Translations under genes and position numbers: made by a program
Assembly (NCBI GenBank): GCA_965223545.1
Contig: OZ245006.1
Coordinates: 7,776,001 to 7,840,000 of the forward strand
Length of the DNA: 64,000 nt
DNA from: Planctomycetota bacterium
GTDB lineage: Bacteria; Planctomycetota; UBA1135; UBA2386
Direction of reading: 5' to 3'
The notes under the pieces: generated by a model
What the model was told of the DNA's origin: nothing
The model's database searches: none
What the model saw: the letters and a program-made list of their open reading frames with translations, nothing else
Part shown: one piece after another, positions 1 through 64,000 of the stretch
Position numbering within the stretch: the stretch's first letter is position 1
Layout: each line of letters opens with the position of its first letter

Positions 1-1
1 G

Positions 2-544
2 GTCCATGGCCTCCCGGGCGTCGCGGCTCGCAACCCGGTCAAGATCGTCGACGGAGTCGCACTCATGGAGCTGCCCACCGGCGAGACCGTGCTCCTCGAC
101 CTCCGCGACGTCGCCCTCGTCGGCGAATGGCGATGGACGCGGCAGGTCAACCCCCGCACGACCTACGCCCGGACCGTGATCGGTGGTCGCACCGTTGGCA
201 TGCACCGCTTCCTGCTCGGTCTCCAGGACGAGCACCGCGAGCCCGGCGGCAAGTGCGTCGACCACATCAACCACAACGGTCTCGACAACCGTCGTGCGAA
301 CCTGCGGGTCGGGGACTACGTGCGCAACGGGCAGAACCGGCGGCCCAACCGCGGCACCGCCTGCGGGTTCAAGGGTGTGACTCGCTCGGGTAGCCGATGG
401 GCCGCGCACATCACCGTGGAGGGGCGGGACATGCTCCTCGGCACCTACGAGACTGCCGAGGCGGCGGCCGCAGCGTACGACGCCGCGGCTTGCGAGCACT
501 TTGGCGTGTTTGCGCTGACGAACGGGGGGGCGTGCCGTGGATGA
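2..544 (+). CDS. HNH endonuclease with AP2 DNA-binding domain (5' end outside window)
   Basis: VDHINHNGLDNRRANLR HNH motif and GFKGV..W.AHI..LGTYETAEAAAAAYD AP2 motif; frame is open back to base 2. Confidence 0.9.
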   Translation, partial: VHGLPGVAARNPVKIVDGVALMELPTGETVLLDLRDVALVGEWRWTRQVNPRTTYARTVIGGRTVGMHRFLLGLQDEHREPGGKCVDHINHNGLDNRRANLRVGDYVRNGQNRRPNRGTACGFKGVTRSGSRWAAHITVEGRDMLLGTYETAEAAAAAYDAAACEHFGVFALTNGGACRG

Positions 545-1169
545 CGTCGTCCACACCCCTCCCGATCGCCTCCGGGTGGGCACTCAGTTGCCGCGTCACG
601 TCGCAGACCGTGAGCGCGGGCGGTCAGCAGTTGCAGGTCGCTCCGTGGTCTGGGCGCCCACTGAGGTCGTCGAGGGCGGTGGCACCTGGGGCGCGTACCC
701 AAAGGGCTTCCTCGCTTGGGCCATGGAGCGCATGGGGCGCCCAGACCCAAGTGAGACGCTGCACGTCTGCAGCGGAGGCCTCGGCCCCGCCACCCCAGGC
801 ATCCGAGTCGACATCCGCCCCGAGGTCCTGCCGGACGTGGTCGCAGACGGCCGCGCCCTACCGTTCCCGGACCGTCGGTTCCGGGCGGTGTTGCTCGATC
901 CGCCCTATTCCGTGGAGTACGCGGAGTCGCTCTACCAGACCGAATACCCGCGCCCCGCACACCTCTTGGCGGAGGCAGCGCGCGTCACTCGCCCGCTTGG
1001 GCTGATCGGGTTCGTCCACTTCCTCGTTCCGAACCCGCCACCCGATACGCGGTTCGAGAGGGTGATCGGCATCCATCAAGGGTGCGGTTACCGGATCCGC
1101 GCTCTGACGCTGTATCGCAAGCGGGCGCCGGGGTTGCCGTTCCAGTGGAAGGAGGCCCAACGTGGCTGA
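537..1169 (+). CDS. Putative amino (N6-A/N4-C) DNA methyltransferase
   Basis: LHVCSG (motif I-like), VDIRPE, VLLDPPY catalytic motif. Confidence 0.65.
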   Translation: MDDVVHTPPDRLRVGTQLPRHVADRERGRSAVAGRSVVWAPTEVVEGGGTWGAYPKGFLAWAMERMGRPDPSETLHVCSGGLGPATPGIRVDIRPEVLPDVVADGRALPFPDRRFRAVLLDPPYSVEYAESLYQTEYPRPAHLLAEAARVTRPLGLIGFVHFLVPNPPPDTRFERVIGIHQGCGYRIRALTLYRKRAPGLPFQWKEAQRG

Positions 1170-1830
1170 CCGCTGTCCTGAATGGCTCACAGCTCTCCGC
1201 GTCTACCGTGCTCAGTGCGAGCGCGACGAGGAGGTGCGGCAGCTAGACGAACTCGAGCGGCTCATCCAGTCGGAGATCGACAAGCACAAGGTGGAGGCTG
1301 GTCAAGATGTGCCGCGCCAGCCCCCTGACCATGTGGCTGATTTCACTCAGACGCTCACCACGCGCCTTCTCGGCCTGATGGAGGTGTGGAAGGACACCAC
1401 TCCCGACGAGCGTCGCACCGCCGCCGCGCATATCGCTGCCATGACTGCCGGCGAACTCGACGAGCACAAGCTGCAGGCCCGTAGACTCGCCGCCTCTCTC
1501 GCACGCGAGCAATCCGCACGCACCGACGCCATCCTCGCACTCGAACGAGTCCTCGACGACGGCAGCGACAACTGGACGCCAGCCACGAAGGTCGCCGAAA
1601 TCGTCGGCGAGTCCCGCCGCCTCCTCGCGGATCTGAGGGCGACGGCAGACGACCTGCGCGAGTCGGCGCTCACCGTTAAGGACTGGCCGGCCGACGCCGT
1701 GCTCGGCGAGGCCGGCGTGCAGGCGATCGAAGCAGTTGTGAGCGCCTACGAGCGGTTGAGCGCACGCCTCTCGAACTATACCGAGGAGGCGCGTCACCGT
1801 AGGTGGGCGGAGGAGGCGCGGCGTGGTTAG
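1162..1830 (+). CDS. Hypothetical coiled-coil phage protein
   Basis: GGAGG RBS, 8-nt overlap with upstream stop. Confidence 0.7.
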   Translation: MADRCPEWLTALRVYRAQCERDEEVRQLDELERLIQSEIDKHKVEAGQDVPRQPPDHVADFTQTLTTRLLGLMEVWKDTTPDERRTAAAHIAAMTAGELDEHKLQARRLAASLAREQSARTDAILALERVLDDGSDNWTPATKVAEIVGESRRLLADLRATADDLRESALTVKDWPADAVLGEAGVQAIEAVVSAYERLSARLSNYTEEARHRRWAEEARRG

Positions 1831-2131
1831 CGCTGAGCACTTCGTCACCTACGGCCCTGCCACCGTCTCGCTCCTTGCGCTGATGATGGCGATCCGGGCA
1901 ACCCATCGGACGCGTCAGTGCTGGCGATGGGACCGTGCGGATCGCAACGCCGGCAAGGCACTGCAGGACGTCTATCTCCTACGCGAGGACTTCCAAAGCC
2001 TCCGTCGCGAGATCGGCAAGCTGCGCGATGCGCGGGACCGGCTGCGCCGTCGCGTCTACCTAATGGAGCGCTCGCCGGAGTCACGAAACGCGCTTGGGAG
2101 TCTTCGTGGAGAGGAGGTGCGCCGTGGCTAA
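1823..2131 (+). CDS. Hypothetical protein, N-terminal hydrophobic segment and coiled coil
   Basis: Coupled GTG start with RBS. Confidence 0.6.
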   Translation: MVSAEHFVTYGPATVSLLALMMAIRATHRTRQCWRWDRADRNAGKALQDVYLLREDFQSLRREIGKLRDARDRLRRRVYLMERSPESRNALGSLRGEEVRRG

Positions 2132-2480
2132 CGCGTTCAACCCCCTTGCCGCGAGAGCAAGGCTCTCCCGGGTCCGACGTCCAGATGGCGTCCATCCACC
2201 GTGCATGAGCGAGATCGAGCGCTACCTCTACCGCGACGCCGAGCAACACATTGACCTGATCTGCGAAATGAGGGTGAGGGCCAGACGGCTCGAACAGCGT
2301 CTCGCGGCAGCCCACAGATTGATCGGCACCGGTCAGCAGGAGCATGCCTCATGGTGCTCAACCTTCTGCGTCTCCCAGTCGACGGAGTGCGAGTGCGGCC
2401 TGCTGCAGGCGCAACGCGAGTTCAACCGCATCGAGGCGGGCATGGGACCTCCTCCCGAAGAGGAGGCGCGCCGTGGCTAA
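2124..2480 (+). CDS. Hypothetical protein (H..WC..C..CECG)
   Basis: GTG at 2124 after GAGGAGG; overlaps upstream stop. Confidence 0.6.
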   Translation: MANAFNPLAARARLSRVRRPDGVHPPCMSEIERYLYRDAEQHIDLICEMRVRARRLEQRLAAAHRLIGTGQQEHASWCSTFCVSQSTECECGLLQAQREFNRIEAGMGPPPEEEARRG

Positions 2481-2784
2481 ACACGCCGTCCGCATGGCCA
2501 AAGCATCTGACGCCGACATCGCCCAGGCCATCGATCTGTGCTCCGCGCTCGATGCGCTGAGAAGTGGTTGGGATCCGAGCAACATCGACGAGTCCATCGA
2601 CGTCGACGATCCAACGGCGTGCAAGCGTGCGCTGAGTCATCTGTTGACTTGCTGCTCGCAGGCGAGCCTGTTCCGCGTCGTTTTCGGGATGTCCACGCTG
2701 TGCAACCCCCGGAACAGGCTGATCGACCCCGACAGCGACGTCCTGGATCTGCATCCGGAACTGAAGGCGGTGCGCCGTGGGTAA
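2473..2784 (+). CDS. Hypothetical phage protein (MAKHAVRMAKAS...)
   Basis: GTG at 2473 after GAGGAGG. Confidence 0.65.
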   Translation: MAKHAVRMAKASDADIAQAIDLCSALDALRSGWDPSNIDESIDVDDPTACKRALSHLLTCCSQASLFRVVFGMSTLCNPRNRLIDPDSDVLDLHPELKAVRRG

Positions 2785-2989
2785 ACAGCGTTCCACGCCC
2801 GCCGCAGTGCAGTGCGCACAACGCACTGTCCCCGCAGGCGTTCTGCCGCCGGGCTTCCCGACGGTCGAGCAGATGTTCTGCACTTCGTGTCGCTGGCGCG
2901 TGCGCCGCGAGCTGAATCAACGGCTGTGCAGGCACTGCCACGCCGAATCGGAGCGCAAGCGTCGTGCGCGAAAAGGAGCAACAACGTGA
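2777..2989 (+). CDS. Small Zn-finger-like protein
   Basis: CTSC and CRHC pairs; coupled start. Confidence 0.55.
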   Translation: MGKQRSTPAAVQCAQRTVPAGVLPPGFPTVEQMFCTSCRWRVRRELNQRLCRHCHAESERKRRARKGATT

Positions 2990-3558
2990 CCGACCTCCCC
3001 TGGATCGTCGCCGGCTGCGCTCGCTCGGGCTCATCGCTTGTCATGCAAATGCTCGACCGCGGCGGCGTGAGCTGCTTCGGCGAGTTCCCTGCCTACGAGG
3101 ATCCGCGCACGGCCAACCTGCACAACCAGACCTGGTTGCAACCGGGTCGCGCACACAAGGTGCTCTGTCCGCCGCTGCTGCGAGACGCTCCGCCGCCGCA
3201 AGCTCTCTACGTCTGGATGGAGCGCAACGCGACCCAGCAGGCTCGCAGCCAAGTCAAGTTCATGCGCGCGATGGGCGTGTCCGCGCTTGTGAGCGGGGCA
3301 AACCTCGAGCGCGTCGCGGAGTCTATCCGACGCGATAACCAGACGTTCCGCGATGCCGTTCGCGCCGACAGGTTGCTCGTCATTCGTTTCGAGGACTTGC
3401 TGCGATCGCCGGAGGCGACCGCGAAGTCGATCAGCCAGTTCCTCGGCGCAGGCGACCCCGCGGCCATGGCTGCGGCGGTGATCCCGCGCGAACCAGAATG
3501 CTTCGACGGGCTACTGGAAGCGCGACTGATTCAGGAAGAGGGGGCGCGCCGTGCCTGA
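2986..3558 (+). CDS. Sulfotransferase-family (PAPS-binding P-loop) protein
   Basis: IVAGCARSGSSLVMQML PSB loop, WMERN, IRFEDLL..PE; GTG start after AAGGAG. Confidence 0.75.
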   Translation: MTDLPWIVAGCARSGSSLVMQMLDRGGVSCFGEFPAYEDPRTANLHNQTWLQPGRAHKVLCPPLLRDAPPPQALYVWMERNATQQARSQVKFMRAMGVSALVSGANLERVAESIRRDNQTFRDAVRADRLLVIRFEDLLRSPEATAKSISQFLGAGDPAAMAAAVIPREPECFDGLLEARLIQEEGARRA

Positions 3559-4129
3559 CCGTCCCACGCTCCCCTACGAAGAGGCTGCCGGGGTCGTCAC
3601 CGTCACCGGCTGGGCGTGCAAGTCGTGCAAGCGCTGGTTCGCCGACGAAGAGGATTTGGCGCGCTACTGCTGCGCCGAGTCGATGCCGTGCGACTGCGGC
3701 CGACAACGCCGCGAGAAGCACTACACGTGCTGCGAGTTGTGCCGCGCGGAGCGCGCTGCCGAGCGATACGCAAAGCTCTCCCGCGTCGAGTGGGACGGCG
3801 AGACCCCGCTCTGCGAGTGGATGAGCGATCGCTACTTCTGGGATATCGACGAGGTCCAGGACGCGATCGACGAGGACCCAGACATCCGCCTGGAGGTTTG
3901 TGTGCCGCAACTCTCGCCGATCTTCGAGATGTCGGAGTTCTTGGCCGACGTCTTGCCGCTCGAGGACGGAGAACTTCGGGCAGACGCCACGGAGATCGAC
4001 GCCGCGGTGAACGCCTGGATCGCGAAGCACTCTCCGTTCTCGTGGACAGGGAGCGGCAAGGTCCCGTCTCGCGAGTCGCTCGCGAAGGTCGTCGACCTGC
4101 GTGATGACGAGGAGGACGGTGATGCGTGA
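3551..4129 (+). CDS. Cys-rich hypothetical protein
   Basis: Several CxxC pairs; coupled start. Confidence 0.7.
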   Translation: MPDRPTLPYEEAAGVVTVTGWACKSCKRWFADEEDLARYCCAESMPCDCGRQRREKHYTCCELCRAERAAERYAKLSRVEWDGETPLCEWMSDRYFWDIDEVQDAIDEDPDIRLEVCVPQLSPIFEMSEFLADVLPLEDGELRADATEIDAAVNAWIAKHSPFSWTGSGKVPSRESLAKVVDLRDDEEDGDA

Positions 4130-4454
4130 GCGCGTCCATACTCTCAAGACCTGGCCCGAGCCGTGGCGAGCCGTTCGCGAGGGCCGCAAGACGTTCGAGG
4201 TCCGCATCGACGACCGCGGCTACATGGTCGGCGACGTCCTGCTGTTGCAGCTGTTCGACCCTGGTGTGGAGCGCGCAGGCCGCCGATCCGGGCGCTACTG
4301 CAACGAAGACGGAAGTCCACTCATGATCGACCAGCATGTCCCCGCGGAGATCCGTAAGCGCGTGACCTACGTGCTGCACGGCGGCCGCTTCGGGGTCGAC
4401 ATGCACTGGGTCGTCCTCGGACTCGGCGAGATGGGGGAGTCGAAAGATGTGTGA
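4122..4454 (+). CDS. DUF3850/ASCH (PUA-like) domain protein
   Basis: HTLKTWPEPWRAVREGRKTFEVRIDDRGYMVGDVLLLQ signature. Confidence 0.85.
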   Translation: MRERVHTLKTWPEPWRAVREGRKTFEVRIDDRGYMVGDVLLLQLFDPGVERAGRRSGRYCNEDGSPLMIDQHVPAEIRKRVTYVLHGGRFGVDMHWVVLGLGEMGESKDV

Positions 4455-4587
4455 GCGCGACAACAATGCCGCTCGGCAACGCGTGATCGTCTGGGGCTGC
4501 GTGCTGTTCGCTAGCCTGGCACTCTGGGCCGGGTTCGGTGTGCTCACCGTCTACATCCTCTACGCCTTGGGCAACGGAGGAGCGTGA
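4447..4587 (+). CDS. Small membrane protein (46 aa)
   Basis: Fills the gap with coupled start and stop; one hydrophobic helix. Confidence 0.45.
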   Translation: MCERDNNAARQRVIVWGCVLFASLALWAGFGVLTVYILYALGNGGA

Positions 4588-5039
4588 TGGTCACGGTTCA
4601 CGATGACGACCGCGCACGTTTCGTCGACGTCGCTCGCGTCGGCGCCAAGACACTCGACTCGATAGCGAATGCTGTGGCCGACGGCGCGGACTGGAAGCGC
4701 ATCGTCGATCTCTGTGCCAACGCCCAACTGGTTCTCGTGACCATGCGTGAGGGCGCCGAGCAGCGAGGACGAGTCGAGCGTGCGGCGGAGCATCCGCGCA
4801 CCGAGCAAGACTTCCAAGACTTCGCGGAGGCCGGTCGAGTTGGCTGGATCTCAGCGCTCAGCAGGCGGATGGAGAACCCCAACGCCAAGATCGGCCCGGT
4901 CCTCTTCTCTGCACTCGATGAGTGCAGCGATGACGTGGTGCGCGGGGCATTGGCCTGGTTGTCGTCCGAGCTGATCGGCCAGTGGTTTACGGAGTTCGAG
5001 AACGCCAAGGCGGCCGCGGCAGGAGGTGACGTCAGATGA
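4587..5039 (+). CDS. Hypothetical protein
   Basis: GGAGG RBS, coupled. Confidence 0.6.
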   Translation: MVTVHDDDRARFVDVARVGAKTLDSIANAVADGADWKRIVDLCANAQLVLVTMREGAEQRGRVERAAEHPRTEQDFQDFAEAGRVGWISALSRRMENPNAKIGPVLFSALDECSDDVVRGALAWLSSELIGQWFTEFENAKAAAAGGDVR

Positions 5040-5248
5040 GCAAAGAGGCAAACCGACGCGCGGCCTTCCGGGGCATGTGCACTGGCAACATCCTCCTCAC
5101 TGAGGAGCTTGCAGCCCGTGCGAGAGGCGGAGCTTCGTGGGTTGAGCTGTCCGAGAGAGTTGCCAACCTGAGACGTGCCCTGGAGCTGATGCAGCACTTG
5201 GTCGACCAAGTAGCGCTGGAGCAGAAGCAGGAGGTCGAGAGCAACTGA
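5036..5248 (+). CDS. Hypothetical protein
   Basis: AGGAGG RBS, ATGA overlap. Confidence 0.55.
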   Translation: MSKEANRRAAFRGMCTGNILLTEELAARARGGASWVELSERVANLRRALELMQHLVDQVALEQKQEVESN

Positions 5249-5430
5249 TGCCTGGCTGCGACCGATGCGAAGCGGCCGAGCGCCGCGCCTACGAGCTCGA
5301 GGAAGAGCTGCGGGAGATCGCGACCGTGGCGCTCGATCTCGTGACGGACACGGGGCGCTACCCGTCGCGGCGCGACGTGGTTGCGCGCAAGCTGCGGGCG
5401 TTGCTGCGGCGCTTTGGGGACGAGGTGTGA
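5248..5430 (+). CDS. Hypothetical protein
   Basis: TGATG coupling at both ends. Confidence 0.5.
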   Translation: MPGCDRCEAAERRAYELEEELREIATVALDLVTDTGRYPSRRDVVARKLRALLRRFGDEV

Positions 5431-6251
5431 TGGCGAAGACGAAGACTGCATCCAAGATGACGGCTGCTGTCGTTGCGAGCTGCATCCGAGCCCGCTACCG
5501 CACTGACAAGGGCTGGCTCGTCTTGGACGAGGTCGCCGACGCACCAGGGTTTGGTGCGCGCAACCGGATCGACCACTGTGCTGTCGGCGTTTGGGGCAGC
5601 AACGCTGCGGCGGTCATCGCCTTCGAGGTCAAGGTCAGTCGCCAGGACTGGCTACGCGAACTCGACAAGCCGCGCAAGCGTGAGCGCTTCTGCGAAGAGT
5701 GCAACGAGTTCTGGTTCGTGTGCGCACCAGGTGTCGCTGAAAAGGCTGAGGTGCCAGAGGGCACTGGCCTGATGGTGGTACGAGGCGAGCGGCTCGTGAC
5801 CGTAGTGCGTGCACCGCACAGCAAGTACGAGCCGACGCCAGCGATGGTCGCGACACTGTTCCGCGCGGCGGTGCGATGGGCCGCCGAACTCGAGCACCAG
5901 AACCAGCGATTCGCCGAGTTCGCGGGTCGACCGATCACGGTCGAGGATCTCGATCGACTCGTCGATCTTTGGTATGGGAGCAAGCTCAGCCGGCTTCAGA
6001 AGCAAGTCGACGCACAGAGTCCTGAGAGGAAGGAGAGGCGCGAACGATCCCGAGAGTGGGCTGGGGCGGTGAAGGCTGTCGAGAACCTCGGGTTGAAGAT
6101 CCAGGGCTACCGGGGTGAGCGCAGTGACCGTGTCGCTGCGGTGCACTGGGCTTGCGACCTGCTAGGCGAGTTCGGGACCGTGCGTCGAGCGGCGGAGAAC
6201 TTGCAAGTCACTGCTGAGCGATTGCTGGGTAGGGAGGCTCGCGATGCCTGA
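5430..6251 (+). CDS. MmcB-like PD-(D/E)XK nuclease
   Basis: RID...IAFEVKVSRQDWLREL..P.K...CNEFWFV.P...VPEGTGL signature. Confidence 0.8.
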   Translation: MAKTKTASKMTAAVVASCIRARYRTDKGWLVLDEVADAPGFGARNRIDHCAVGVWGSNAAAVIAFEVKVSRQDWLRELDKPRKRERFCEECNEFWFVCAPGVAEKAEVPEGTGLMVVRGERLVTVVRAPHSKYEPTPAMVATLFRAAVRWAAELEHQNQRFAEFAGRPITVEDLDRLVDLWYGSKLSRLQKQVDAQSPERKERRERSREWAGAVKAVENLGLKIQGYRGERSDRVAAVHWACDLLGEFGTVRRAAENLQVTAERLLGREARDA

Positions 6252-6657
6252 CCAAGCCTGCAGATTCTGCGGCGACGTCGATTGCACCGAGAAGTGCGGC
6301 TTGTCGGCGTGGGCGCGGCAGCGGCTCGCGAAGATGGAACACGCTCTTGCTGAGCGTCAAGGGATCGTACTCAATCTGCTCGGTCTTCTGATGGACTTCA
6401 CGGGGTGGCAAGCGCTACTCGACGAGGAAGGCTACGAAACCGACGCGAAGGGGTCCGACTACTTCGACTGCGTCAAGGAGCACGAAGAGATCTCGCTTGC
6501 ATTGGAAGAAGCCGGAGTCACTGGAGCGGAGATCGAAGCTGTGGCGCGTTCAACCGAGGCACGCCGTCTCCAGAGGGTCATCGATGGCTTGAAGGCCAAG
6601 CAGCGTGACGTGAAGATGGAACTTGACCGAGCGAAGGAGGCGTTGCGCGATGCGTGA
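6244..6657 (+). CDS. Hypothetical protein
   Basis: Coupled ORF with RBS. Confidence 0.6.
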   Translation: MPDQACRFCGDVDCTEKCGLSAWARQRLAKMEHALAERQGIVLNLLGLLMDFTGWQALLDEEGYETDAKGSDYFDCVKEHEEISLALEEAGVTGAEIEAVARSTEARRLQRVIDGLKAKQRDVKMELDRAKEALRDA

Positions 6658-6985
6658 TGGAAACGTCATCCATTCAGGCATTGGCGTCTCGGGTCAGGCC
6701 CGCTTTGAGCGCAAGCACGCGGAGCCTGGGCAGTGCCGTCACCGTGCTGGGTATCTGGTCGACGACGCTTCGGGGATCGTCTCGTGTCGGAAGTGCAAGG
6801 ATCAAGTCGAGCCATTCGTTGCGCTGTCTCGAATAGCGAAGGAGGCATCGCGCTGGAGGCAGCAGGAGATCTCTCTGCAGGCCGAGGTTCGGCGCCTCCG
6901 GTGTGTCGTCGACGACCTGAAGCGAGAGGAACGCAACGCTAGAGCGCACTTGAAGCGCGCGGAGGAGGCGGCGCGCGATGCGTGA
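6650..6985 (+). CDS. Zn-ribbon plus coiled-coil protein
   Basis: CRH...CRKCK.QVEPF.AL motif. Confidence 0.6.
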   Translation: MRDGNVIHSGIGVSGQARFERKHAEPGQCRHRAGYLVDDASGIVSCRKCKDQVEPFVALSRIAKEASRWRQQEISLQAEVRRLRCVVDDLKREERNARAHLKRAEEAARDA

Positions 6986-7457
6986 CTACCACAACCCGAT
7001 CCACCAGCACGTCGAGGCGCTGCGCTACTTCCTCAGGAACGAGAGATCGCTTGGTGTCTACGGCAGCGAAAGCGATCTGGCGCGCACCAGGTCTGCGATC
7101 CGCTACTTCGCCGACCAAGGTGCGGAGCACGAGCTAGACCGTGCGTGCAACCGGATTGTCGAGCTAGAGGAACGGTGCGCATCCCTCCGCGCAAACCTGG
7201 AGCGGGTTGATGCCGCGCAGGCCAAGCAGAGGTTGATCGCGCAGGCGTTGCTCCGGTTGCTGTGGAACTTCACGGAGTGGGAACCAACGAAGCCCACCTA
7301 CGAGTCACGGAGTCCTGCGCACGGACACTGCTGCACATGTCAAGACTGTGGGCGAGACCACGGCGACTGTGTTTGCGAGCACAACGACATCACCGAGGCG
7401 ATTGCGGAGCTTGGGATCTCCGAAGCCGAAGTCCGGGAGATGCTGCCCCATGCGTAG
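6978..7457 (+). CDS. Hypothetical protein with Cys/His cluster
   Basis: HGHCCTCQDCGRDHGDCVCEHN; weakly resembles 6244-6657. Confidence 0.6.
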   Translation: MRDYHNPIHQHVEALRYFLRNERSLGVYGSESDLARTRSAIRYFADQGAEHELDRACNRIVELEERCASLRANLERVDAAQAKQRLIAQALLRLLWNFTEWEPTKPTYESRSPAHGHCCTCQDCGRDHGDCVCEHNDITEAIAELGISEAEVREMLPHA

Positions 7458-7839
7458 CACCACGAGAACACCCAACAGGAGAGGGGCCCCCGCTAACGAC
7501 GAGGGTGTCCGAGCTGGTGAGCTGCGGGAAACCAGCGGTCAGAGGTCAAGCGCAGCCGTCGGGGGGCCCTTTCACACACCTACACCCGCGCGCCGGCGCG
7601 GCGGACACGGGAAACCGTGGTCCGGGCTTTCCACGCGCGGGCCGGCGACCGCGCGTGGGCTTACGCATTCGGGTGCTGGCCCGGTGCTGCCTTGGTGGCG
7701 GCACCGTCCGATCGACGGGCCAGCGCCCACCTTGTTCATGTCGCTGTTCGATGCTGGGGGGTTTGGCATCGGCGGCACGCGGCGACCGCGGTCCGAGCTT
7801 CTCGCGGTCGCCGCACTTCTTCCCGAGGGCGGTAGCTGA
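7450..7839 (+). CDS. Hypothetical protein (doubtful)
   Basis: Coupled at both ends but low-complexity; hairpin-rich 5' part (about 7482-7572). Confidence 0.35.
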   Translation: MRSTTRTPNRRGAPANDEGVRAGELRETSGQRSSAAVGGPFHTPTPARRRGGHGKPWSGLSTRGPATARGLTHSGAGPVLPWWRHRPIDGPAPTLFMSLFDAGGFGIGGTRRPRSELLAVAALLPEGGS

Positions 7840-8408
7840 TGCAGAAGATCCCGATGCTGTTCTTGCGTGACCCGGACAACCCTCGAAGGGTTACGGATCA
7901 GGTCAATCCGGAATGCCAGTGGGTGTTCGATGGCGAAGGTGCCCCGCATCCGAAGTGGGATGGGACGGCTTGCCTCGTTCGTGGCGGCAGGTTGTTCAAG
8001 CGGTACGAGCTGAAGCCTGGCCGCACGCCTCCCCCCGACTTTGAGCCAGCGCAGGAACCGGATCCCAATACGGGGAAGACGCCAGGGTGGGTCCCGGTCG
8101 GCGACGGGCCGGAGGATCGGTGGCACCGGGAGGCGTACAGGCTCTCCCTCGCTGAGGGCACATATGAGCTGATCGGTCCGAAGGTGCAGGGAAACCCACA
8201 CAGCGAACCGGGCAGGCATTGGCTGAGTTCGCACAAGTTCCCGATCGCGGGCAACCCACGCACGCGAGAAGAGATCCGTGCATGGCTCGATGGACACCGG
8301 TGCGAGGGCATCGTCTGGCACCACCCAGACGGCAGGATGGCCAAGATCCGCCGGAAGGACTTCGGGCTGTCGTGGCCCGTCAAGCAGGAGGACGCAGCCC
8401 ATGCCTGA
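7839..8408 (+). CDS. DUF5565-like RNA-ligase-family nucleotidyltransferase
   Basis: MQKIP.LF.RD, KWDGTAC (KxDG), YELIGPKVQGNP, EGIVWH, MAKIRRKDFG. Confidence 0.75.
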   Translation: MQKIPMLFLRDPDNPRRVTDQVNPECQWVFDGEGAPHPKWDGTACLVRGGRLFKRYELKPGRTPPPDFEPAQEPDPNTGKTPGWVPVGDGPEDRWHREAYRLSLAEGTYELIGPKVQGNPHSEPGRHWLSSHKFPIAGNPRTREEIRAWLDGHRCEGIVWHHPDGRMAKIRRKDFGLSWPVKQEDAAHA

Positions 8409-8655
8409 GCCATCAATCTGCGTCAACTGTCGACATCACCGCGGCCCAACCGACGAGTTCGACCGCAGCCTGCACTACTGCGATCACCCGAGCGCTGAGC
8501 GTAGGCAGAGAGTCGTCGACCACATCTCCGGGCTCGGTTGCTTCACGCGATCGGACGGTTCGCTGACGCTTGAGGGGCGACCCCGGTGCGACGAGGTCAA
8601 CGTGCGTGGGACGTGCCGGTACTGGGAGGCGAAGGTCAGCGAGGAGGGGGCATGA
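8401..8655 (+). CDS. Small Cys-rich protein
   Basis: CVNCRH...C.HP...C...C.YWE. Confidence 0.6.
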   Translation: MPEPSICVNCRHHRGPTDEFDRSLHYCDHPSAERRQRVVDHISGLGCFTRSDGSLTLEGRPRCDEVNVRGTCRYWEAKVSEEGA

Positions 8656-8750
8656 GTTGGTGGCTTCTCGCACTCGCGGTGCTTGTGGTCGGGGCCGCGG
8701 CCGTGGTCTTTCTTGCTGTCATCGCGCGGGCCGGGCAGGGCTGGAGCTAG
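8652..8750 (+). CDS. Very small membrane peptide
   Basis: RBS GAGGAGG, ATGA overlap, 32 aa hydrophobic. Confidence 0.35.
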   Translation: MSWWLLALAVLVVGAAAVVFLAVIARAGQGWS

Positions 8751-8765
8751 AGGAGACGTTCAGAA

Positions 8766-9527
8766 ATGGCGATTGACTTCCTGCAGATCGATCCGGAGTA
8801 CTTCGATCATCGCCGGTTCCGCGGCATCGGCTTCTGTGGCGTTGTTGCGTTTCAGTTTCTGCTGAAATCGCACAAGCGTAGACCCAACGACGGCATCGTC
8901 AGCGCCGACAGGGCGCACCCGGAGACCATCTGGTGTGGGATCTGCACGATCCAGGAAGGGGTCACTGTCGACGACGTCGCGTGTGCGATGCGCGTGCTGG
9001 CGGAGCGTGGTCTCATCGAGATCCTCGAAAACGGCTCCGTGTTCATCCCGGGCGTTGCCCGCTGGGGACAGAGGCTGTCCCCAGCCCAGACATCCTCTGA
9101 ACGGTCAAGGAAGTCCCGGTCGAGACCTGAACCAGTTGGTGGGCGAGATGCTGAAGAGGCGCCCACTTCTCGGCCATCTCCACCCAGAGAACAGCACCGG
9201 ACGCGCGGCAACAGCGGGACGAACGCAACGCAGTGGGACGCGATGGGACGGCTGGGACGTGTTGCAACGCGATGGGACGGTTGGGACGAACTGCAACGCG
9301 ATGGGACGGATGCAACGCGCGCAACGCTAGAACGAGAACGAGAGCTAGAACGACAGATGACCGGTACCGCCCTCCCTCGCGGTACCGCTAAGAAGGTGGT
9401 GGAGGTGGATATCCCCTCTCAGGTACGGAACGGCGTACCTAAACCACCCTCCGTACCTGACCCACCCCCACCCCCTTCACGCCAGACCGCAACAGGTCCA
9501 CCGCGTAACAGCCGGAGGTGCTCATGA
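8766..9527 (+). CDS. Putative phage replication initiator (lambda O/DnaD-like architecture)
   Basis: N-terminal wHTH-like region, S.ERSRKSR motif, internal DNA repeats, ERERELER linker. Confidence 0.55.
   Translation: MAIDFLQIDPEYFDHRRFRGIGFCGVVAFQFLLKSHKRRPNDGIVSADRAHPETIWCGICTIQEGVTVDDVACAMRVLAERGLIEILENGSVFIPGVARWGQRLSPAQTSSERSRKSRSRPEPVGGRDAEEAPTSRPSPPREQHRTRGNSGTNATQWDAMGRLGRVATRWDGWDELQRDGTDATRATLERERELERQMTGTALPRGTAKKVVEVDIPSQVRNGVPKPPSVPDPPPPPSRQTATGPPRNSRRCS
9216..9352. repeat. Iteron-like direct repeats inside the initiator gene (candidate origin)
   Basis: TGGGACG x6, GCAACGC x5, TGCAACGCGATGGGACGG at 9263 and 9292, then AGAACG repeats. Confidence 0.6.
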
Positions 9528-10066
9528 GTGCGCTGGACGACATGCCGGCGTCGGCTGAGGCTCTGTACGAGCTGCTCACCGACCACGGCGTCCGAACGAT
9601 GCCGAGCGCGCGTCGCGAGCTGGCCGAGAGCCTGGCCGCTGCGGGCGCCTCCTTGGCGGCTGTACGGATCCTCAGCGAGCACGCGAGGCGATCGTGCCCC
9701 GGAGAGCCGGAGCAGGCTGCGCGCGCACTGGGGGCGATCCTCGGCTCTCGTGAGTGGCGTGCCGCGGCGGCTGACGTGGAGCGGTTCCGGTCGGCCGGAG
9801 GGTCGCGCGATCCGGACATCGAGCCAGGACAGCGCGACCGCGAGGACGGGACGGCGCAGATGCGCAACTACGCCGAGTGCGAGGACCGGCGCGTGCGGCA
9901 GGCGCATGCGATCGCGGTTGCGGACGGGTTCGGGGTCAAGCACGCGGCCACGGTCATGGGCGTCGACACCGAGGAGGTGCACCGGCTGCTGGAGGCGTAC
10001 GAGCGAGCGTATCCGCCGCCGCCGGTGGTGGAGCGACGGGCGTTGAGTTTGGAGCCGACGTCATGA
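9524..10066 (+). CDS. Hypothetical protein, possible C-terminal HTH
   Basis: ATGA overlap; VKHAATVMGVDTEEVHRLL. Confidence 0.55.
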   Translation: MSALDDMPASAEALYELLTDHGVRTMPSARRELAESLAAAGASLAAVRILSEHARRSCPGEPEQAARALGAILGSREWRAAAADVERFRSAGGSRDPDIEPGQRDREDGTAQMRNYAECEDRRVRQAHAIAVADGFGVKHAATVMGVDTEEVHRLLEAYERAYPPPPVVERRALSLEPTS

Positions 10067-10644
10067 CAGCGACGAGGACGTTCCGCGAGTTGCTTGTGCA
10101 ACACGACGCGTGCGAGGAGGCGATCGCCTGGGTCGGTGACCGGGACGAGCCGCAGGCGTGGGCGGAGTGTCCGCGCGGAGACTGGCTGTTGTGGTGGGCG
10201 CCAAGGGCTGGCGTCCCCGTGAGGCTCGTGGCCCGAGCTGCCGCGGCATGCTCAAGGCTTGGGAGCACTCTGATGCCGAAGGGAGACGACTTGGCGCGTG
10301 CCGCCATCGAGGCTGCGGAGGCATTCCACGAGAGTGGGTCGGCAGCTGCAAGGGCCACGGCCCTCAGAGCTGCTCGGGCGGCGAACACTGCGGCGATGAT
10401 CTACAACGCGACTGATAGCGCGGCTTTCGCTGCCAGCGCTACCGACATAGAAGGCGTTGGCCGAACGGCATCCAACGCCGCGGCTGCGGTAGCCCACGCC
10501 GCCTACTCCGCCCATCTTGCGAAGCTTGGCCGAATCGATCCGAGCGACGATGCCGTCGCAAAAAGCGTTCGCAGCGCGATGCGCCGACGCTGCGCCGATG
10601 TGGTGCGCTCGATGATTTCGCTTCCTGGGGGAGTCATGTCATGA
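10063..10644 (+). CDS. Ala-rich Imm5-like phage protein
   Basis: AC.EAI.W...AWAECPRGDWLLW motif. Confidence 0.6.
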   Translation: MTATRTFRELLVQHDACEEAIAWVGDRDEPQAWAECPRGDWLLWWAPRAGVPVRLVARAAAACSRLGSTLMPKGDDLARAAIEAAEAFHESGSAAARATALRAARAANTAAMIYNATDSAAFAASATDIEGVGRTASNAAAAVAHAAYSAHLAKLGRIDPSDDAVAKSVRSAMRRRCADVVRSMISLPGGVMS

Positions 10645-10787
10645 CCATTGAGGCAACGTCGATCGCACTCGCATTCATGCTTGGCTACATCGCCTGCGCC
10701 TGGCGCTACGCCGCGGGCCTGCGCGTTGCATTGCGTGACTCCCGGCAACCAGGCGCCAAGCTCATGGTCGCGAGGAGGGCGCGGTGA
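10641..10787 (+). CDS. Small membrane protein
   Basis: Coupled at both ends, hydrophobic N-terminus. Confidence 0.4.
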   Translation: MTIEATSIALAFMLGYIACAWRYAAGLRVALRDSRQPGAKLMVARRAR

Positions 10788-11167
10788 ACGACTTCCAACG
10801 CGAACTCGCACGGGCCATCGCGCTGAAGTCGCCGCCTTGGGAGACGCCGGAGCAGTTCTGGGCCGAGTGCCCGGATCCGATGCGGATGCTGATGTGGGCG
10901 CGCCATCGCGGTGTGAGCATCGAGCGCATCACGTTGGCGATTGCTGACATCGAGGGCATCGCGCAGGTCCTAGTGCCGGACGAGGAGCTGGCGAAGGTCG
11001 CCGATGTGCAAGCGCTGCCGGAGGGTGGCCAGCGGAGAGCTGCGGCGACGAACCTGCAGCACCGGCTCGAGCGCATCATGGCGCGGGCGGGTCAAGGCGA
11101 GATCAAACGCATCGCGCGCGAGATGTGTGGCGCTGTGCGGAAGCGGATCCCGGAGGCGCCGCGGTGA
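10784..11167 (+). CDS. Hypothetical protein sharing the WAECP motif with 10063-10644
   Basis: FWAECPDPMRMLMWA. Confidence 0.55.
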   Translation: MNDFQRELARAIALKSPPWETPEQFWAECPDPMRMLMWARHRGVSIERITLAIADIEGIAQVLVPDEELAKVADVQALPEGGQRRAAATNLQHRLERIMARAGQGEIKRIAREMCGAVRKRIPEAPR

Positions 11168-11553
11168 AGCCGGTCAACATCATCGGCCGCTTGCCGCTCA
11201 AGAGCGACGAGTCATGGACCTTGGACAAGGCGCGGGTCGAGTGCGTGCGCCGCGGCTGGTGGTTTGAGGCCACCACTTGGACTGAGCGGTTCCCGTTGCC
11301 TGGCGGTGGCTACCGCACGGTGACGCGGGACCTTCTCGGATTCGTCGATGCGCTGGCCGCTACGGGCAGCGGCACGGTCGCGATTCAGGTGACGTCGCGG
11401 AGTCATGTCGCGGACCGGGCGAGCAAAGCGCTCGCGTCTCCGCGACTAGAGTTCGTTCGCCAGGCTGGCTGGCGACTGGTGGTGTGGGGCTTCGAGCGCT
11501 CGTCGGGCGAGTGCTGGGAGCGGGTCTTAGTGGAGGGGATCTTGTGTGGCTGA
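11164..11553 (+). CDS. Small PD-(D/E)XK nuclease / resolvase-like protein
   Basis: RDLLGFVDALA...TVAIQVTS...GWRLVVWGF. Confidence 0.65.
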   Translation: MKPVNIIGRLPLKSDESWTLDKARVECVRRGWWFEATTWTERFPLPGGGYRTVTRDLLGFVDALAATGSGTVAIQVTSRSHVADRASKALASPRLEFVRQAGWRLVVWGFERSSGECWERVLVEGILCG

Positions 11554-12539
11554 TCCCCTCCGACACCTCGACGTGTGTGCCGGAATCGGCGGCTTCAGCC
11601 TCGGGCTCAAGCTCGCGCTCGGAGATTCCGTCCGGACTGTGGGCTACGTCGAGCGGGAAGCCTTCTGCGCGTCCATCCTCCTGGCGCGGATGGGCGAACA
11701 GGCCCTGGATCGCGCACGTGTGTGGTGCGCGCCGATCGAAGAGTTGGACGGAAGCGAGCTGCGAGGACAGGTCGACATCTTCACCGCCGGGTTCCCGTGC
11801 CAGCCATTCAGCTGCGCGGGCAAGCGACGAGGGATGGCCGACGAGCGCGCCATCTGGCCAGCGATCAGGGATCTCGTCGCCGCAGTGGAGCCAGCTTGCG
11901 TCTTCCTGGAGAACGTCGACGCCGAGTCTTTTCGAGCGCCATGGCGGGACCTTCGAGACATGGGTTTCGAGCTGCCGCCGCCCGTGTGCATCGAAGGCGA
12001 AGACGTTGGCGCCCCCGTCGGGCGTGCGCGGTGGTTCGCGCTGGTCGTCTCCGACCGCTGGCGACAGCAAGCAGAGCGGATCCGCTGCCTACGCAGACAA
12101 AAACCCGAAGGCGGGTACGACGCTAACGGATGCGGTGAGGCGGTGGCCAGCACCGACGGCATGCCTGCGCAGCAGCAACCGCGGGGGCGGCGACAGCGCC
12201 GATCCGCGTGGCTGGAGCAGGAACGGCCCGGAGCGACCGCCCCTTGTGGGGATGGGTGCGAAGTGGGCGGCGCCGACGAGCCGCGACGCGAAGGGGGCTT
12301 GGTCGACGGGGCATGGCTCCGACCTTGGCCGCCAGCTCGCGCAGGCGGGGAGTGGGCCGAGTGGCCAGCGGAGCTCCGAGCTGAGTGGCTCGACTACATC
12401 GCGGCGGGTGGCCCTCAACCCGGAGTTCGACGAGGTGCTGATAGGGTTCCCGCGAGGGTGGACGGATGGGCGGACAGGATCCGAGCGATCGGCAACAGCG
12501 TCTGTCCGCAGATGGTGGCAGCAGCATGGAAGGGATTGA
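11544..12539 (+). CDS. Overlapping-frame methyltransferase beta chain (TRD-like repeats and motif IX)
   Basis: Open alternative frame; WSSPTAGDSK, WPAPTA, WAAPTSRDAK repeats; LNPEFDEVLIGFPRGWT. Confidence 0.7.
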   Translation: MWLIPSDTSTCVPESAASASGSSSRSEIPSGLWATSSGKPSARPSSWRGWANRPWIAHVCGARRSKSWTEASCEDRSTSSPPGSRASHSAARASDEGWPTSAPSGQRSGISSPQWSQLASSWRTSTPSLFERHGGTFETWVSSCRRPCASKAKTLAPPSGVRGGSRWSSPTAGDSKQSGSAAYADKNPKAGTTLTDAVRRWPAPTACLRSSNRGGGDSADPRGWSRNGPERPPLVGMGAKWAAPTSRDAKGAWSTGHGSDLGRQLAQAGSGPSGQRSSELSGSTTSRRVALNPEFDEVLIGFPRGWTDGRTGSERSATASVRRWWQQHGRD

Positions 12540-12544
12540 CGTGA
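11546..12544 (+). CDS. C5-cytosine DNA methyltransferase, alpha chain (motifs I-VIII and X)
   Basis: LDVCAGIGGF, GFPCQPFSCAG, FLENV, RARWF, RIRAIGNSVCPQ. Confidence 0.9.
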   Translation: MADPLRHLDVCAGIGGFSLGLKLALGDSVRTVGYVEREAFCASILLARMGEQALDRARVWCAPIEELDGSELRGQVDIFTAGFPCQPFSCAGKRRGMADERAIWPAIRDLVAAVEPACVFLENVDAESFRAPWRDLRDMGFELPPPVCIEGEDVGAPVGRARWFALVVSDRWRQQAERIRCLRRQKPEGGYDANGCGEAVASTDGMPAQQQPRGRRQRRSAWLEQERPGATAPCGDGCEVGGADEPRREGGLVDGAWLRPWPPARAGGEWAEWPAELRAEWLDYIAAGGPQPGVRRGADRVPARVDGWADRIRAIGNSVCPQMVAAAWKGLT

Positions 12545-13728
12545 GACGTTTCAGTTGGAAGTGTGAGTTTGCTCTCGGGGAAGCTCTGTTCTTGATCGTG
12601 GCCGTGGTCGCGGCGATCGCATCGGTGGCCTACCTGTCCGGTTGCGCGACCGGACCGACGCAGCTCGAGCAATTTCGCGCCGCGATTGGCGCTGACGCTC
12701 CGAATGCGCGACTGCGCGCCGCGGTGGCCCTACCGCCGTACGCGTTCTGCGGTCGGTTCGACGTGCTCGGCCGATGCACACTGATCGGCGGCATGATGCG
12801 CGAGAACGGCGAGCTGACGACCGAGGGCGACACGCTGCATCCCGCGGGACACGGCGGCGACCCGTTCGTCTGGCGCGAGGGCGAGCTGTACCGGATGGAC
12901 TTCCAGCATCCGGTCTATGACCGCGAGCTACGGCGTTGGCCGACCGCGATCGCGCACACGACTTCGACCGATGGACTGCGGTGGACACCGCCGAAGCTGA
13001 TCCGCAAGCCGATCTATCACGAGGACGGCAACCCGCAGCCGACGCAATTCGAGACGCCGGCGCACGCGGAGATCGCGGGGCAGCACGTGCGCGCTCTGCT
13101 GACGTACCGGTACGAGGGACGCTGGAGCCGACGCGACTCGGTGACGCTGTGGGCGTCGCGAGATGTGTTGGGACCGCTTGAGCAGTTCGGCTCGCCGCTA
13201 TCGCCCGAGCTTGCATGGGAGCAGCCATGGCTTGACCCGGATGGGGATCTGGTCGGTGGCGTGCAAGAGCCGACGTTCCTCGGGCCGTTCGGGCCGTGGG
13301 TGATCGTTGTCTATGGCGCTGTGACGTACGGCAAAGGGTTCGTGCCGAGCATCGGGCTCGCGGGCACACCGGACGGTGGGCAGACCTGGGTTCGGTTGCC
13401 GGACCCGATCATCCCCGACGGCGGACAGCCGCATGCGTTCCGCGATCCGCGCGGCGGATTCCACCTGTTCTGGCAGATGCGGGACGGGCCGCGGTACGAG
13501 GTGCACCACGCGTTCAGCGCGGGCAACCTGGCGCAGTGGCATCTCAATCCGGCGAATCCGGTGCTCGCGAGCGGTGGGCCGGACTGGCTCGGGCGGATCA
13601 CGGCGCCTTCTGTGCTCATCGAGGAGCGCGAGGGGCGCTGGGTGTGGCGGATGTGGTTCTTTGGTCATCCCGACGAGGATGAGCGGACCAAGTGGATCGG
13701 TGCGGCCGATTGGGTCGGTCGCCCGTAG
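12541..13728 (+). CDS. Lipoprotein with glycoside-hydrolase-like beta-propeller
   Basis: Signal with LSGC lipobox; GDP, S.DGL.W, QEP, NPANPVL propeller-blade motifs. Confidence 0.65.
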   Translation: MRRFSWKCEFALGEALFLIVAVVAAIASVAYLSGCATGPTQLEQFRAAIGADAPNARLRAAVALPPYAFCGRFDVLGRCTLIGGMMRENGELTTEGDTLHPAGHGGDPFVWREGELYRMDFQHPVYDRELRRWPTAIAHTTSTDGLRWTPPKLIRKPIYHEDGNPQPTQFETPAHAEIAGQHVRALLTYRYEGRWSRRDSVTLWASRDVLGPLEQFGSPLSPELAWEQPWLDPDGDLVGGVQEPTFLGPFGPWVIVVYGAVTYGKGFVPSIGLAGTPDGGQTWVRLPDPIIPDGGQPHAFRDPRGGFHLFWQMRDGPRYEVHHAFSAGNLAQWHLNPANPVLASGGPDWLGRITAPSVLIEEREGRWVWRMWFFGHPDEDERTKWIGAADWVGRP

Positions 13729-13749
13729 GCGTTTGTGGAGGGGTGAGCG

Positions 13750-14610
13750 ATGTTGAGTGGACAGGTGACGGTGCTTCGGCACTGGGACGATGGTGTGCGG
13801 CTCCGGACGACGGTGCCGGGGATTCCGGATGCAGATTGTGCGCTGCGGTTCTTCCGTGGCAGTGGCAGCAACTCAGGCACGGTCATGCTGCACAGCGGGA
13901 CCACGGGGGCCGAGTACATCAGCTCGTCGCCCGAGGGCTTGGAGTTCGTGGCCAACCTGATCGTTAGGGGCTACACGGTCGTCGACCGCAAGTGGCTCGG
14001 GGGATGGTTCGCGGCCGGCTACTCGATCCGTGAGGCGGCGCAGCGAGGTGCGTTGGTCGCCGATTGGGTCATGACGACCGGTGGAACCGGCGGCGGGCTG
14101 CAGGGGCCGTTCCGGGCATACGGCAACTCAGGCGGTGCAGCGGAGGTCGCCTACGGCTTGACCTCGTACGGCATGGGCGATCGCTGGGACCGGGTCGTGC
14201 TTGGCGGTGGGCCACCGATGACGCGACTGCAGTACCTCTGCGCGAGCCCGCCGCCGGCGGCTTGGCTGCAGGAGGCTGAGGCCGCGCTGCAGCCGTACGC
14301 GTCGCAGTTCACCTGCAGCCCGATGACCTGGACGGATCCTGCGACCGTGGTTTGCCCGGTCATCAGCGGCGTTGCGCCTGGTGCTCTGGCTGAGGCGAGC
14401 GTGTTGCATCCGGGGGCGACAACTTCGTTCGGGTGCGAGGTGTCGATGCTGCTCGGGAGCAACGACTGCACGGTTGCAACTCCGCAAGCGGCGGTGTTCT
14501 TCACGGCGATCTCGAGCGCGAAGACGATCTCGATCGTGCCGGGTGGCGAGCACTTCATGCCGGCGACGGCTGGGGGGCGGGCTGCGATCCTGGCCGAGGT
14601 GGATCGGTGA
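13750..14610 (+). CDS. Alpha/beta-hydrolase
   Basis: GNSGG nucleophile elbow, GSND acid, GGEH histidine. Confidence 0.75.
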   Translation: MLSGQVTVLRHWDDGVRLRTTVPGIPDADCALRFFRGSGSNSGTVMLHSGTTGAEYISSSPEGLEFVANLIVRGYTVVDRKWLGGWFAAGYSIREAAQRGALVADWVMTTGGTGGGLQGPFRAYGNSGGAAEVAYGLTSYGMGDRWDRVVLGGGPPMTRLQYLCASPPPAAWLQEAEAALQPYASQFTCSPMTWTDPATVVCPVISGVAPGALAEASVLHPGATTSFGCEVSMLLGSNDCTVATPQAAVFFTAISSAKTISIVPGGEHFMPATAGGRAAILAEVDR

Positions 14611-14669
14611 GCGGGAGAGTGCATGCATCGCCACTCGCGCGAGTGCATGCAATTTTCTTCGCCGATCTA

Positions 14670-14719
14670 TTGCGCTGCTCACACCACTTCAGTAGAAGTG
14701 GATGAGGCGAACTTTCGCC
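14670..14719 (+). promoter_or_regulatory. Candidate sigma70 promoter with operator-like inverted repeats
   Basis: TTGCGC-17nt-TAGAAG; IR CCACTTC-4-GAAGTGG (14684-14701) over the -10; IR GGCGAA-2-TTCGCC (14706-14719). Confidence 0.45.
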
Positions 14720-14775
14720 ATGTTCGGCGGCCTTGCACCACACGGGGCCGTCAACCACGAACACAGGAACAAGTG

Positions 14776-15342
14776 ATGAAAACTTGCACGGTTACGTTGC
14801 GGGGTGCCTCACCCTATTCGCAGTCCCGGCCCTTCCAGACCGAGATCGGCCCGAAGGAGTCGCACGAGGCGTTCGAAAAGCGCTGCTGGAGCGAGCGGCT
14901 CCACAAGAACGGCAACGGCGACGTCATCATTCCGCCGACGAGCCTCAAGGACTGTCTTTGGCAGGGCGCGAAGTACCTGTCAATCAAGAAGAAGGGGCAG
15001 CAGACATGGACCAAACACTTCCGATCCGGAGTGATGGTCGTCGTCGCTCCGGTCTTGACGGTCAAGGCAGATGAGGTAGAGGGTGAGTGGCTGTTCCTGA
15101 ATGCCGATGGCAAGAAGGGCTCTGGCACTCGCGTTTGGCGCTGCTACCCGAAGATCCCGGAGGGATGGCAGACGAACGTCTCGTTCGTGGTTCTGGACGA
15201 CGAGATCACTCAGGACATCTTCTTCCGCGTTCTGCGGGAATCCGGGATGCTGATCGGCATTGGTAGGTTTCGGCCGGAGAACGGGGGCTACTACGGTCGG
15301 TTCGACTTCGATCCGAAAGAGGCCCAGTGGGTCGAGGGCTAG
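14776..15342 (+). CDS. Solo Cas7/RAMP-superfamily protein (188 aa)
   Basis: N-terminal strand TVTLRGASP, RAMP-type IIPPTSLKDCL motif, C-terminal G-rich loop GMLIGIGRFRPENGGYYGRF; no other cas genes. Confidence 0.75.
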   Translation: MKTCTVTLRGASPYSQSRPFQTEIGPKESHEAFEKRCWSERLHKNGNGDVIIPPTSLKDCLWQGAKYLSIKKKGQQTWTKHFRSGVMVVVAPVLTVKADEVEGEWLFLNADGKKGSGTRVWRCYPKIPEGWQTNVSFVVLDDEITQDIFFRVLRESGMLIGIGRFRPENGGYYGRFDFDPKEAQWVEG

Positions 15343-15345
15343 TTT

Positions 15346-15667
15346 CGCAACGCCTCGCGACGCTGCGCCGCGCCACGCCGCGCATCGCACCGCACCGCGT
15401 CGCACCGCTCCGCTTCGCCCCGCTTCGCGGCGCAACTCCATGCAACGATCCAGCTTCCCGCCGCACCGCGGCGCCTCGCCGCGCACCGCCCCGCCGACCC
15501 CACATCGCTCCGTACCGCACCGCGGCACATCACAGCTCTACTCGACGCAACGCAACGAACTGACCCAAGCGATTTTCCAACACGTCGCCACGCGCCACGA
15601 CGCGTTGCGCTTCAACGCGACGCTACTCAACGCCACACCACTTATCGCGACGCTCCGCAACTCAACG
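15346..15667 (+). ncRNA. Pentamer (CGC-NN)n array 1: three candidate guide-RNA units
   Basis: Near-strict 5-nt period with CGC/CAC/CTC/TGC triplet and variable dinucleotide; units about 15346-15447, 15457-15557, 15581-15667, each ending CAACG. Confidence 0.7.
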
Positions 15668-15696
15668 TCTTTCTACCCGCAAGGGAGGGCCTAGCA

Positions 15697-16224
15697 ATGA
15701 CCGAGACCAGAGTCGAGCTGAAGGGCAAGAAGAGCCCGATTCACCCGCCGCACCCGGATACGCGAATCCTGGTGGAGAAACTGCGTGCCATCGAGCCGGG
15801 GGCGACCGTCACCTACTCCGAGATTGCAGAGTGGGTCGGTCGCGATCCGCAAAAGCAGCGAGGTCCGCTTGTCTCCGCGATGCGACGGTTGCTGCAGGAG
15901 GGCATCCGTTACGTCAGCGTCAAGAACGTGGGCGTCCAACGCTATACCAGCAGCCAGATCGTCAACCAGGATCTGCTGAAGGCGACGGTCAAGATCGGCC
16001 GGGCTGCTCGGCGCGCTGTTGCGGTCGCAGCAAACTGCGTTGACGTCACGAAACTGAGCCCGGACGAGCGCCGCGACTTGGAGGCGCGGAACTCGGTGCT
16101 CTACTTCGCGGCGAAGGGAACCAGTCAGAGCTTCGTCAAGCGCTTGCGCGAGCACGTTCCGGAGAGCTTGGAGGCGCTGCCGTTGTCGCGGACGCTGGAG
16201 GTTTTTCGGGAGACTCAGTCCTGA
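15697..16224 (+). CDS. Hypothetical protein between the two arrays (possible wHTH N-terminus)
   Basis: GGGAGG RBS; IEPGATVTYSEIAEWVGRD. Confidence 0.75.
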   Translation: MTETRVELKGKKSPIHPPHPDTRILVEKLRAIEPGATVTYSEIAEWVGRDPQKQRGPLVSAMRRLLQEGIRYVSVKNVGVQRYTSSQIVNQDLLKATVKIGRAARRAVAVAANCVDVTKLSPDERRDLEARNSVLYFAAKGTSQSFVKRLREHVPESLEALPLSRTLEVFRETQS

Positions 16225-16228
16225 CCTC

Positions 16229-16936
16229 TACCACGCTTCGCGGCGCTCCGCAGCGCTTCGCGCCGCAACGTGACGCTCTGCCTCGCAACGCTTCGCATCG
16301 CAACCCCTCTTTTTTCCACGCATCGCCCTGCCGTGCCCTGCATCGCTCCACACCGCACCTTGGCACATCGCAGCGCTACGCAACGCGACCGACAAACCAA
16401 CTCACACAACCTGCAGCATTCCACAGCGCCCCGCGTCGCAGCTCTCCGCGCCGCTCCGCAGTGCCGCGCAGCACTGCACTTCGCGTCGCATTGCTCCGCA
16501 ACTCACCGCAACGATTCTCATCTTCTCGCCGCCGCTCCCCTCGACGCGCTGCATCGCTTCGTGGCGCATCGCAGCGCTCCGCGGCGCGCTGCAACGCTCC
16601 GCAACGATTCCATCTTCCCGACGCCACGCCTCACGACTCACCGCCCCGCTTCGCGTCATATCGCATCGCCTCGCCGTTCCACGCATCGCTCCTCGACGCA
16701 GCGCTCGGCGCCGCAACGTTTCAGCCCCCCAATACATCTACTTCGCAGTGCGCTGCACTGCTTCGCTCCGCAACACTACGTGGCGCATCGCTTCGCTCCG
16801 CAGCACTACGCAACGATTTGGCTTCCGTCGACGCGCTGCATCGCTCCGCCCCATTACGCCGTGCTCCGCTTCGCCGCGCTCTTCTCCGCTCCGCTACTCG
16901 TCGCAGCGCACCTTATCGCGACTCAACTCAACGCAA
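16229..16936 (+). ncRNA. Pentamer (CGC-NN)n array 2: seven candidate guide-RNA units
   Basis: Units about 16229-16303, 16314-16388, 16412-16513, 16525-16606, 16617-16718, 16739-16815, 16827-16936; terminal CGCAAC(G) followed by short, mostly pyrimidine-rich linkers. Confidence 0.7.
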
Positions 16937-16957
16937 CTTCTTGGGGGGTGATCTCGG

Positions 16958-17443
16958 ATGCCAAGAACTAACATCTACGTTCCTGATCCTCTTCGTGCCC
17001 GCATGAGAGAGCACCGCGCGAACTGGTCGAGAGTCTGTGCCGCCGCGATTGCCGCCAAGCTTGAGGAGATCGACCGCGATTCCAAAGCAACTCTTTCGGA
17101 CGACGCGGTCGTCACTCGATTACTTGCGACCAAGTCGGACGACCAGGTTCAAGACGAGACCCTGGGATTCAACGTAGGCGTCCGGTGGGCCAAGACCAGG
17201 GCCCGGTGGCGCGAGCTAGAGAGCCTGGAGCGGGCTCATCCCAAGCGCGCCTCTGATTTGGATGCCACGGAATGGCTCTGGTCCGCGATTGGCCGAGAAG
17301 GTCACCCTACTCCTGACGAAATCCAGGAGTTGTTCGACCGTCCGCCAACAAGGGTCTCCCAGAGCCTTGCCAACGGGTTCGTCACCGGAGCGCTCGCGGT
17401 GTTCAGGGACGTGCAGAAGCAGATCGCCGGCGGGGCTGGATAG
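16958..17443 (+). CDS. Ribbon-helix-helix (CcdA-like N-terminus) regulator
   Basis: MPRTNIYVPDPLRARMRE...NWSRVCAAAIAAKL. Confidence 0.65.
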   Translation: MPRTNIYVPDPLRARMREHRANWSRVCAAAIAAKLEEIDRDSKATLSDDAVVTRLLATKSDDQVQDETLGFNVGVRWAKTRARWRELESLERAHPKRASDLDATEWLWSAIGREGHPTPDEIQELFDRPPTRVSQSLANGFVTGALAVFRDVQKQIAGGAG

Positions 17444-17491
17444 TTGCCGCCGGAGATGGTTGGCGCCCTGAGGCTGCCCTGAGGCTTTGGC

Positions 17492-17884
17492 ATGGCAACA
17501 GATACGCAACCACCACAGAAGCCAACGCAATGCGAGCGTCACCGCGTCTATTGGTGCGGGGATTCGGTGAGGCCGAGCTTTTCCATCTACTACTCAGTGA
17601 CTGCCTACTACATGCGCTTTTTTGTTTTGCGCATCATCGACACGGACGGTTCCGCACCGATCTACCAGACCGTCCCCGACCGAGGCGGCATGCCCCGGGA
17701 CACGAAGGACATCGATGCTGCTGCATGCTCGATGCAGGGAGAGGCCAAGTGGGATCACTGTTGCGAGGTCGATATCGGGAGCCATTACCTAGGCGGGAAA
17801 GAGGACGCCATAGTTCTTGGGAGGATGGTCGAGGCGGTCTACAGCCTGGCCGCCGAAGAGATTCCTCGCTGGGATGTGCGGTGA
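17492..17884 (+). CDS. Hypothetical protein
   Basis: ORF with distinct composition, preceded by a GAGATGGTTGGCGCC motif variant. Confidence 0.55.
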   Translation: MATDTQPPQKPTQCERHRVYWCGDSVRPSFSIYYSVTAYYMRFFVLRIIDTDGSAPIYQTVPDRGGMPRDTKDIDAAACSMQGEAKWDHCCEVDIGSHYLGGKEDAIVLGRMVEAVYSLAAEEIPRWDVR

Positions 17885-17938
17885 CCATTCGCCGACGGCG
17901 CTCTCTCTGTCTTCCAGAAGTCGTGTAGACTCCTCCCT

Positions 17939-17960
17939 GGAGATAGCTGGCGCCCCGAGG
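17939..17960 (+). promoter_or_regulatory. Conserved GGAGATAGCTGG(G)CGCC element (copies at about 17452, 22428, 35371, 57668, 57728)
   Basis: Recurs 16-20 nt upstream of start codons of operon-leading genes. Confidence 0.55.
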
Positions 17961-17966
17961 CCCAGC

Positions 17967-19940
17967 ATGACACACCGAATCGCGGCGTTCGTCGCCCCGC
18001 TCCTGTTCCTGCTCTCGCTGCCGGCGCAAGACCCGGTGGCGAGCGTCCACGTCGTCAACCTCGCCGGCCAACCGCGGTCGAGCATCGTGACGACGGTTCT
18101 CCCGTGGGCGCAAGGCGAGTACTACGGCCAGTCCCTTTCCGTCGCCGGCACCGCGCTCGACGTTCGCCAGCTCGGCGCATCGTGGCCCGACGGCTCCTGG
18201 CGCTACGCGCGGACGCACGTGCCCGTCCGGGTCGAGGCTCGGAGCCGAGTTCTTGTCCCGGTATCCCGGGACACCGCCGCACCGACCGCCTTCCGCTGGA
18301 CCCAATCCGTTGCCCAAGGCGCCGCCAAGCTCCGCATCATCCTCCGCGTCGGCGCCGCGGCCGCGGCGTTCGGCGCCTGGCAGCCGATCGAGAACGGCAA
18401 CCTCGTCAAAGCATGGCGCTCCCGCATCCGCGTCCCTGGCACCGTGGTCTGGGGCGAGTGCGTGCTCGAGGCCCTCTCCGGACACGACCTCGCCCGTGCC
18501 TGGATCTCGTTCGGCGACTCCGATCCGCGCGACCCGGCGTTGTCTCACGCACTACCCGCGATCGAGCTCGAGGTCGCTGGCGCGCATCCGGTCGTTCGCC
18601 ACGGGCAGACCAAGGTGCTCGCCGCGAGCTTCGCCGGCAACGCCATCCGCATGCGTGTGTGCCGACCCGCGACCTGGGCCGACGGCGAGTCGCAGACGCT
18701 GCACCTCTCTCTACTCTTCCCGACGACCGACTGGCAGACCGCGGAGGCTGAGCGAACCGTGCCGCTGCTCGCGGTCGCTGATGGCTGGGCTGAGTCGGGA
18801 GCGTTCGGTCCGTGGGGCTACGTGCCCGAGTCCTCTCGCGTCGACGAGGCCGAGGCGCGCCGGCGCGCGACCGCCGACTATCGAGCGATCCCGATCGGCG
18901 ACCCCTGGGCCGCGGCGCTGCTCGGCAATGCTCCGTATGCCGGCCAACCAGGCGACCAGACCGACTTCTCCTCGGTGGTGATGACGATGGCCGCCGCGGG
19001 GCAGCCGCATCGGCTCTACGCGATCGACTGGAGCGTGCGGCAGTCCGCGTGCCGGCCGACGCATCTGCGCGACGAGACCGGGGCGCCGGTGCTCATGTCG
19101 CAGGATCCCGACATCCTGCTGTGGGATTGCCGGCCGGACATGCGCATCACGCGCAACCGGCTGGGTAAGGAGCCAGGGCCGTCGAAGGGCCACGGTGCTT
19201 GGCAGGGTCACGCGGTCTCGCACTATTCGATCAACTACCTGGCAACCTACGCACTGCTCACCGGCGACCGCTGGGCGCTGTCCGAGATCGATCACCACTG
19301 CGAGACCTGGCTGGGCATGGTCCGCGTCAACTCCGGCAATACCGTGCTCGATAGCATGGGATCGGCGCGGACTGTGGGACGCACGCTGCAGGTTGGGACG
19401 TGGCTCTACCTGCTCACTGGCCGGCAAGACATCGCCGAACGGCTACGTGCGCGCGTGGCGTTGACCGCGGAGCAGTGGGTGGGCCGCACTTCGTCGCCCG
19501 TGCGCATCCTGGCTGTCGAGCCGAAGAAGGGCTCGATGCTCGACGGGCGCTGGGCGGGTTGGAAGCCGTGGATGGAGGCGATCGGCGTGCGCGGGCTCGA
19601 CGCGGTGGCTCAAGTGCTCGGCGACGAAACCGCGGCGGATCTCTCCCGGCACGTGGCCCGGACGGTCGCGACCTGGGGCATCTGGCAGACCGAGAGCGGC
19701 TGGACGGCGGCCGACGCGCTGCGCTGGATCGAGGGCGGTGCGGCGCTGACCGCGGATCAGATCGCGGACGGTGGGCGGTTCGAGTACCGGCCGTTTCTGC
19801 TGTGGATCGCGCCGGCGCTAGTCATCCTGGAGCGCGAGGCAGTTGCAGCAGGCGACGAGGCGATGGCGGCTCGGTGTCGGTCGGCGCTCGGGGCGATCGC
19901 TAGCGACTGGCGGTCGCGGGAGTGGGTGGCGTTGCGGTAG
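17967..19940 (+). CDS. Secreted protein, exo-rhamnogalacturonan-lyase-like (PcRGLX-type N-terminus, alpha/alpha barrel)
   Basis: Signal peptide ending LLSLPAQ; LP...G...LGASWPDGSWRY motif; YALLTGDRWA. Confidence 0.5.
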   Translation: MTHRIAAFVAPLLFLLSLPAQDPVASVHVVNLAGQPRSSIVTTVLPWAQGEYYGQSLSVAGTALDVRQLGASWPDGSWRYARTHVPVRVEARSRVLVPVSRDTAAPTAFRWTQSVAQGAAKLRIILRVGAAAAAFGAWQPIENGNLVKAWRSRIRVPGTVVWGECVLEALSGHDLARAWISFGDSDPRDPALSHALPAIELEVAGAHPVVRHGQTKVLAASFAGNAIRMRVCRPATWADGESQTLHLSLLFPTTDWQTAEAERTVPLLAVADGWAESGAFGPWGYVPESSRVDEAEARRRATADYRAIPIGDPWAAALLGNAPYAGQPGDQTDFSSVVMTMAAAGQPHRLYAIDWSVRQSACRPTHLRDETGAPVLMSQDPDILLWDCRPDMRITRNRLGKEPGPSKGHGAWQGHAVSHYSINYLATYALLTGDRWALSEIDHHCETWLGMVRVNSGNTVLDSMGSARTVGRTLQVGTWLYLLTGRQDIAERLRARVALTAEQWVGRTSSPVRILAVEPKKGSMLDGRWAGWKPWMEAIGVRGLDAVAQVLGDETAADLSRHVARTVATWGIWQTESGWTAADALRWIEGGAALTADQIADGGRFEYRPFLLWIAPALVILEREAVAAGDEAMAARCRSALGAIASDWRSREWVALR

Positions 19941-20156
19941 GACTTGTGCGCGAAGTTGTTCGGCTGCGCGCCGCACCGACTCCTTCGTAATCGCCTCACC
20001 CGTCGGTGCGTTTCCGAACGCGAAGCTGATTCGTTGTTCGCGCAACTCCTCCTCGGAGGCGCCGAGACGTGAAGCCTTGTCCAGCAATCGCTGCAGACCT
20101 CGCGATGGCTTGAGACAAGTGAGAAATCGACCCCAATCGCTAGGCTCGTTGGTCAC
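19818..20156 (-). CDS. Hypothetical protein (EQRISFAFGN motif)
   Basis: Coupled to 20153-20362; 3' end overlaps the convergent gene. Confidence 0.45.
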   Translation of the reverse strand: MTNEPSDWGRFLTCLKPSRGLQRLLDKASRLGASEEELREQRISFAFGNAPTGEAITKESVRRAAEQLRAQVLPQRHPLPRPPVASDRPERRPTPSRHRLVACCNCLALQDD

Positions 20157-20362
20157 CCCGAGTAGCCCTCCCGCGCCGAGCGCAGGGCCCGCCAGTTAGC
20201 CCTGCCGATGACCTCGACGATCTCATCCTCGAAGGCACGCAGGGCATCGATCTCGCGGGCCATGCGCCGCGCCGCGTGTTCCATGGTCTCAACCCGTCCC
20301 TTCCATGCGCCGATCTCGCGCCGGCGCAAGGAAACGTACTGGTCCTCCCAGTTCTTCGCCAT
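20153..20362 (-). CDS. Hypothetical protein
   Basis: Coupled minus-strand ORF. Confidence 0.5.
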   Translation of the reverse strand: MAKNWEDQYVSLRRREIGAWKGRVETMEHAARRMAREIDALRAFEDEIVEVIGRANWRALRSAREGYSG

Positions 20363-20805
20363 CAGGCCGGCCCCTCGACCCAGGTGCGCGAAGGCTCGAA
20401 CTCGTCAAACTGAGGCAACCAAGCACCTTCCTCGCGCATCCGCTTCTCCACTGGAGCCTGCGGGCGTCGCCCACGTCGCAGAATGCACCACTGCGTCGAG
20501 CCCCATTTCGGGCAAGCTCGCACTCGCTCGTAGAGATCCCAGAAGGGTGCCTCTCGCTCGTCACCGAAGCCGAGTAGCGGGAGGTCTTCGGCGTCGGCGC
20601 ACCCCCACGCGAACACGTCGCTGCAGTCCACCTCCGGCACGATGCGACCGTCGTTGTTGAGTAGGATCACGTCCTCGGTAAGCAGAAGCAGGGCCAACGC
20701 CTGCGCGTGAAACAGGCGGAAGGTCTCATCCGCGGGCGGCCATTCGCTGTGGGCCGGCCACCAGTTGGTTTCGACGTCGATCACGGGACATCCCTCTCTC
20801 TCCAA
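20362..20805 (-). CDS. Hypothetical phage protein
   Basis: CSDVFAWGCADAEDL...WC..RR..RPQ; start uncertain. Confidence 0.65.
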   Translation of the reverse strand: MEREGCPVIDVETNWWPAHSEWPPADETFRLFHAQALALLLLTEDVILLNNDGRIVPEVDCSDVFAWGCADAEDLPLLGFGDEREAPFWDLYERVRACPKWGSTQWCILRRGRRPQAPVEKRMREEGAWLPQFDEFEPSRTWVEGPA

Positions 20806-20826
20806 ATCTTGGTGCGAAGCACCGAA

Positions 20827-22401
20827 CTACAGAAGCCCGCACGCAGCCTCTGTTCGTCCTCGCGCCTGTCGGCTCAGCCATTCTCTCCGCTGCCGACAGA
20901 GCAGGTCAAACGCCTCCTCGGGATCTGTCAGCGACGGCGCCACATCCGCCGCCTGCGAGATCAGTGCGGCCGCTTCCGGCTCCGCACCGATGAGTAACGA
21001 CCGGAGCAGCCCCGCCCCATCCACCGCAGCGATCGCGGTCGCCCGCTCAACAATCGGCCCGACCACTCCAAGCTCAGGCTCGGCTGTCGCCATCGCGGCG
21101 AGGTGGGGCCTGGCGATCACGCACGCGAGCAGCTCGACGGACGATTGCGCAAGCGGGTCCGCTCGCTTGGGGGGCTCCGCGTCGCGCTTGTGCTTGGTCG
21201 CGACTCGGATCGGTTGGATGCCAAGCTCGCGCCCCATCCGCTGCCCGAGCAGCTCGCGCTCGGCGGGATCCTCGATGACACCTAGCACACGCCGACAGTC
21301 CGCCAAGACCTCGCGGTCGGGGCGACCCCGCTTAAGGCCCAGCCACACCCGCAGCGCGTCGTCCGCCGAATCCACGATCCCGCGCAACTGTTCGGGCTGA
21401 GTGCGCGCCAGGTCGGCGGGGTCGACGCCCTCAGGCAGTAGTCCTATGCGCAGGTCGAGTCCAACGGGCGCGAGTTCCGCGTATGCCCGTTCCGCCGCGG
21501 CGCGCCCCGCCTTGTCGCCGTCGAGTAGGAGCACGACCCCATCCGACGCCCAGCGTGCAAGCGCTTGCCCGTGATCGGCAGTGATCGAGGTCCCAAGCGC
21601 CGCGACCGCCCCTGTCAGCCCCGCGCCGTGGCAAGCGAGCACGTCGGTGTAGCCTTCAACCACGACGATGCGGCGGGCGCCGGCGCGCTTGGCCTGGTGG
21701 AGGCCGTAGAGCTGTCGCCGCTTCTGGAAGGCTGGCGACTCGGGGGAGTTGATGTACTTGGCGCGAGCCTGGGTCATCGCGCGGCCGCCGAAGCCGACGA
21801 TGCGGCCGCGGGCGTCGGCGATCGGGAACATGAGTCGACCTAGGAACGGTTCGCGGTCGCCGCGTAGGATCCCAGTCGCGTCGAGCGCTGCCAGGTCGAG
21901 ACCCTCGCGTCGCACCCATCCAGCGAGCGCGCCCGGATTGCCAGGATGTAGCCCGACGCCGAACGTGGCCGCAATCTCGCCAAGCCCGCGGTCCTCGAGG
22001 TACGAGCGTGCCCGGGCTCCGGCCGGACTCCGGAGGTGAGCTTGGCAAGCTCTTGCCACGGCTTGGAGCGCTTCCGACGGCTGTGGCGCCCGGGTCGAAG
22101 GTCCGGAGAAGATGCCTTCGGTGTCGATCCCGGCTCGCCGTCCAAGTTCCTCCACAGCCTCGCGGAAGCTCAGCCCCTCGCGCTCCTGCAGCAGCGCGAA
22201 AGCGTCTCCTGATGCCCCGCAGCCATAGCATTTCCAACGCTGCGAGTCCGGGTAGACGGTAAAGGACGACGTCCGCTCCTGGTGTAGAGGGCAGAGACCG
22301 ACGAGCCGATGGCCACTCGGCTTGAGCCGCGTGTACCCCTCGACAAGCGCTGCGAGGTCGGTGGCCTCCTTGATTTGCAGCTTGCGGGACTCGTCCATCA
22401 C
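20827..22401 (-). CDS. dnaG: DnaG-type DNA primase
   Basis: CHC2 finger CPLHQERTSSF...CYGCG, FGGR, KYINSPES, TOPRIM VVEGYTDV / LDGDKAG. Confidence 0.95.
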   Translation of the reverse strand: MMDESRKLQIKEATDLAALVEGYTRLKPSGHRLVGLCPLHQERTSSFTVYPDSQRWKCYGCGASGDAFALLQEREGLSFREAVEELGRRAGIDTEGIFSGPSTRAPQPSEALQAVARACQAHLRSPAGARARSYLEDRGLGEIAATFGVGLHPGNPGALAGWVRREGLDLAALDATGILRGDREPFLGRLMFPIADARGRIVGFGGRAMTQARAKYINSPESPAFQKRRQLYGLHQAKRAGARRIVVVEGYTDVLACHGAGLTGAVAALGTSITADHGQALARWASDGVVLLLDGDKAGRAAAERAYAELAPVGLDLRIGLLPEGVDPADLARTQPEQLRGIVDSADDALRVWLGLKRGRPDREVLADCRRVLGVIEDPAERELLGQRMGRELGIQPIRVATKHKRDAEPPKRADPLAQSSVELLACVIARPHLAAMATAEPELGVVGPIVERATAIAAVDGAGLLRSLLIGAEPEAAALISQAADVAPSLTDPEEAFDLLCRQRREWLSRQARGRTEAACGLL

Positions 22402-22459
22402 GTCTCGATCACGGTAGGATTGCGCCGGGAGCTAGCTGGACGCCCACGGAGCCGCGACC

Positions 22460-25400
22460 GTGAAACTGGGCGTCAACGTACTGCAGCTCGAGAGCTGGGC
22501 CAAGGCGAGGCCTTTCCAGAACGAGGCGCTTCAGGCTGCGTGGCCTCGCACCGACGGCTTCGTCGGCCCGGCTACGTACGCTGCCGGCGACTACGCCGCT
22601 GGCACGACGTACATGCTGCTGCTCACCGATGGCGATAGCCTCCCCACGGGCGACTACGTCTGGAAGGTCAGCGGCAACGCTGCGGGCAATGTCAACTCCG
22701 TCACCGTCAACGGCAACGGCGCTTCCACGGGCCCCAACAGCTTCACGGTCAGCGGCTCTCCACCGGTCAACGTGTGGCTCGACTTCACGGTCAGCGCGAC
22801 GACCGCGATGGCCGACGTGCAGTTCGAGGTCTACCCCGCGGGGTTCCGTTCGGGTGGCACCTGGAAACCAGAATTCGCCGACGCGCTGCGACCGTTCCGT
22901 CAGTGCGTCCGGCTCATGGATTGGAATGGCGCTTTCTCGCAGCTCGACGGAAGCGCGCCGTTCCCAATCTCCTACTCCGCCAGTCTACGGCCCAACACAA
23001 CCACATCGACGCACTGGTCGGGGACGACCTTCACCAACACGGGTGTTCGGGCCAAGTTTTGCAACGTGCCGCACGCGGAGCGCATCTGGCTCTGCGTGCC
23101 ACTCTACATCGGGCGCAATCAGACCAAGTTCCTGTCTTGGCTGAACGCGCGACTGAATCAGATCCCGACGTCGACCAAGGTCTACGTCGAGCTGAGCAAC
23201 GAGCTGTGGAATACCAACTTCCCGCAGCACGGTGTTCTAGACGACGCCTCGTTCGCCGAGTTTGGCGCCGGTATCCCAGGGCCTGAGCGCAACGCGATCG
23301 TCGCGAGCCGCTGGGCAAAAGAAATGAAGGACTGGGTCGTGGCAGCCGAGCTGCAAGGCCGCGTCCAAGTCGTCTTCGCCTGGCAGAACGCAGCAAGCGG
23401 ATCGTTTCCGTTCACGTCGCCGCCGTGGCTTGGCGGCAACCCTGTCCACCCCGAAGCGGTCGCCAACATCCAAGCGATAGGCCGCGTTGCGGTCGCTCCG
23501 TACTTCGGCAGCGGCGTCACGAGCCTTGCGAACCTGTCCGCCTCGATCACTCAGCCGATCGCGGATCTCGAGACCTGGCGCGACGATGTCACGGACGCGC
23601 TCGGCATCAAGCTGCTGTGCTACGAGGCGGGGCAGCATGTCGAGAACCAACCCGAGTCTTGGCAGAACTCTCCGGAGATGCTCGCCGCTATCGACGAGTA
23701 CCTCGACGAGCTCGAGACCGCGCTCGCGTCCGACGCTGAAGTCTGCTGGTACGGGCTCGCGAACGGATGGGACGCGCAGCAGGCATGGGGTCTGATCGAG
23801 ACCTTCGAAGAGCGCACAGACAAGTACCGCCTCGTGGCGTCTCGTGCGTCGGGCTACGGCTACGGCTTCCCAAGGCAGGAGCGGACCACGACGCTGGGGT
23901 CACTCGTCAACGGCACGTCGGCGCCGTGGCGGGGATCGCCGAACCAGGGTCACGGCGATGTCTTCGCCTACCACGATCCGGTAGCCGGTCTGGCGACGCT
24001 GTACTTCGGTGCGCGCAACACGATCGCCTACAGCGAGCAGTCGCCCTTCAACCCCGACAACATCCTCCAGCAGTGGAGCGAGACGCCGGCAGACCCCGGA
24101 TCACCATCGTGGCCGATCGCGCAGCTGTACGGGATCGAGGGGACGGCCAGCGAGGACGGTCTCGACACACCGTGCCTCATGTGGCACCCCGTGCTGCAGA
24201 AATGGTTCCTGTACCACCAGGTGATTCCCGGCACGACGCCCAACGGCGAGGCGGGCAGCATCTTCGCGATCCAGGCCGCGAGCTCGACCAACCCGACACA
24301 CTCCTCGCGCGTTTGGGTCCGGCATCCAGGATTTGTCCTGCAGGCCGACCAGGCGTGGGAGGGCGGTTTCCAGGTCTTCGAAGGTGAGCCCCCGAGCCAG
24401 ATCGTGACATGGCGCGGTGGCGTCAGCGAATGCTCGTTCTTTTGGGAGCCGCGACTCGGCCGCACGGTTGCGTTTTACCGCGGTCACAACGAGATCAGTC
24501 CCGGCGGAGCGCACCGGTGGCGGCTCGGGCGTGCGGTTGAGGATGCGGCGCTAGACGGACTGACGTTCACAAAGGACGCGGACTACGTCTTCTCGCCGTA
24601 CGAAGACACGCCGTCGGGTTACTCCGGTGCCGCGACCTCGGGCGCGCATCACTACAGCGTGCACCGCGACCCGACCGACGGGTCGTATCACTGCTTCTAC
24701 CTGCACGCGATCGGCACGTCCAACTGGGGCGTCCACCACATGCGGTCGGATGCCCTTGGCGTCAAGGGATCGTGGGTCGTCAACCCAGCTAATCCACTCA
24801 TCACGATCAGCTCGATCTCCGCTGATCTCGGCGGAGGTGAGGGGCTGCCAACGAAGGTGGGGGCGCCGTGCCTGTTGCCGGACCTGGCTAGCGGCAAGTT
24901 GTTCGTTTTCTTCGATGGCGCACCGGTGCAGCGGTACGTCAACGCCGGCGTGTTCGTCGCCGAGTCGTCGGTCGAGCGCGTCGTGACGGTGGGCGTGATC
25001 GAGGCGGGGACGAGTGTCGGTGCCGCCTCGACCGGCACGTCGGGTGGATCGCAGACCGTGGCCGTGTCTGTGCAAGAGGCTGTTTCGAGCGTGGCAGCGC
25101 CGGCGGTCTCACGCGTCATTCAGGTGCCACCACAGGACGTGGAGTTCCAGGTTTGCGACTGCCCGGTCGTGCAGGAGACCGCGCGGCTCGTGCTCGGGCA
25201 GAACCTGGAGACGGGAGTCGGTGCGGTTGGGATGGCTCGCGTCATCCCGGTCGCCACTGTGGAGCTGACGACCTCGGCGCCGGCAGTTGGCATGGATCGT
25301 GCGATTGCGGTCTCGGGCCAGACCGTGTCGGCAACCGCGCCATCCGTCGGGATCGTGCTCCGCGTAGCAGCGATCGAGGTGTCGACCTCTACCGCTGGGG

Positions 25401-27064
25401 CAAGTGTCGCCAACGCTCTCGTGCCTGCCGTGCTCGAGGCGCTTGCAACCACGGGATCGGTGACGGTCTCGCGCACGGTGCAGGTCCCGGCGCAGACAGC
25501 CTCGGCCTCGACCGGGATGGTCGGCGTCGAGGGCGCTCACCTGGTCGAGCCCCAAGAGGTTGTCACCGAGACCTTGCCAGTGCAGGTCTCGCGCGTCGTC
25601 ACTGTGCCGGCGCTCACTGCTATGGCCAGCGTTGGCCAGGTATCTCTCGACCGATTGCTGACTCTGGCCGCGGTGTCCGTGACCGCGACGACCGCGAGCG
25701 TCGGCATGGGGCGGGTGCTGCGGCCGGCCACGCAGCCGTTGGTCACCTCTACTCCTGCGCTGCAGGGCTCGACCAGGGTTGTTGCGGTCGGAGTCGTCGA
25801 GCTATCGACGTCAACCCCGTCGCTGGGCAGCGCGAGAGTGATGGCGGTCGCTGTGCAGGCAGTCTCCACAGAGACTCCAGCGCCGACTTCTGTCGGCGTC
25901 GTGATCCTGTTCCCGGCCGCGCAGCAGGCGGTCGCGACCATCACTTCGCCGACGGTGCTCGGTGGCAGCGTTGCACGCGTCCGCTTCCCGTCGCCGTTCG
26001 TGGTCTCTGGCCGGATGTTGACCGACGGCGGCAGCTTTGCAACAGACTCGAGCGAGAGCGATCCGCACGTGCGCGTCTCCGATGACGGCACACAGCTCGA
26101 GCTGCTGTTCTGTGCCTACGAGGATGCGCCCCAAGTCAACACCGAGGCCCCGCGTCCGTTGCAGATCGGTTACGCGGAGATGCCGATCGATGGAGATCCG
26201 CTGGCGGACTGGTCGGCGAGCTACGAGGCGGGCGATCCCGAGTCGCTGCAGATGGCGGCGACGCCGACGAGTCGTCACCGCAATGGTGTCACGGGGCCGC
26301 ACGTCGTTCGGCATTCTGCGCTCGGCGGGCTCAAGCTGCTGTTCTTCGCGCAGGATCCTGGCGTGCGCCCCGCGGACTCGGGGGGCAATACGCACACGGG
26401 CCAGGTCTCATCGATCGCGGTGGCGACTTCGCCGCAGCCGAATGGCAGGCTGTGCCGATGGTGCCTTGGAGGCGACGTCGATCGAGCAACCTTGGTGGAG
26501 CCTGGCAACGATTGGGCGCAGGCGTACACGACGGTGCCGGGTCCGGGTGTGCTCGAGTACGCCGGCGGGCACCGGGATCCGACCGCGGTCGAGCGGCCTG
26601 GCACCGACGAGCTGCTGGTCTTCACGGTTGCCGAGAGCGACTCGGGTCTGGTGCTCTCGCGCGCGGTGTCGACCGTGACCTCGGGGCGGATCATTCGGCC
26701 GATCGAGGACCCGGCGCCGGTGCTGTCTGGGATCGGTGGTGGGGCGGACGTGATCCTCGACCCGGATGGGCAGACGCTGCACCTGGTGTGTCAGGCGACC
26801 GATGGCCACCTCGACCACTACATGAGCACGGGGTGGGGTGCGGCAGGGACGTGGACCGCGAACCCAGCCAACCCAATCTTGCGGGTCGATGCTGCGGGGT
26901 TGTCCGGGATCGTCGGCACCGATGTGCTCGGCGGGCCGAGGCTTTTCATCCCCTCTGGCGGCGACGAGTTCTGGATGGTGCTCGACTTCCGGCCCGCAGG
27001 GGGCCGGGGTGGTGTTGGGGCCGGGCTGTACCTGGCGACGTCGGGGAGGCTCCTGGGGCTCTAG
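22460..27064 (+). CDS. 1534-aa multidomain glycan-active protein, probably virion-associated
   Basis: GH-like N-terminal domain (RLMDWN, VELSNELWN, YEAGQH), two propeller domains (NPANP), Val/Thr/Ala beta-repeat stalk. Confidence 0.65.
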   Translation: MKLGVNVLQLESWAKARPFQNEALQAAWPRTDGFVGPATYAAGDYAAGTTYMLLLTDGDSLPTGDYVWKVSGNAAGNVNSVTVNGNGASTGPNSFTVSGSPPVNVWLDFTVSATTAMADVQFEVYPAGFRSGGTWKPEFADALRPFRQCVRLMDWNGAFSQLDGSAPFPISYSASLRPNTTTSTHWSGTTFTNTGVRAKFCNVPHAERIWLCVPLYIGRNQTKFLSWLNARLNQIPTSTKVYVELSNELWNTNFPQHGVLDDASFAEFGAGIPGPERNAIVASRWAKEMKDWVVAAELQGRVQVVFAWQNAASGSFPFTSPPWLGGNPVHPEAVANIQAIGRVAVAPYFGSGVTSLANLSASITQPIADLETWRDDVTDALGIKLLCYEAGQHVENQPESWQNSPEMLAAIDEYLDELETALASDAEVCWYGLANGWDAQQAWGLIETFEERTDKYRLVASRASGYGYGFPRQERTTTLGSLVNGTSAPWRGSPNQGHGDVFAYHDPVAGLATLYFGARNTIAYSEQSPFNPDNILQQWSETPADPGSPSWPIAQLYGIEGTASEDGLDTPCLMWHPVLQKWFLYHQVIPGTTPNGEAGSIFAIQAASSTNPTHSSRVWVRHPGFVLQADQAWEGGFQVFEGEPPSQIVTWRGGVSECSFFWEPRLGRTVAFYRGHNEISPGGAHRWRLGRAVEDAALDGLTFTKDADYVFSPYEDTPSGYSGAATSGAHHYSVHRDPTDGSYHCFYLHAIGTSNWGVHHMRSDALGVKGSWVVNPANPLITISSISADLGGGEGLPTKVGAPCLLPDLASGKLFVFFDGAPVQRYVNAGVFVAESSVERVVTVGVIEAGTSVGAASTGTSGGSQTVAVSVQEAVSSVAAPAVSRVIQVPPQDVEFQVCDCPVVQETARLVLGQNLETGVGAVGMARVIPVATVELTTSAPAVGMDRAIAVSGQTVSATAPSVGIVLRVAAIEVSTSTAGASVANALVPAVLEALATTGSVTVSRTVQVPAQTASASTGMVGVEGAHLVEPQEVVTETLPVQVSRVVTVPALTAMASVGQVSLDRLLTLAAVSVTATTASVGMGRVLRPATQPLVTSTPALQGSTRVVAVGVVELSTSTPSLGSARVMAVAVQAVSTETPAPTSVGVVILFPAAQQAVATITSPTVLGGSVARVRFPSPFVVSGRMLTDGGSFATDSSESDPHVRVSDDGTQLELLFCAYEDAPQVNTEAPRPLQIGYAEMPIDGDPLADWSASYEAGDPESLQMAATPTSRHRNGVTGPHVVRHSALGGLKLLFFAQDPGVRPADSGGNTHTGQVSSIAVATSPQPNGRLCRWCLGGDVDRATLVEPGNDWAQAYTTVPGPGVLEYAGGHRDPTAVERPGTDELLVFTVAESDSGLVLSRAVSTVTSGRIIRPIEDPAPVLSGIGGGADVILDPDGQTLHLVCQATDGHLDHYMSTGWGAAGTWTANPANPILRVDAAGLSGIVGTDVLGGPRLFIPSGGDEFWMVLDFRPAGGRGGVGAGLYLATSGRLLGL

Positions 27065-27083
27065 TGCTCGTCGGCAACGCGCC

Positions 27084-27353
27084 TCAGTAGAGCCAGGCTT
27101 GACCCAGGTCGATGCTGCGAGGGTCGTCGGTCACATCGATACGGTAAGACTTTCCGCCCGCCAGGAATGCGACCTTGCAGTAGGCGCCGCACATCTCCTC
27201 CTCGCACTCTCGACGGATGCGAGAGAGTAGGGCCCGGAAAGCGTCGACGCTCATGTCGACATTCTCGGCGGGGAAACATCCGGCTTCGGTCCATCGGACG
27301 GTGACGCTCTCGGCGGCTTCGATGGTGGTGGCGACTTGTTCCATGTCCCCCAT
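27084..27353 (-). CDS. Hypothetical protein
   Basis: ORF downstream of the regulator on the same strand. Confidence 0.5.
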   Translation of the reverse strand: MGDMEQVATTIEAAESVTVRWTEAGCFPAENVDMSVDAFRALLSRIRRECEEEMCGAYCKVAFLAGGKSYRIDVTDDPRSIDLGQAWLY

Positions 27354-27375
27354 CCTACTTTCCGAGTGCGCAAAG

Positions 27376-27594
27376 TCAAGCGGGTGGGCGTTGTTTCTTC
27401 CGACGAGTCAGCATCTCCGGGCGTACCCCAACCAGAACGTTCATCCGAATCCACTCCGACACCCCGACGCCAGATCTGTTTGCGGCGTTGCGCAACCATT
27501 CCCATTCGAGATCGCTGAATCGTACCGTCCTAGGCCGAAGCACATCCCCGTCGATGGACTCGGTCGGTCGCCCCATCTTGCGCTGCGCGCTCAT
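27376..27594 (-). CDS. Small RHH (MobC/Arc-like) repressor
   Basis: GRP...RTVRFSDLEWEWLRNAANRSGVGVSEWIR; divergent from the early operon. Confidence 0.75.
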   Translation of the reverse strand: MSAQRKMGRPTESIDGDVLRPRTVRFSDLEWEWLRNAANRSGVGVSEWIRMNVLVGVRPEMLTRRKKQRPPA

Positions 27595-27641
27595 GGGGCC
27601 ATCCTCGCAGACTGGATCGAAAAGCGCAAATTCGCATGCGC

Positions 27642-27675
27642 AAAGTCTTGACTTTCGACGCCGGATGCCGATACT
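27642..27675 (+). promoter_or_regulatory. Early promoter with overlapping operator
   Basis: TTGACT-16nt-GATACT; IR AAAGTC-TT-GACTTT over the -35. Confidence 0.6.
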
Positions 27676-27733
27676 GAAACCGTCGCCGGACGAAGCCGTC
27701 CACCACACGGCCCGGCGGAAAGGAACAAGCACG

Positions 27734-27937
27734 ATGAGATTCCGCTCGCCGGAGTACCTCTATTCCCCGCCGGAAGCCGCAGTCTGCGACTGCTGCGCTC
27801 TGCCCCTCGCCTACCACGGCGCCGACTCGTTCTGCCCCGAGTGCGAGCACGACGAGGACGAGCCGGCCAGGCCGCTGGATGGCAACCTGCTGGTGTCGTT
27901 GGGCGCGGCGATTGCCGAGCAACGGGAGGCGGGCTGA
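27734..27937 (+). CDS. Small Zn-finger protein
   Basis: AAGGAACAAG RBS; CDCC..CPEC. Confidence 0.55.
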   Translation: MRFRSPEYLYSPPEAAVCDCCALPLAYHGADSFCPECEHDEDEPARPLDGNLLVSLGAAIAEQREAG

Positions 27938-28176
27938 TGATCGTGTCAGACTCCACCGTCGAAGCGATCGCGCTCATCTTGGGCGACGAGGCCCCGCAGT
28001 CGATTCGCGGCGATCTTCACCTGGCGCGGACCTGGCCGGAGTTGCTCAAGGCCATCAAGGCTGGGCTGCGGTTGGCGCGGGATCTGGAGGAGGCGCTGCC
28101 TCCCGAGTGCCCTGAGTGCGGCGTCGATCTGGACGCCCGCGGGCGTTGCTGGCCATGCACGCGGGAGGGGGCGTGA
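27937..28176 (+). CDS. Small Zn-finger protein
   Basis: TGATG coupling; CPECG..CWPC. Confidence 0.55.
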   Translation: MIVSDSTVEAIALILGDEAPQSIRGDLHLARTWPELLKAIKAGLRLARDLEEALPPECPECGVDLDARGRCWPCTREGA

Positions 28177-28406
28177 TGCGCGACCCTCTTGTCACGATCG
28201 ATCACCTCTCCGACGAGGGCCTTGCCGCGGTCTGGATCGAGACCGATGCCGGCCGACTCAACGTTGCTTCGTGGATCCCTACGGCCGCGGCCGAGCACAT
28301 CGCCGCCGCGCTGAGGTGCGTCGGCATGGATGCCCTGCGCGTGCTCGTTTCTCTGCGCACACACCTCGGCGAGCCCGAGGCCGTCGAGCGCGTTTTCCCG
28401 ATGTAG
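28176..28406 (+). CDS. Hypothetical protein
   Basis: Coupled, GGAGG RBS. Confidence 0.5.
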   Translation: MRDPLVTIDHLSDEGLAAVWIETDAGRLNVASWIPTAAAEHIAAALRCVGMDALRVLVSLRTHLGEPEAVERVFPM

Positions 28407-28478
28407 TGTAAGATCACCCCCACGTCGACGCCCGACACCACGCGGGCCCGGCGATTCACCCAATCAAGGAACAAGCAA

Positions 28479-28580
28479 ATGCAATCGCGCGAAGCGTTGC
28501 GCGAGGCCGCTACCTGTATCGCGGTGGCGGTTCTCGGCCTGGTCATTCTCGCCCTGCTACACGCGGAGCCGTGGCGATGA
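28479..28580 (+). CDS. Small membrane peptide
   Basis: AAGGAACAAG RBS; 33 aa hydrophobic. Confidence 0.4.
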   Translation: MQSREALREAATCIAVAVLGLVILALLHAEPWR

Positions 28581-28813
28581 CCGTCATCCACGACCCCAAC
28601 AACCGCTGCCTCGGCTGCAGCGCGCCAACGGACGTCCCTGGCTGGTGCGTGGAGTGCATCGACTTGCACCCGCAAGCGCCAACAGGCTCGGACCGCCACA
28701 TGGATCTACTCGGCGTGCCGCCGGCAGACCGTTACTGCCCGCAGCACGGAGAGCCGCTCGTCATCCGCGATAGACCCGGTCGGAGCTGGGAATGCGGGTG
28801 CAGGGATTGCTAG
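28577..28813 (+). CDS. Small Cys-rich protein
   Basis: ATGA overlap; several CxxC. Confidence 0.5.
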   Translation: MTVIHDPNNRCLGCSAPTDVPGWCVECIDLHPQAPTGSDRHMDLLGVPPADRYCPQHGEPLVIRDRPGRSWECGCRDC

Positions 28814-28821
28814 GAGGAACG

Positions 28822-29715
28822 ATGACGACAACTCAGCTACCCACAAGCCAGCTCACGCCCGAGCAGCTGGAGTTTCGCAAGACCCGGATCGGCTCATCAG
28901 ACATTGCCGCCATCGCCGGACTCAACCCGTGGTCCGGCCCGATCGATGTTTGGCTCGAGAAGATGGGCAAGAGCACGCGCGAGCAAACGGCTGGGTCGCG
29001 GTTGGGCAACTTGGTTGAAGCGTGCATCGCGCAGGTCTACGCCGAAGACAACCCGACGGTGAGCTTGTTCGTGCCCCAGCCGGCGACGTTCTCCCATCCC
29101 GAGCGCTCTTGGCAAGCCGCATCACCCGACCGACTGTGCCTCGTGGACGGCGCGCCCGGTCGCGTGCTCGAGATCAAGCTCGTCGGCCGACGAGTGGCCC
29201 ACCACTGGGATGACGGCACGCCAGTCTACGTGACCACGCAGGCGCTTTGGCAGTGCGATGTCTCGGATCTGCCCGAGGCCCACATCGCGGCAGCGATCTG
29301 CGGGACCGAGTGGCACCTCGACGTCGTCGAATGGGACGAGGACACCGTCGGCGCTCTGCGTGACGTTGGCGAGCGCTTCTATCGCGACCACATGCTGACC
29401 AAGCGCCCGCCGGCGATCGATGCGTCAGAGACCTGGCGCGACTACTTCAAGGATCTGCATCCGCGCGTCACGAAACCGATGGCGGAGGCAAGCGAGCGCG
29501 AGTCGGAACTGGCTCGCCGCTGGCTGCAGGCAAGGCGAAGGAAGGCGGACGCCGACCAAGCCGAGAGCCTGCTACAGAATCAACTCATCGAGTTGGTCGG
29601 AGATCGCGAAGGGGTTCGTGGCGAGGGCTGGCGGCTCATGCTGAAACAGAGGAAGGGCACCGACAAGCGCGTGTTCGACCTTCGTGAGGTCAAGTCAAAG
29701 AAGAGGAGATCATGA
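28822..29715 (+). CDS. YqaJ-like viral recombinase exonuclease
   Basis: IGSSDIAAIAGLNPW...WLEK, ASPD, LEIK, Q..WQ. Confidence 0.9.
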   Translation: MTTTQLPTSQLTPEQLEFRKTRIGSSDIAAIAGLNPWSGPIDVWLEKMGKSTREQTAGSRLGNLVEACIAQVYAEDNPTVSLFVPQPATFSHPERSWQAASPDRLCLVDGAPGRVLEIKLVGRRVAHHWDDGTPVYVTTQALWQCDVSDLPEAHIAAAICGTEWHLDVVEWDEDTVGALRDVGERFYRDHMLTKRPPAIDASETWRDYFKDLHPRVTKPMAEASERESELARRWLQARRRKADADQAESLLQNQLIELVGDREGVRGEGWRLMLKQRKGTDKRVFDLREVKSKKRRS

Positions 29716-30761
29716 CGACAACAGAGAACGATGTCCGCGATGCGGTCCTGGACGTGGAGTCCACAAGTGCGGTCACCGTAGCGCAGGGGGAGGTGGGTGT
29801 TGCGGCCGCGACGGCGCGGGCTGTCGAGGAAGTGCGGGCCCTCTTCGTCGTGGCGGCCTCTCGCCCTCGCGACATGGACGTCGTGCGGCAAAAGCTCTTG
29901 CGCGAGTGCAAGCGGCCCGGGTTTGCCGAGTCGGCGACCTACACCTTGCCGTTTGGCGAAGAGAAGGCGAGCGGCCCGACCATCAGGTTCGCAGAGGCCG
30001 CGCTGGCAGCCATGGGCAACTGCCACGTCGAATCCACCGTGATCTACGACGATCTCGAGAAGCGCATGATCCGCGTGCGGGTCATGGATCTGGAGTCTTG
30101 CGTCCCCTACGTGCGCGAGGTCGTGGTCGACAAGACGGTCGAACGCCGGTTCTTGCGGAAGGGGCAGACGCCCCTGAGCGTGCGCGTCAACGCCAGCGGC
30201 AAAAAGGTCTACACCGTCAAGGCGAGCGAACCTGACCTCTTGGCGAAGGTGGGGCGCGAAGAGTCCAAGGCGTTGCGGACACTGGCCATGCGACTGTTGC
30301 CTGGCTGGCTCAGGGACGAGGCCCTGGCAACGCTCGAGCACACGATTGCCAACAAGGCTGCCGAGGATCCTGACGCATTCCGCCGCAAGCTGGTCGATGC
30401 ATTCCAGGCGGTCGGTATCGACGTGGCCGCGATCAAGGGCGCGGGCTACGACCTCGGGCGCGCGACCCCTGCCGAACTCGCAGAGCTTCGGTCGATCTAT
30501 CAAGCGCTCCGGGACGGCGATCTCGTTTGGGAGGACGTCGTCGCGATGAAGAACGGGAGCGATGCCGGTGAAGGCGAGGACAGGAAGGCGCCGCCCGCCG
30601 GGGCAAAGAAGCTACGCGAGGCGCTCAGCAAGGCGAAGGAGAGGCGCGAGGCCGACGCGAAAGTCGTCGAGACCGAGCCTCTATCGGGGCCTGAGCCCGA
30701 CCCCGACGACGCGCAGGGATTCGACCCCGACGCGGACGCGGACATGGTGGCGGGGGATTGA
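29712..30761 (+). CDS. Putative single-strand annealing recombinase partner of YqaJ
   Basis: RPRD...ECKRPGFAE.A.Y..P.G...GPTIRFAE..MGN; acidic tail; adjacent to YqaJ. Confidence 0.65.
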   Translation: MTTTENDVRDAVLDVESTSAVTVAQGEVGVAAATARAVEEVRALFVVAASRPRDMDVVRQKLLRECKRPGFAESATYTLPFGEEKASGPTIRFAEAALAAMGNCHVESTVIYDDLEKRMIRVRVMDLESCVPYVREVVVDKTVERRFLRKGQTPLSVRVNASGKKVYTVKASEPDLLAKVGREESKALRTLAMRLLPGWLRDEALATLEHTIANKAAEDPDAFRRKLVDAFQAVGIDVAAIKGAGYDLGRATPAELAELRSIYQALRDGDLVWEDVVAMKNGSDAGEGEDRKAPPAGAKKLREALSKAKERREADAKVVETEPLSGPEPDPDDAQGFDPDADADMVAGD

Positions 30762-31495
30762 TGAGTCTCTACAACGCCTTGTTCGGCAGGAACCAGCAGG
30801 CCAACTTGCTGTTGGCTGTCGTTGGCCTGAAGGCGAGCGACGTACAGCGCTTCCGTGACGTGCGCGCGAGTGATGACGGTGGCGAGATTCGAGTACTGTC
30901 TCGTACAGGAGGGGGAAACCGCGCGGACTACCCCCAACGCCTCATGCGCTCGATGCCAGCATGGGATCGGTCTGTTGATGACGAGTTCGATAGCACGTAC
31001 TGCACCGATGTCTTGTGCGTAGGCGAGGGGTGGCGTGGAGATGTCGTCAACCTTGGCGATGTGCTTGAGCACGGGATCCGAGCCGAGTTCGCGCGCTACC
31101 TTGGCCAAACGCTGCACCGTGAACCAACCCCGCGCGACGTGGAGGCGCGGGCTTACGAGAGCGAGCAGAACACCCTGGCGCGCACGAATCACACAATGGC
31201 GAACGGCCACACGTTCGTGCCGCACGATGACGCGTCGATGCGGCGCGCCCTTGAGCTTGCGGAGAAGAACAGGGGCAAGCTGCGGTCGGCGTGGGGGATC
31301 CTCCCGCTCAGGCTCCGGGTGCGGCGAGATGAGGAGGTGTTCGGGCGCTACGTCCGGCTAGAGACGGATGCGGTCTGGCAAATCGATCACCACTACTGGA
31401 AGCGGTGTCAGGAGAAGTTCGCGACTGAGTTTCCACTGGCGATGCGTCAGCTCGACACCGACGTCGAGAGACGGCTCCAGGGGGAGGTGTCATGA
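30761..31495 (+). CDS. Hypothetical phage protein
   Basis: MSLYNALFG...RFRD...RTGGGNR...DDEFDSTY. Confidence 0.7.
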   Translation: MSLYNALFGRNQQANLLLAVVGLKASDVQRFRDVRASDDGGEIRVLSRTGGGNRADYPQRLMRSMPAWDRSVDDEFDSTYCTDVLCVGEGWRGDVVNLGDVLEHGIRAEFARYLGQTLHREPTPRDVEARAYESEQNTLARTNHTMANGHTFVPHDDASMRRALELAEKNRGKLRSAWGILPLRLRVRRDEEVFGRYVRLETDAVWQIDHHYWKRCQEKFATEFPLAMRQLDTDVERRLQGEVS

Positions 31496-31818
31496 CTGCT
31501 GCCACCACGCACTTCAACACCGTCGAGGAGTGGAAGGCCGAAGGCGAGCGCCGCTTCGGCCCGGATGTCATGCGCTGGCGGTTCGTCTGCCCGGCGTGTG
31601 GCCACGTTGCCTCGGTCCAAGAGTGGAAGGCCGTTGGCGCACCTGAGGACGTTGTGGCGTACTCCTGCGTTGGCCGGTGGGCGGGTGCCGATCGCGTCGC
31701 GTTCGAGTCGGGTCGCGGGCCGTGCGACTACGCGGGCGGCGGCCTGTTCCAGATCAACCCGGTCCGCATCGGCGATCGGGAGTCTGGCGTATTCGCTTTC
31801 GCAGACGACGAGGAGTGA
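31492..31818 (+). CDS. VVA0879-family protein
   Basis: W..EG..RFG...WRFVCPACGH...SCVGR...CDYAGGGLF.INP. Confidence 0.75.
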   Translation: MTAATTHFNTVEEWKAEGERRFGPDVMRWRFVCPACGHVASVQEWKAVGAPEDVVAYSCVGRWAGADRVAFESGRGPCDYAGGGLFQINPVRIGDRESGVFAFADDEE

Positions 31819-32150
31819 TGCCTGGCCGCACACGCATCCTCCCGCTCCACACGCCGGCCGCCGAGGAGCGCCTCGTGCGCCACATCGACGACGCCAGGAA
31901 GCGTGCCGAGGTCGGTCGCAAGGCGAAGGCCCTGCGGGAGGTGGTCGCCACGTGGCAGGCGCAGATCGTCGAGTGGCGTGGTCTCGAGAGCGACCCCGAG
32001 TGCGCCAAGGAGATCGACTACATGGAGCTGGCGGTCAGTGGTGGGCTCGAAGAGGTCGCGAGGCTTGAGGCGCTTGCGCGGGGTGAGGTGGTGGTGATCG
32101 AGAGGGCTGGCACGCGGCTTGAGCCGCGGCAGCAGGAGGTGCTGGGATGA
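31818..32150 (+). CDS. Hypothetical protein
   Basis: GAGGAG RBS, TGATG coupling. Confidence 0.55.
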   Translation: MPGRTRILPLHTPAAEERLVRHIDDARKRAEVGRKAKALREVVATWQAQIVEWRGLESDPECAKEIDYMELAVSGGLEEVARLEALARGEVVVIERAGTRLEPRQQEVLG

Positions 32151-33208
32151 CGGCGATTCAGTGGACCGACGAGACATGGAACCCGACAACAGGCTGCGCG
32201 AAGGTCTCGACTGGCTGCAAGAACTGCTACGCGGAGCGACTTGCTCCCAGAGTCTTCGCAGGGCAGGTGGTCACCAAGGACGGGCGAGAGCGACCACGGC
32301 GTTTCACCGACGTGTGGTTCCACCGGGAACGTTTGACCAAGCCGCTGAGATGGCGAAAGCCACGTCGCGTGTTCGTCAACTCCATGAGCGATCTGTTTCA
32401 TCCCGCCGTCCGGGACGATCAGATTGACGAGATCTTCGGGGTGATGGCGCAAGCGGGGAGACACACGTTCCAGGTGCTGACCAAGCGGCCGGAACGTATG
32501 CGTGACTACCTCGCGGCTGATGGCGTGCGCGAGCGGATCAACGCCGCTGCCAATGCGCTCACGGAGCCACCCGACAACGATTGCGCGCTGAACGCGGGTT
32601 GGCCGCTTCCGAATGTGTGGCTCGGCACGTCGGTCGAAGATCAAGCCGCCGCCCGACAGAGGCTCAGCGCGCTGGCGGAAACACCCGCGGCGATCCGGTT
32701 CGCAAGTGTCGAGCCTCTGCTTGGCCACGTCGACTTGAGCCCATGGCTGGACGAGATCGGGACCGCGGTCAACTGCGTCGACTGCGGCTTGCGCAAGGAG
32801 CCATGGGGTAGGTCTGCTCCGCTGGAGATGGCGAACGGGCTGTGCGATCACGAGTGCCCGGGCTACGACAAAGACCCCCGTCCAGGCGGTCTGTGGCCGG
32901 GCGAGAGCCTCCGCGAGTTTGGATTCCCGAAAGAGGTTGTCCGTCGCATCTGCCTTGACTGGGTGATCGTAGGTGGTGAGTCGGGACCAGGGGCACGCCC
33001 GTGCCTCTACGAATGGGTGCGTGACGTGGTCCGTCAGTGCGATGACGCGCGTACGCCGGTGTTCGTCAAGCAACTGGGTGGTTCGCCCTGGCGTGGCGAC
33101 GAGAGAGCGAGACGCTCCATGAACCTCTCGGATCCGAAGGGCGGCAACCCGGGGGAGTGGCCCGAGGATGTTCGGCGGCGTGAATGGCCGGAGGTGGATC
33201 GTGACTAG
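32147..33208 (+). CDS. DUF5131 (phage Gp37/Gp68, radical-SAM-like) protein
   Basis: IQWTDETWNPTTGCAKVSTGCKNCYA, FVNSMSDLFH, LTKRPER, DWVIVGGESG, FVKQLG. Confidence 0.92.
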   Translation: MTAIQWTDETWNPTTGCAKVSTGCKNCYAERLAPRVFAGQVVTKDGRERPRRFTDVWFHRERLTKPLRWRKPRRVFVNSMSDLFHPAVRDDQIDEIFGVMAQAGRHTFQVLTKRPERMRDYLAADGVRERINAAANALTEPPDNDCALNAGWPLPNVWLGTSVEDQAAARQRLSALAETPAAIRFASVEPLLGHVDLSPWLDEIGTAVNCVDCGLRKEPWGRSAPLEMANGLCDHECPGYDKDPRPGGLWPGESLREFGFPKEVVRRICLDWVIVGGESGPGARPCLYEWVRDVVRQCDDARTPVFVKQLGGSPWRGDERARRSMNLSDPKGGNPGEWPEDVRRREWPEVDRD

Positions 33209-33449
33209 CCGATTCAAGTGCCCAGGCTGCACCTACTCGGTTGAGGTTGAGGTCGAGATCGGCCTCCGTGTCCGCGAAGGGCAGGAGCCTGTGGACATGC
33301 GTTGGGCGTCGATGACGTTCGGCGAGGCTCAGTTTCATCTGGTGCGCGCGCACTTGAAGGCGGCCGGGGGCCACCGTGAGCAGGCGGCGCGCTCCCTGGG
33401 CGTCAGCGAACGGACGCTATATCGGTGGATGGCGAAGGCGGGGATCTGA
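33201..33449 (+). CDS. Fis-type HTH protein with N-terminal CxxC
   Basis: GGHREQAARSLGVSERTLYRWM. Confidence 0.7.
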   Translation: MTSRFKCPGCTYSVEVEVEIGLRVREGQEPVDMRWASMTFGEAQFHLVRAHLKAAGGHREQAARSLGVSERTLYRWMAKAGI

Positions 33450-34273
33450 TGACGAGAAAGAACAAGCTGCACGCCCAGCACCCGAAGGCTTTGGCGCACG
33501 GGATGGGCAATGTCGCCTGGTGCGGCACCTACGGTGAGGTGGCGGCCGTGTCGGAGAAGGTGGATTGCTTGCGCTGCAAGGCGATGCAGGAGAACTCAGA
33601 CAGGGGTCGGGAGCCGACACGAACTGCCCGCTACCTGCTCAAGACCGTTGGCCCCAAGGGCGAGGCACATGGCGGCTTCCGTTGGCCGCTCACGCCTGAC
33701 ACAGTCGTCACGGCCCCGGATTGGGACCCGACTCCTGAGTGCGGCGGCGGACTTCACGGCGCGCTGAACGGCGAGGGAGATGGCGGCCTGTTCGATTGGA
33801 GCGAAGGCGCGATCTGGATTGCGGCCGAGATCCCAGAGGGCGTTGAGGTCGTCGACCTCGGCGGCAAGGTCAAGGTGCAATCATGCATCGTCTGGGTGGC
33901 TGGCACCCGCGAAGAGGCTACGTCATGGCTGAGTGAGCGGTGCCCGGGGGCGGCGATCATCGGGGGCACGAGCACGTCGGGCAACCGCGGCACGAGCACG
34001 TCGGGCGACGGAGGTACGAGCACGTCGGGCAACGACGGCACGAGCACGTCGGGCAACGACGGCACGAGCACGTCGGGCGACTATGGCACGAGCACGTCGG
34101 GCAACGGCGGCACTAGCACGTCGGGCGACGGAGGCATGCTCGCAATCAAGCGCTGGGACGGCTCCCGCCACAGGCTGCACGTCGCCTACGTCGGCGAGAA
34201 CGGCATCGAACCCAACGTGCCCTACCGGCTCGACGAGGACGGCAAGTTCGTGCGTGCGGAGGACGAGGAATGA
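33449..34273 (+). CDS. Phage protein with GTSTSG(N/D)x repeats
   Basis: APDWDPTPECGGGLHG domain, 7 octapeptide repeats, YVGENGIEPNVPYRLD tail. Confidence 0.75.
   Translation: MTRKNKLHAQHPKALAHGMGNVAWCGTYGEVAAVSEKVDCLRCKAMQENSDRGREPTRTARYLLKTVGPKGEAHGGFRWPLTPDTVVTAPDWDPTPECGGGLHGALNGEGDGGLFDWSEGAIWIAAEIPEGVEVVDLGGKVKVQSCIVWVAGTREEATSWLSERCPGAAIIGGTSTSGNRGTSTSGDGGTSTSGNDGTSTSGNDGTSTSGDYGTSTSGNGGTSTSGDGGMLAIKRWDGSRHRLHVAYVGENGIEPNVPYRLDEDGKFVRAEDEE
33965..34132 (+). repeat. 7 x 24-bp coding tandem repeat
   Basis: GGCACGAGCACGTCGGGC(A/G)ACNNN units. Confidence 0.9.
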
Positions 34274-34842
34274 AGCTCTACAACACGAGATCGCGAGAGG
34301 TCGAGACCGTCCAGCCACACACACCGGGCTTCGTCCGGATGTACACTTGCAGACCGACCGTCTACTCGACGCCGCACATCGGCAACTTCCGCTCGTTCCT
34401 GGTCGCCGACCTCATTCGTCGTGTGCTCGAAGACCAGGGCTACAGCGTACGCCACGTGATGAACATCACCGACGTCGGCCACATGACCGCGGACGACGTC
34501 GACAAGATCCAGGCCGCGGCCGACAAGCGCGGGTCAACGCCGGAGGAGATCGCGCGCTACCACGAAGAGGAGTTCCTGTGGTGCATGCGCGCGCTCCGGT
34601 GTCGGATGCCGCATGTTCTGCCGCGAGCGTCGGAGTTTGTGCCTGGCATGCTGAGGACCGTGGGCCGCCTGCTGAAGAACGGGCACGCCTACATCTCCAA
34701 CGGTAGCGTCTACTTCACGTCGTCACCTTCGATGGCTTCTGCGGGGTTGAGGGCCCACTTTCCCATCACGGCCAACACCCGTTCCCAGCTTGGCGTCTCG
34801 AGGAGGTCGTCGAGGCTAGACATGGCGCGTTGTCTTGCGTGA
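34270..34842 (+). pseudogene. cysS: N-terminal fragment of cysteinyl-tRNA synthetase
   Basis: MKLYNT, MYTCRPTVY, HIGN, NITDVGH, DK, PRASE, AY...SVYF; similarity stops near 34716; no KMSKS or anticodon domain. Confidence 0.8.
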
Positions 34843-35282
34843 TGTGAGGAGTGGGCCATCGTCAACTTCTCGGGGTGGGGGCGTCCGCACCATCTGCTAC
34901 GAAAGGTTGGCGCTGGCGCCACTTCGTTCAGTGTGTTCGCAAGCGCGCTCTGCAGCATGTTCCAGTGCTCCATCGTCGTCGCGATTGCGCACCATAGACG
35001 GACATTCACTTGCCTGGGCTCAGGCAGGTCTGGCTTTGCGATGCACGCGAGCGCCTCCAGACCGATCAGGGTCCCCTGACAGTCGACATCCGCGACAACC
35101 TTTCCGCCAGCGAGGATCTTCTGCTGCACTCCGCCGGCGTTGGACACCTGCAGCGCAAGATACGAACAGGAAATCCGTCGCCCCTCCGGTCCGTCCTCCA
35201 CAGAGAAGCTGAGACGGGCTTCTGGCAACCTCACGTACTCGTCAGGGAGGATGTCGAATCTGATCCGGTCCGACTTGCTCAT
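34710..35282 (-). CDS. Hypothetical protein with DUF2283-like segment
   Basis: VVADVDCQGTLIGLEAL; own candidate promoter CTGGCA-17nt-TACACT (35351-35323). Confidence 0.5.
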   Translation of the reverse strand: MSKSDRIRFDILPDEYVRLPEARLSFSVEDGPEGRRISCSYLALQVSNAGGVQQKILAGGKVVADVDCQGTLIGLEALACIAKPDLPEPRQVNVRLWCAIATTMEHWNMLQSALANTLNEVAPAPTFRSRWCGRPHPEKLTMAHSSHHARQRAMSSLDDLLETPSWERVLAVMGKWALNPAEAIEGDDVK

Positions 35283-35401
35283 GTTTGCCCCTGTCTCCAG
35301 CAGGGTTTTGGGAGGTGTGAGCAGTGTACCGGCTTGCCCTAGCCCTGCCAGATCGCCCAAAATCACCCTCGAGATAGCTGGGCGGCCGAGCGCGAGCACG
35401 C

Positions 35402-35977
35402 ATGGCCGCGAAGAAGCGCGGGGCAAAGTCCGGGAAAGCCGGGAGCCCCAAAAAAAAGCGAGGCACCGATTACCGGTGGAGCACAGACGCGTTCTGCGCT
35501 GCCCTTGAGGAGCGAGGGACGGTCAAGGCTGCGTGTGACGCCCTCGGAATCGGCAAGTCGTCGGCCTACCGCCGGCGTAGTGCGCAGCCAGAGTTCGCCA
35601 AGGCGTGGGACGAGGCACTGGGCCCGTACCTCGACGATCTCGAGGAGGTCTTCCGCGACAAGGCGCGGCACGGCTGGGAGGAGGTGACCGAGGTCACGCT
35701 CTACAAGAAGGACGGCGAAGGCGCGGGCGAGCAGGAGATCCTCGTGGAGCGTCGAGTCGTGACCAAGTGGTCGCCGACGCCGGGCATCTTTCTGCTCAAG
35801 CACAGGCGACCGGAGGTCTTCATGGAGCGGGTGGTCGCCGGCCGCTTGCTCGCCGAGAGTGGTCAGGACCCGCTCGAGGTCGCCCGGCAGCTTGAGGAGC
35901 TTGGTCGTCAGATCCGCGAGACAGTGGCTCGGAAGCCCGACGAGGGCGAGGACCCGCACGAGGACGGGTTCGGGTAG
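35402..35977 (+). CDS. Terminase small subunit
   Basis: HTH GTVKAACDALGIGKSSAYRRR..PEFAKAWDEA, FLLKHRRPE; precedes TerL. Confidence 0.8.
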   Translation: MAAKKRGAKSGKAGSPKKKRGTDYRWSTDAFCAALEERGTVKAACDALGIGKSSAYRRRSAQPEFAKAWDEALGPYLDDLEEVFRDKARHGWEEVTEVTLYKKDGEGAGEQEILVERRVVTKWSPTPGIFLLKHRRPEVFMERVVAGRLLAESGQDPLEVARQLEELGRQIRETVARKPDEGEDPHEDGFG

Positions 35978-37320
35978 TGCGTGCGCAGGCGTTGACCCCG
36001 CGGTGGCGGCCGCTGAGCTACCACCCCGCGCAATACGCGCTGTACTGGGCCTCACGCAGCCGGTTCCGGATCGTCCCGGCGGGTCGTCGATCGGGGAAGA
36101 CCGAGATTGCCAAGCGGTGGGTCGTAGCCCGGGCCTGCCGGACGTCGTGTGTTGGCCGGAAGTATGCATTCGCCGCACCGACGCGGGATCAGGCGAAACG
36201 CATCTACTGGATTGACCTCAAGGCGCTGGTGCCAGCGGCGTGGGTCAGCCAGGTTAGCGAAACCGAGCTGACCATCGTCCTGCGTAACGGCACGCGCCTC
36301 TGCGTGGTCGGGATGGACCGGCCAGAGCGCATCGAGGGCGAGCCGCTCGATGGCATCGTGCTCGACGAGTACGCCAACATGAAGCAGGAGACGTGGATGG
36401 CTCACGTCTTCCCTGCGCTCAACACTCCGGGTCGCCCTCCTGGCTGGGCGTGGTTCATCGGCGTCCCCGAGGGTCGCAACCACTACTGGGAGCTATGGCA
36501 GGATGTGCCTCGGCTGCAAGCTCTTGGCGAGAGTTGGGACCGTTTCACGTGGAAATCGGCGGACATCATGTCGCCGGAGCAGCTGGAGACGCTGCGCCGC
36601 TCGATGGACGAGCGCACGTTCCGCCAGGAGCTCGAGGGCAGCTTCGAGAGCTTCGCCGGCCTCGCCTACTACAACTGGTCCGACGCCAACGTCGCCCCGG
36701 TCGCCCAGCTCTACGACGCCTCCCGCCCGCTGATCTTCTGCTTCGACTTCAACACGAGCCCCGGCGTCTGCATCGTCGCCCAGCACTGGCAGGGCCAGAA
36801 GATCACGCCCGAGCAGGCCGACGACGGCTGCACGATCGTCATCGCCGAGACCTGGATCGAGAAGCACAGCAACACACCGATGGTGTGTCGGGCTGTCCTG
36901 AACGAGTGGGGGATGCATCCGGGCGAGGTGCATGTCTACGGCGACGCAACAGGCGGGGCAAAGGGCACGACCGCGGTCCTGGGCTCGGATTGGGACATCA
37001 TCGAACGCGAGTTCGCGCGTGCGTTTGGCCAACGGCTAAGCATGCGCAATCGGACGCAGAACTCCGACGAGCGCGCGCGAGTGAACGCCGTCAACAGCCG
37101 AGTGCAATCGACCGATGGCAAGATCCGCCTATACGTCGACCCCAAATACTCGGCAAAGACGATTCGCGACTTCGAACAAGTCGAGACAGTCGAAGGCAGT
37201 GGCGAGCTTCTGAAAGTGCAAGGTGGCCCATTGACTCACGCGACTGACGCGTTGGGATACTACATCGCCGACAAGTTCCCGGTGAGTGGCACCGAGCTTT
37301 GGTCGGCGGATGTTGCATGA
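35977..37320 (+). CDS. Terminase large subunit
   Basis: AGRRSGKT Walker A, APTRDQA, VLDE Walker B, DFN, YGDATG, HATDALGY. Confidence 0.95.
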   Translation: MRAQALTPRWRPLSYHPAQYALYWASRSRFRIVPAGRRSGKTEIAKRWVVARACRTSCVGRKYAFAAPTRDQAKRIYWIDLKALVPAAWVSQVSETELTIVLRNGTRLCVVGMDRPERIEGEPLDGIVLDEYANMKQETWMAHVFPALNTPGRPPGWAWFIGVPEGRNHYWELWQDVPRLQALGESWDRFTWKSADIMSPEQLETLRRSMDERTFRQELEGSFESFAGLAYYNWSDANVAPVAQLYDASRPLIFCFDFNTSPGVCIVAQHWQGQKITPEQADDGCTIVIAETWIEKHSNTPMVCRAVLNEWGMHPGEVHVYGDATGGAKGTTAVLGSDWDIIEREFARAFGQRLSMRNRTQNSDERARVNAVNSRVQSTDGKIRLYVDPKYSAKTIRDFEQVETVEGSGELLKVQGGPLTHATDALGYYIADKFPVSGTELWSADVA

Positions 37321-38912
37321 GCAACCACCAAGACGCCGCACAGCGCCAACCGCGGCTAACGCAGCTCGCGGGCATTCACCTGCCGTCCGATCCGGAGAAG
37401 GCGACGGTTGCGTCAGCGTGTCCAGCGTTCTGGCGCATGTTGCCCTTCTTCGACTTCGCCGACGACTTCGTCGATGGTGACGATGCGATCCAGGCAGCGA
37501 CTTCGACGTACTTGCCGAGGTACGCTGCCGAGAAGCCCCAGGATTACCAGCGCCGGCTCTCGGGCACAGTGCTGACGCCTGGGTTTGCGCGCGCCGTCGA
37601 CGCGAACAGCTTGCGGCCGTTCGAGAAGTCTGTGAAGGTGCAACAGGGTTGCGACGACGCGGGCGAGCCGTGTCCGCTGCCGTACCCGCTTGATCGCATC
37701 GAGAAGCGGGTGTCCGGCGGTGACGAAGACCTAACCGCGTTCGCGCGCTCGCTGCTCTTCGATGGCACGAAGTACGGGCCTGCTGGCTTCCTCGTGGACA
37801 TGCCGGAGGTGTTGGATGGCACCAGTCCGGCCGACGTCGAGCGTCAACGGCTGTGGCCTGGGTTCCGGGCGATCCCTGCGCGCGACCTGTTCTGGTGGTC
37901 CGAGGGCGTGGACGAGGCGGGCGACCCCACAATCGACGCCATTCGCTGGCTCGACCTTCGCTCTGAGCGTGTCGGGCTCTACGGCATGCGTGAGTTCCCG
38001 ATTATCCGCTCTATGTCGGCGCCCGAGTTTGGCGAGCGCGGAATGTGGACGACGCATGTGCTCGAGGGCAGTGGTACCGACGCACAGTGGGTGCTTGAGG
38101 AGAGCGGCGAGCACGAGTTCCCCGGGCTCCCGTTCGTCTGGGGTCAGTTCGGCCCGCGCAAGGCCAAGCGCATCTACGAGTGTCGGCCGCCGCTCTACCA
38201 CATCGCGCGAATGAACCTGGCGCACCTGCGGTCCGCGAGCCGGCAGTCGCAGTACGTCGAACGAGTGCGAATCGCGACGGCGTTCCTCTCTGGCGTCGAC
38301 AAGACGGAACTGGAAGAGGGGCTTTTGGTCGGACCGAATCAGATCAAGGGCGTCAAGAACCCGAACGCCAAGCTGTCATTCCACGAGCATTCGGGCGCGG
38401 CTGCGCAGACTGGCTGGGACGACCTCGACCGCTGGGAACTCAAGATGGCGGTCGCGAGCCTCGAGCCCTTGCGCAGCAAGACCGGCACGCCGACCGCGAC
38501 CGGCAAGGCGATCGACACCGCCGAGAGCACGTCCGACATCCAGTCGCGCGTGCGGCTGCTCGAGATCATGCTGGAGCGCGGCTACGAGCACGCTGCTACG
38601 TGGGCCAAGGAAGAGCTGCCCGAAGGCTGGGGAATCGACATCTGGGCCTCGTTCCGGCTGTCGCTGACCACGGGCGAGGATCTCGACCGGATCATGAAGC
38701 TGCATGAGCGCGGCGGCATCTCGACGGTCACGATGACGAGCGAGTTCGTTGCGCGAGGGGCCCTGAGCGACCGCGTTGATCCCGAGGCCGAGATCGAGCG
38801 GCGGAAGGAGGAGGCGCAGGCTGAGCTGGAGCTTGCGAGGTTCGCGATCGACGACGATGGCGATCAGGGGCAGGGCGAGCCCGATCCGGAGGGCAAGGAT
38901 GACGCAGCCTGA
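37317..38912 (+). CDS. Portal protein (DUF4055 type)
   Basis: YLPR...Y..RL, GFLVDMP, PPLYHIARMNLAH, TAT motif; follows TerL. Confidence 0.88.
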   Translation: MSNHQDAAQRQPRLTQLAGIHLPSDPEKATVASACPAFWRMLPFFDFADDFVDGDDAIQAATSTYLPRYAAEKPQDYQRRLSGTVLTPGFARAVDANSLRPFEKSVKVQQGCDDAGEPCPLPYPLDRIEKRVSGGDEDLTAFARSLLFDGTKYGPAGFLVDMPEVLDGTSPADVERQRLWPGFRAIPARDLFWWSEGVDEAGDPTIDAIRWLDLRSERVGLYGMREFPIIRSMSAPEFGERGMWTTHVLEGSGTDAQWVLEESGEHEFPGLPFVWGQFGPRKAKRIYECRPPLYHIARMNLAHLRSASRQSQYVERVRIATAFLSGVDKTELEEGLLVGPNQIKGVKNPNAKLSFHEHSGAAAQTGWDDLDRWELKMAVASLEPLRSKTGTPTATGKAIDTAESTSDIQSRVRLLEIMLERGYEHAATWAKEELPEGWGIDIWASFRLSLTTGEDLDRIMKLHERGGISTVTMTSEFVARGALSDRVDPEAEIERRKEEAQAELELARFAIDDDGDQGQGEPDPEGKDDAA

Positions 38913-39396
38913 GAGCGTTGGGCGGACGTGTTACGACTGTGCGCTTCTACGCGTGCACCAGACAGGGTACAGCGACTACACCCCGACCGGTGAGGTGGTG
39001 ACGTGTGCGCTAGGCCACTTCGACCGAAGAAAGTCGGACGATTATGGTCCGCGCTCCCTGCTCCACTACGACGATTCGTCCCCCTCGCTTGAGGAACTCC
39101 CGAATCTCTGCGGCGCGTTCATGGCGGGGGAGCCCGAGACTCGCTCCGTCGACGACGACTGGTGGGATCAGTTTCGCCCTGACTCGAAACGATGGGGGGA
39201 TGTGCTGCTGGCCAACAAGGCCAGGTGCCTCCGCTGTGACGAAACGGTTGAAAGCGCAGATCGATGTGGCGCGTGGTGGGCGCAGTGCACGTGCGGGAAT
39301 GTCCAGGTATCTGGAGGTCTGGACTTCGAAGGGCGGAAAGTCGAGAACCCCGGGCTGTTCGTGGAGCTGAGCGAGCGATCGGGAGATGAGGACTGA
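38899..39396 (+). CDS. Zn-ribbon protein (NKARC..C...CTCGNV.V.GG)
   Basis: Paralogous motif with 39966-40538. Confidence 0.6.
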   Translation: MTQPESVGRTCYDCALLRVHQTGYSDYTPTGEVVTCALGHFDRRKSDDYGPRSLLHYDDSSPSLEELPNLCGAFMAGEPETRSVDDDWWDQFRPDSKRWGDVLLANKARCLRCDETVESADRCGAWWAQCTCGNVQVSGGLDFEGRKVENPGLFVELSERSGDED

Positions 39397-39662
39397 TGCA
39401 GGCTCTCGACTGGCACGCCGACCTCACGGTTGAAGGCTTCCGCCTGCGCGAAGGCGAGAAGCCGACCGACGCTCACTTTGCCAACCAGGAGGCTGAGATC
39501 GGCCTGATGCCGCGCGGCACTGCGGAGGGGCGGCCCACGGTCATGCTCAAGGCACGCACAGCGGGCGGGGAGCTTGTGATCGTCGAGACGACGTTGCGGC
39601 TGTTGGCTACGGCGGTGGACGCCATGCGGGCCTACCAGGCGGGCGAAGAGCAGAGGAACTGA
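39396..39662 (+). CDS. Hypothetical protein
   Basis: GTAEGRPTVML...IVETTLRL; coupled. Confidence 0.65.
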   Translation: MQALDWHADLTVEGFRLREGEKPTDAHFANQEAEIGLMPRGTAEGRPTVMLKARTAGGELVIVETTLRLLATAVDAMRAYQAGEEQRN

Positions 39663-39666
39663 TCCG

Positions 39667-39969
39667 ATGCAGATTGGCACGCGCCGCACGTTCTCCGTCC
39701 ATCGCTACATCGGAGGAGGCATCGAGAGTGGTTGGATGGTCTGGATCTACTGCCCGGGATGCGAGGCCGCGCACGCTCTGCAGGTGCCCCGCTGGTCGTT
39801 CAACGGAAGCTACGACGCGCCGACCTTCACGCCATCGCTCCTGACCCGGGGCGAGAAGCTGTGCCACTTGTTCATCACCGATGGAAGGCTGCGTTTCCTG
39901 GGCGACTGTGAGCACGACTTGGCGAACCAGGTCGTTGACTTGCCCGATCTTCCGGAGTGGTTGCAGTGA
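39667..39969 (+). CDS. DUF6527-like protein
   Basis: CPGC...H...WSFNGS.DAPTFTPSLL...CHLFITDG...FLGDCEH. Confidence 0.75.
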   Translation: MQIGTRRTFSVHRYIGGGIESGWMVWIYCPGCEAAHALQVPRWSFNGSYDAPTFTPSLLTRGEKLCHLFITDGRLRFLGDCEHDLANQVVDLPDLPEWLQ

Positions 39970-40538
39970 CACGGATCATCACGAACAAGGCCAAGTGCAA
40001 ATGCTGCGGCGAGGTCGTTGAGAGCCACTCCTCCCCCTCGAACTACGAGACATGCTCCTGCGGCAACCTGTGCGTAGGTGGCGGACAAAAGAACATCCTG
40101 AGGGCGGCTAGCCGCTGGGACATGTACGAGGAACTGAGCGAGATCCGAAGCATCGACGACGAGGATGTCCGCCTCGAACAACTCCCTGCCCCTGGTCCGC
40201 GTCCGGATCGGCATGTCTATCGTTTTGATGGCGTCGACCCTCGCGGAGAACGCACGCCACGACACTTCACAGCCATCATTCTGGCTACTCGGAAGGATGG
40301 TTCACCAGTGAGCAAGGTCTACTCAACCGACCCGCACCGGGCCGTTAACGGGCCGCTCAGGTTTGAGGGTGGGACTGCGGTCATGGAGTTCGATGAAGAG
40401 ATCAACATCAACTTCATGGAGATCCAGAAGCACCAGAGCGCCCACCACTCGGTGGAAGCGATTTCGTGGGAAGTGCAGACGCCCGTGCCCTGGGAGAAGC
40501 GAGAGCTGGGGGACATGATCCAGCTGGAGGTCAAGTAG
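39966..40538 (+). CDS. Zn-ribbon protein (NKAKCKCCG...CSCGNL.VGGG)
   Basis: GTGA overlap; motif shared with 38899-39396. Confidence 0.6.
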   Translation: MTRIITNKAKCKCCGEVVESHSSPSNYETCSCGNLCVGGGQKNILRAASRWDMYEELSEIRSIDDEDVRLEQLPAPGPRPDRHVYRFDGVDPRGERTPRHFTAIILATRKDGSPVSKVYSTDPHRAVNGPLRFEGGTAVMEFDEEININFMEIQKHQSAHHSVEAISWEVQTPVPWEKRELGDMIQLEVK

Positions 40539-40924
40539 TGGCCGCCAGAGATCCGGACGCACCCTCGTTCGATCGACGCTTCGTCGTCGATCGCGATGGT
40601 TGGGTCTACAGCCTGCCGACAGACGAGACTCGCAGCGTCCCTGAACTGGAAGACGCTGGTTTCACGGTGCTACGCGGGTCGGCCCCGCTGCAGTTCTGGA
40701 ATGGCGCTGCCTTTGTCCCGCCCGGCGAGTTGCAGCCAGGCTCTAGCGATCCCTCCTCGCCGAAGTTCCTGGTCAAGGACGCGGCGGAGAAAGCCAGCCA
40801 CCTCACCGCCGCCGCGGCTGGCATGGAGTGGGATGCGAAGCAGGTGGCTCTCGTCGTCGAACAGGTGTTCGAGGAGCTCGGGATTGGCGACGTGCCCTCG
40901 GATGACGCCCTGGAGTTCATGTGA
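40538..40924 (+). CDS. Hypothetical protein
   Basis: GGAGG RBS, TAGTG coupling. Confidence 0.5.
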   Translation: MAARDPDAPSFDRRFVVDRDGWVYSLPTDETRSVPELEDAGFTVLRGSAPLQFWNGAAFVPPGELQPGSSDPSSPKFLVKDAAEKASHLTAAAAGMEWDAKQVALVVEQVFEELGIGDVPSDDALEFM

Positions 40925-41337
40925 TCTCCGCCGACGAACTCGCCCGCTGCAAGGCCGCCATCCCTGCGATGAAGCACCGCCTCGGTCTGCATGACTGGCA
41001 CATCGAAGTGCTCTGGGGCAAGACCGAGGCAGACGTGCGCGGGGTGTGCACAGCCACGCCGCGCTACCGAACTGCGACGATCCGCATCGACGAGACCGAG
41101 CACGACGACGGCGAGAGTGTGCTACGCACTCTGCGGCATGAGATGCTGCACATCGCTACGTCCGAGTTCGAGCCGATGTACGACGGCGCGATCGCGCTGG
41201 CGCGGTCCGACGGCGAGCGTGAGCTGATCCAATGCTTGCATCAGGAGTGCGGCGACCGCCTCGTGCTGATGCTCGAGCGGATGCTGGAGCACGGTCTTGG
41301 CGTGACGCTGGAAGCCCTGGCGGAGGAGGTCGCATGA
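40921..41337 (+). CDS. Small zincin-like metallopeptidase
   Basis: LGLHDWHI...TLRHEMLH (HExxH). Confidence 0.65.
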   Translation: MISADELARCKAAIPAMKHRLGLHDWHIEVLWGKTEADVRGVCTATPRYRTATIRIDETEHDDGESVLRTLRHEMLHIATSEFEPMYDGAIALARSDGERELIQCLHQECGDRLVLMLERMLEHGLGVTLEALAEEVA

Positions 41338-41442
41338 GCCGCGGTCTGTTCGAGCTGCCGAAATGGGAGGCTGCTGGCTGCGTGGTGTCGTGTTGGGAGC
41401 AGGGACTGCATGGATCCTTCGATGTTTCGGAGGCTGTGGCCG

Positions 41443-41727
41443 ATGGATGAGTACGTCGTTACAGCCCTGAGTTTCGTCATCGGCATCGGGCTAGCGGGCG
41501 GCATCGTCATCCTCTGGGATGGCGTGACGGTGGACATGCGCCTATTCCGCGCACTGTTGCATCCGCACATCTACGTCGTGGAGCAGAAGTTACTCACGGC
41601 GTCGATGTCTCTGCGGTGCATCGCGAAGACCGCCTTGTGGATGCTCTGGCTGCGAGGTGAGGCGCGCACATTCAAGACCGAGGAAGGGCGGCAGTGGATG
41701 GCTTTGCCTCGGGAGGGAGTGGCGTGA
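41443..41727 (+). CDS. Small membrane protein
   Basis: GGAGG RBS; N-terminal hydrophobic helix. Confidence 0.45.
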   Translation: MDEYVVTALSFVIGIGLAGGIVILWDGVTVDMRLFRALLHPHIYVVEQKLLTASMSLRCIAKTALWMLWLRGEARTFKTEEGRQWMALPREGVA

Positions 41728-42455
41728 GGTACGTGCCCACGACAAGTCTTCCGGAGATGCAGTGGCGCAAGCTTCCAGGCCCACCGACGCGTTCGTGGAC
41801 TCTCGTTCCCGAGTGTGTGGAGCTAGCTCGGGTCGTGCCGACATGGGAAGTCGGCGAGTTGGTTGAGGAAATCAGTGTCTACGCCGCAAGCCCTGAGTTT
41901 GTTCGTCGGAACTGTGGACCGGTCGCCAACAAGATTCTCGACAGCATTCCTGCTGACTACTTCGAGCGGTGCCGGTCACTCGGGATGCTGCCGAACATCG
42001 ACTTCCGCGTACACCGTCTGAACGTGGGGGAGTACCCTGCCGTACCAGGGTGGCATTGCGACGGCGTTCGACGAGAGACCTACCACGGCCAGCCTGATCC
42101 TGACCGCATCACGATTCGCGACACGGTGCTGTGTTGCGTATCGAGCGGGGATGTCTGCAACCCCGAGATCGCGGTCGAGCCGTTGACCGTTGAGATTCTC
42201 GAGAGTCCCCGGAGTGACTCTGCCCTCTGGAGTCACGTCAACGATCAAGTGCCTGACGAGATGCCTCGCATGGTGCTATCGGACGGGGTCGTCATGCAGA
42301 TCGGTGCGACCACGTTGCACCGAGTACGACCAGCACAGAAGCGCGGAGTCCGTGCACTGTTTCGCATGAGCATGTGGCACAACGACTACCTGGGCGACGG
42401 CGGCAAGATCGCGAACCAACAGCAGGTCTACCTCGTCAACGAAGGTGGGTGGTGA
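41724..42455 (+). CDS. 2OG-Fe(II) dioxygenase-like protein
   Basis: RVHRL..G.YPAVPGWHCDG (HxD), LHR, R.LFRMS. Confidence 0.65.
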   Translation: MRYVPTTSLPEMQWRKLPGPPTRSWTLVPECVELARVVPTWEVGELVEEISVYAASPEFVRRNCGPVANKILDSIPADYFERCRSLGMLPNIDFRVHRLNVGEYPAVPGWHCDGVRRETYHGQPDPDRITIRDTVLCCVSSGDVCNPEIAVEPLTVEILESPRSDSALWSHVNDQVPDEMPRMVLSDGVVMQIGATTLHRVRPAQKRGVRALFRMSMWHNDYLGDGGKIANQQQVYLVNEGGW

Positions 42456-42457
42456 CG

Positions 42458-42784
42458 ATGGCCGACCTCGCTCTCTTGGTTCTTCTGTGCGTCTGCGTCT
42501 TCTTCCTTTGGTCGCAGGCCCATGGGAGTCGGCGGATCGCTCGGTTGTTTGCGCAGAAGAAAGTCGCTCTCGCCGCCCCGCTCGAGCTCTCGACCGAGGA
42601 CTTCTTCGACCAGGCGATGGCCGTGATTGATGGCGCGCTGTTCCCCTCACCCTGCTGCCTTGAGGCGCTGTTCTGGCGCACCGATAGCCCAGGGCAAGAA
42701 TGCTCGTGTGGCCGCAAGTGGGTTTTGCGCCGTGCGGAGGACTGCTGGGTGCTCAAGGAGGTCGCTGATGACGAAGCCCGATAG
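42458..42784 (+). CDS. Membrane-anchored Cys-containing protein
   Basis: N-terminal TM segment; PCC...CSCG. Confidence 0.5.
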   Translation: MADLALLVLLCVCVFFLWSQAHGSRRIARLFAQKKVALAAPLELSTEDFFDQAMAVIDGALFPSPCCLEALFWRTDSPGQECSCGRKWVLRRAEDCWVLKEVADDEAR

Positions 42785-43352
42785 CTCGCCGTCGCCCTAC
42801 GGCTTCTGCCCGAAGTGTGGCGCTCCTGGCAAGACCCGAGAGCGGCGCCCGGACGGAAACGACAAGTGCTCGAAGGGCCACTCGTATCCGAGCAAGCAGG
42901 CGGTGCCTTCAAGCGGAGGGAATGTAAGGCACCGAGAAGCCAGCGTACTCATTGACAGAACACCCTCCGACGGAGAGGTCCTCATCGAAGAGCGCACCGG
43001 CCTCTTTCTTCCAGTTGTCGCCTTCGATGTCGGCGTAGAGACTTTTTCGTGCTCGTCAGACGCCCCTGAACTCGACGCGGCCCTCGCCAACATGGTCGCC
43101 ACCGCAACCGGCACCGGCCGAGAGAGTAGCGTTCGTGGCGATTTGATGATTACTCGGAAGCGTCCAGTGCTGGTTGCGCATGTTGTCCTCTGGTCCAGGA
43201 TCCCCGAGTGCCTGACACTTTCGGTGAGGGGTGGCGGTCTTTGTGCGGCACAAGACCCAGAGTTGGTCTTCGATGGAGTAACCCGCATGCGTCGATGCGG
43301 CGGGGAGGTTGCTTCCTGGTCGACGACGCGTTTCCGCTGGGCTGAGGACTGA
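42768..43352 (+). CDS. Hypothetical protein with N-terminal Zn finger
   Basis: YGFCPKCGAPGKTRERRPDGNDKCSKGHSYPS. Confidence 0.55.
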   Translation: MTKPDSSPSPYGFCPKCGAPGKTRERRPDGNDKCSKGHSYPSKQAVPSSGGNVRHREASVLIDRTPSDGEVLIEERTGLFLPVVAFDVGVETFSCSSDAPELDAALANMVATATGTGRESSVRGDLMITRKRPVLVAHVVLWSRIPECLTLSVRGGGLCAAQDPELVFDGVTRMRRCGGEVASWSTTRFRWAED

Positions 43353-44461
43353 TGCAGGGCCCCCAGTCGATCAACCAGCAGCTCAACGATCGCGCCATCC
43401 TGCACGCGGTCCTCATGGAGCGGTTCAAAGCGCGCGAGGTCCGCGCGGTCATGCGCTTCCTGGACGAGCACCTGATCCCGGACACGCTGCGGGAGGTCGA
43501 GCGCATCGCCAAGATTGCCGACAGCCGGCCGCTGTCGCGGCTCACGCAGGCACGGCGCATCCTGCTGGAGAAGCGCCTGCAGGACTTGCGCGACGTCCTG
43601 CGCGGAGGCGCGGTGGCGCTGAACGCCGACCTGCGCGAACGGTTGGTCGGGCTGGCGAAGCAGGAGGCGGCCTGGCAGGTGCGCGAGTTCCAAGACGTCG
43701 TCCCGGTCCAGCTCGGCATCGCATCGCCCTCGGCAGCGTTGCTGCGCGAGGTTGTCATCCGCCGGCCGATGCAGGGCAAGTTCTTGCGCGAGTGGGCGGC
43801 GGAGGTCGGCCAGAACACCGCGCGGCGCGTCAGCCAAGCGATCCGGATTGGGATCGCGCAGGGCGAGGGCGTCGACACGATCGTGCGCCGTGTGCGTGGG
43901 CGCCGCACCGAGGGCTTCACCGACGGCGTCATGCAGGCGACCCGACGGGAGGCGGAGATGGTTGTCCGCACCGCGGTCAACCACACGATGACGCAGGCGC
44001 GCGAGGCGGTGTTCGTCGAGAACGCCGACATCATCAAGCTGGTGCAGTGGGTCTCGACGCTGGATTCGCGCGTCTCACAGATCTGTGCGGGCCTACACGG
44101 AAGGCGTTGGCGCGTAGGTAGCGGCCCTCGTCCGCCGGCGCACCCATGGTGCCGAAGCACGGTGACCGCGATCCTGAAGCACGCTCGCAGTATCCCTGCC
44201 CTGCAAGGACTACCCCCGGCGCAGATGGCGAGCATGGATGGGTTGGTGCCCGATGTGGACGACATCGGTCCATGGCTCAAGCGCCAGTCGCGAGAGCGGC
44301 AAGAGGCGGTTCTCGGCAAGTCCAAGGCCGCCCTCTTCCGCCGGGGCGTCGTGCCGATCCAACGGTTCGTGGACGTGCCGACGCTGCGGCCGTTGCGCTA
44401 CGAGGAGCTGCTCAAGATCGAGCGCCGGCTACGCGGCATGGCCAACTCGGGGGCGAACTGA
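43352..44461 (+). CDS. Minor head protein (Mu gpF/SPP1 gp7 family)
   Basis: VRTAVNH, WVSTLDSRVSQICAGLHG, PPAHPWCRS. Confidence 0.9.
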   Translation: MQGPQSINQQLNDRAILHAVLMERFKAREVRAVMRFLDEHLIPDTLREVERIAKIADSRPLSRLTQARRILLEKRLQDLRDVLRGGAVALNADLRERLVGLAKQEAAWQVREFQDVVPVQLGIASPSAALLREVVIRRPMQGKFLREWAAEVGQNTARRVSQAIRIGIAQGEGVDTIVRRVRGRRTEGFTDGVMQATRREAEMVVRTAVNHTMTQAREAVFVENADIIKLVQWVSTLDSRVSQICAGLHGRRWRVGSGPRPPAHPWCRSTVTAILKHARSIPALQGLPPAQMASMDGLVPDVDDIGPWLKRQSRERQEAVLGKSKAALFRRGVVPIQRFVDVPTLRPLRYEELLKIERRLRGMANSGAN

Positions 44462-44982
44462 TGAACCGGTTGCAGTTCCTCGACGCGCTCACCGGTCGGC
44501 ACCGTCTGTGCACAGCGACTGTACCCAGTCACCTGCGAAAAGCTGCGCAGCAGCGGGCCGAGCACCGCGGCGTGATCCTTGCGGCGATCGACGACGACGG
44601 TGTGTGCATCGCGCTGGCGGCGACCGATTGCGAAGTCGAGCGGACGGACAAGGGCGCTCTGGTGCGGACCGCCCAAGAGTTCGTCAGGACTGACGATGGC
44701 GCCTGCCTGGAGAAGACCTCTAAGGTCGCTCTGGCTGTGACCGTCTACGGCGCAACGTGTGTCTACGAGAAGAACGGAGCGCCCTTCACGATCAACAGGA
44801 ACTACGAGGACGGCCCCCCGAGGTTCTGGTTCCGCGACCGGCATGTCACGCGGATGACTGGCCCGATCAACGAGATCGTAGAGATGACGTACAGGCCGCG
44901 GGTCGGCTGCGACTGCAAAGAGACAGTTTCGTCGACATTGGGCGTCAGGGCCCGCCCATGCGACAAGCACAAACAGGAGTGA
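44461..44982 (+). CDS. Hypothetical protein
   Basis: ATG at 44461 directly after the upstream stop. Confidence 0.5.
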   Translation: MNRLQFLDALTGRHRLCTATVPSHLRKAAQQRAEHRGVILAAIDDDGVCIALAATDCEVERTDKGALVRTAQEFVRTDDGACLEKTSKVALAVTVYGATCVYEKNGAPFTINRNYEDGPPRFWFRDRHVTRMTGPINEIVEMTYRPRVGCDCKETVSSTLGVRARPCDKHKQE

Positions 44983-44989
44983 GAAAGAG

Positions 44990-45808
44990 ATGGCACTACC
45001 ACTACACATCAAGACGCTCGAGGACGTCGACGAGCCGTTCCGCGAGCACTACGTCGAGTCAACGATCTCGGGCGTCGAGGGTTTCGTCTTCGACGGCACC
45101 TCCGGCAGTGGGCTCACGATCGAGCACAACGTCGAGAACCTCAAGCGGTCGCTGTCGAGCGCTCGCGCGGACGCCAAGAAGGCGCAAGACACGCTGGCCA
45201 AGTTCAAGGACGCCGACGGCAACGCCCTGGACCCGGACGAGGTAGCCCAGGCGATCGAGCGCCTCGAGCAACTCGGCGACGATGCGGACATCGAGGAGCG
45301 CATCAAGACGGCGGTCCAGGACAAGCTGGACCGCGTGCAGCGCTCACACGCTGACGAGGTGAAGCGCCTGACGAGCGAGCGAGACGAGGCGCAGACCATG
45401 CGCTCGAAGCAGGCAACGCGGTTCGAGCTGATGAAGTACCTGGCGCCCTCGGACAAGGAGGCCGCCCGTGCCCGCGACCCGGAGCTTCTCTTGCTGGCCT
45501 TCGAGGGCCAGGTCAAGCACGTCACGAACGACAACGGTCGTGACGAGTTCCACGTGCTCGACGAGAACGGCAACCGCCGCTACAGCGACCGAACTGGCCA
45601 GGCCGAGCAGTACATGGGTCTGGATGAGTTGGTCGAGTCGTCCCGTAATGGGCGGTTCAAGGACCAGTTCGTCGTCCCCGAGGTGAAGGGTACGACCTCG
45701 GCGCCGAGGAAGCCGCAGCCCGAGCGTCAGCCGGCGGCGGTCGACGGGGACCAACGCTCTGCAAGCGAGCGGCTGAAAGCCGTCTATGCGCAGAAGTACG
45801 GCGAGTAG
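44990..45808 (+). CDS. Head scaffolding protein
   Basis: LEDVDEPFREHYVE N-terminus, coiled coil, position before MCP. Confidence 0.8.
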   Translation: MALPLHIKTLEDVDEPFREHYVESTISGVEGFVFDGTSGSGLTIEHNVENLKRSLSSARADAKKAQDTLAKFKDADGNALDPDEVAQAIERLEQLGDDADIEERIKTAVQDKLDRVQRSHADEVKRLTSERDEAQTMRSKQATRFELMKYLAPSDKEAARARDPELLLLAFEGQVKHVTNDNGRDEFHVLDENGNRRYSDRTGQAEQYMGLDELVESSRNGRFKDQFVVPEVKGTTSAPRKPQPERQPAAVDGDQRSASERLKAVYAQKYGE

Positions 45809-45929
45809 CTCCCGCCAACAAACCGGCAATGAGCCGGCAACACCGCGGCAAATTGAGAAAAACTAGCGCGCGCAGGGTTGACCTTCTGCGAGCGACTATG
45901 CGATAAGCGATCGCACTGGGTCCATTCCT

Positions 45930-46098
45930 CTGGCGCGTGGTGCGCGCCAGCCGTCTGGGCTCGCCGGTCTCCCGCCGCAAACCTGAGCGTGGTGCGCCAG
46001 GTTTGCACGGCAGGGGGGATCCCTGAGGGGCCGGGTTTACGGACGAACTCCGTGGGCCTGGCCATGTCCTCAGCCCCGGAGGGTTGAAACACCTGGGG
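45930..46098 (+). ncRNA. Structured leader upstream of the major capsid gene
   Basis: Two hairpins with identical GCG-TGGTG-CGC apex, a 15-bp G.U-rich stem and further stems before the RBS. Confidence 0.45.
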
Positions 46099-46105
46099 CG
46101 AGGAA

Positions 46106-47044
46106 ATGGGACTCACACTATACGAGGCGTCGAAGCTGAACAGCGGCGACGTCCACCGCGCTGCGATCATCGAGCTGTTCGCGCGCTCGACGCCATTGAT
46201 GGGCGTCCTTCCGTTCGACGACATCACCGGCGGCGGCCTGACCTACAACCAAGAGCAGGCACTGCCCGGCATCGCGTTCCGCGGCATCAACGAGGGCTAC
46301 ACGGCGTCGGCTGGCGTCATCAACCCCGTGAGCGAGCCGCTGTTGGTTGGCGGCGGCGATCTCGACGTCGACAAGGCGATCATCAAGACCCGTGGCATCG
46401 GTGTGCGTAGCACGCACGAGGCGATGAAGGTGAAGGCGATGGGCCAGAAGATCGCCCACACCTTCATCAAGGGGGACGGCTTGACCGACCCCCGTGAGCC
46501 GACCGGCTTGCAGGCGCGGCTCATTGGCAGCCAGGTGCTGTCGAACTCGGGCGCGGCCGGCGGTGGCCCCCTCTCGATGGAGAAGGTCAACGAGGCAATC
46601 GACAACACCGAAGACGCCACGCACATCATCGCAACGAAGAGGGCGCGTCGCGTGATGAGCAAGGCGGCCAAAGAGACGTCAATCTCGGGCGAGATCCAGT
46701 TCGATACGGACGACTTCGGCATCCAGTTCGCGCGCTACAACGGCCTTCCGATCGTCGAGGTCGACGGCTTCGGCGTGGCGTCGCAGTACGTCGCCCTTGG
46801 CGACAACGAGGCGGCCACCGGCGGCGGTGCCGCGCAAGCGACCTCGATCTACGTCGTCAGCTTCCGCGAGGGAATGCTCGGCGGCATCCAGAACGGGATC
46901 ATGGAGGCCAGGGATCTCGGTGAGATCGACGAGAAGCCGGTCCTGCGCACTCGCGTCGAGTGGCTGGTGGGTTTCGCCCTCTATCACCCGCGTGCCGCGA
47001 CCCGGCTGCGCGACATCGACGCTGGCCAGGCGGCCGTCGCCTGA
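46106..47044 (+). CDS. Major capsid protein (HK97 fold)
   Basis: TL.EA.KL...IIELF...LPF..I.G...YNQE..LP.IAFRGINEGY, GGDLDVD, RTRVEW. Confidence 0.92.
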   Translation: MGLTLYEASKLNSGDVHRAAIIELFARSTPLMGVLPFDDITGGGLTYNQEQALPGIAFRGINEGYTASAGVINPVSEPLLVGGGDLDVDKAIIKTRGIGVRSTHEAMKVKAMGQKIAHTFIKGDGLTDPREPTGLQARLIGSQVLSNSGAAGGGPLSMEKVNEAIDNTEDATHIIATKRARRVMSKAAKETSISGEIQFDTDDFGIQFARYNGLPIVEVDGFGVASQYVALGDNEAATGGGAAQATSIYVVSFREGMLGGIQNGIMEARDLGEIDEKPVLRTRVEWLVGFALYHPRAATRLRDIDAGQAAVA

Positions 47045-47061
47045 TCTGAAGGAGAAGCATC

Positions 47062-47520
47062 ATGCCACTCACTCGAGGCTACATGTTCGACAAGGAGCTG
47101 CAGCTGGCCGATGGCGCTGCGGCTATCACCGCCAGCGGCGTCACCCAGGTCGATGGCTCTGCGGCCTCTCTGGATCTTGGCGCTGCGGCGAACGGCTCCG
47201 GGGATCTCGTCGTCGATGTCAGCGCGATCGACATCACTACCGGCGACGAGTCGTACGAGCTGCTGCTGCAGGGGTCGTCGAACTCCGACTTCTCGTCGGA
47301 CGTCCAGACCATCGCGCGCGGCAAGCTCGGTGACTCCTCGACCCTCGGGACCGGTGTCGACGCCGACAGCGTTGTCGGTCGACACGTGATCCCGTTCCAC
47401 AACGACGTCGCACAGACCACCAGCTACCAGTACCTGCGGCTCGCCGTGGTCGTCGCCGGGACCACCCCGTCGATCACCCTCAGCGCGTTCGTGGGGATGA
47501 GCAAGGTCGTCAAGGCGTAG
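47062..47520 (+). CDS. Capsid cement/decoration protein
   Basis: Follows MCP; beta-rich, YQYLRL..VVAGTTPSI. Confidence 0.7.
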   Translation: MPLTRGYMFDKELQLADGAAAITASGVTQVDGSAASLDLGAAANGSGDLVVDVSAIDITTGDESYELLLQGSSNSDFSSDVQTIARGKLGDSSTLGTGVDADSVVGRHVIPFHNDVAQTTSYQYLRLAVVVAGTTPSITLSAFVGMSKVVKA

Positions 47521-47608
47521 GCGTGGACCTCCTGCTCGCTCCGTGGGTGCGCGCGGCCACGGAGCGGGCGCAGAGATCGCGCGCTAGGTCGAGCTTGGAG
47601 ATGACAAC

Positions 47609-48130
47609 GTGATCGAGAGAGATCGAGACCATGCCGGGATCACCGCACAGATGGTGGACCCGGCATCCGGGGCGGTACGAGTTTGGTTGCGCCACGAAAA
47701 AGAGTGGGGGCTGCGCTCACCCGTCGACGCGCGAGAGCTGTTGGCATCCGGGCAAGCATCGCTGATGCCGCCCGATGGTTCGGGGGGCGACCGCAAGGAG
47801 GCGATTCTCATCTCGCCCGACGAGCGCCGGCGCCGCTTCGCGGTGCTGTCGAAGCCGGACCTCCAGATTGCTTGCGAGGCGGTGGGCGTTGCCTACTTCG
47901 GCGACGACGCTCGAGGCGCTCTCGTCGAGAAGCTCGTCGGCAGCGGTGCCGATCCGAGTCAGTGCGAAGCCGCGATTGCTCAGGTCCACGCCGACCGCGC
48001 CGCCAAGGATGCGGCCGCGAAGCAGGAGGCCGAGGAAGCCGAAGCGAAGCGCAGAGCCGAAGCCGACGCCAAGGCGCAGGCTGAGGCCAATGCGAAGAAG
48101 GCTGCCGAGACGAAGGCGAAGGCGTCCTAG
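47609..48130 (+). CDS. Hypothetical protein with Ala/Lys/Glu-rich tail
   Basis: VDARELLASG motif; start uncertain. Confidence 0.55.
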   Translation: MIERDRDHAGITAQMVDPASGAVRVWLRHEKEWGLRSPVDARELLASGQASLMPPDGSGGDRKEAILISPDERRRRFAVLSKPDLQIACEAVGVAYFGDDARGALVEKLVGSGADPSQCEAAIAQVHADRAAKDAAAKQEAEEAEAKRRAEADAKAQAEANAKKAAETKAKAS

Positions 48131-48133
48131 CGC

Positions 48134-48676
48134 ATGGCGCTCATCGTCGAGGACGGCACGGGGCTCGCGACGGCGGAGGCATGGATCTCCGTCGCCGACG
48201 CAGCCACGTACCTGACGTCCATCGGCGAAACCTGGACCGTGACCGTCTCCGAGCAGGAGGAGGATCTACGGGTCGGCACGCAGGAGCTCGAGAACCTCTA
48301 TGCGTGTCGCTGGCCTGGCACACGCGCGACCGACGTGCAGGCGCTGTCCTGGCCACGGATTGGCGCGACCGACTGTGACGGCTACGCCGTCGAGAGCGAT
48401 AGCGTCCCGGTGCTGCTGCAAAGGGCGAGCGCGCTCATCGCTGCTGCGCGTCGTCAGCTGATCGTTGCTGGCGATCCGTTCCAGCCGACAACGCTTTCGG
48501 CCGGCGGCACCGTCGTCAAGAGCACGGTCAAGCTGGGGCCGATCACCGAGTCGTTGGAGTACGGCTCTGGCGGCTTGTCGGCGGATGAGGCGGGCGTCGC
48601 CGTGCGGCGCTTCCCTCGCGTCGAGGCGATGCTGCGACCGATCTTGCTGCCCGCCGGGCGCGTGGAGATGGCGTGA
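48134..48676 (+). CDS. Head-tail adaptor (DnaT-like family)
   Basis: MALIVEDGTGLATAEAWISVADA...QALSWPR. Confidence 0.85.
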   Translation: MALIVEDGTGLATAEAWISVADAATYLTSIGETWTVTVSEQEEDLRVGTQELENLYACRWPGTRATDVQALSWPRIGATDCDGYAVESDSVPVLLQRASALIAAARRQLIVAGDPFQPTTLSAGGTVVKSTVKLGPITESLEYGSGGLSADEAGVAVRRFPRVEAMLRPILLPAGRVEMA

Positions 48677-48930
48677 TGTCGGCCCCTGTCGGCAGCCAGC
48701 TCTGGGACATCGCCAAGGGCTACCAGCGCCAGTGCGTGCCCTACCGCGAGCTGCGTGACTGGGAGCTTGCCAGCTGGGTCGTGCTGGGAGAGCACGTGCC
48801 GCCGCACGAGATGGCCGAGGCGCTTGGTCCGCTGCCGCCGTTCTCAGCCGAGGAACAAGTCTTCGACCCCGCCTCACACGGCCCGATCGCCCCTGGCGAA
48901 ATGGGCTTCGGCTTCTCGGAGGTCGAGTGA
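48676..48930 (+). CDS. Hypothetical protein
   Basis: Coupled at both ends. Confidence 0.4.
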   Translation: MSAPVGSQLWDIAKGYQRQCVPYRELRDWELASWVVLGEHVPPHEMAEALGPLPPFSAEEQVFDPASHGPIAPGEMGFGFSEVE

Positions 48931-49307
48931 TGGTCTCGCCGATCGTCACAAGGGGTCGGGCGACGGCCACGCGGCTCCTGCTCAAGCACGGGTTCGCGGG
49001 GGTTCTCAAGTATCCCGACGTGGCCCCAGTGCCGGGTTCGAGCATCGAGATTGCAGGGCCTGGCGAGACCTTCCCGGTCAGGGTTGTGCCGTTCACGACC
49101 GAGGCAATCACGGGCTCCGAGCTCGGCCGTACCGAGTCTGGCACGACCCTGATCGCCGGCGCATCACTCACGTCTCCGCCGCCGATGAACTCAACGCTCA
49201 CCGTCGGCAGCAAGACCTGGGTCGTCACGGCATCGTCGCCGTTTCCTGACGACGGCAGCGAGACGGCCGCCGATGTTGCCCTGTTTCAGGTGGGGCTGGA
49301 GCGGTGA
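48930..49307 (+). CDS. Putative head-closure protein
   Basis: ATATRLLLKHG; position in the neck module. Confidence 0.6.
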   Translation: MVSPIVTRGRATATRLLLKHGFAGVLKYPDVAPVPGSSIEIAGPGETFPVRVVPFTTEAITGSELGRTESGTTLIAGASLTSPPPMNSTLTVGSKTWVVTASSPFPDDGSETAADVALFQVGLER

Positions 49308-49310
49308 TCG

Positions 49311-49757
49311 TTGCCTACCAACGCCGCGTCCTACTCGATCAACGTCCGGCGCTGGGCGCGGAAGACAGTGCCGGATCGGCTGGTCGAGATTCATCGCCAG
49401 ATCGCGTTCGAGGCGATGCGCCGCATCGTGCTGCGGACGCCGGTGGACTCCGGTCGCCTGCGCGGCAACTGGTGGCTGACGATCGACGTGATTCCGGTCT
49501 CCGAGCGCCAGGTCGCGGACCCGCTTGCGTTGGCGATCGGACGACTGACGACGCTTGGTCCTTACAAGGTCGTCCACATCACGAACAACGTCCCGTATGG
49601 ACCGATCGTCGAGCGCGGCGGCTTCATCCCGAAGAACCCAGGTCCGAGCAAGGACCCGCGGCCGGGACGCAAGGGCCGAGTGCTAGTGCTCGGCGGATTC
49701 AGCGTACAGGCGCCGCAGGGGATGGTCTCCGTGACCGTCCGGGAGCTCGCGGCATGA
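49311..49757 (+). CDS. Tail completion / HK97 gp10-like protein
   Basis: TPVDSGRLRGNW, ITNNVPY..VE.G, S.QAPQGMV. Confidence 0.8.
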   Translation: MPTNAASYSINVRRWARKTVPDRLVEIHRQIAFEAMRRIVLRTPVDSGRLRGNWWLTIDVIPVSERQVADPLALAIGRLTTLGPYKVVHITNNVPYGPIVERGGFIPKNPGPSKDPRPGRKGRVLVLGGFSVQAPQGMVSVTVRELAA

Positions 49758-49899
49758 GCGGAGTCGAGGGCGTGGGGGTGCGTAGGTTGGGCGATCCTAC
49801 GCAGCGGTGGATTTCGACGGACACACTTTCACAAGGGTCGTCCAGCTATCTCCTCCCACCGCAGACCTCCACGCCCTCACGTTTTTGCGGGGGCTGGCG

Positions 49900-50757
49900 A
49901 TGAGCGTCGGGCCCTACCAAGAGATGGTGGACTTGGTCGAGCGCCAGGTCTGCGGCGAGTGGGCTACGCAAAACGGTGCGCTCGTCGAGTTCGAGAATCG
50001 AGCTGTGCAGAAGCCGGAGCCATCGGCAGGCGCGTCGTGGTGGGGCGCTACGGTCGATCACTCGGGCACTGAGCAGCTGTGCATGGGTCGCTCGGTGCGG
50101 TACCGCAAGCGCGCGACCCTTCGTCTTGGCGTCCGGGGCCCTCTCGGGAGTCTAGCAGCCGGGCGCAACCAAGCCTCGGACGCCGCTTCTTCGTTCCCTC
50201 CGGGCCTGCGCGATGGCGTGATCTGGGAGCCGGGACACATCGAGCAGGTGGGCCGCGAAGGCGCCTGGTTCCGGTGGGATGCGGTCATCCCCCTGTACGT
50301 CGACGACGACCAGGACTCGGATGCAGGCATCGCCGCGTTTGCTCCGGTCACCTTCGGCTCAACGCTCGAGACGATCCGCGAGCGCATGTGCTCGACGGTC
50401 TCGAGCGTCTTGCCGGTGCGGACGCTGTGGGGCAACGAGTCGGTCACCGATGTGCCGGACGTTAGCGAGACCTGGTGCATGGTTTGGGCGGACTTCGGCA
50501 GCTCGACTCCGGAGTCGCTGGGGCTTGGCGCAGCGATCGAGTCGTCGGGCCTGACGCGCGTCCAGGTCTACAGCCCGCTTGGCAGCGGGCATGGTCCTGG
50601 GTTGGCGGTATGTGACGCGGTGGTGCGGCGGTTCCGCAACACCAGCGACCAGGGGGTGCGACTGGGGACGCCGTACCTCCAGAGCGTGGGCAAGGACGGG
50701 GCGTGGTGGAGGCACGACACACTCGTGCCGTTCAGCGTGGTTTCGGCAGTGGCGTAG
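49900..50757 (+). CDS. Tail terminator-like protein with internally duplicated domain
   Basis: Two halves ending GPLGS...GREGAWFRWDAVIP and SPLGSG...GKDGAWWRHDTLVP. Confidence 0.6.
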   Translation: MSVGPYQEMVDLVERQVCGEWATQNGALVEFENRAVQKPEPSAGASWWGATVDHSGTEQLCMGRSVRYRKRATLRLGVRGPLGSLAAGRNQASDAASSFPPGLRDGVIWEPGHIEQVGREGAWFRWDAVIPLYVDDDQDSDAGIAAFAPVTFGSTLETIRERMCSTVSSVLPVRTLWGNESVTDVPDVSETWCMVWADFGSSTPESLGLGAAIESSGLTRVQVYSPLGSGHGPGLAVCDAVVRRFRNTSDQGVRLGTPYLQSVGKDGAWWRHDTLVPFSVVSAVA

Positions 50758-50770
50758 CGAGGGCGGATAG

Positions 50771-51973
50771 ATGGCAAGCGCAGAAGCAGTCCGGTTGGCG
50801 ATCGGCTACCAGAATGGTGGTCGCGGTGTGCCGGCGACGGTCACCGACAAGAAGATCTTCCGCTACACGAGCGAGTCGCTGGGCTCGACCGCGAACGCGC
50901 AAGAGAGCCCGGAGATGAACGACGGAGGGCAGCCGCAGACGGCGGTCCGCGAGTCGATCCAGAGCACCGGCGGCATCGATGGCGTGCTGCACGAGAGCGG
51001 GTGGGAGGAGAGCTTGGATGGTCTCCTCTACGCCGATCTGACGGGCAACAACTCGCTGAGCACCGGCCTCAACCCCGCCGTGCAGACCAACGTCGGGATC
51101 AACGGGAACAAGTACAACAAGACCGGCGGTTTCACGACGGCGAACGGCTTCACCAATGGTGGCTGGGTGCTGGCGAGTGGGTTCCCCGACGCCACGGCCA
51201 ACGGAATCGCGCGTGTCACGACCCGCACCGACAACGATCTGACCGTCGAGGGCCTCACGTTGCCGGCCTCGGTGACTGCGGCCGCGGGCCAGCACGTCGA
51301 GCCGGGTCAGCTCCTCATCCCCGATACCGTGCTCTCGTACTTCACGATCGAGCGCTACCACACCGACATCTCGACCGGCAACCCGTATATCCGGTTCATC
51401 GACGCCATCCCGACGTCGTTAGACGTCAACATGCCGACCACGGGGCCGATCACAGTCTCGTTCGGCTACATCACCGGCACGCCGAGTTTCGAGAGCACCG
51501 CTCTCGGGGGCACCTACAACGCTGCAAGCAGCAACGAAGCGTTCACCGGGGTGCAGAACGCGGTCGCGTGGTTCGAGGGTGGCGCCGGCAGCTACACCGG
51601 CATCCCCTGCCGCATCCAGGGCAGCTTCCGCATCACCAACGGTGCGCGCGCCGTGCAGTGCCAAGGCGAGTCGACGCCCTCGAGCTTCTCGCGCGGGTCC
51701 TTCAGTGCCACCGGGAACACCACGTTCCTGTTCGACGGCGACACCAGCATCCCGCAGAAGTTCCTGGACAACGAGCTGAGCGGGCTCGCGTTCAGCTTCG
51801 TCGAGAGCGCTGGCACGAAGGGAATGCTCTTCCATTTTCCTGCAACGCGCTACAGCTCGTACAGCGCGCCGGCGCGAGGCAAGGGCACCGACATCCAAGT
51901 CTCGATGGACTGGTCCGCTGAGCAGCCCGCCGGCGGCAGCTTCGTCGAGGTCTACTCGTTCGACGCGGCCTGA
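50771..51973 (+). CDS. Major tail tube protein
   Basis: FRYTSESL...ESPE, YFTIER, FHFP; precedes chaperone and TMP. Confidence 0.8.
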   Translation: MASAEAVRLAIGYQNGGRGVPATVTDKKIFRYTSESLGSTANAQESPEMNDGGQPQTAVRESIQSTGGIDGVLHESGWEESLDGLLYADLTGNNSLSTGLNPAVQTNVGINGNKYNKTGGFTTANGFTNGGWVLASGFPDATANGIARVTTRTDNDLTVEGLTLPASVTAAAGQHVEPGQLLIPDTVLSYFTIERYHTDISTGNPYIRFIDAIPTSLDVNMPTTGPITVSFGYITGTPSFESTALGGTYNAASSNEAFTGVQNAVAWFEGGAGSYTGIPCRIQGSFRITNGARAVQCQGESTPSSFSRGSFSATGNTTFLFDGDTSIPQKFLDNELSGLAFSFVESAGTKGMLFHFPATRYSSYSAPARGKGTDIQVSMDWSAEQPAGGSFVEVYSFDAA

Positions 51974-51999
51974 TCGAGGCCGGAAAGGGAGATAGCAGC

Positions 52000-52413
52000 A
52001 TGCCGAAGATCTCGGACTTGGCGCTCGATGTTGATCGAGCAACCGAAGGCGTCTGGGCGACGTACCCGTGGGATGACCGGGTGCGGGTCAAGTTGTCGCG
52101 GATCACGCATCCGGACTACGCGGAGAGGCTCGAGCAAGTGTGCGCTCCGCACCGCGATCCAGACGGGAACGTCCCCAAGGAGATGTACGAGCGCCTCTCC
52201 AGGCAGGCCATGGCGGTCTTGTTCCGTGAGTGGGAAGGCATTCTCGATGACGACGAGGAGCCGCTTCCCTGCACGCGAGAGAATGCTGAGCCGTTCATGG
52301 TCGAGGAGCGCCTCCGCCCGTTCGGCAACTGGGTCCGCAATGTCGTGATGGGCGTTGCGGCCTACACGCAAGCCTCCGCCAAGGCCGCGGCGGGAAACTC
52401 GTCAGCTTCCTGA
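52000..52413 (+). CDS. Tail assembly chaperone (gpG-like)
   Basis: EGVW, WEGI.DD..PLP; slippery G GGA AAC near the 3' end. Confidence 0.8.
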   Translation: MPKISDLALDVDRATEGVWATYPWDDRVRVKLSRITHPDYAERLEQVCAPHRDPDGNVPKEMYERLSRQAMAVLFREWEGILDDDEEPLPCTRENAEPFMVEERLRPFGNWVRNVVMGVAAYTQASAKAAAGNSSAS

Positions 52414-52811
52414 GGTGGCGCCAGGAGCACGGAGACCAATGGCTGGACGAGGACGGCAACTGGACCAAGGCGCTGCGGGCAGCGATCGCAGCCGGGACGC
52501 CACCAGAGGATTGGACCAACCGGCCGGAGATCAAGACCGAGTGGGTGCCACTTCTCCATCTGTGGTTGGACTGCGACGCGACCCGGACCTACTGCACGGT
52601 GACGGGGCGTCCGCATCGGGTCCGTATGTCGGAGGCGCTTGCTGGATGCGAGCTGCATGGTCTTCGCCGACGGTGGTGGTACTGGACCGCGATCTGCGAG
52701 GTCGACGTCCAGATGCTCCGGGACCGCAAACCGAAGGAGAAGGGCCTCAACCCGCCGACCGATGACGGAATAGTCATCCGCGGCGCGCCCGAGAGCGATG
52801 CCGACCGTTGA
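52392..52811 (+). CDS. -1 frameshift extension of the chaperone (gpGT-like)
   Basis: The -1 frame is open from GGGAAAC (52392-52398) to 52811. Confidence 0.7.
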   Translation, partial: GKLVSFLRWRQEHGDQWLDEDGNWTKALRAAIAAGTPPEDWTNRPEIKTEWVPLLHLWLDCDATRTYCTVTGRPHRVRMSEALAGCELHGLRRRWWYWTAICEVDVQMLRDRKPKEKGLNPPTDDGIVIRGAPESDADR

Positions 52812-55503
52812 ACAGCTGCGACTCGACATTGACGCGCGGGGTGCGCGGCAAGGTGGGCGTCAGGCTGAGCAGGCGACGGATCGCGTAGCGGCGAGCGCGA
52901 AGCGGGCCGATCGCGCGATCAACAAGTTCGACGGTGAGCTGCGGACGATGGGGCGGACGACGCGTTCGCTGCTTGGTCCGCTGTTGGGGCTGGGTGGTGC
53001 GTTCACGGGGATCGCGGCGGCCCGGCAGGGGATCAGCACGATCGCGGGCTTTGAGCGATCGATGGCGCAGCTGCAGGGCGTTGCGACTGCGTCGGCCGGA
53101 TCGCTGGCCGAGGCCCAAGCGCAGATGGTCGAGCTCGAGGATGCTGCCCGCAACCTCGGCGCCACGACCGAGTTCTCGGCGAGCCAGGCGGCCGAAGGCT
53201 TGCTCTTCCTGTCTCGCGCAGGGTTCACCGTCCAAGAGTCGCTGCAGGCGATCCAGCCCACCATCAACGCGGCGTTGGCCGGCCAGGTCGACTTCGCGCA
53301 GGCGGCCGACATTGTCTCGAACGTCATCAAGCAGTTCGAGCTGAACGCATCGAGCGCAACCAAGGTTGTCGACGACCTGGTCATCGTCAGCAACCGGTCG
53401 AACACGTCGTTTGCGCAGCTTGCGGATGCGCTTGTGGTCGCAGGGCCGATCGCGCAGCAACTCGGCATCTCGCTAGAGGAGACTGCGTCCGCGATCGGTG
53501 TACTTGGCGATGCCGGTATCCAGACGAGCCAGGCGGGCACGAACCTGCGGCAGATCATGCTCAACCTCATCGACCCGAGCGATGAGGCCCGGAAGACGAT
53601 CGAGGCGCTGGGGTTGTCGTTCGAGCAGATCGACCCGCGGCGAGTTGGTCTTGATGGGGCGTTTCAAGCGCTGGCTGCAGCTGGTCTCGATGCCGCCGCG
53701 GCCACGCAGGTGTTCGAGGCACGCAACGTCGCCGCCGCCGGTGTGCTCAAGAACTCCGTCGACCGGATGCGGGAGCTGGAGGAGGCGACTGGGCGGTTCC
53801 AGGGTGAGGCGCAGAAGGCGTCGGACCTGGTTGCCAACACGCTATCGGGGTCGTTCAAGTCGTTCCGGTCCTCTCTCGAGGAACTCATGCTCGTCCTCGG
53901 CGAGAGCGGTCTGGACTCGGCCCTCAAAGAGATCGTCGACTTCTCAACCGACGTAGTGCGCGCGTTGGCAGGGATGGAGGGTGGCGCGGAAGGGTTTGCG
54001 GATGGCGCTGAGACTGCAGCCTCTGCCGCGAAGGTCCTGGCTGTGGCCCTTGGAACGGCGGGGTTGGCGGGGTCTTTGTCGCTGGCCGCAGGGGCGGTGC
54101 GGGGGCTAGGCGCAGCAATGCGCGCGAACCCAATCGCGGCCGCACTCACTGTTGGGTTTGCAGCCGCCACCGCCGCTACGGAGCTGCTCACAAGCAAGTT
54201 GAGGGACCTGCGGAAAGAGCAGGAGCTGGTTAACCAGACCGCGGCCGAGTTTGCCAAGTTCAACCCTCAGCTGGAGGCTGAAGTCCTCTCGCCCATCCAA
54301 CGTGTCCCTGACAACTTCATCGTGCAAGACGCACGCGAGGCTGCGGAGATCTTCCAGGAGATGGGGGAGAGCTTTGACCAGGCGTTTCTGGAGGTCGCTC
54401 AGGGTGGACTCAAGTTCCAGAGGGAGCAGATCGAATCCGAGATCGCGCGGCTGCGATCCGTGGAAGCGAAGATCTTCGCGAACCGGGCAGCGCTCGGTGA
54501 TGACCCTGCGTCACAACAAGCGCGCGCTCAGGCGGATGCACTCCTCGCAACAGCAAGGAACGAGCAAGAGAGACTGAGTCTGCTAGCCAGAAACGAGGCC
54601 CGTGAGGAACGGGCGAAACTGTTGCTCGAGGGGTTTCTGAGAGACAAAGAGCTTGCAGAGCAGCTCCGTCGCCAGGCCGAGGAGGAGGCAGCCCGCGAAC
54701 GAGAGCATGCCGCCGAGGTTCGCCGTGTGGCGAACGTGCAAGCGGGAGATCAGCTTGCGGGAGAGTTCCTCCGCCCGTTTCAGGAAGAAGCCCGCATCCT
54801 TCGGGAAACAGGAGATGCGCGCCAACGCGTCGTCGCCCTGATCGAGCTGGAGAACCTGGCGCGCGAGTCGGGGATCAAGCTCGAGGAAGTTCTAGCGGGG
54901 AAGCGGCTGGATCGCGTGCTCGATGAGCAGCAATCGCTAGAGAATGAGATCCTCTCCCGGAGAGAGCTCGAGCTGACTTTCGGGGATGTTGGGGCGACGA
55001 TCGGCGAGGCCCTCGGCCGCGGCATCCTGGATGCGATCGAGGGTGGCGACCTCGAGGAGATCGGCCAGTCGATCCTGCGCCAGATTGCGCAGGGGGCTGC
55101 CGAGAACTTCGTGGTCAAGCCACTGGCAGGTCTCGGGAACGAGTTGTTCGGGGCCTTGGGGTCAGCGATCGGCACGGCTCTCGGCGGCCGCGTTGGATCA
55201 ACCCAGGCAACTGGCGCCACGGGCACTCAGGCAGCCAACAACCAGTTGAACCAGCTCGGTCTCCCGACCTACGCGCCGGCTCGTTTCGCCGCCCCCAGCG
55301 TCTTCGAGCCTCGGGTGCCTCTCCCGTTTTCCGGAGCCCCAACGTTTCCGGATGGCTCTCGCGTCGCTCCTGGCGCGTCAAGCCCGACCGGTCGCGGCAA
55401 TGCCCCAATCATCATCAACGTCCAGTCGACCGACCAGGCCGTTCGGACTGCGCGCCAGATGAACGAGCAGCGCAAGCGCGAGATCATGGGAAGGCGGCGC
55501 TAA
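52798..55503 (+). CDS. Tape measure protein (TP901-type core)
   Basis: LGATTEFSASQAAEGL..L.RAG, GIQTSQAGTNLR. Confidence 0.92.
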   Translation: MPTVEQLRLDIDARGARQGGRQAEQATDRVAASAKRADRAINKFDGELRTMGRTTRSLLGPLLGLGGAFTGIAAARQGISTIAGFERSMAQLQGVATASAGSLAEAQAQMVELEDAARNLGATTEFSASQAAEGLLFLSRAGFTVQESLQAIQPTINAALAGQVDFAQAADIVSNVIKQFELNASSATKVVDDLVIVSNRSNTSFAQLADALVVAGPIAQQLGISLEETASAIGVLGDAGIQTSQAGTNLRQIMLNLIDPSDEARKTIEALGLSFEQIDPRRVGLDGAFQALAAAGLDAAAATQVFEARNVAAAGVLKNSVDRMRELEEATGRFQGEAQKASDLVANTLSGSFKSFRSSLEELMLVLGESGLDSALKEIVDFSTDVVRALAGMEGGAEGFADGAETAASAAKVLAVALGTAGLAGSLSLAAGAVRGLGAAMRANPIAAALTVGFAAATAATELLTSKLRDLRKEQELVNQTAAEFAKFNPQLEAEVLSPIQRVPDNFIVQDAREAAEIFQEMGESFDQAFLEVAQGGLKFQREQIESEIARLRSVEAKIFANRAALGDDPASQQARAQADALLATARNEQERLSLLARNEAREERAKLLLEGFLRDKELAEQLRRQAEEEAAREREHAAEVRRVANVQAGDQLAGEFLRPFQEEARILRETGDARQRVVALIELENLARESGIKLEEVLAGKRLDRVLDEQQSLENEILSRRELELTFGDVGATIGEALGRGILDAIEGGDLEEIGQSILRQIAQGAAENFVVKPLAGLGNELFGALGSAIGTALGGRVGSTQATGATGTQAANNQLNQLGLPTYAPARFAAPSVFEPRVPLPFSGAPTFPDGSRVAPGASSPTGRGNAPIIINVQSTDQAVRTARQMNEQRKREIMGRRR

Positions 55504-56526
55504 ATGGCGTTCCGCGAGACGCTGTTCCCCACGTCGATCTCATGGGGTAGCTCCGGCGGTCCTGGCTACCGCGCCGACGCCCAGGAGTGGCACAACGGCG
55601 GAGGCCTGCAGCGCTCGCTCAACCAGCTGCCGCTGCGAGTCTGGAACGTCCAGCATCGACTGACCACGGCGGTCAGGGCCTCGGCGTTGCTGGACTTCTA
55701 CCGAGCTCGAGGCGGCCCTGCCGACGGGTTCCGTTTCGAGGACTGGACCGACTACTCGACCGATTCGAAGCACAGCGTTGTCCCGACGCTGGCGAGCCTG
55801 GCCGACACGCGCAACCTGCACCTCCTCGGCTGCGGTGACGGGATTGGTGCGATCACTTTCCAGGCACGCAAGCACTACCGCCGCAACGGCTACGTCCGCA
55901 GCCGCCCGATCCAGAAGCTCAAGCTGCCGGGTGACCCCAAGGCTTGGCTCAGGGTCTACGCGCTCGTCGGGCTCTCGCTCATTGAGCTGTTCGAGGGGCC
56001 GGGCTACAGCGTCAACCGGAGCACTGGCCAGATCACGATCCCGGCGGCCATCCCCCGGGGCACGCAGGTGCTGTGGTCGGGGACCTTCGACGTCGCGGCG
56101 CAGTTCGACCCGACCGTGACGGAGCAGTTCCTTCAGCAGCAGGTCGACTACATCCGCAACGCGGGCGACGAGGAGGGCGTCTACGCCATGGCTCCTGTCG
56201 TCGTCCGAGAGATCGCCAACGGCATCGAAGACGCTGAGCCACGGTTCGCTGGCCGGCACGCGGACGTGTCGTTCGGCATCGACTACCAGCTGTCGTTCGG
56301 GCCCGGCGCGTCGCAGAGCCTGACCGCAACCGCGGGCGGGTTGACCGCCTACCTTCCGAAGCGCGACGGCGTGCCCGAGGGCGGCCCAATCATGTGGCTG
56401 CACAACGCCGGCTCAAACACGTTCCGGCTGGCTGACTTCGACAACAACACCGTGGTCAGCTCGTTCGCCGCAGGCGAGACGGTTCGGCTCTACACGCGAG
56501 ATGAGGCGGGTTGGCTGGGGGTGTGA
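55504..56526 (+). CDS. DUF2460-like distal tail protein, copy 1
   Basis: FRETLFPTSISWGSSGGPG, FYRARGGPADGFRFEDWTDY, G.GDG, FDV..FD. Confidence 0.8.
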   Translation: MAFRETLFPTSISWGSSGGPGYRADAQEWHNGGGLQRSLNQLPLRVWNVQHRLTTAVRASALLDFYRARGGPADGFRFEDWTDYSTDSKHSVVPTLASLADTRNLHLLGCGDGIGAITFQARKHYRRNGYVRSRPIQKLKLPGDPKAWLRVYALVGLSLIELFEGPGYSVNRSTGQITIPAAIPRGTQVLWSGTFDVAAQFDPTVTEQFLQQQVDYIRNAGDEEGVYAMAPVVVREIANGIEDAEPRFAGRHADVSFGIDYQLSFGPGASQSLTATAGGLTAYLPKRDGVPEGGPIMWLHNAGSNTFRLADFDNNTVVSSFAAGETVRLYTRDEAGWLGV

Positions 56527-56705
56527 GTGCCCCATGCCATGGGGAATCTCGAACTTTCTCGATCGCGCAAGCGCCGGTGCTGTCGAGGTTTGCGCCCTGA
56601 GATGCCCGTGCTGTCGTCGCGTCCGCGCTCGGGCTGAGTCAACTCGGCCTAGAATCTAGACGATGCTGACGAACCGGGTGTCCCCGCGCCCGGGGGGGGT
56701 GCGCC

Positions 56706-57227
56706 ATGACATCCGTGCTCGAGGTTGCAAAGTACGTACAGGCAAGGGTTGGTTCTGACTCCAACACGCTGAAGGTCCAGAAGCTGTGCTACTACGCGCA
56801 GGCGTGGCATCTTGCGTGGACGGGGACGCCCTTGTTCGCGGAGCGGATCGAGGCGTGGAGGCTCGGGCCGGTGTGCCCGATCCTCTACGACGCTCAGTAC
56901 CACCAGCAAGAAAAGTTGGTGGGCGAGGGCAAGTTGTCCGAGAAGCAGCGGTTGGTAGTCGACCAAGTGCTGGAGGCTTACGGCAACAAGTCTCCCGGCG
57001 AGCTGTCGGAGCTGACGCATCGGGAGGATCCGTGGCGTGATGCGCGTGGCGACGTGAGTCCCGAGGCGCGGACGAACACCGAGATCTCCCAGGCCGCGAT
57101 GCAGAGCTACTTCTCGGACCAGAAGCTAGCCAGGAGCGAGGAGGAGTGGTCTTCGGATCAATCCTTCGAGGACTTGGCGCGCTCTCTGGCCCGTCAGTAC
57201 TCCAGTCTGCTGCATCGGTTGGCGTGA
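56706..57227 (+). CDS. Panacea (DUF4065/SocA-like) antitoxin
   Basis: LKVQKLCYYAQAWHL...PLF.ERIEAW.LGPV, LSELTHREDPW. Confidence 0.9.
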   Translation: MTSVLEVAKYVQARVGSDSNTLKVQKLCYYAQAWHLAWTGTPLFAERIEAWRLGPVCPILYDAQYHQQEKLVGEGKLSEKQRLVVDQVLEAYGNKSPGELSELTHREDPWRDARGDVSPEARTNTEISQAAMQSYFSDQKLARSEEEWSSDQSFEDLARSLARQYSSLLHRLA

Positions 57228-57616
57228 CTACCTGGCTGCCGAGCCAAGATGAGGTCCTCTTCTTGCATCGCCTCGCCCTGGAGAATGGCGGGGGGCAGTC
57301 AGGGGTTCGTGACGAAGCAGCCCTCAAATCTTGCATTGCGCAGCCATCCGGCAGTTTCGCCGGGCGCGACTTGTACGAGGGCACGGTTGCCAAGGTCGTG
57401 CAGCTGGGCTTCCTGATCATCCAGAACCACCCGTTTTTCGATGGCAACAAGCGGACCGGACACATGGCGTTGGTAACGACGTTGGCCGCGAACGGCTGGT
57501 TCCTCCTGGCTACTGACGACGAGCTCCATGACGAGATCATCAGAGTGGCGGAGGGGCGCTCGACTCGCGATCAGTTCCTCGAACGTGTCCGCTACTGGGC
57601 CCAGAGAAGGGTCTAG
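57224..57616 (+). CDS. doc: Doc (Fic-family) toxin
   Basis: GVRDEAAL.S...P, NHPFFDGNKRTG; GTGA coupling to the antitoxin. Confidence 0.9.
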   Translation: MTTWLPSQDEVLFLHRLALENGGGQSGVRDEAALKSCIAQPSGSFAGRDLYEGTVAKVVQLGFLIIQNHPFFDGNKRTGHMALVTTLAANGWFLLATDDELHDEIIRVAEGRSTRDQFLERVRYWAQRRV

Positions 57617-57635
57617 CCAAGCCCTTCGGGGTGGC
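57616..57635 (+). terminator. Hairpin after the TA pair
   Basis: GCCA-AG-CCC-TTCG-GGG-TGGC; no U-tract. Confidence 0.3.
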
Positions 57636-57753
57636 GCCCACCTCCCGGCAAGGATAGCCTGACATTCGGAGATAGCTGGGCGCCCGCCGAGACCGCGGTG
57701 CGCACACGCACGACAAGATCAGAACTCGGTAGCTGGGCCCCGGAGCGGTGCTG

Positions 57754-58836
57754 ATGGGGTTCCAGCACCGCAACACGTTCCAGCGCTGCTCGGGCTTCGG
57801 CACGTCAACAGGACCGCGACACTCGGTCATCACCGCCGTTGCGGACAGCGGCCGCGTTGTGCGCAAAGGCCAATGGACCGCGAACCAGACCCGCCTCTCG
57901 ATCGACCTCGACCTGTCCGGCATGGCGCGCGACACGATCGCCGACGTGCTGTCGCAGTTGCACGTCGCACGCGGCCCGGCATTCGGATTTCCCGTGCGGG
58001 ACTGGGCGGACTGGTCGACCCACCCGAATCACGACAGCGCGCCAAATCCCGCCGACCCCACACACTGGACCTTCATCGGCCTCGGCAACGGTGCCCTGGA
58101 CCGCTTCCCGGTCTACAAAGCGTACGGCACCGGCACTGCGACCCTTCCAAACCTGACCGAGGACCGATTCCGCCGCATCAGCAAGATCATCCCGCCTGGC
58201 GAGGACGACCACCTGATGGCGGTCTCTGTCTACACGACCGACGTTGTCGCTGGGCAGCTCACCGAGGGCACGCACTACTCCGTTGACTACGACCAAGGAT
58301 TCGTCCGCTTCGCGACTCCCCCAGCGCCAAACCTGCTGGTGGGGGCGTGCTTCGCGTTCTACACGCCGGCGCGCTTCAGCACCGAGACCGCCGGCGGCAT
58401 GGAGATCACGTACAGCGGCCCCGACGAGGCCAGCGTCGACAACGGTCGCCTGAACGAGTGCAGCCTCCAGTCCCCGGGCGAGTGGCACGACGAGTGGGAC
58501 GCTGGCGGTTGGCGTGACGTGACCGTGACGCAGGGGTCACCGCACCAGATCAAGTTCGAGGACGGCCTGTTCCAGGAGTTCTCGGGGCACAGCGCGGGCC
58601 AGGAGTTGCGGTTGCCTGATGCCCGCGACCTGACCCACAGCTACCAGGGAACGGACTGGACAACGCCAGGCGGCCCGTACTTCCTCCTGCACAACAAGGG
58701 GCCGAACAACCCTGTGCTGCGCGAGGTCGGCGGCGGCAACCTGCTGACGCAAGGATCGATCACGATGACCTTGGGTCGCGTGCTCGAGGTCCACCTCATC
58801 GACGGCACGACTCGGCAGGGGTGGTTGGCGCTGTGA
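57754..58836 (+). CDS. DUF2460-like distal tail protein, copy 2
   Basis: ARGPAFGFPVRDWADWS, G.GNG, F.FYTPARF; C-terminal extension like copy 1. Confidence 0.75.
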   Translation: MGFQHRNTFQRCSGFGTSTGPRHSVITAVADSGRVVRKGQWTANQTRLSIDLDLSGMARDTIADVLSQLHVARGPAFGFPVRDWADWSTHPNHDSAPNPADPTHWTFIGLGNGALDRFPVYKAYGTGTATLPNLTEDRFRRISKIIPPGEDDHLMAVSVYTTDVVAGQLTEGTHYSVDYDQGFVRFATPPAPNLLVGACFAFYTPARFSTETAGGMEITYSGPDEASVDNGRLNECSLQSPGEWHDEWDAGGWRDVTVTQGSPHQIKFEDGLFQEFSGHSAGQELRLPDARDLTHSYQGTDWTTPGGPYFLLHNKGPNNPVLREVGGGNLLTQGSITMTLGRVLEVHLIDGTTRQGWLAL

Positions 58837-59243
58837 GCGTTCCAGCAACATCGCCCTTCGCCCGCGGGCAGAAGGTAACCGCCCCCGAGCAGCACTGGGG
58901 CAGAGTCACCTGGCTGACGGTGGACGGGGGCGGCACGCACTACTGGCACCCTGAGCACGCGCGGCACTGGCACATCCAGATCCTCCCGGTCGTGGCGGCG
59001 GACGAAGTGTTGCTGTTGCCCTACTTCGCCAAGGCGCTGGAAGAGGGCTATGTCGGCACGATCAGCAACGACGTCAACTCAGCGCGTCGGCTGCGCATCC
59101 GTAATGCGTTCGGCGCGGCGTTGCCGAACAACCTGATCCCGATCGGGTGGCATGCGGACATCTTCCTCACCGACAACTCCACTGATCTCGGTAGTTGGCG
59201 CATCGACGTCTGGAACTCGGCAAGCCGGGTGGCGAGGTCCTGA
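58833..59243 (+). CDS. Hypothetical tail-associated protein
   Basis: Coupled within the tail operon; resembles the C-terminal extension of the DUF2460 copies. Confidence 0.5.
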   Translation: MSVPATSPFARGQKVTAPEQHWGRVTWLTVDGGGTHYWHPEHARHWHIQILPVVAADEVLLLPYFAKALEEGYVGTISNDVNSARRLRIRNAFGAALPNNLIPIGWHADIFLTDNSTDLGSWRIDVWNSASRVARS

Positions 59244-60124
59244 TGGCGTTTCGCAACGGATCGACGGTGTCTGCGCCGACGCGCACGATGCAGGTGGCGC
59301 GGCTCTTTCGCGTGATCCGCACGGACGGGCAGGAGCACTTGCTGACCGACCACGATCGGCCGGTGCGGTACCGGGGCCGGAAGTACGAGCCGGAACCGGG
59401 AGTCAACGCGCACCCGATTCGAAACGAGTCGGGTTTGCGCCCGCGAACAAGCCGGATTGGCATCCTGATCGACCAGGAGACCGGGGTCGGGCCGACATTC
59501 GACGACGTACGCAACGGGCGGCTCGATGCGGCCACCATCCACGAGAGCTGGGTTGACTGGCGCTTTCCGGATGGTGGGGGGCGTTGGTTCGGGATCTGGC
59601 AGGTGCGAGATCCGGAGCCGGGTGAGCTGGAGTGGCAGGCGGACCTGGTGCGCTGGACAGAGCTACTCGATCGCAAGATCGGCACCGTCATCGAGCCGAA
59701 CTGCGGCAACGAGCTCGGCGTCAACGACGGCGTGCGATCGTTTTGCGGCCTCGATCTCGCACCGTTCACGAAGCCGAACGTTCAAGTCACGCAGGTCACC
59801 AACCGGCGCGTGTTCACGCTCTTCGCCGCCACGGGGTCGATACACGTCGCCGACTACTACGCCGAGGGACGAGTCACTTGGCTGACCGGCCCCAACGCGG
59901 GCAGCAAGGAGAAGATCGCGGCCAGCAGCGCCAACTTCGGAGGTTTCGTGACCATCACTCTCGCGATCCCGGCCGAGGAGCTGCCGCAGACTGGGGATCG
60001 CGTCGATCTGATCGCCGGCTGCAACCACAGCCCCGATCACTGCCAGAACAAGTTCGACGCCTACCACCTCTACTTCCGCGGTCACCCATACGTCCCTGGC
60101 ACGGACAAGCTCATCAACCCATGA
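59243..60124 (+). CDS. DUF2163/BR0599 baseplate hub protein
   Basis: RTDG...TDHD, C...LG...CG.DL, AGCNHS...C.NKF...FRGHPYVPG. Confidence 0.9.
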   Translation: MAFRNGSTVSAPTRTMQVARLFRVIRTDGQEHLLTDHDRPVRYRGRKYEPEPGVNAHPIRNESGLRPRTSRIGILIDQETGVGPTFDDVRNGRLDAATIHESWVDWRFPDGGGRWFGIWQVRDPEPGELEWQADLVRWTELLDRKIGTVIEPNCGNELGVNDGVRSFCGLDLAPFTKPNVQVTQVTNRRVFTLFAATGSIHVADYYAEGRVTWLTGPNAGSKEKIAASSANFGGFVTITLAIPAEELPQTGDRVDLIAGCNHSPDHCQNKFDAYHLYFRGHPYVPGTDKLINP

Positions 60125-60528
60125 CGCTCGCCGACAGGTTCGCTGCAGAGGCCGAGGCCCTGGTCGGGATCCGCTACGTTCACCAGGGCCGGAATCCGCG
60201 CGTCGGCCTCGACTGCGCGGGCGTTGTACGCGTGGCCGCGCAACGTGTCGGGCTCGTGCTGAGCGATTTCCTCGGCTACAGCAAGCGGCCTCGGTGGCGT
60301 GACCTCGAGCGCGTGCTGGTGGCGAACTTCGGCAAGTCGGTCGCTAGGCGGCCGCGGAGGGGCGACATCGTTCCGCTGCGCTGGGAGGCGTGGCCGGAGC
60401 CGAATCATCTTGGCGTTGTGATCGATGGGCAACGGTTCGTGACGTCTGAGCGCGAGATGCGGCATGTCTACATCGCCAAGCTCGCGAACTGGGAGGGGCG
60501 GGTGATGCCTGCCTACGAGGTGGCCTGA
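60121..60528 (+). CDS. NlpC/P60 tail peptidase
   Basis: YVHQGRNPRVGLDCAG, GD, HLG. Confidence 0.9.
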   Translation: MTLADRFAAEAEALVGIRYVHQGRNPRVGLDCAGVVRVAAQRVGLVLSDFLGYSKRPRWRDLERVLVANFGKSVARRPRRGDIVPLRWEAWPEPNHLGVVIDGQRFVTSEREMRHVYIAKLANWEGRVMPAYEVA

Positions 60529-63215
60529 TGGCGTCGGGTCTACTTGGAGCTGCTGGCGCGGCGATCAACCCTCTTGTGGGCGCTTTCGGTGCTGTGCTCG
60601 GGGCGATCATCGATCAAGAGGTCGGGATCTTTGGTGAGTCAGAGCGCATCCAGTTCGAGTCGTTCGCGCCGAGTCTGGCCGATGAGGGCACCGCCGAAAC
60701 GGTCGCGATTGGCTCGAGGAATCGCGTCGTAGGGCACTACGTCTACATCAGCGATGCCTACGGCAACGGTGGCGGCAAGGGCGGAGGAGGCGGCAGTGGA
60801 TACTTCGTTGATGCTGTCGTGGCTCTTGCTGCGAATGAGCAGCAGACGATCACTCGTCTGATGTTCGATTCGTCGACGGCCTACAGCACATACCCATTCT
60901 CCTCCGCGTTCTCTGGTCAAGACTTCACGATCAACTGGGACGCGCCCCAAGGTTGGGGCTTCGGCATCTTCAGCCAAGAGTGGTACCTCGCTCGATGGCA
61001 TGTGGAGTTCAAGTCGACGAGCCTAAGTAGCGCTGTCCAGGCGTTTGGAAACCTGCAGCCTGGGGCTCCCGTGGTTGTAACGGACGACTTGGGCAACAAT
61101 GGCGTTCCTACCGCCGCTGGCGAGACGTCGAGCTTGCACCCGAACGGGCTTTCGTTGGCCGTCGTCAAGTCGTACTTCGACTCCAACGGGTTTGGGACAC
61201 TGGTCCTGGACCTGCGCCCATGGTTCGTGGCGATGCGCAGTACCGGGACGATCGCATCCTGGGCATCCGGAGTCATTAGTCCAACAAGGCCCACTGTCTC
61301 ACCGAGCAATTATCCGTGGCAGGGCAACCAGGCCAACGGAGCCTGGACGTTTCAGGCGGGGGACACCTTCTGGCAGGCGTTCTCAGTCGACGCTCAGAAC
61401 GTCGAGTTCTTCCTGGGCAAGAATGAGCCTCAGGTTTCGACCAAGTGGCAACTACGAAACCTTGGTTCCGACCCCGCACCAGCCCTTCCAGGGATGTGCT
61501 ACGTGTTCTTGCCCCGGCTCGATATCGGCCCGTTCGGTCTGCGGCCGCCGAACATCCATGCCTTCGTGAACGAAGCGTACGACGAGAGTCAGGGTCCAGG
61601 GCAAGAGACAACTATCGGTGGGGCGATCGTCAAGATCACGGGTCTAGCCGGGATCCCGTCTTCCAACGTCGATGTCTCAGAGTTGCCGCCGGACCCGATC
61701 TACGGACTCCAGTGGCAGTCGACTGACGACCTTAAGAAGCCGCTCTCGGATCTGATGGTGATGCACGACGTGGCGGCCAGTGATCGAGGCGGCGTGCTAC
61801 GTTTTCATAGCCGATTCAGCAGGTCTCGTGTCGATCTCGATCCCGATCTGCTCGATGCCCGGCCTTTTGGGGATTCACCGGCCTCGCAGATGGTCGGCAT
61901 TTCAAATGGAAGCCTGGCTCACCTCCCGAGACGGGTCAACCTTCGCTACTACGACGTAGACCGCGACAACCAGTACGGTCTCCAGCACGGGTCACGAGAT
62001 GGTCTTGGGAAGGTGGGGGTCGACACCGAGCGGCGACTGATGCAGACGGGATTGGCTCTGGACTCCCAGTTCGCGAGCCGGGCCGCCCGCCGCATCGAGA
62101 ACGACCTCCACGAGAAGCGGCAGCGCTACCGCTTGATGCTGCCGACCTACTTCCTCAACCTCGAGGAGACCGACCTCTTCGAGTCGATCAAGCAGTACCA
62201 GGGCCGAGACTGGAAGCTCGAGATCGACGTCGTGCACATCCGCAACGACGGCTTGATCGAGGCCGAGTGCATCGCCCTCCGCGAGGATCCAGTCGTGCAG
62301 GCGGGGTCCAGCGGCCTCCGCACCGCGAGTCCCACGGCCGGCCAGCTCGAGTGGTCGCCGCTGGTCACCATCGAAGCGTTCGAGCTGAGCGGCTTCCGCG
62401 AGTACGAGGACGGCCGGTCCGGTGTCTACGTGGCTACGTCGCAGACGGCCGGCGACTGGCCTGCGTCGGAGATCTACCTGGTCGAAGATGGCGACGTTGG
62501 CAACGCGACCCCCGTTGGCACAGCCAAGCCCGGAACGATCGGATACTTGGTCGGCGGGACCCTCCTCAGCGGCGACGCGGTGCCGGGCGGCCTCGAGCTC
62601 GGGGCCAGCATTCGGGTGCAGCTCTACGCGGACGGTGAGCTGTCGTCACAGACCACCGACGCTGCCCTCGCGGGCAAGCAGATGGCGTTGGTCGGCCGAG
62701 AAGCGATCTCATGGACCAACGCCACGCTGCAAGAGGACGGCACCTACATCCTCACCGGCATCGTCCGCGGCATGTTGCGTTCAGCCGACGCGATCCCCAC
62801 GCACTACGTCGGCGAGCGCTTCGTGTTGCTCGATGAGCACGTCGTGTTTGTGCCAATCTCTGGCCACGACATTGGCGACTCTTTGACATTTGCTGCCGCG
62901 CCAAGCGACACGCAGTTGCCGCTCGCTCCACAGGCCATTGTTTCGCTCGAGGGCCTGCACGGAGGCACGTCAGGCTACGTGACGCTGACTGGCGAAGACT
63001 CTGGCAGCGCGGTAACGTCCGTGGACCTACACGACGGAAGCGAGCTGGGAGGCGTGTTTGCCAAGCCCGCGGTTGCGACCGGCGTGAGCGTGACATTCAA
63101 ACATTCGTCCGTCGATCCAGGTGCATTGGGCACCTGGACGGCTCGCTTGAAGAAGTGGAACCCAGAGACTGGAGCTTTCGAGGAGATGGCAAGCCTGGAG
63201 GTGAATACCTCCTGA
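60528..63215 (+). CDS. Central tail fibre / GTA megatron-like protein
   Basis: GGGKGGG, FG.R.PN, LPRRVNLRYYDVDRD.Q, VG.E.I, L.G..RG...H..GERFVLLD. Confidence 0.85.
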   Translation: MASGLLGAAGAAINPLVGAFGAVLGAIIDQEVGIFGESERIQFESFAPSLADEGTAETVAIGSRNRVVGHYVYISDAYGNGGGKGGGGGSGYFVDAVVALAANEQQTITRLMFDSSTAYSTYPFSSAFSGQDFTINWDAPQGWGFGIFSQEWYLARWHVEFKSTSLSSAVQAFGNLQPGAPVVVTDDLGNNGVPTAAGETSSLHPNGLSLAVVKSYFDSNGFGTLVLDLRPWFVAMRSTGTIASWASGVISPTRPTVSPSNYPWQGNQANGAWTFQAGDTFWQAFSVDAQNVEFFLGKNEPQVSTKWQLRNLGSDPAPALPGMCYVFLPRLDIGPFGLRPPNIHAFVNEAYDESQGPGQETTIGGAIVKITGLAGIPSSNVDVSELPPDPIYGLQWQSTDDLKKPLSDLMVMHDVAASDRGGVLRFHSRFSRSRVDLDPDLLDARPFGDSPASQMVGISNGSLAHLPRRVNLRYYDVDRDNQYGLQHGSRDGLGKVGVDTERRLMQTGLALDSQFASRAARRIENDLHEKRQRYRLMLPTYFLNLEETDLFESIKQYQGRDWKLEIDVVHIRNDGLIEAECIALREDPVVQAGSSGLRTASPTAGQLEWSPLVTIEAFELSGFREYEDGRSGVYVATSQTAGDWPASEIYLVEDGDVGNATPVGTAKPGTIGYLVGGTLLSGDAVPGGLELGASIRVQLYADGELSSQTTDAALAGKQMALVGREAISWTNATLQEDGTYILTGIVRGMLRSADAIPTHYVGERFVLLDEHVVFVPISGHDIGDSLTFAAAPSDTQLPLAPQAIVSLEGLHGGTSGYVTLTGEDSGSAVTSVDLHDGSELGGVFAKPAVATGVSVTFKHSSVDPGALGTWTARLKKWNPETGAFEEMASLEVNTS

Positions 63216-63225
63216 GTGCGAGTCA

Positions 63226-63681
63226 ATGGCATGGTACCAGGAAGGGAAGCTCGTCATCTTCGACGCTTCCGCGGACACGGATCCTCCCGTCAGTCTTCTG
63301 AGCGACACGATCAAGGTCGCCTTGATGAAGACGACCTACACGCCGTCGGCAACGACGGACGACCACTTCAACGACATCGCGGCCAGCGAGATCGTTGCAA
63401 CCGGCTACACGTCACGCGGGTTCGCGCTGGCGTCGAAGACGCTCGTGCGCGACGACGGCAATACCCGTGTCGAGTTCGATGCTGCCGATTCGGTCTTCAC
63501 AATCGGCAACGGCACGAATGACACCTTCGACAAGGTCGTCTACCTGCGAGAGACGCCGACCACAGCCTCCACGGACGCCAACTCGGTCCTTCTCGGCTGG
63601 GCAACGGTCGCTTCGACGACCACGAACGGCACGCAGATCACTCTCCAGTATGATGCTGAAGGCATCATGCGCGTCGCCTGA
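63226..63681 (+). CDS. Putative virion structural protein
   Basis: IKVALM..TYTPS...EI..TGYT..G..L...FDAAD...TNG..IT. Confidence 0.75.
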   Translation: MAWYQEGKLVIFDASADTDPPVSLLSDTIKVALMKTTYTPSATTDDHFNDIAASEIVATGYTSRGFALASKTLVRDDGNTRVEFDAADSVFTIGNGTNDTFDKVVYLRETPTTASTDANSVLLGWATVASTTTNGTQITLQYDAEGIMRVA

Positions 63682-63698
63682 ATCGGGGAGGAGAGGAG

Positions 63699-64000
63699 AT
63701 GGCGCAACCGAAGATCAACGACGCCTGCATGATCGACTGGCAGTTTCGTTACGACGAGCCGACGAAGCTGTGGGTCATCTGGCGGCGTGACAACACGGGC
63801 GGGGTGATCCAGGCCATGCACCTGGAGACGGATTGCCCCGTCCAATACCAAGGGCTGATGCACTACTGTCGCGCCGAGCTTCTGGTCGAGGGCGCGACGA
63901 ACAAGGGGTCGTCGGTGACATGCAGTCGGGCGAAGTTGCGTACCTTGGTGCTGCAGGAGCAGGTCGTGCACGTGCCGAAGATCGAGCTGACCGGCACTGT
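63699..64000 (+). CDS. Hypothetical protein (runs off the window)
   Basis: GAGGAG RBS, ATG at 63699, no stop before 64000. Confidence 0.5.
   Translation, partial: MAQPKINDACMIDWQFRYDEPTKLWVIWRRDNTGGVIQAMHLETDCPVQYQGLMHYCRAELLVEGATNKGSSVTCSRAKLRTLVLQEQVVHVPKIELTGT

Follow-up and report, generated by a model that had tools for sequence, protein, structure and literature searches.

A prophage-borne VIPR locus with a CGC guide scaffold, and guides that match a satellite in the same Planctomycetota chromosome

The DNA analysed here, referred to below as the window, is a 64,000-nucleotide stretch of a Planctomycetota chromosome. It contains a compact locus, all of it on the + strand, in which a gene for a 188-residue protein, vipr (14776–15342), is followed by two blocks of pentameric repeats (15346–15667 and 16229–16936), with a second gene, vap (15697–16224; 175 residues), lying between the blocks. 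The locus belongs to a 77.5-kb prophage (genome G000, contig C1:7775487–7852941) that is bounded by a repeat of a tRNA-Asn 3′ end and carries terminase, portal, capsid and tail genes, including a tape measure gene (window 52798–55503, + strand), and, away from the VIPR locus, a gene for an HNH protein.

Gene content was assessed with a PHROG scan of 54 ORFs, 49 from the window and five from the satellite described below. The regions flanking the locus (window 12466–14610, 17967–19940 and 22460–27064) hold large ORFs of 420, 286, 657 and 1534 residues that have no PHROG match, and a DnaG-like primase gene lies at 20827–22401 on the minus strand. Three 29-nt direct repeats (9216–9317) fall inside ORF 8766–9527 and are presumably placed like iterons in a candidate replication initiator gene. 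Seven 24-nt tandem repeats (33961–34136) lie within ORF 33425–34273, a member of PHROG 18079 of unknown function, and a Doc-like toxin gene with an upstream partner gene is inserted in the tail module (56715–57616).

The two array blocks have lag-5 self-match values of 0.57 and 0.51, compared with 0.32 ± 0.02 and 0.30 ± 0.02 in 500 shuffles, and no other part of the window passes the mean + 2 sd for a period-5 signal. Ten units (U1–U10) of 15–22 pentamers each were parsed. Among 181 pentamers the leading triplet is CGC in 114, TGC in 16, CTC in 15 and CAC in 14; the information content of positions 1–3 is 1.37, 0.87 and 1.67 bits, falling to 0.06 and 0.03 bits at positions 4 and 5. Every unit ends in CAA-C, eight of the ten in CAACG, and a GAT...CTTC linker follows U1, U6, U7 and U9. 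The preliminary description, made from the letters alone, had reported a 5-nt period in two blocks, a near-constant triplet with a free dinucleotide (NN), about ten units of 15–22 pentamers and CAAC(G) unit ends, and all of this holds.

Two of the units appear to be paralogues. U2 (15457–15555), which has a one-base register slip at 15497–15500, and U5 (16314–16388; 15 pentamers) share 11 consecutive identical dinucleotides, where the chance maximum in 300 shuffles is 5. Over the same stretch 11 of 33 scaffold positions differ, one of them being the base missing from U2. It is therefore the NN string that has been conserved, and not the triplet.

The arrays are not those of a CRISPR system. 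The preliminary description had noted the absence of cas1, cas2, cas3, cas5 and cas6 and of a repeat-spacer array; a search of the window for CRISPR-like repeat families was negative, the genome (91% complete) gave no cas1, and PADLOC gave no match for three proteins of the locus. Searches of the genome yielded no other convincing pentamer or orphan array and no solo decoy guide. Five units tested for a structured 3′ tail like the SUSP1 pseudoknot gave no fold signal (z −1.3 to 1.8), an Rfam search and a promoter scan found nothing, and no array variants were seen in four DNA runs.

The vipr product, of which the genome holds a single copy, is a single-RRM RAMP protein with a thumb and a G-loop, and the RAMP motifs quoted in the preliminary description are present in its ORF. 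Among 564 candidates, 530 vipr homologues were recognised, and a profile built from 116 of 120 listed homologue sequences matches the Vipr protein of phage SUSP1 (PDB 36PP) with an E-value of 5.6e-9, the next match having an E-value of 0.037. This profile match bears out the VIPR relationship that the preliminary description had suggested. Comparison with a Felixounavirus Vipr homologue gives an hhalign value of 96.9%, at about 21% identity. The predicted structure has a pLDDT of 96 (a single-sequence fold, with pLDDT 35, was discarded), and its closest folds are those of Csm3 and type VII Cas7, with Z 12.2 and rmsd values of 2.6 (over 146) and 3.5 (over 134). These proteins head the fold ranking because 36PP is absent from the fold-search matches, the Foldseek library ending in April 2026. 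Neither Vipr nor Vap is named above cut-off by Pfam, NCBIfam or PADLOC, PHROG 4652 is unannotated, and a single-protein scan of IMG/VR found no relative.

In SUSP1 Vipr the first scaffold base, G1, is read by H17 and D177 and the second, G2, by R138 and W178, according to the accessible text of 10.64898/2026.04.26.720927. In the 116-homologue profile alignment, D177 and R138 correspond to R164 and Y124 of the present protein. The SUSP1 structure thus does not transfer directly, and the alignment suggests that this clade must read its own scaffold differently.

The preliminary description had treated vipr as a solo gene; in this it was mistaken, since the ORF between the array blocks is a conserved partner. 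Matches to vap were found by tblastn in 55 of 124 vipr loci, and its product clusters with ORFs from about 100 vipr loci (the 103 sources counted take in the window itself as well as some spurious frames read from arrays). Vap has a weak winged-helix-like N-terminus, matches Pfam PF01035 below the cut-off (E 0.001), resembles unnamed viral clusters and is distantly, and weakly, related to vipr-adjacent genes of a Pseudomonas prophage and of a Felixounavirus (hhalign 73–78%; Felixounavirus 73%). It is the only conserved neighbour of vipr. The ORF that follows the array (16958–17443, + strand; 161 residues) is not conserved beside vipr elsewhere, with one weak match in 124 loci. The N-terminus of its family looks, by eye, like that of a ribbon-helix-helix regulator.

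A second mobile element in the same chromosome provides the context for the guides. This is a 14.7-kb island of lower GC content (C1:4158920–4173601), flanked by a 20-bp repeat of a tRNA-Met 3′ end, that encodes an integrase, an Xer-like second recombinase, an HTH protein and a 920-residue tape measure protein. The tape measure proteins of island and prophage are 39% identical (E 5e-149), with ends that are nearly identical, including the first ∼73 residues, and a 162-residue island ORF is 41% identical to the ORF at window 16958–17443. Of nine prophage proteins tested against the island, the tape measure alone matches well, and the prophage terminase, portal, capsid, tail and primase proteins have no counterpart there. 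No head gene was seen among 18 island ORFs scanned against PHROGs, several of which have no annotation, nor by tblastn with the prophage head proteins, apart from one weak scaffold match (E 0.004); no baseplate gene was recognised.

Phage satellites are described in the accessible text of 10.64898/2026.10.15.759431 as att-flanked elements of 4–35 kb with an integrase and a tail module gene and no capsid, terminase or portal. The island agrees with this in its 20-bp repeat, its integrase and tape measure genes and the failure to find a head gene. Because it shares a tape measure and the 41% identical ORF with the prophage and lacks head-gene counterparts, we read it, from gene content, as a satellite of the prophage that carries the VIPR locus, one that appears to steal the phage tail machinery.

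Searches of IMG/VR, JGI metagenomes and 90 family genomes found no relatives of this satellite. Within the genome there are two decayed ones, at C1:6909400–6918300, where a tape measure fragment lies beside a tRNA-Ser gene and includes an 88% identical segment, and at C1:7922190–7923010, where an HTH gene fragment is present; neither has a guide match above background. The satellite also carries, at C1:4161741–4162595 (L127:11741–12595), two tandem paralogues of the ORF at window 16958–17443 (41% and 34% identity), which might represent a regulator taken over from the helper or might serve as a counter-measure.

The NN strings of the guides were scanned against the whole genome with 0–3 bases skipped between successive dinucleotides. 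Matches with one base skipped (the NNx spacing) cluster at 4.16–4.17 Mb, which is the satellite. The satellite region was noticed after this first scan and was then compared among 549 equal segments of the same genome: its summed z is 38.2, that of the next best segment is 10.0, and the sd is 3.2. At skips of 0, 2 and 3 the summed z of the satellite is 1.3, −2.5 and −1.1, and these spacings were rejected since the signal is absent at each. The summed guide score is 147, against at most 118.5 in 200 order-shuffled guide sets. The satellite ranks first among the 549 segments for U6, U8 and U10, second for U1 and no lower than third for U7; the remaining six queries, U2 having been split into two halves, score at or near background on it. 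The non-contiguous target code that the preliminary description had inferred from the arrays is thus supported.

These comparisons bear on the simplest alternative, that the arrays are low-complexity DNA or a replication or packaging repeat and the matches artefacts of codon periodicity in GC-rich DNA. NNx strings do resemble coding DNA, the genome is 70% GC, and the satellite region was singled out after a first scan. Nevertheless, the signal is not reproduced by same-genome segments, by other skips or by shuffled guides; arrays are retained next to homologous genes in different phyla, on scaffolds that vary; and the element matched is the one that has a tape measure in common with the prophage. 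We regard this explanation as largely refuted and hardly credible.

Five guides have matches in satellite genes. U10 (16827–16936; 22 pentamers) matches the Xer-like recombinase gene (C1:4170956, − strand) at 29 of 36 bases over pentamers 2–19. Two guides match the tape measure gene: U6 (16412–16511; 20 pentamers) at C1:4165824 on the − strand, with 26 of 28 bases over pentamers 4–17 and both mismatches of wobble type, and U8 (16617–16716; 20 pentamers) at C1:4166153 on the + strand, where its 3′ half is perfect (16/16 over pentamers 10–17) and the score over pentamers 3–17 is 20/30. U7 (16525–16604; 16 pentamers) matches the satellite ORF C1:4160393–4161520 at 4161207 on the − strand (21/26 over pentamers 3–15), a score reached in 3 of the 549 segments. 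U1 (15346–15445; 20 pentamers) matches an ORF for a 62-residue protein (C1:4168485, + strand) at 17 of 20 bases over pentamers 2–11, or at 18 of 18 when a single pentamer is allowed to bulge.

In all five targets the skipped base is codon position 3. Two guides match coding-strand sequence and three the opposite strand, both kinds occurring within one gene. Of the 27 mismatches, nine (T>C or G>A) are of a kind that a + strand guide could accommodate by wobble pairing and four run the other way, which is no more than a weak hint. When the guides are read as codons, several of the mismatches exchange one amino acid for a similar one within the same protein. The prophage's own sequence scores at background (10–11.5); its tape measure gene gives 10.0 and 10.5 for U6 and U8, compared with 23 and 16 for the satellite gene. 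All five matches are imperfect over the full length of the guide, and the two long guides U1 and U8 match over about half of theirs. Such long units may be two guides fused into one, or may tolerate a bulged repeat.

For U2–U5 and U9 no clear target was found in the genome at the DNA or decoded-protein level; these include U3 (15576–15667; ∼18 pentamers), U4 (16229–16303; 15 pentamers) and U9 (16739–16813; 15 pentamers). A U2a site near the left end of the satellite was not counted, 25 of the 549 segments being as good, nor was a U2b/U5 site at 4171237, where by hand count the skip would fall on codon position 1. An exact 8-dinucleotide scan of IMG/VR with U3 gave 29 matches, none of which extended (at most 7 of 16 outside bases). 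Insensitive searches with three guides from other CGC loci gave no skip-1 targets, one guide of locus L003 having one chance match and two of locus L103 none in their own genome. The preliminary description had expected silencing of rival phage or host genes. A rival mobile element is indeed what the sequence matches suggest, the satellite being matched by five of ten guides; host genes are not, none having stood out.

Computation thus shows a prophage with vipr, vap and ten CGC/NN units, five of whose NN strings, spaced as NNx, match genes of a satellite in the same chromosome with the skip at the wobble position. We conclude, with a probability of about 0.85, that the locus is the VIPR anti-satellite system of a temperate phage, for silencing satellite genes. 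By analogy with SUSP1, the + strand array would be transcribed and cut into guides of ∼75–110 nt, on each of which Vipr would polymerise, one subunit per pentamer, with the triplet buried and the NN displayed. The resulting filament of Vipr and guide RNA (vrRNA) would invade duplex DNA, skipping every third base, and would block transcription without cutting, aided by Vap. With a recombinase, the tape measure and small early genes silenced, the satellite would be prevented from leaving the chromosome and from hijacking virion assembly, most plausibly at prophage induction.

A different mode of action, in which satellite RNA is the target, or a nuclease of host or phage is brought in by the complex, rather than DNA being silenced by occupancy, has some attraction, since Csm3 and type VII Cas7, the nearest folds in the structure libraries searched, target RNA, and the prophage does encode an HNH protein elsewhere. 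The mixed orientation of the targets, two on the coding strand and three opposite and both within one gene, is however what double-stranded DNA as target would give, and the sole conserved neighbour of vipr, Vap, matches no nuclease family. We consider this alternative improbable.

Whether the guides act on the resident satellite today is a separate matter. The same VIPR machinery could be present while the resident satellite is an escape variant or a bystander, the guides recording earlier conflicts with its relatives; the satellite would then persist because it has drifted beyond tolerance. This overlaps with the anti-satellite interpretation and differs from it in present-day activity alone. 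The full-length matches, 21–31 of 32–44 bases, with U8 and U1 matching over half their length, are consistent with it, as are mismatches that, once decoded, correspond to amino-acid variants within the matched genes (for example L>V and F>Y for the recombinase and A>T for the tape measure) and the decayed relatives at 6.91 and 7.92 Mb. Against it, U6 matches at 26 of 28 bases with both mismatches wobble-compatible; the cores of U1, U7 and U10 (85, 81 and 81%) lie around the 80% threshold at which natural VIPR targets were called (10.64898/2026.04.26.720920); and a SUSP1 guide works, according to the accessible text of 10.64898/2026.10.15.759431, at an average of 89% over a short footprint. Escape seems to us a real but rather unlikely account of the whole. 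A more limited statement can be made on the origin of the guides: because the matches range from 67 to 93% and several mismatches are conservative at the amino-acid level, the element that they were made against was probably not the resident satellite itself but a close relative. The half-length matches of U1 and U8, and the lack of any perfect target, indicate that the resident satellite may have escaped.

VIPR is a family described in 2026 preprints, characterised by a Vipr RAMP protein, pentamer guides and a code with a 1-nt skip (10.64898/2026.04.26.720920). The present locus resembles the type II SUSP1 and P. fulva systems of that report in being phage-borne, with a minimal RAMP, one accessory gene and no cas genes, and in its fixed triplet and free NN, its 1-nt skip code with skipping at the wobble position, its targets on both strands and its lack of self-targeting. 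It differs in having CGC (YGC/CHC) in place of a GGY scaffold; in its ten guides of 15–22 pentamers rather than 9–16; in its short pyrimidine-rich linkers and CAA-C ends, with no structured tail detected, unlike SUSP1; and in the protein itself, which differs from SUSP1 Vipr at the D177 and R138 positions. The class 1 CRISPR backbones Cas7 and Csm3 share its RRM core, thumb and G-loop (Z up to 12.2); unlike them, it has no repeat-spacer array, Cas5, Cas6, large subunit or cas1, and its code is non-contiguous.

The biological setting also has a precedent. SUSP1 VIPR targets in F5 satellites block excision and virion hijack, as stated in the accessible text of 10.64898/2026.10.15.759431, and there, as here, a helper VIPR faces an att-flanked satellite with a helper-related tape measure, no capsid and a targeted recombinase. 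In the present case, by contrast, a temperate phage in its integrated state is the helper and shares a single chromosome with its satellite, the host being an unrelated bacterium of high GC content; the satellite has two recombinases and no recognised baseplate gene, and the genome yielded no solo decoy guide.

Homology to Vipr, the minimal vipr and vap locus without CRISPR or cas genes, the pentamers, the computed skip-1 wobble code and the proviral location with mobile-element targets were all found here, and judged on these sequence features the locus is a VIPR member by every one that could be tested. Since non-GGY scaffolds are already present in the published family, it is a variant within that family and not a new class. 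The published examples are YNNNG and NNNNG scaffolds (10.64898/2026.04.26.720920) and, in the accessible text of 10.64898/2026.10.21.760802, clusters with GAC/NN, CAC/NN, WGT/NN and TGH/NN; the likeness to these non-canonical arrays lies in a non-GGY fixed triplet beside a protein of Vipr fold. The suggestion in the preliminary description that CGC marks a different variant therefore stands in part: the main texts of the VIPR preprints, whose figures and supplements may hold CGC logos, do not name CGC, whereas the YNNNG class already published covers it. The accessible texts on non-canonical VIPR tie no target to a named non-GGY scaffold and give no protein determinant of scaffold choice. We do not claim the first target for a non-GGY scaffold, because skip-1 matches have been given for type III and V guides (10.64898/2026.04.26.720920).

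Related loci confirm that such arrays accompany vipr, as the preliminary description had proposed to check, with period-5 segments near the gene in 110 of 124 loci, a set biased by having been picked with patterns containing the GRFRP motif. Pentamer arrays occur beside vipr homologues across phyla, with changing scaffolds: in 108 distinct proteins the dominant triplet is GGC in 38, CGC in 37, GAC in 9, GTC in 6 and CTC in 3, with four singletons and 11 uncalled. Scaffold-change counts rest on quick trees, on which CGC needs 11 changes, of which well-supported branches force one only. At three loci (L006, L007 and L009) arrays called as GGC continue into CGC pentamers, and the scaffolds there are possibly mixed or transitional within one locus. 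Among 90 family genomes the only other Vipr-like match is weak (L179, G086:C755:2209–2667; E 3.5e-5).

Protein residues were compared with scaffold over 96 rows, the 11 uncalled and one AGC system having been dropped. Where the scaffold starts with G, residues 108–109 read VP in 53 of 55 systems; where it starts with C, 38 of 41 systems have another pair there. All 75 systems with G as second base retain both S15 and R164, a combination that is lost in 9 of the 21 others. The starred branches hold one independent pair for residues 108–109 and four for S15/R164, so that we treat both associations, including the apparent tracking of the first scaffold base by the two thumb residues 108–109, as a lead rather than as demonstrated co-evolution.

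A wider proposal, which we offer tentatively and think somewhat doubtful, is that the scaffold is a switchable channel. Within one Vipr clade (37–57% identity) the triplet would have moved repeatedly among GGC, CGC, GAC, GTC and CTC, set largely by the thumb residues 108–109 and the G-loop arginine R164, with the NNx code remaining fixed. Phages might switch channel to escape satellite decoy guides, and CGC and GGC systems could be mutually orthogonal programmable repressors. The genome would then hold a complete helper–satellite conflict, with a previously undescribed family of tape-measure satellites.

VIPR has so far been worked out mainly for GGY guides in phages of E. coli and Pseudomonas. 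The locus described here offers statistical natural-target evidence that the NNx code also applies when the scaffold is CGC and the clade a distant one, and suggests that defence against satellites is found again in a temperate phage that shares its chromosome with the satellite. Its value lies in a natural helper–satellite pair that has been decoded within one chromosome, with ready-made guide–target pairs, and in a residue hypothesis for scaffold reading by Vipr that is testable in E. coli. These may bear on orthogonal, multiplexed gene silencing and on how RNA recognition by RAMP proteins diversified before CRISPR.
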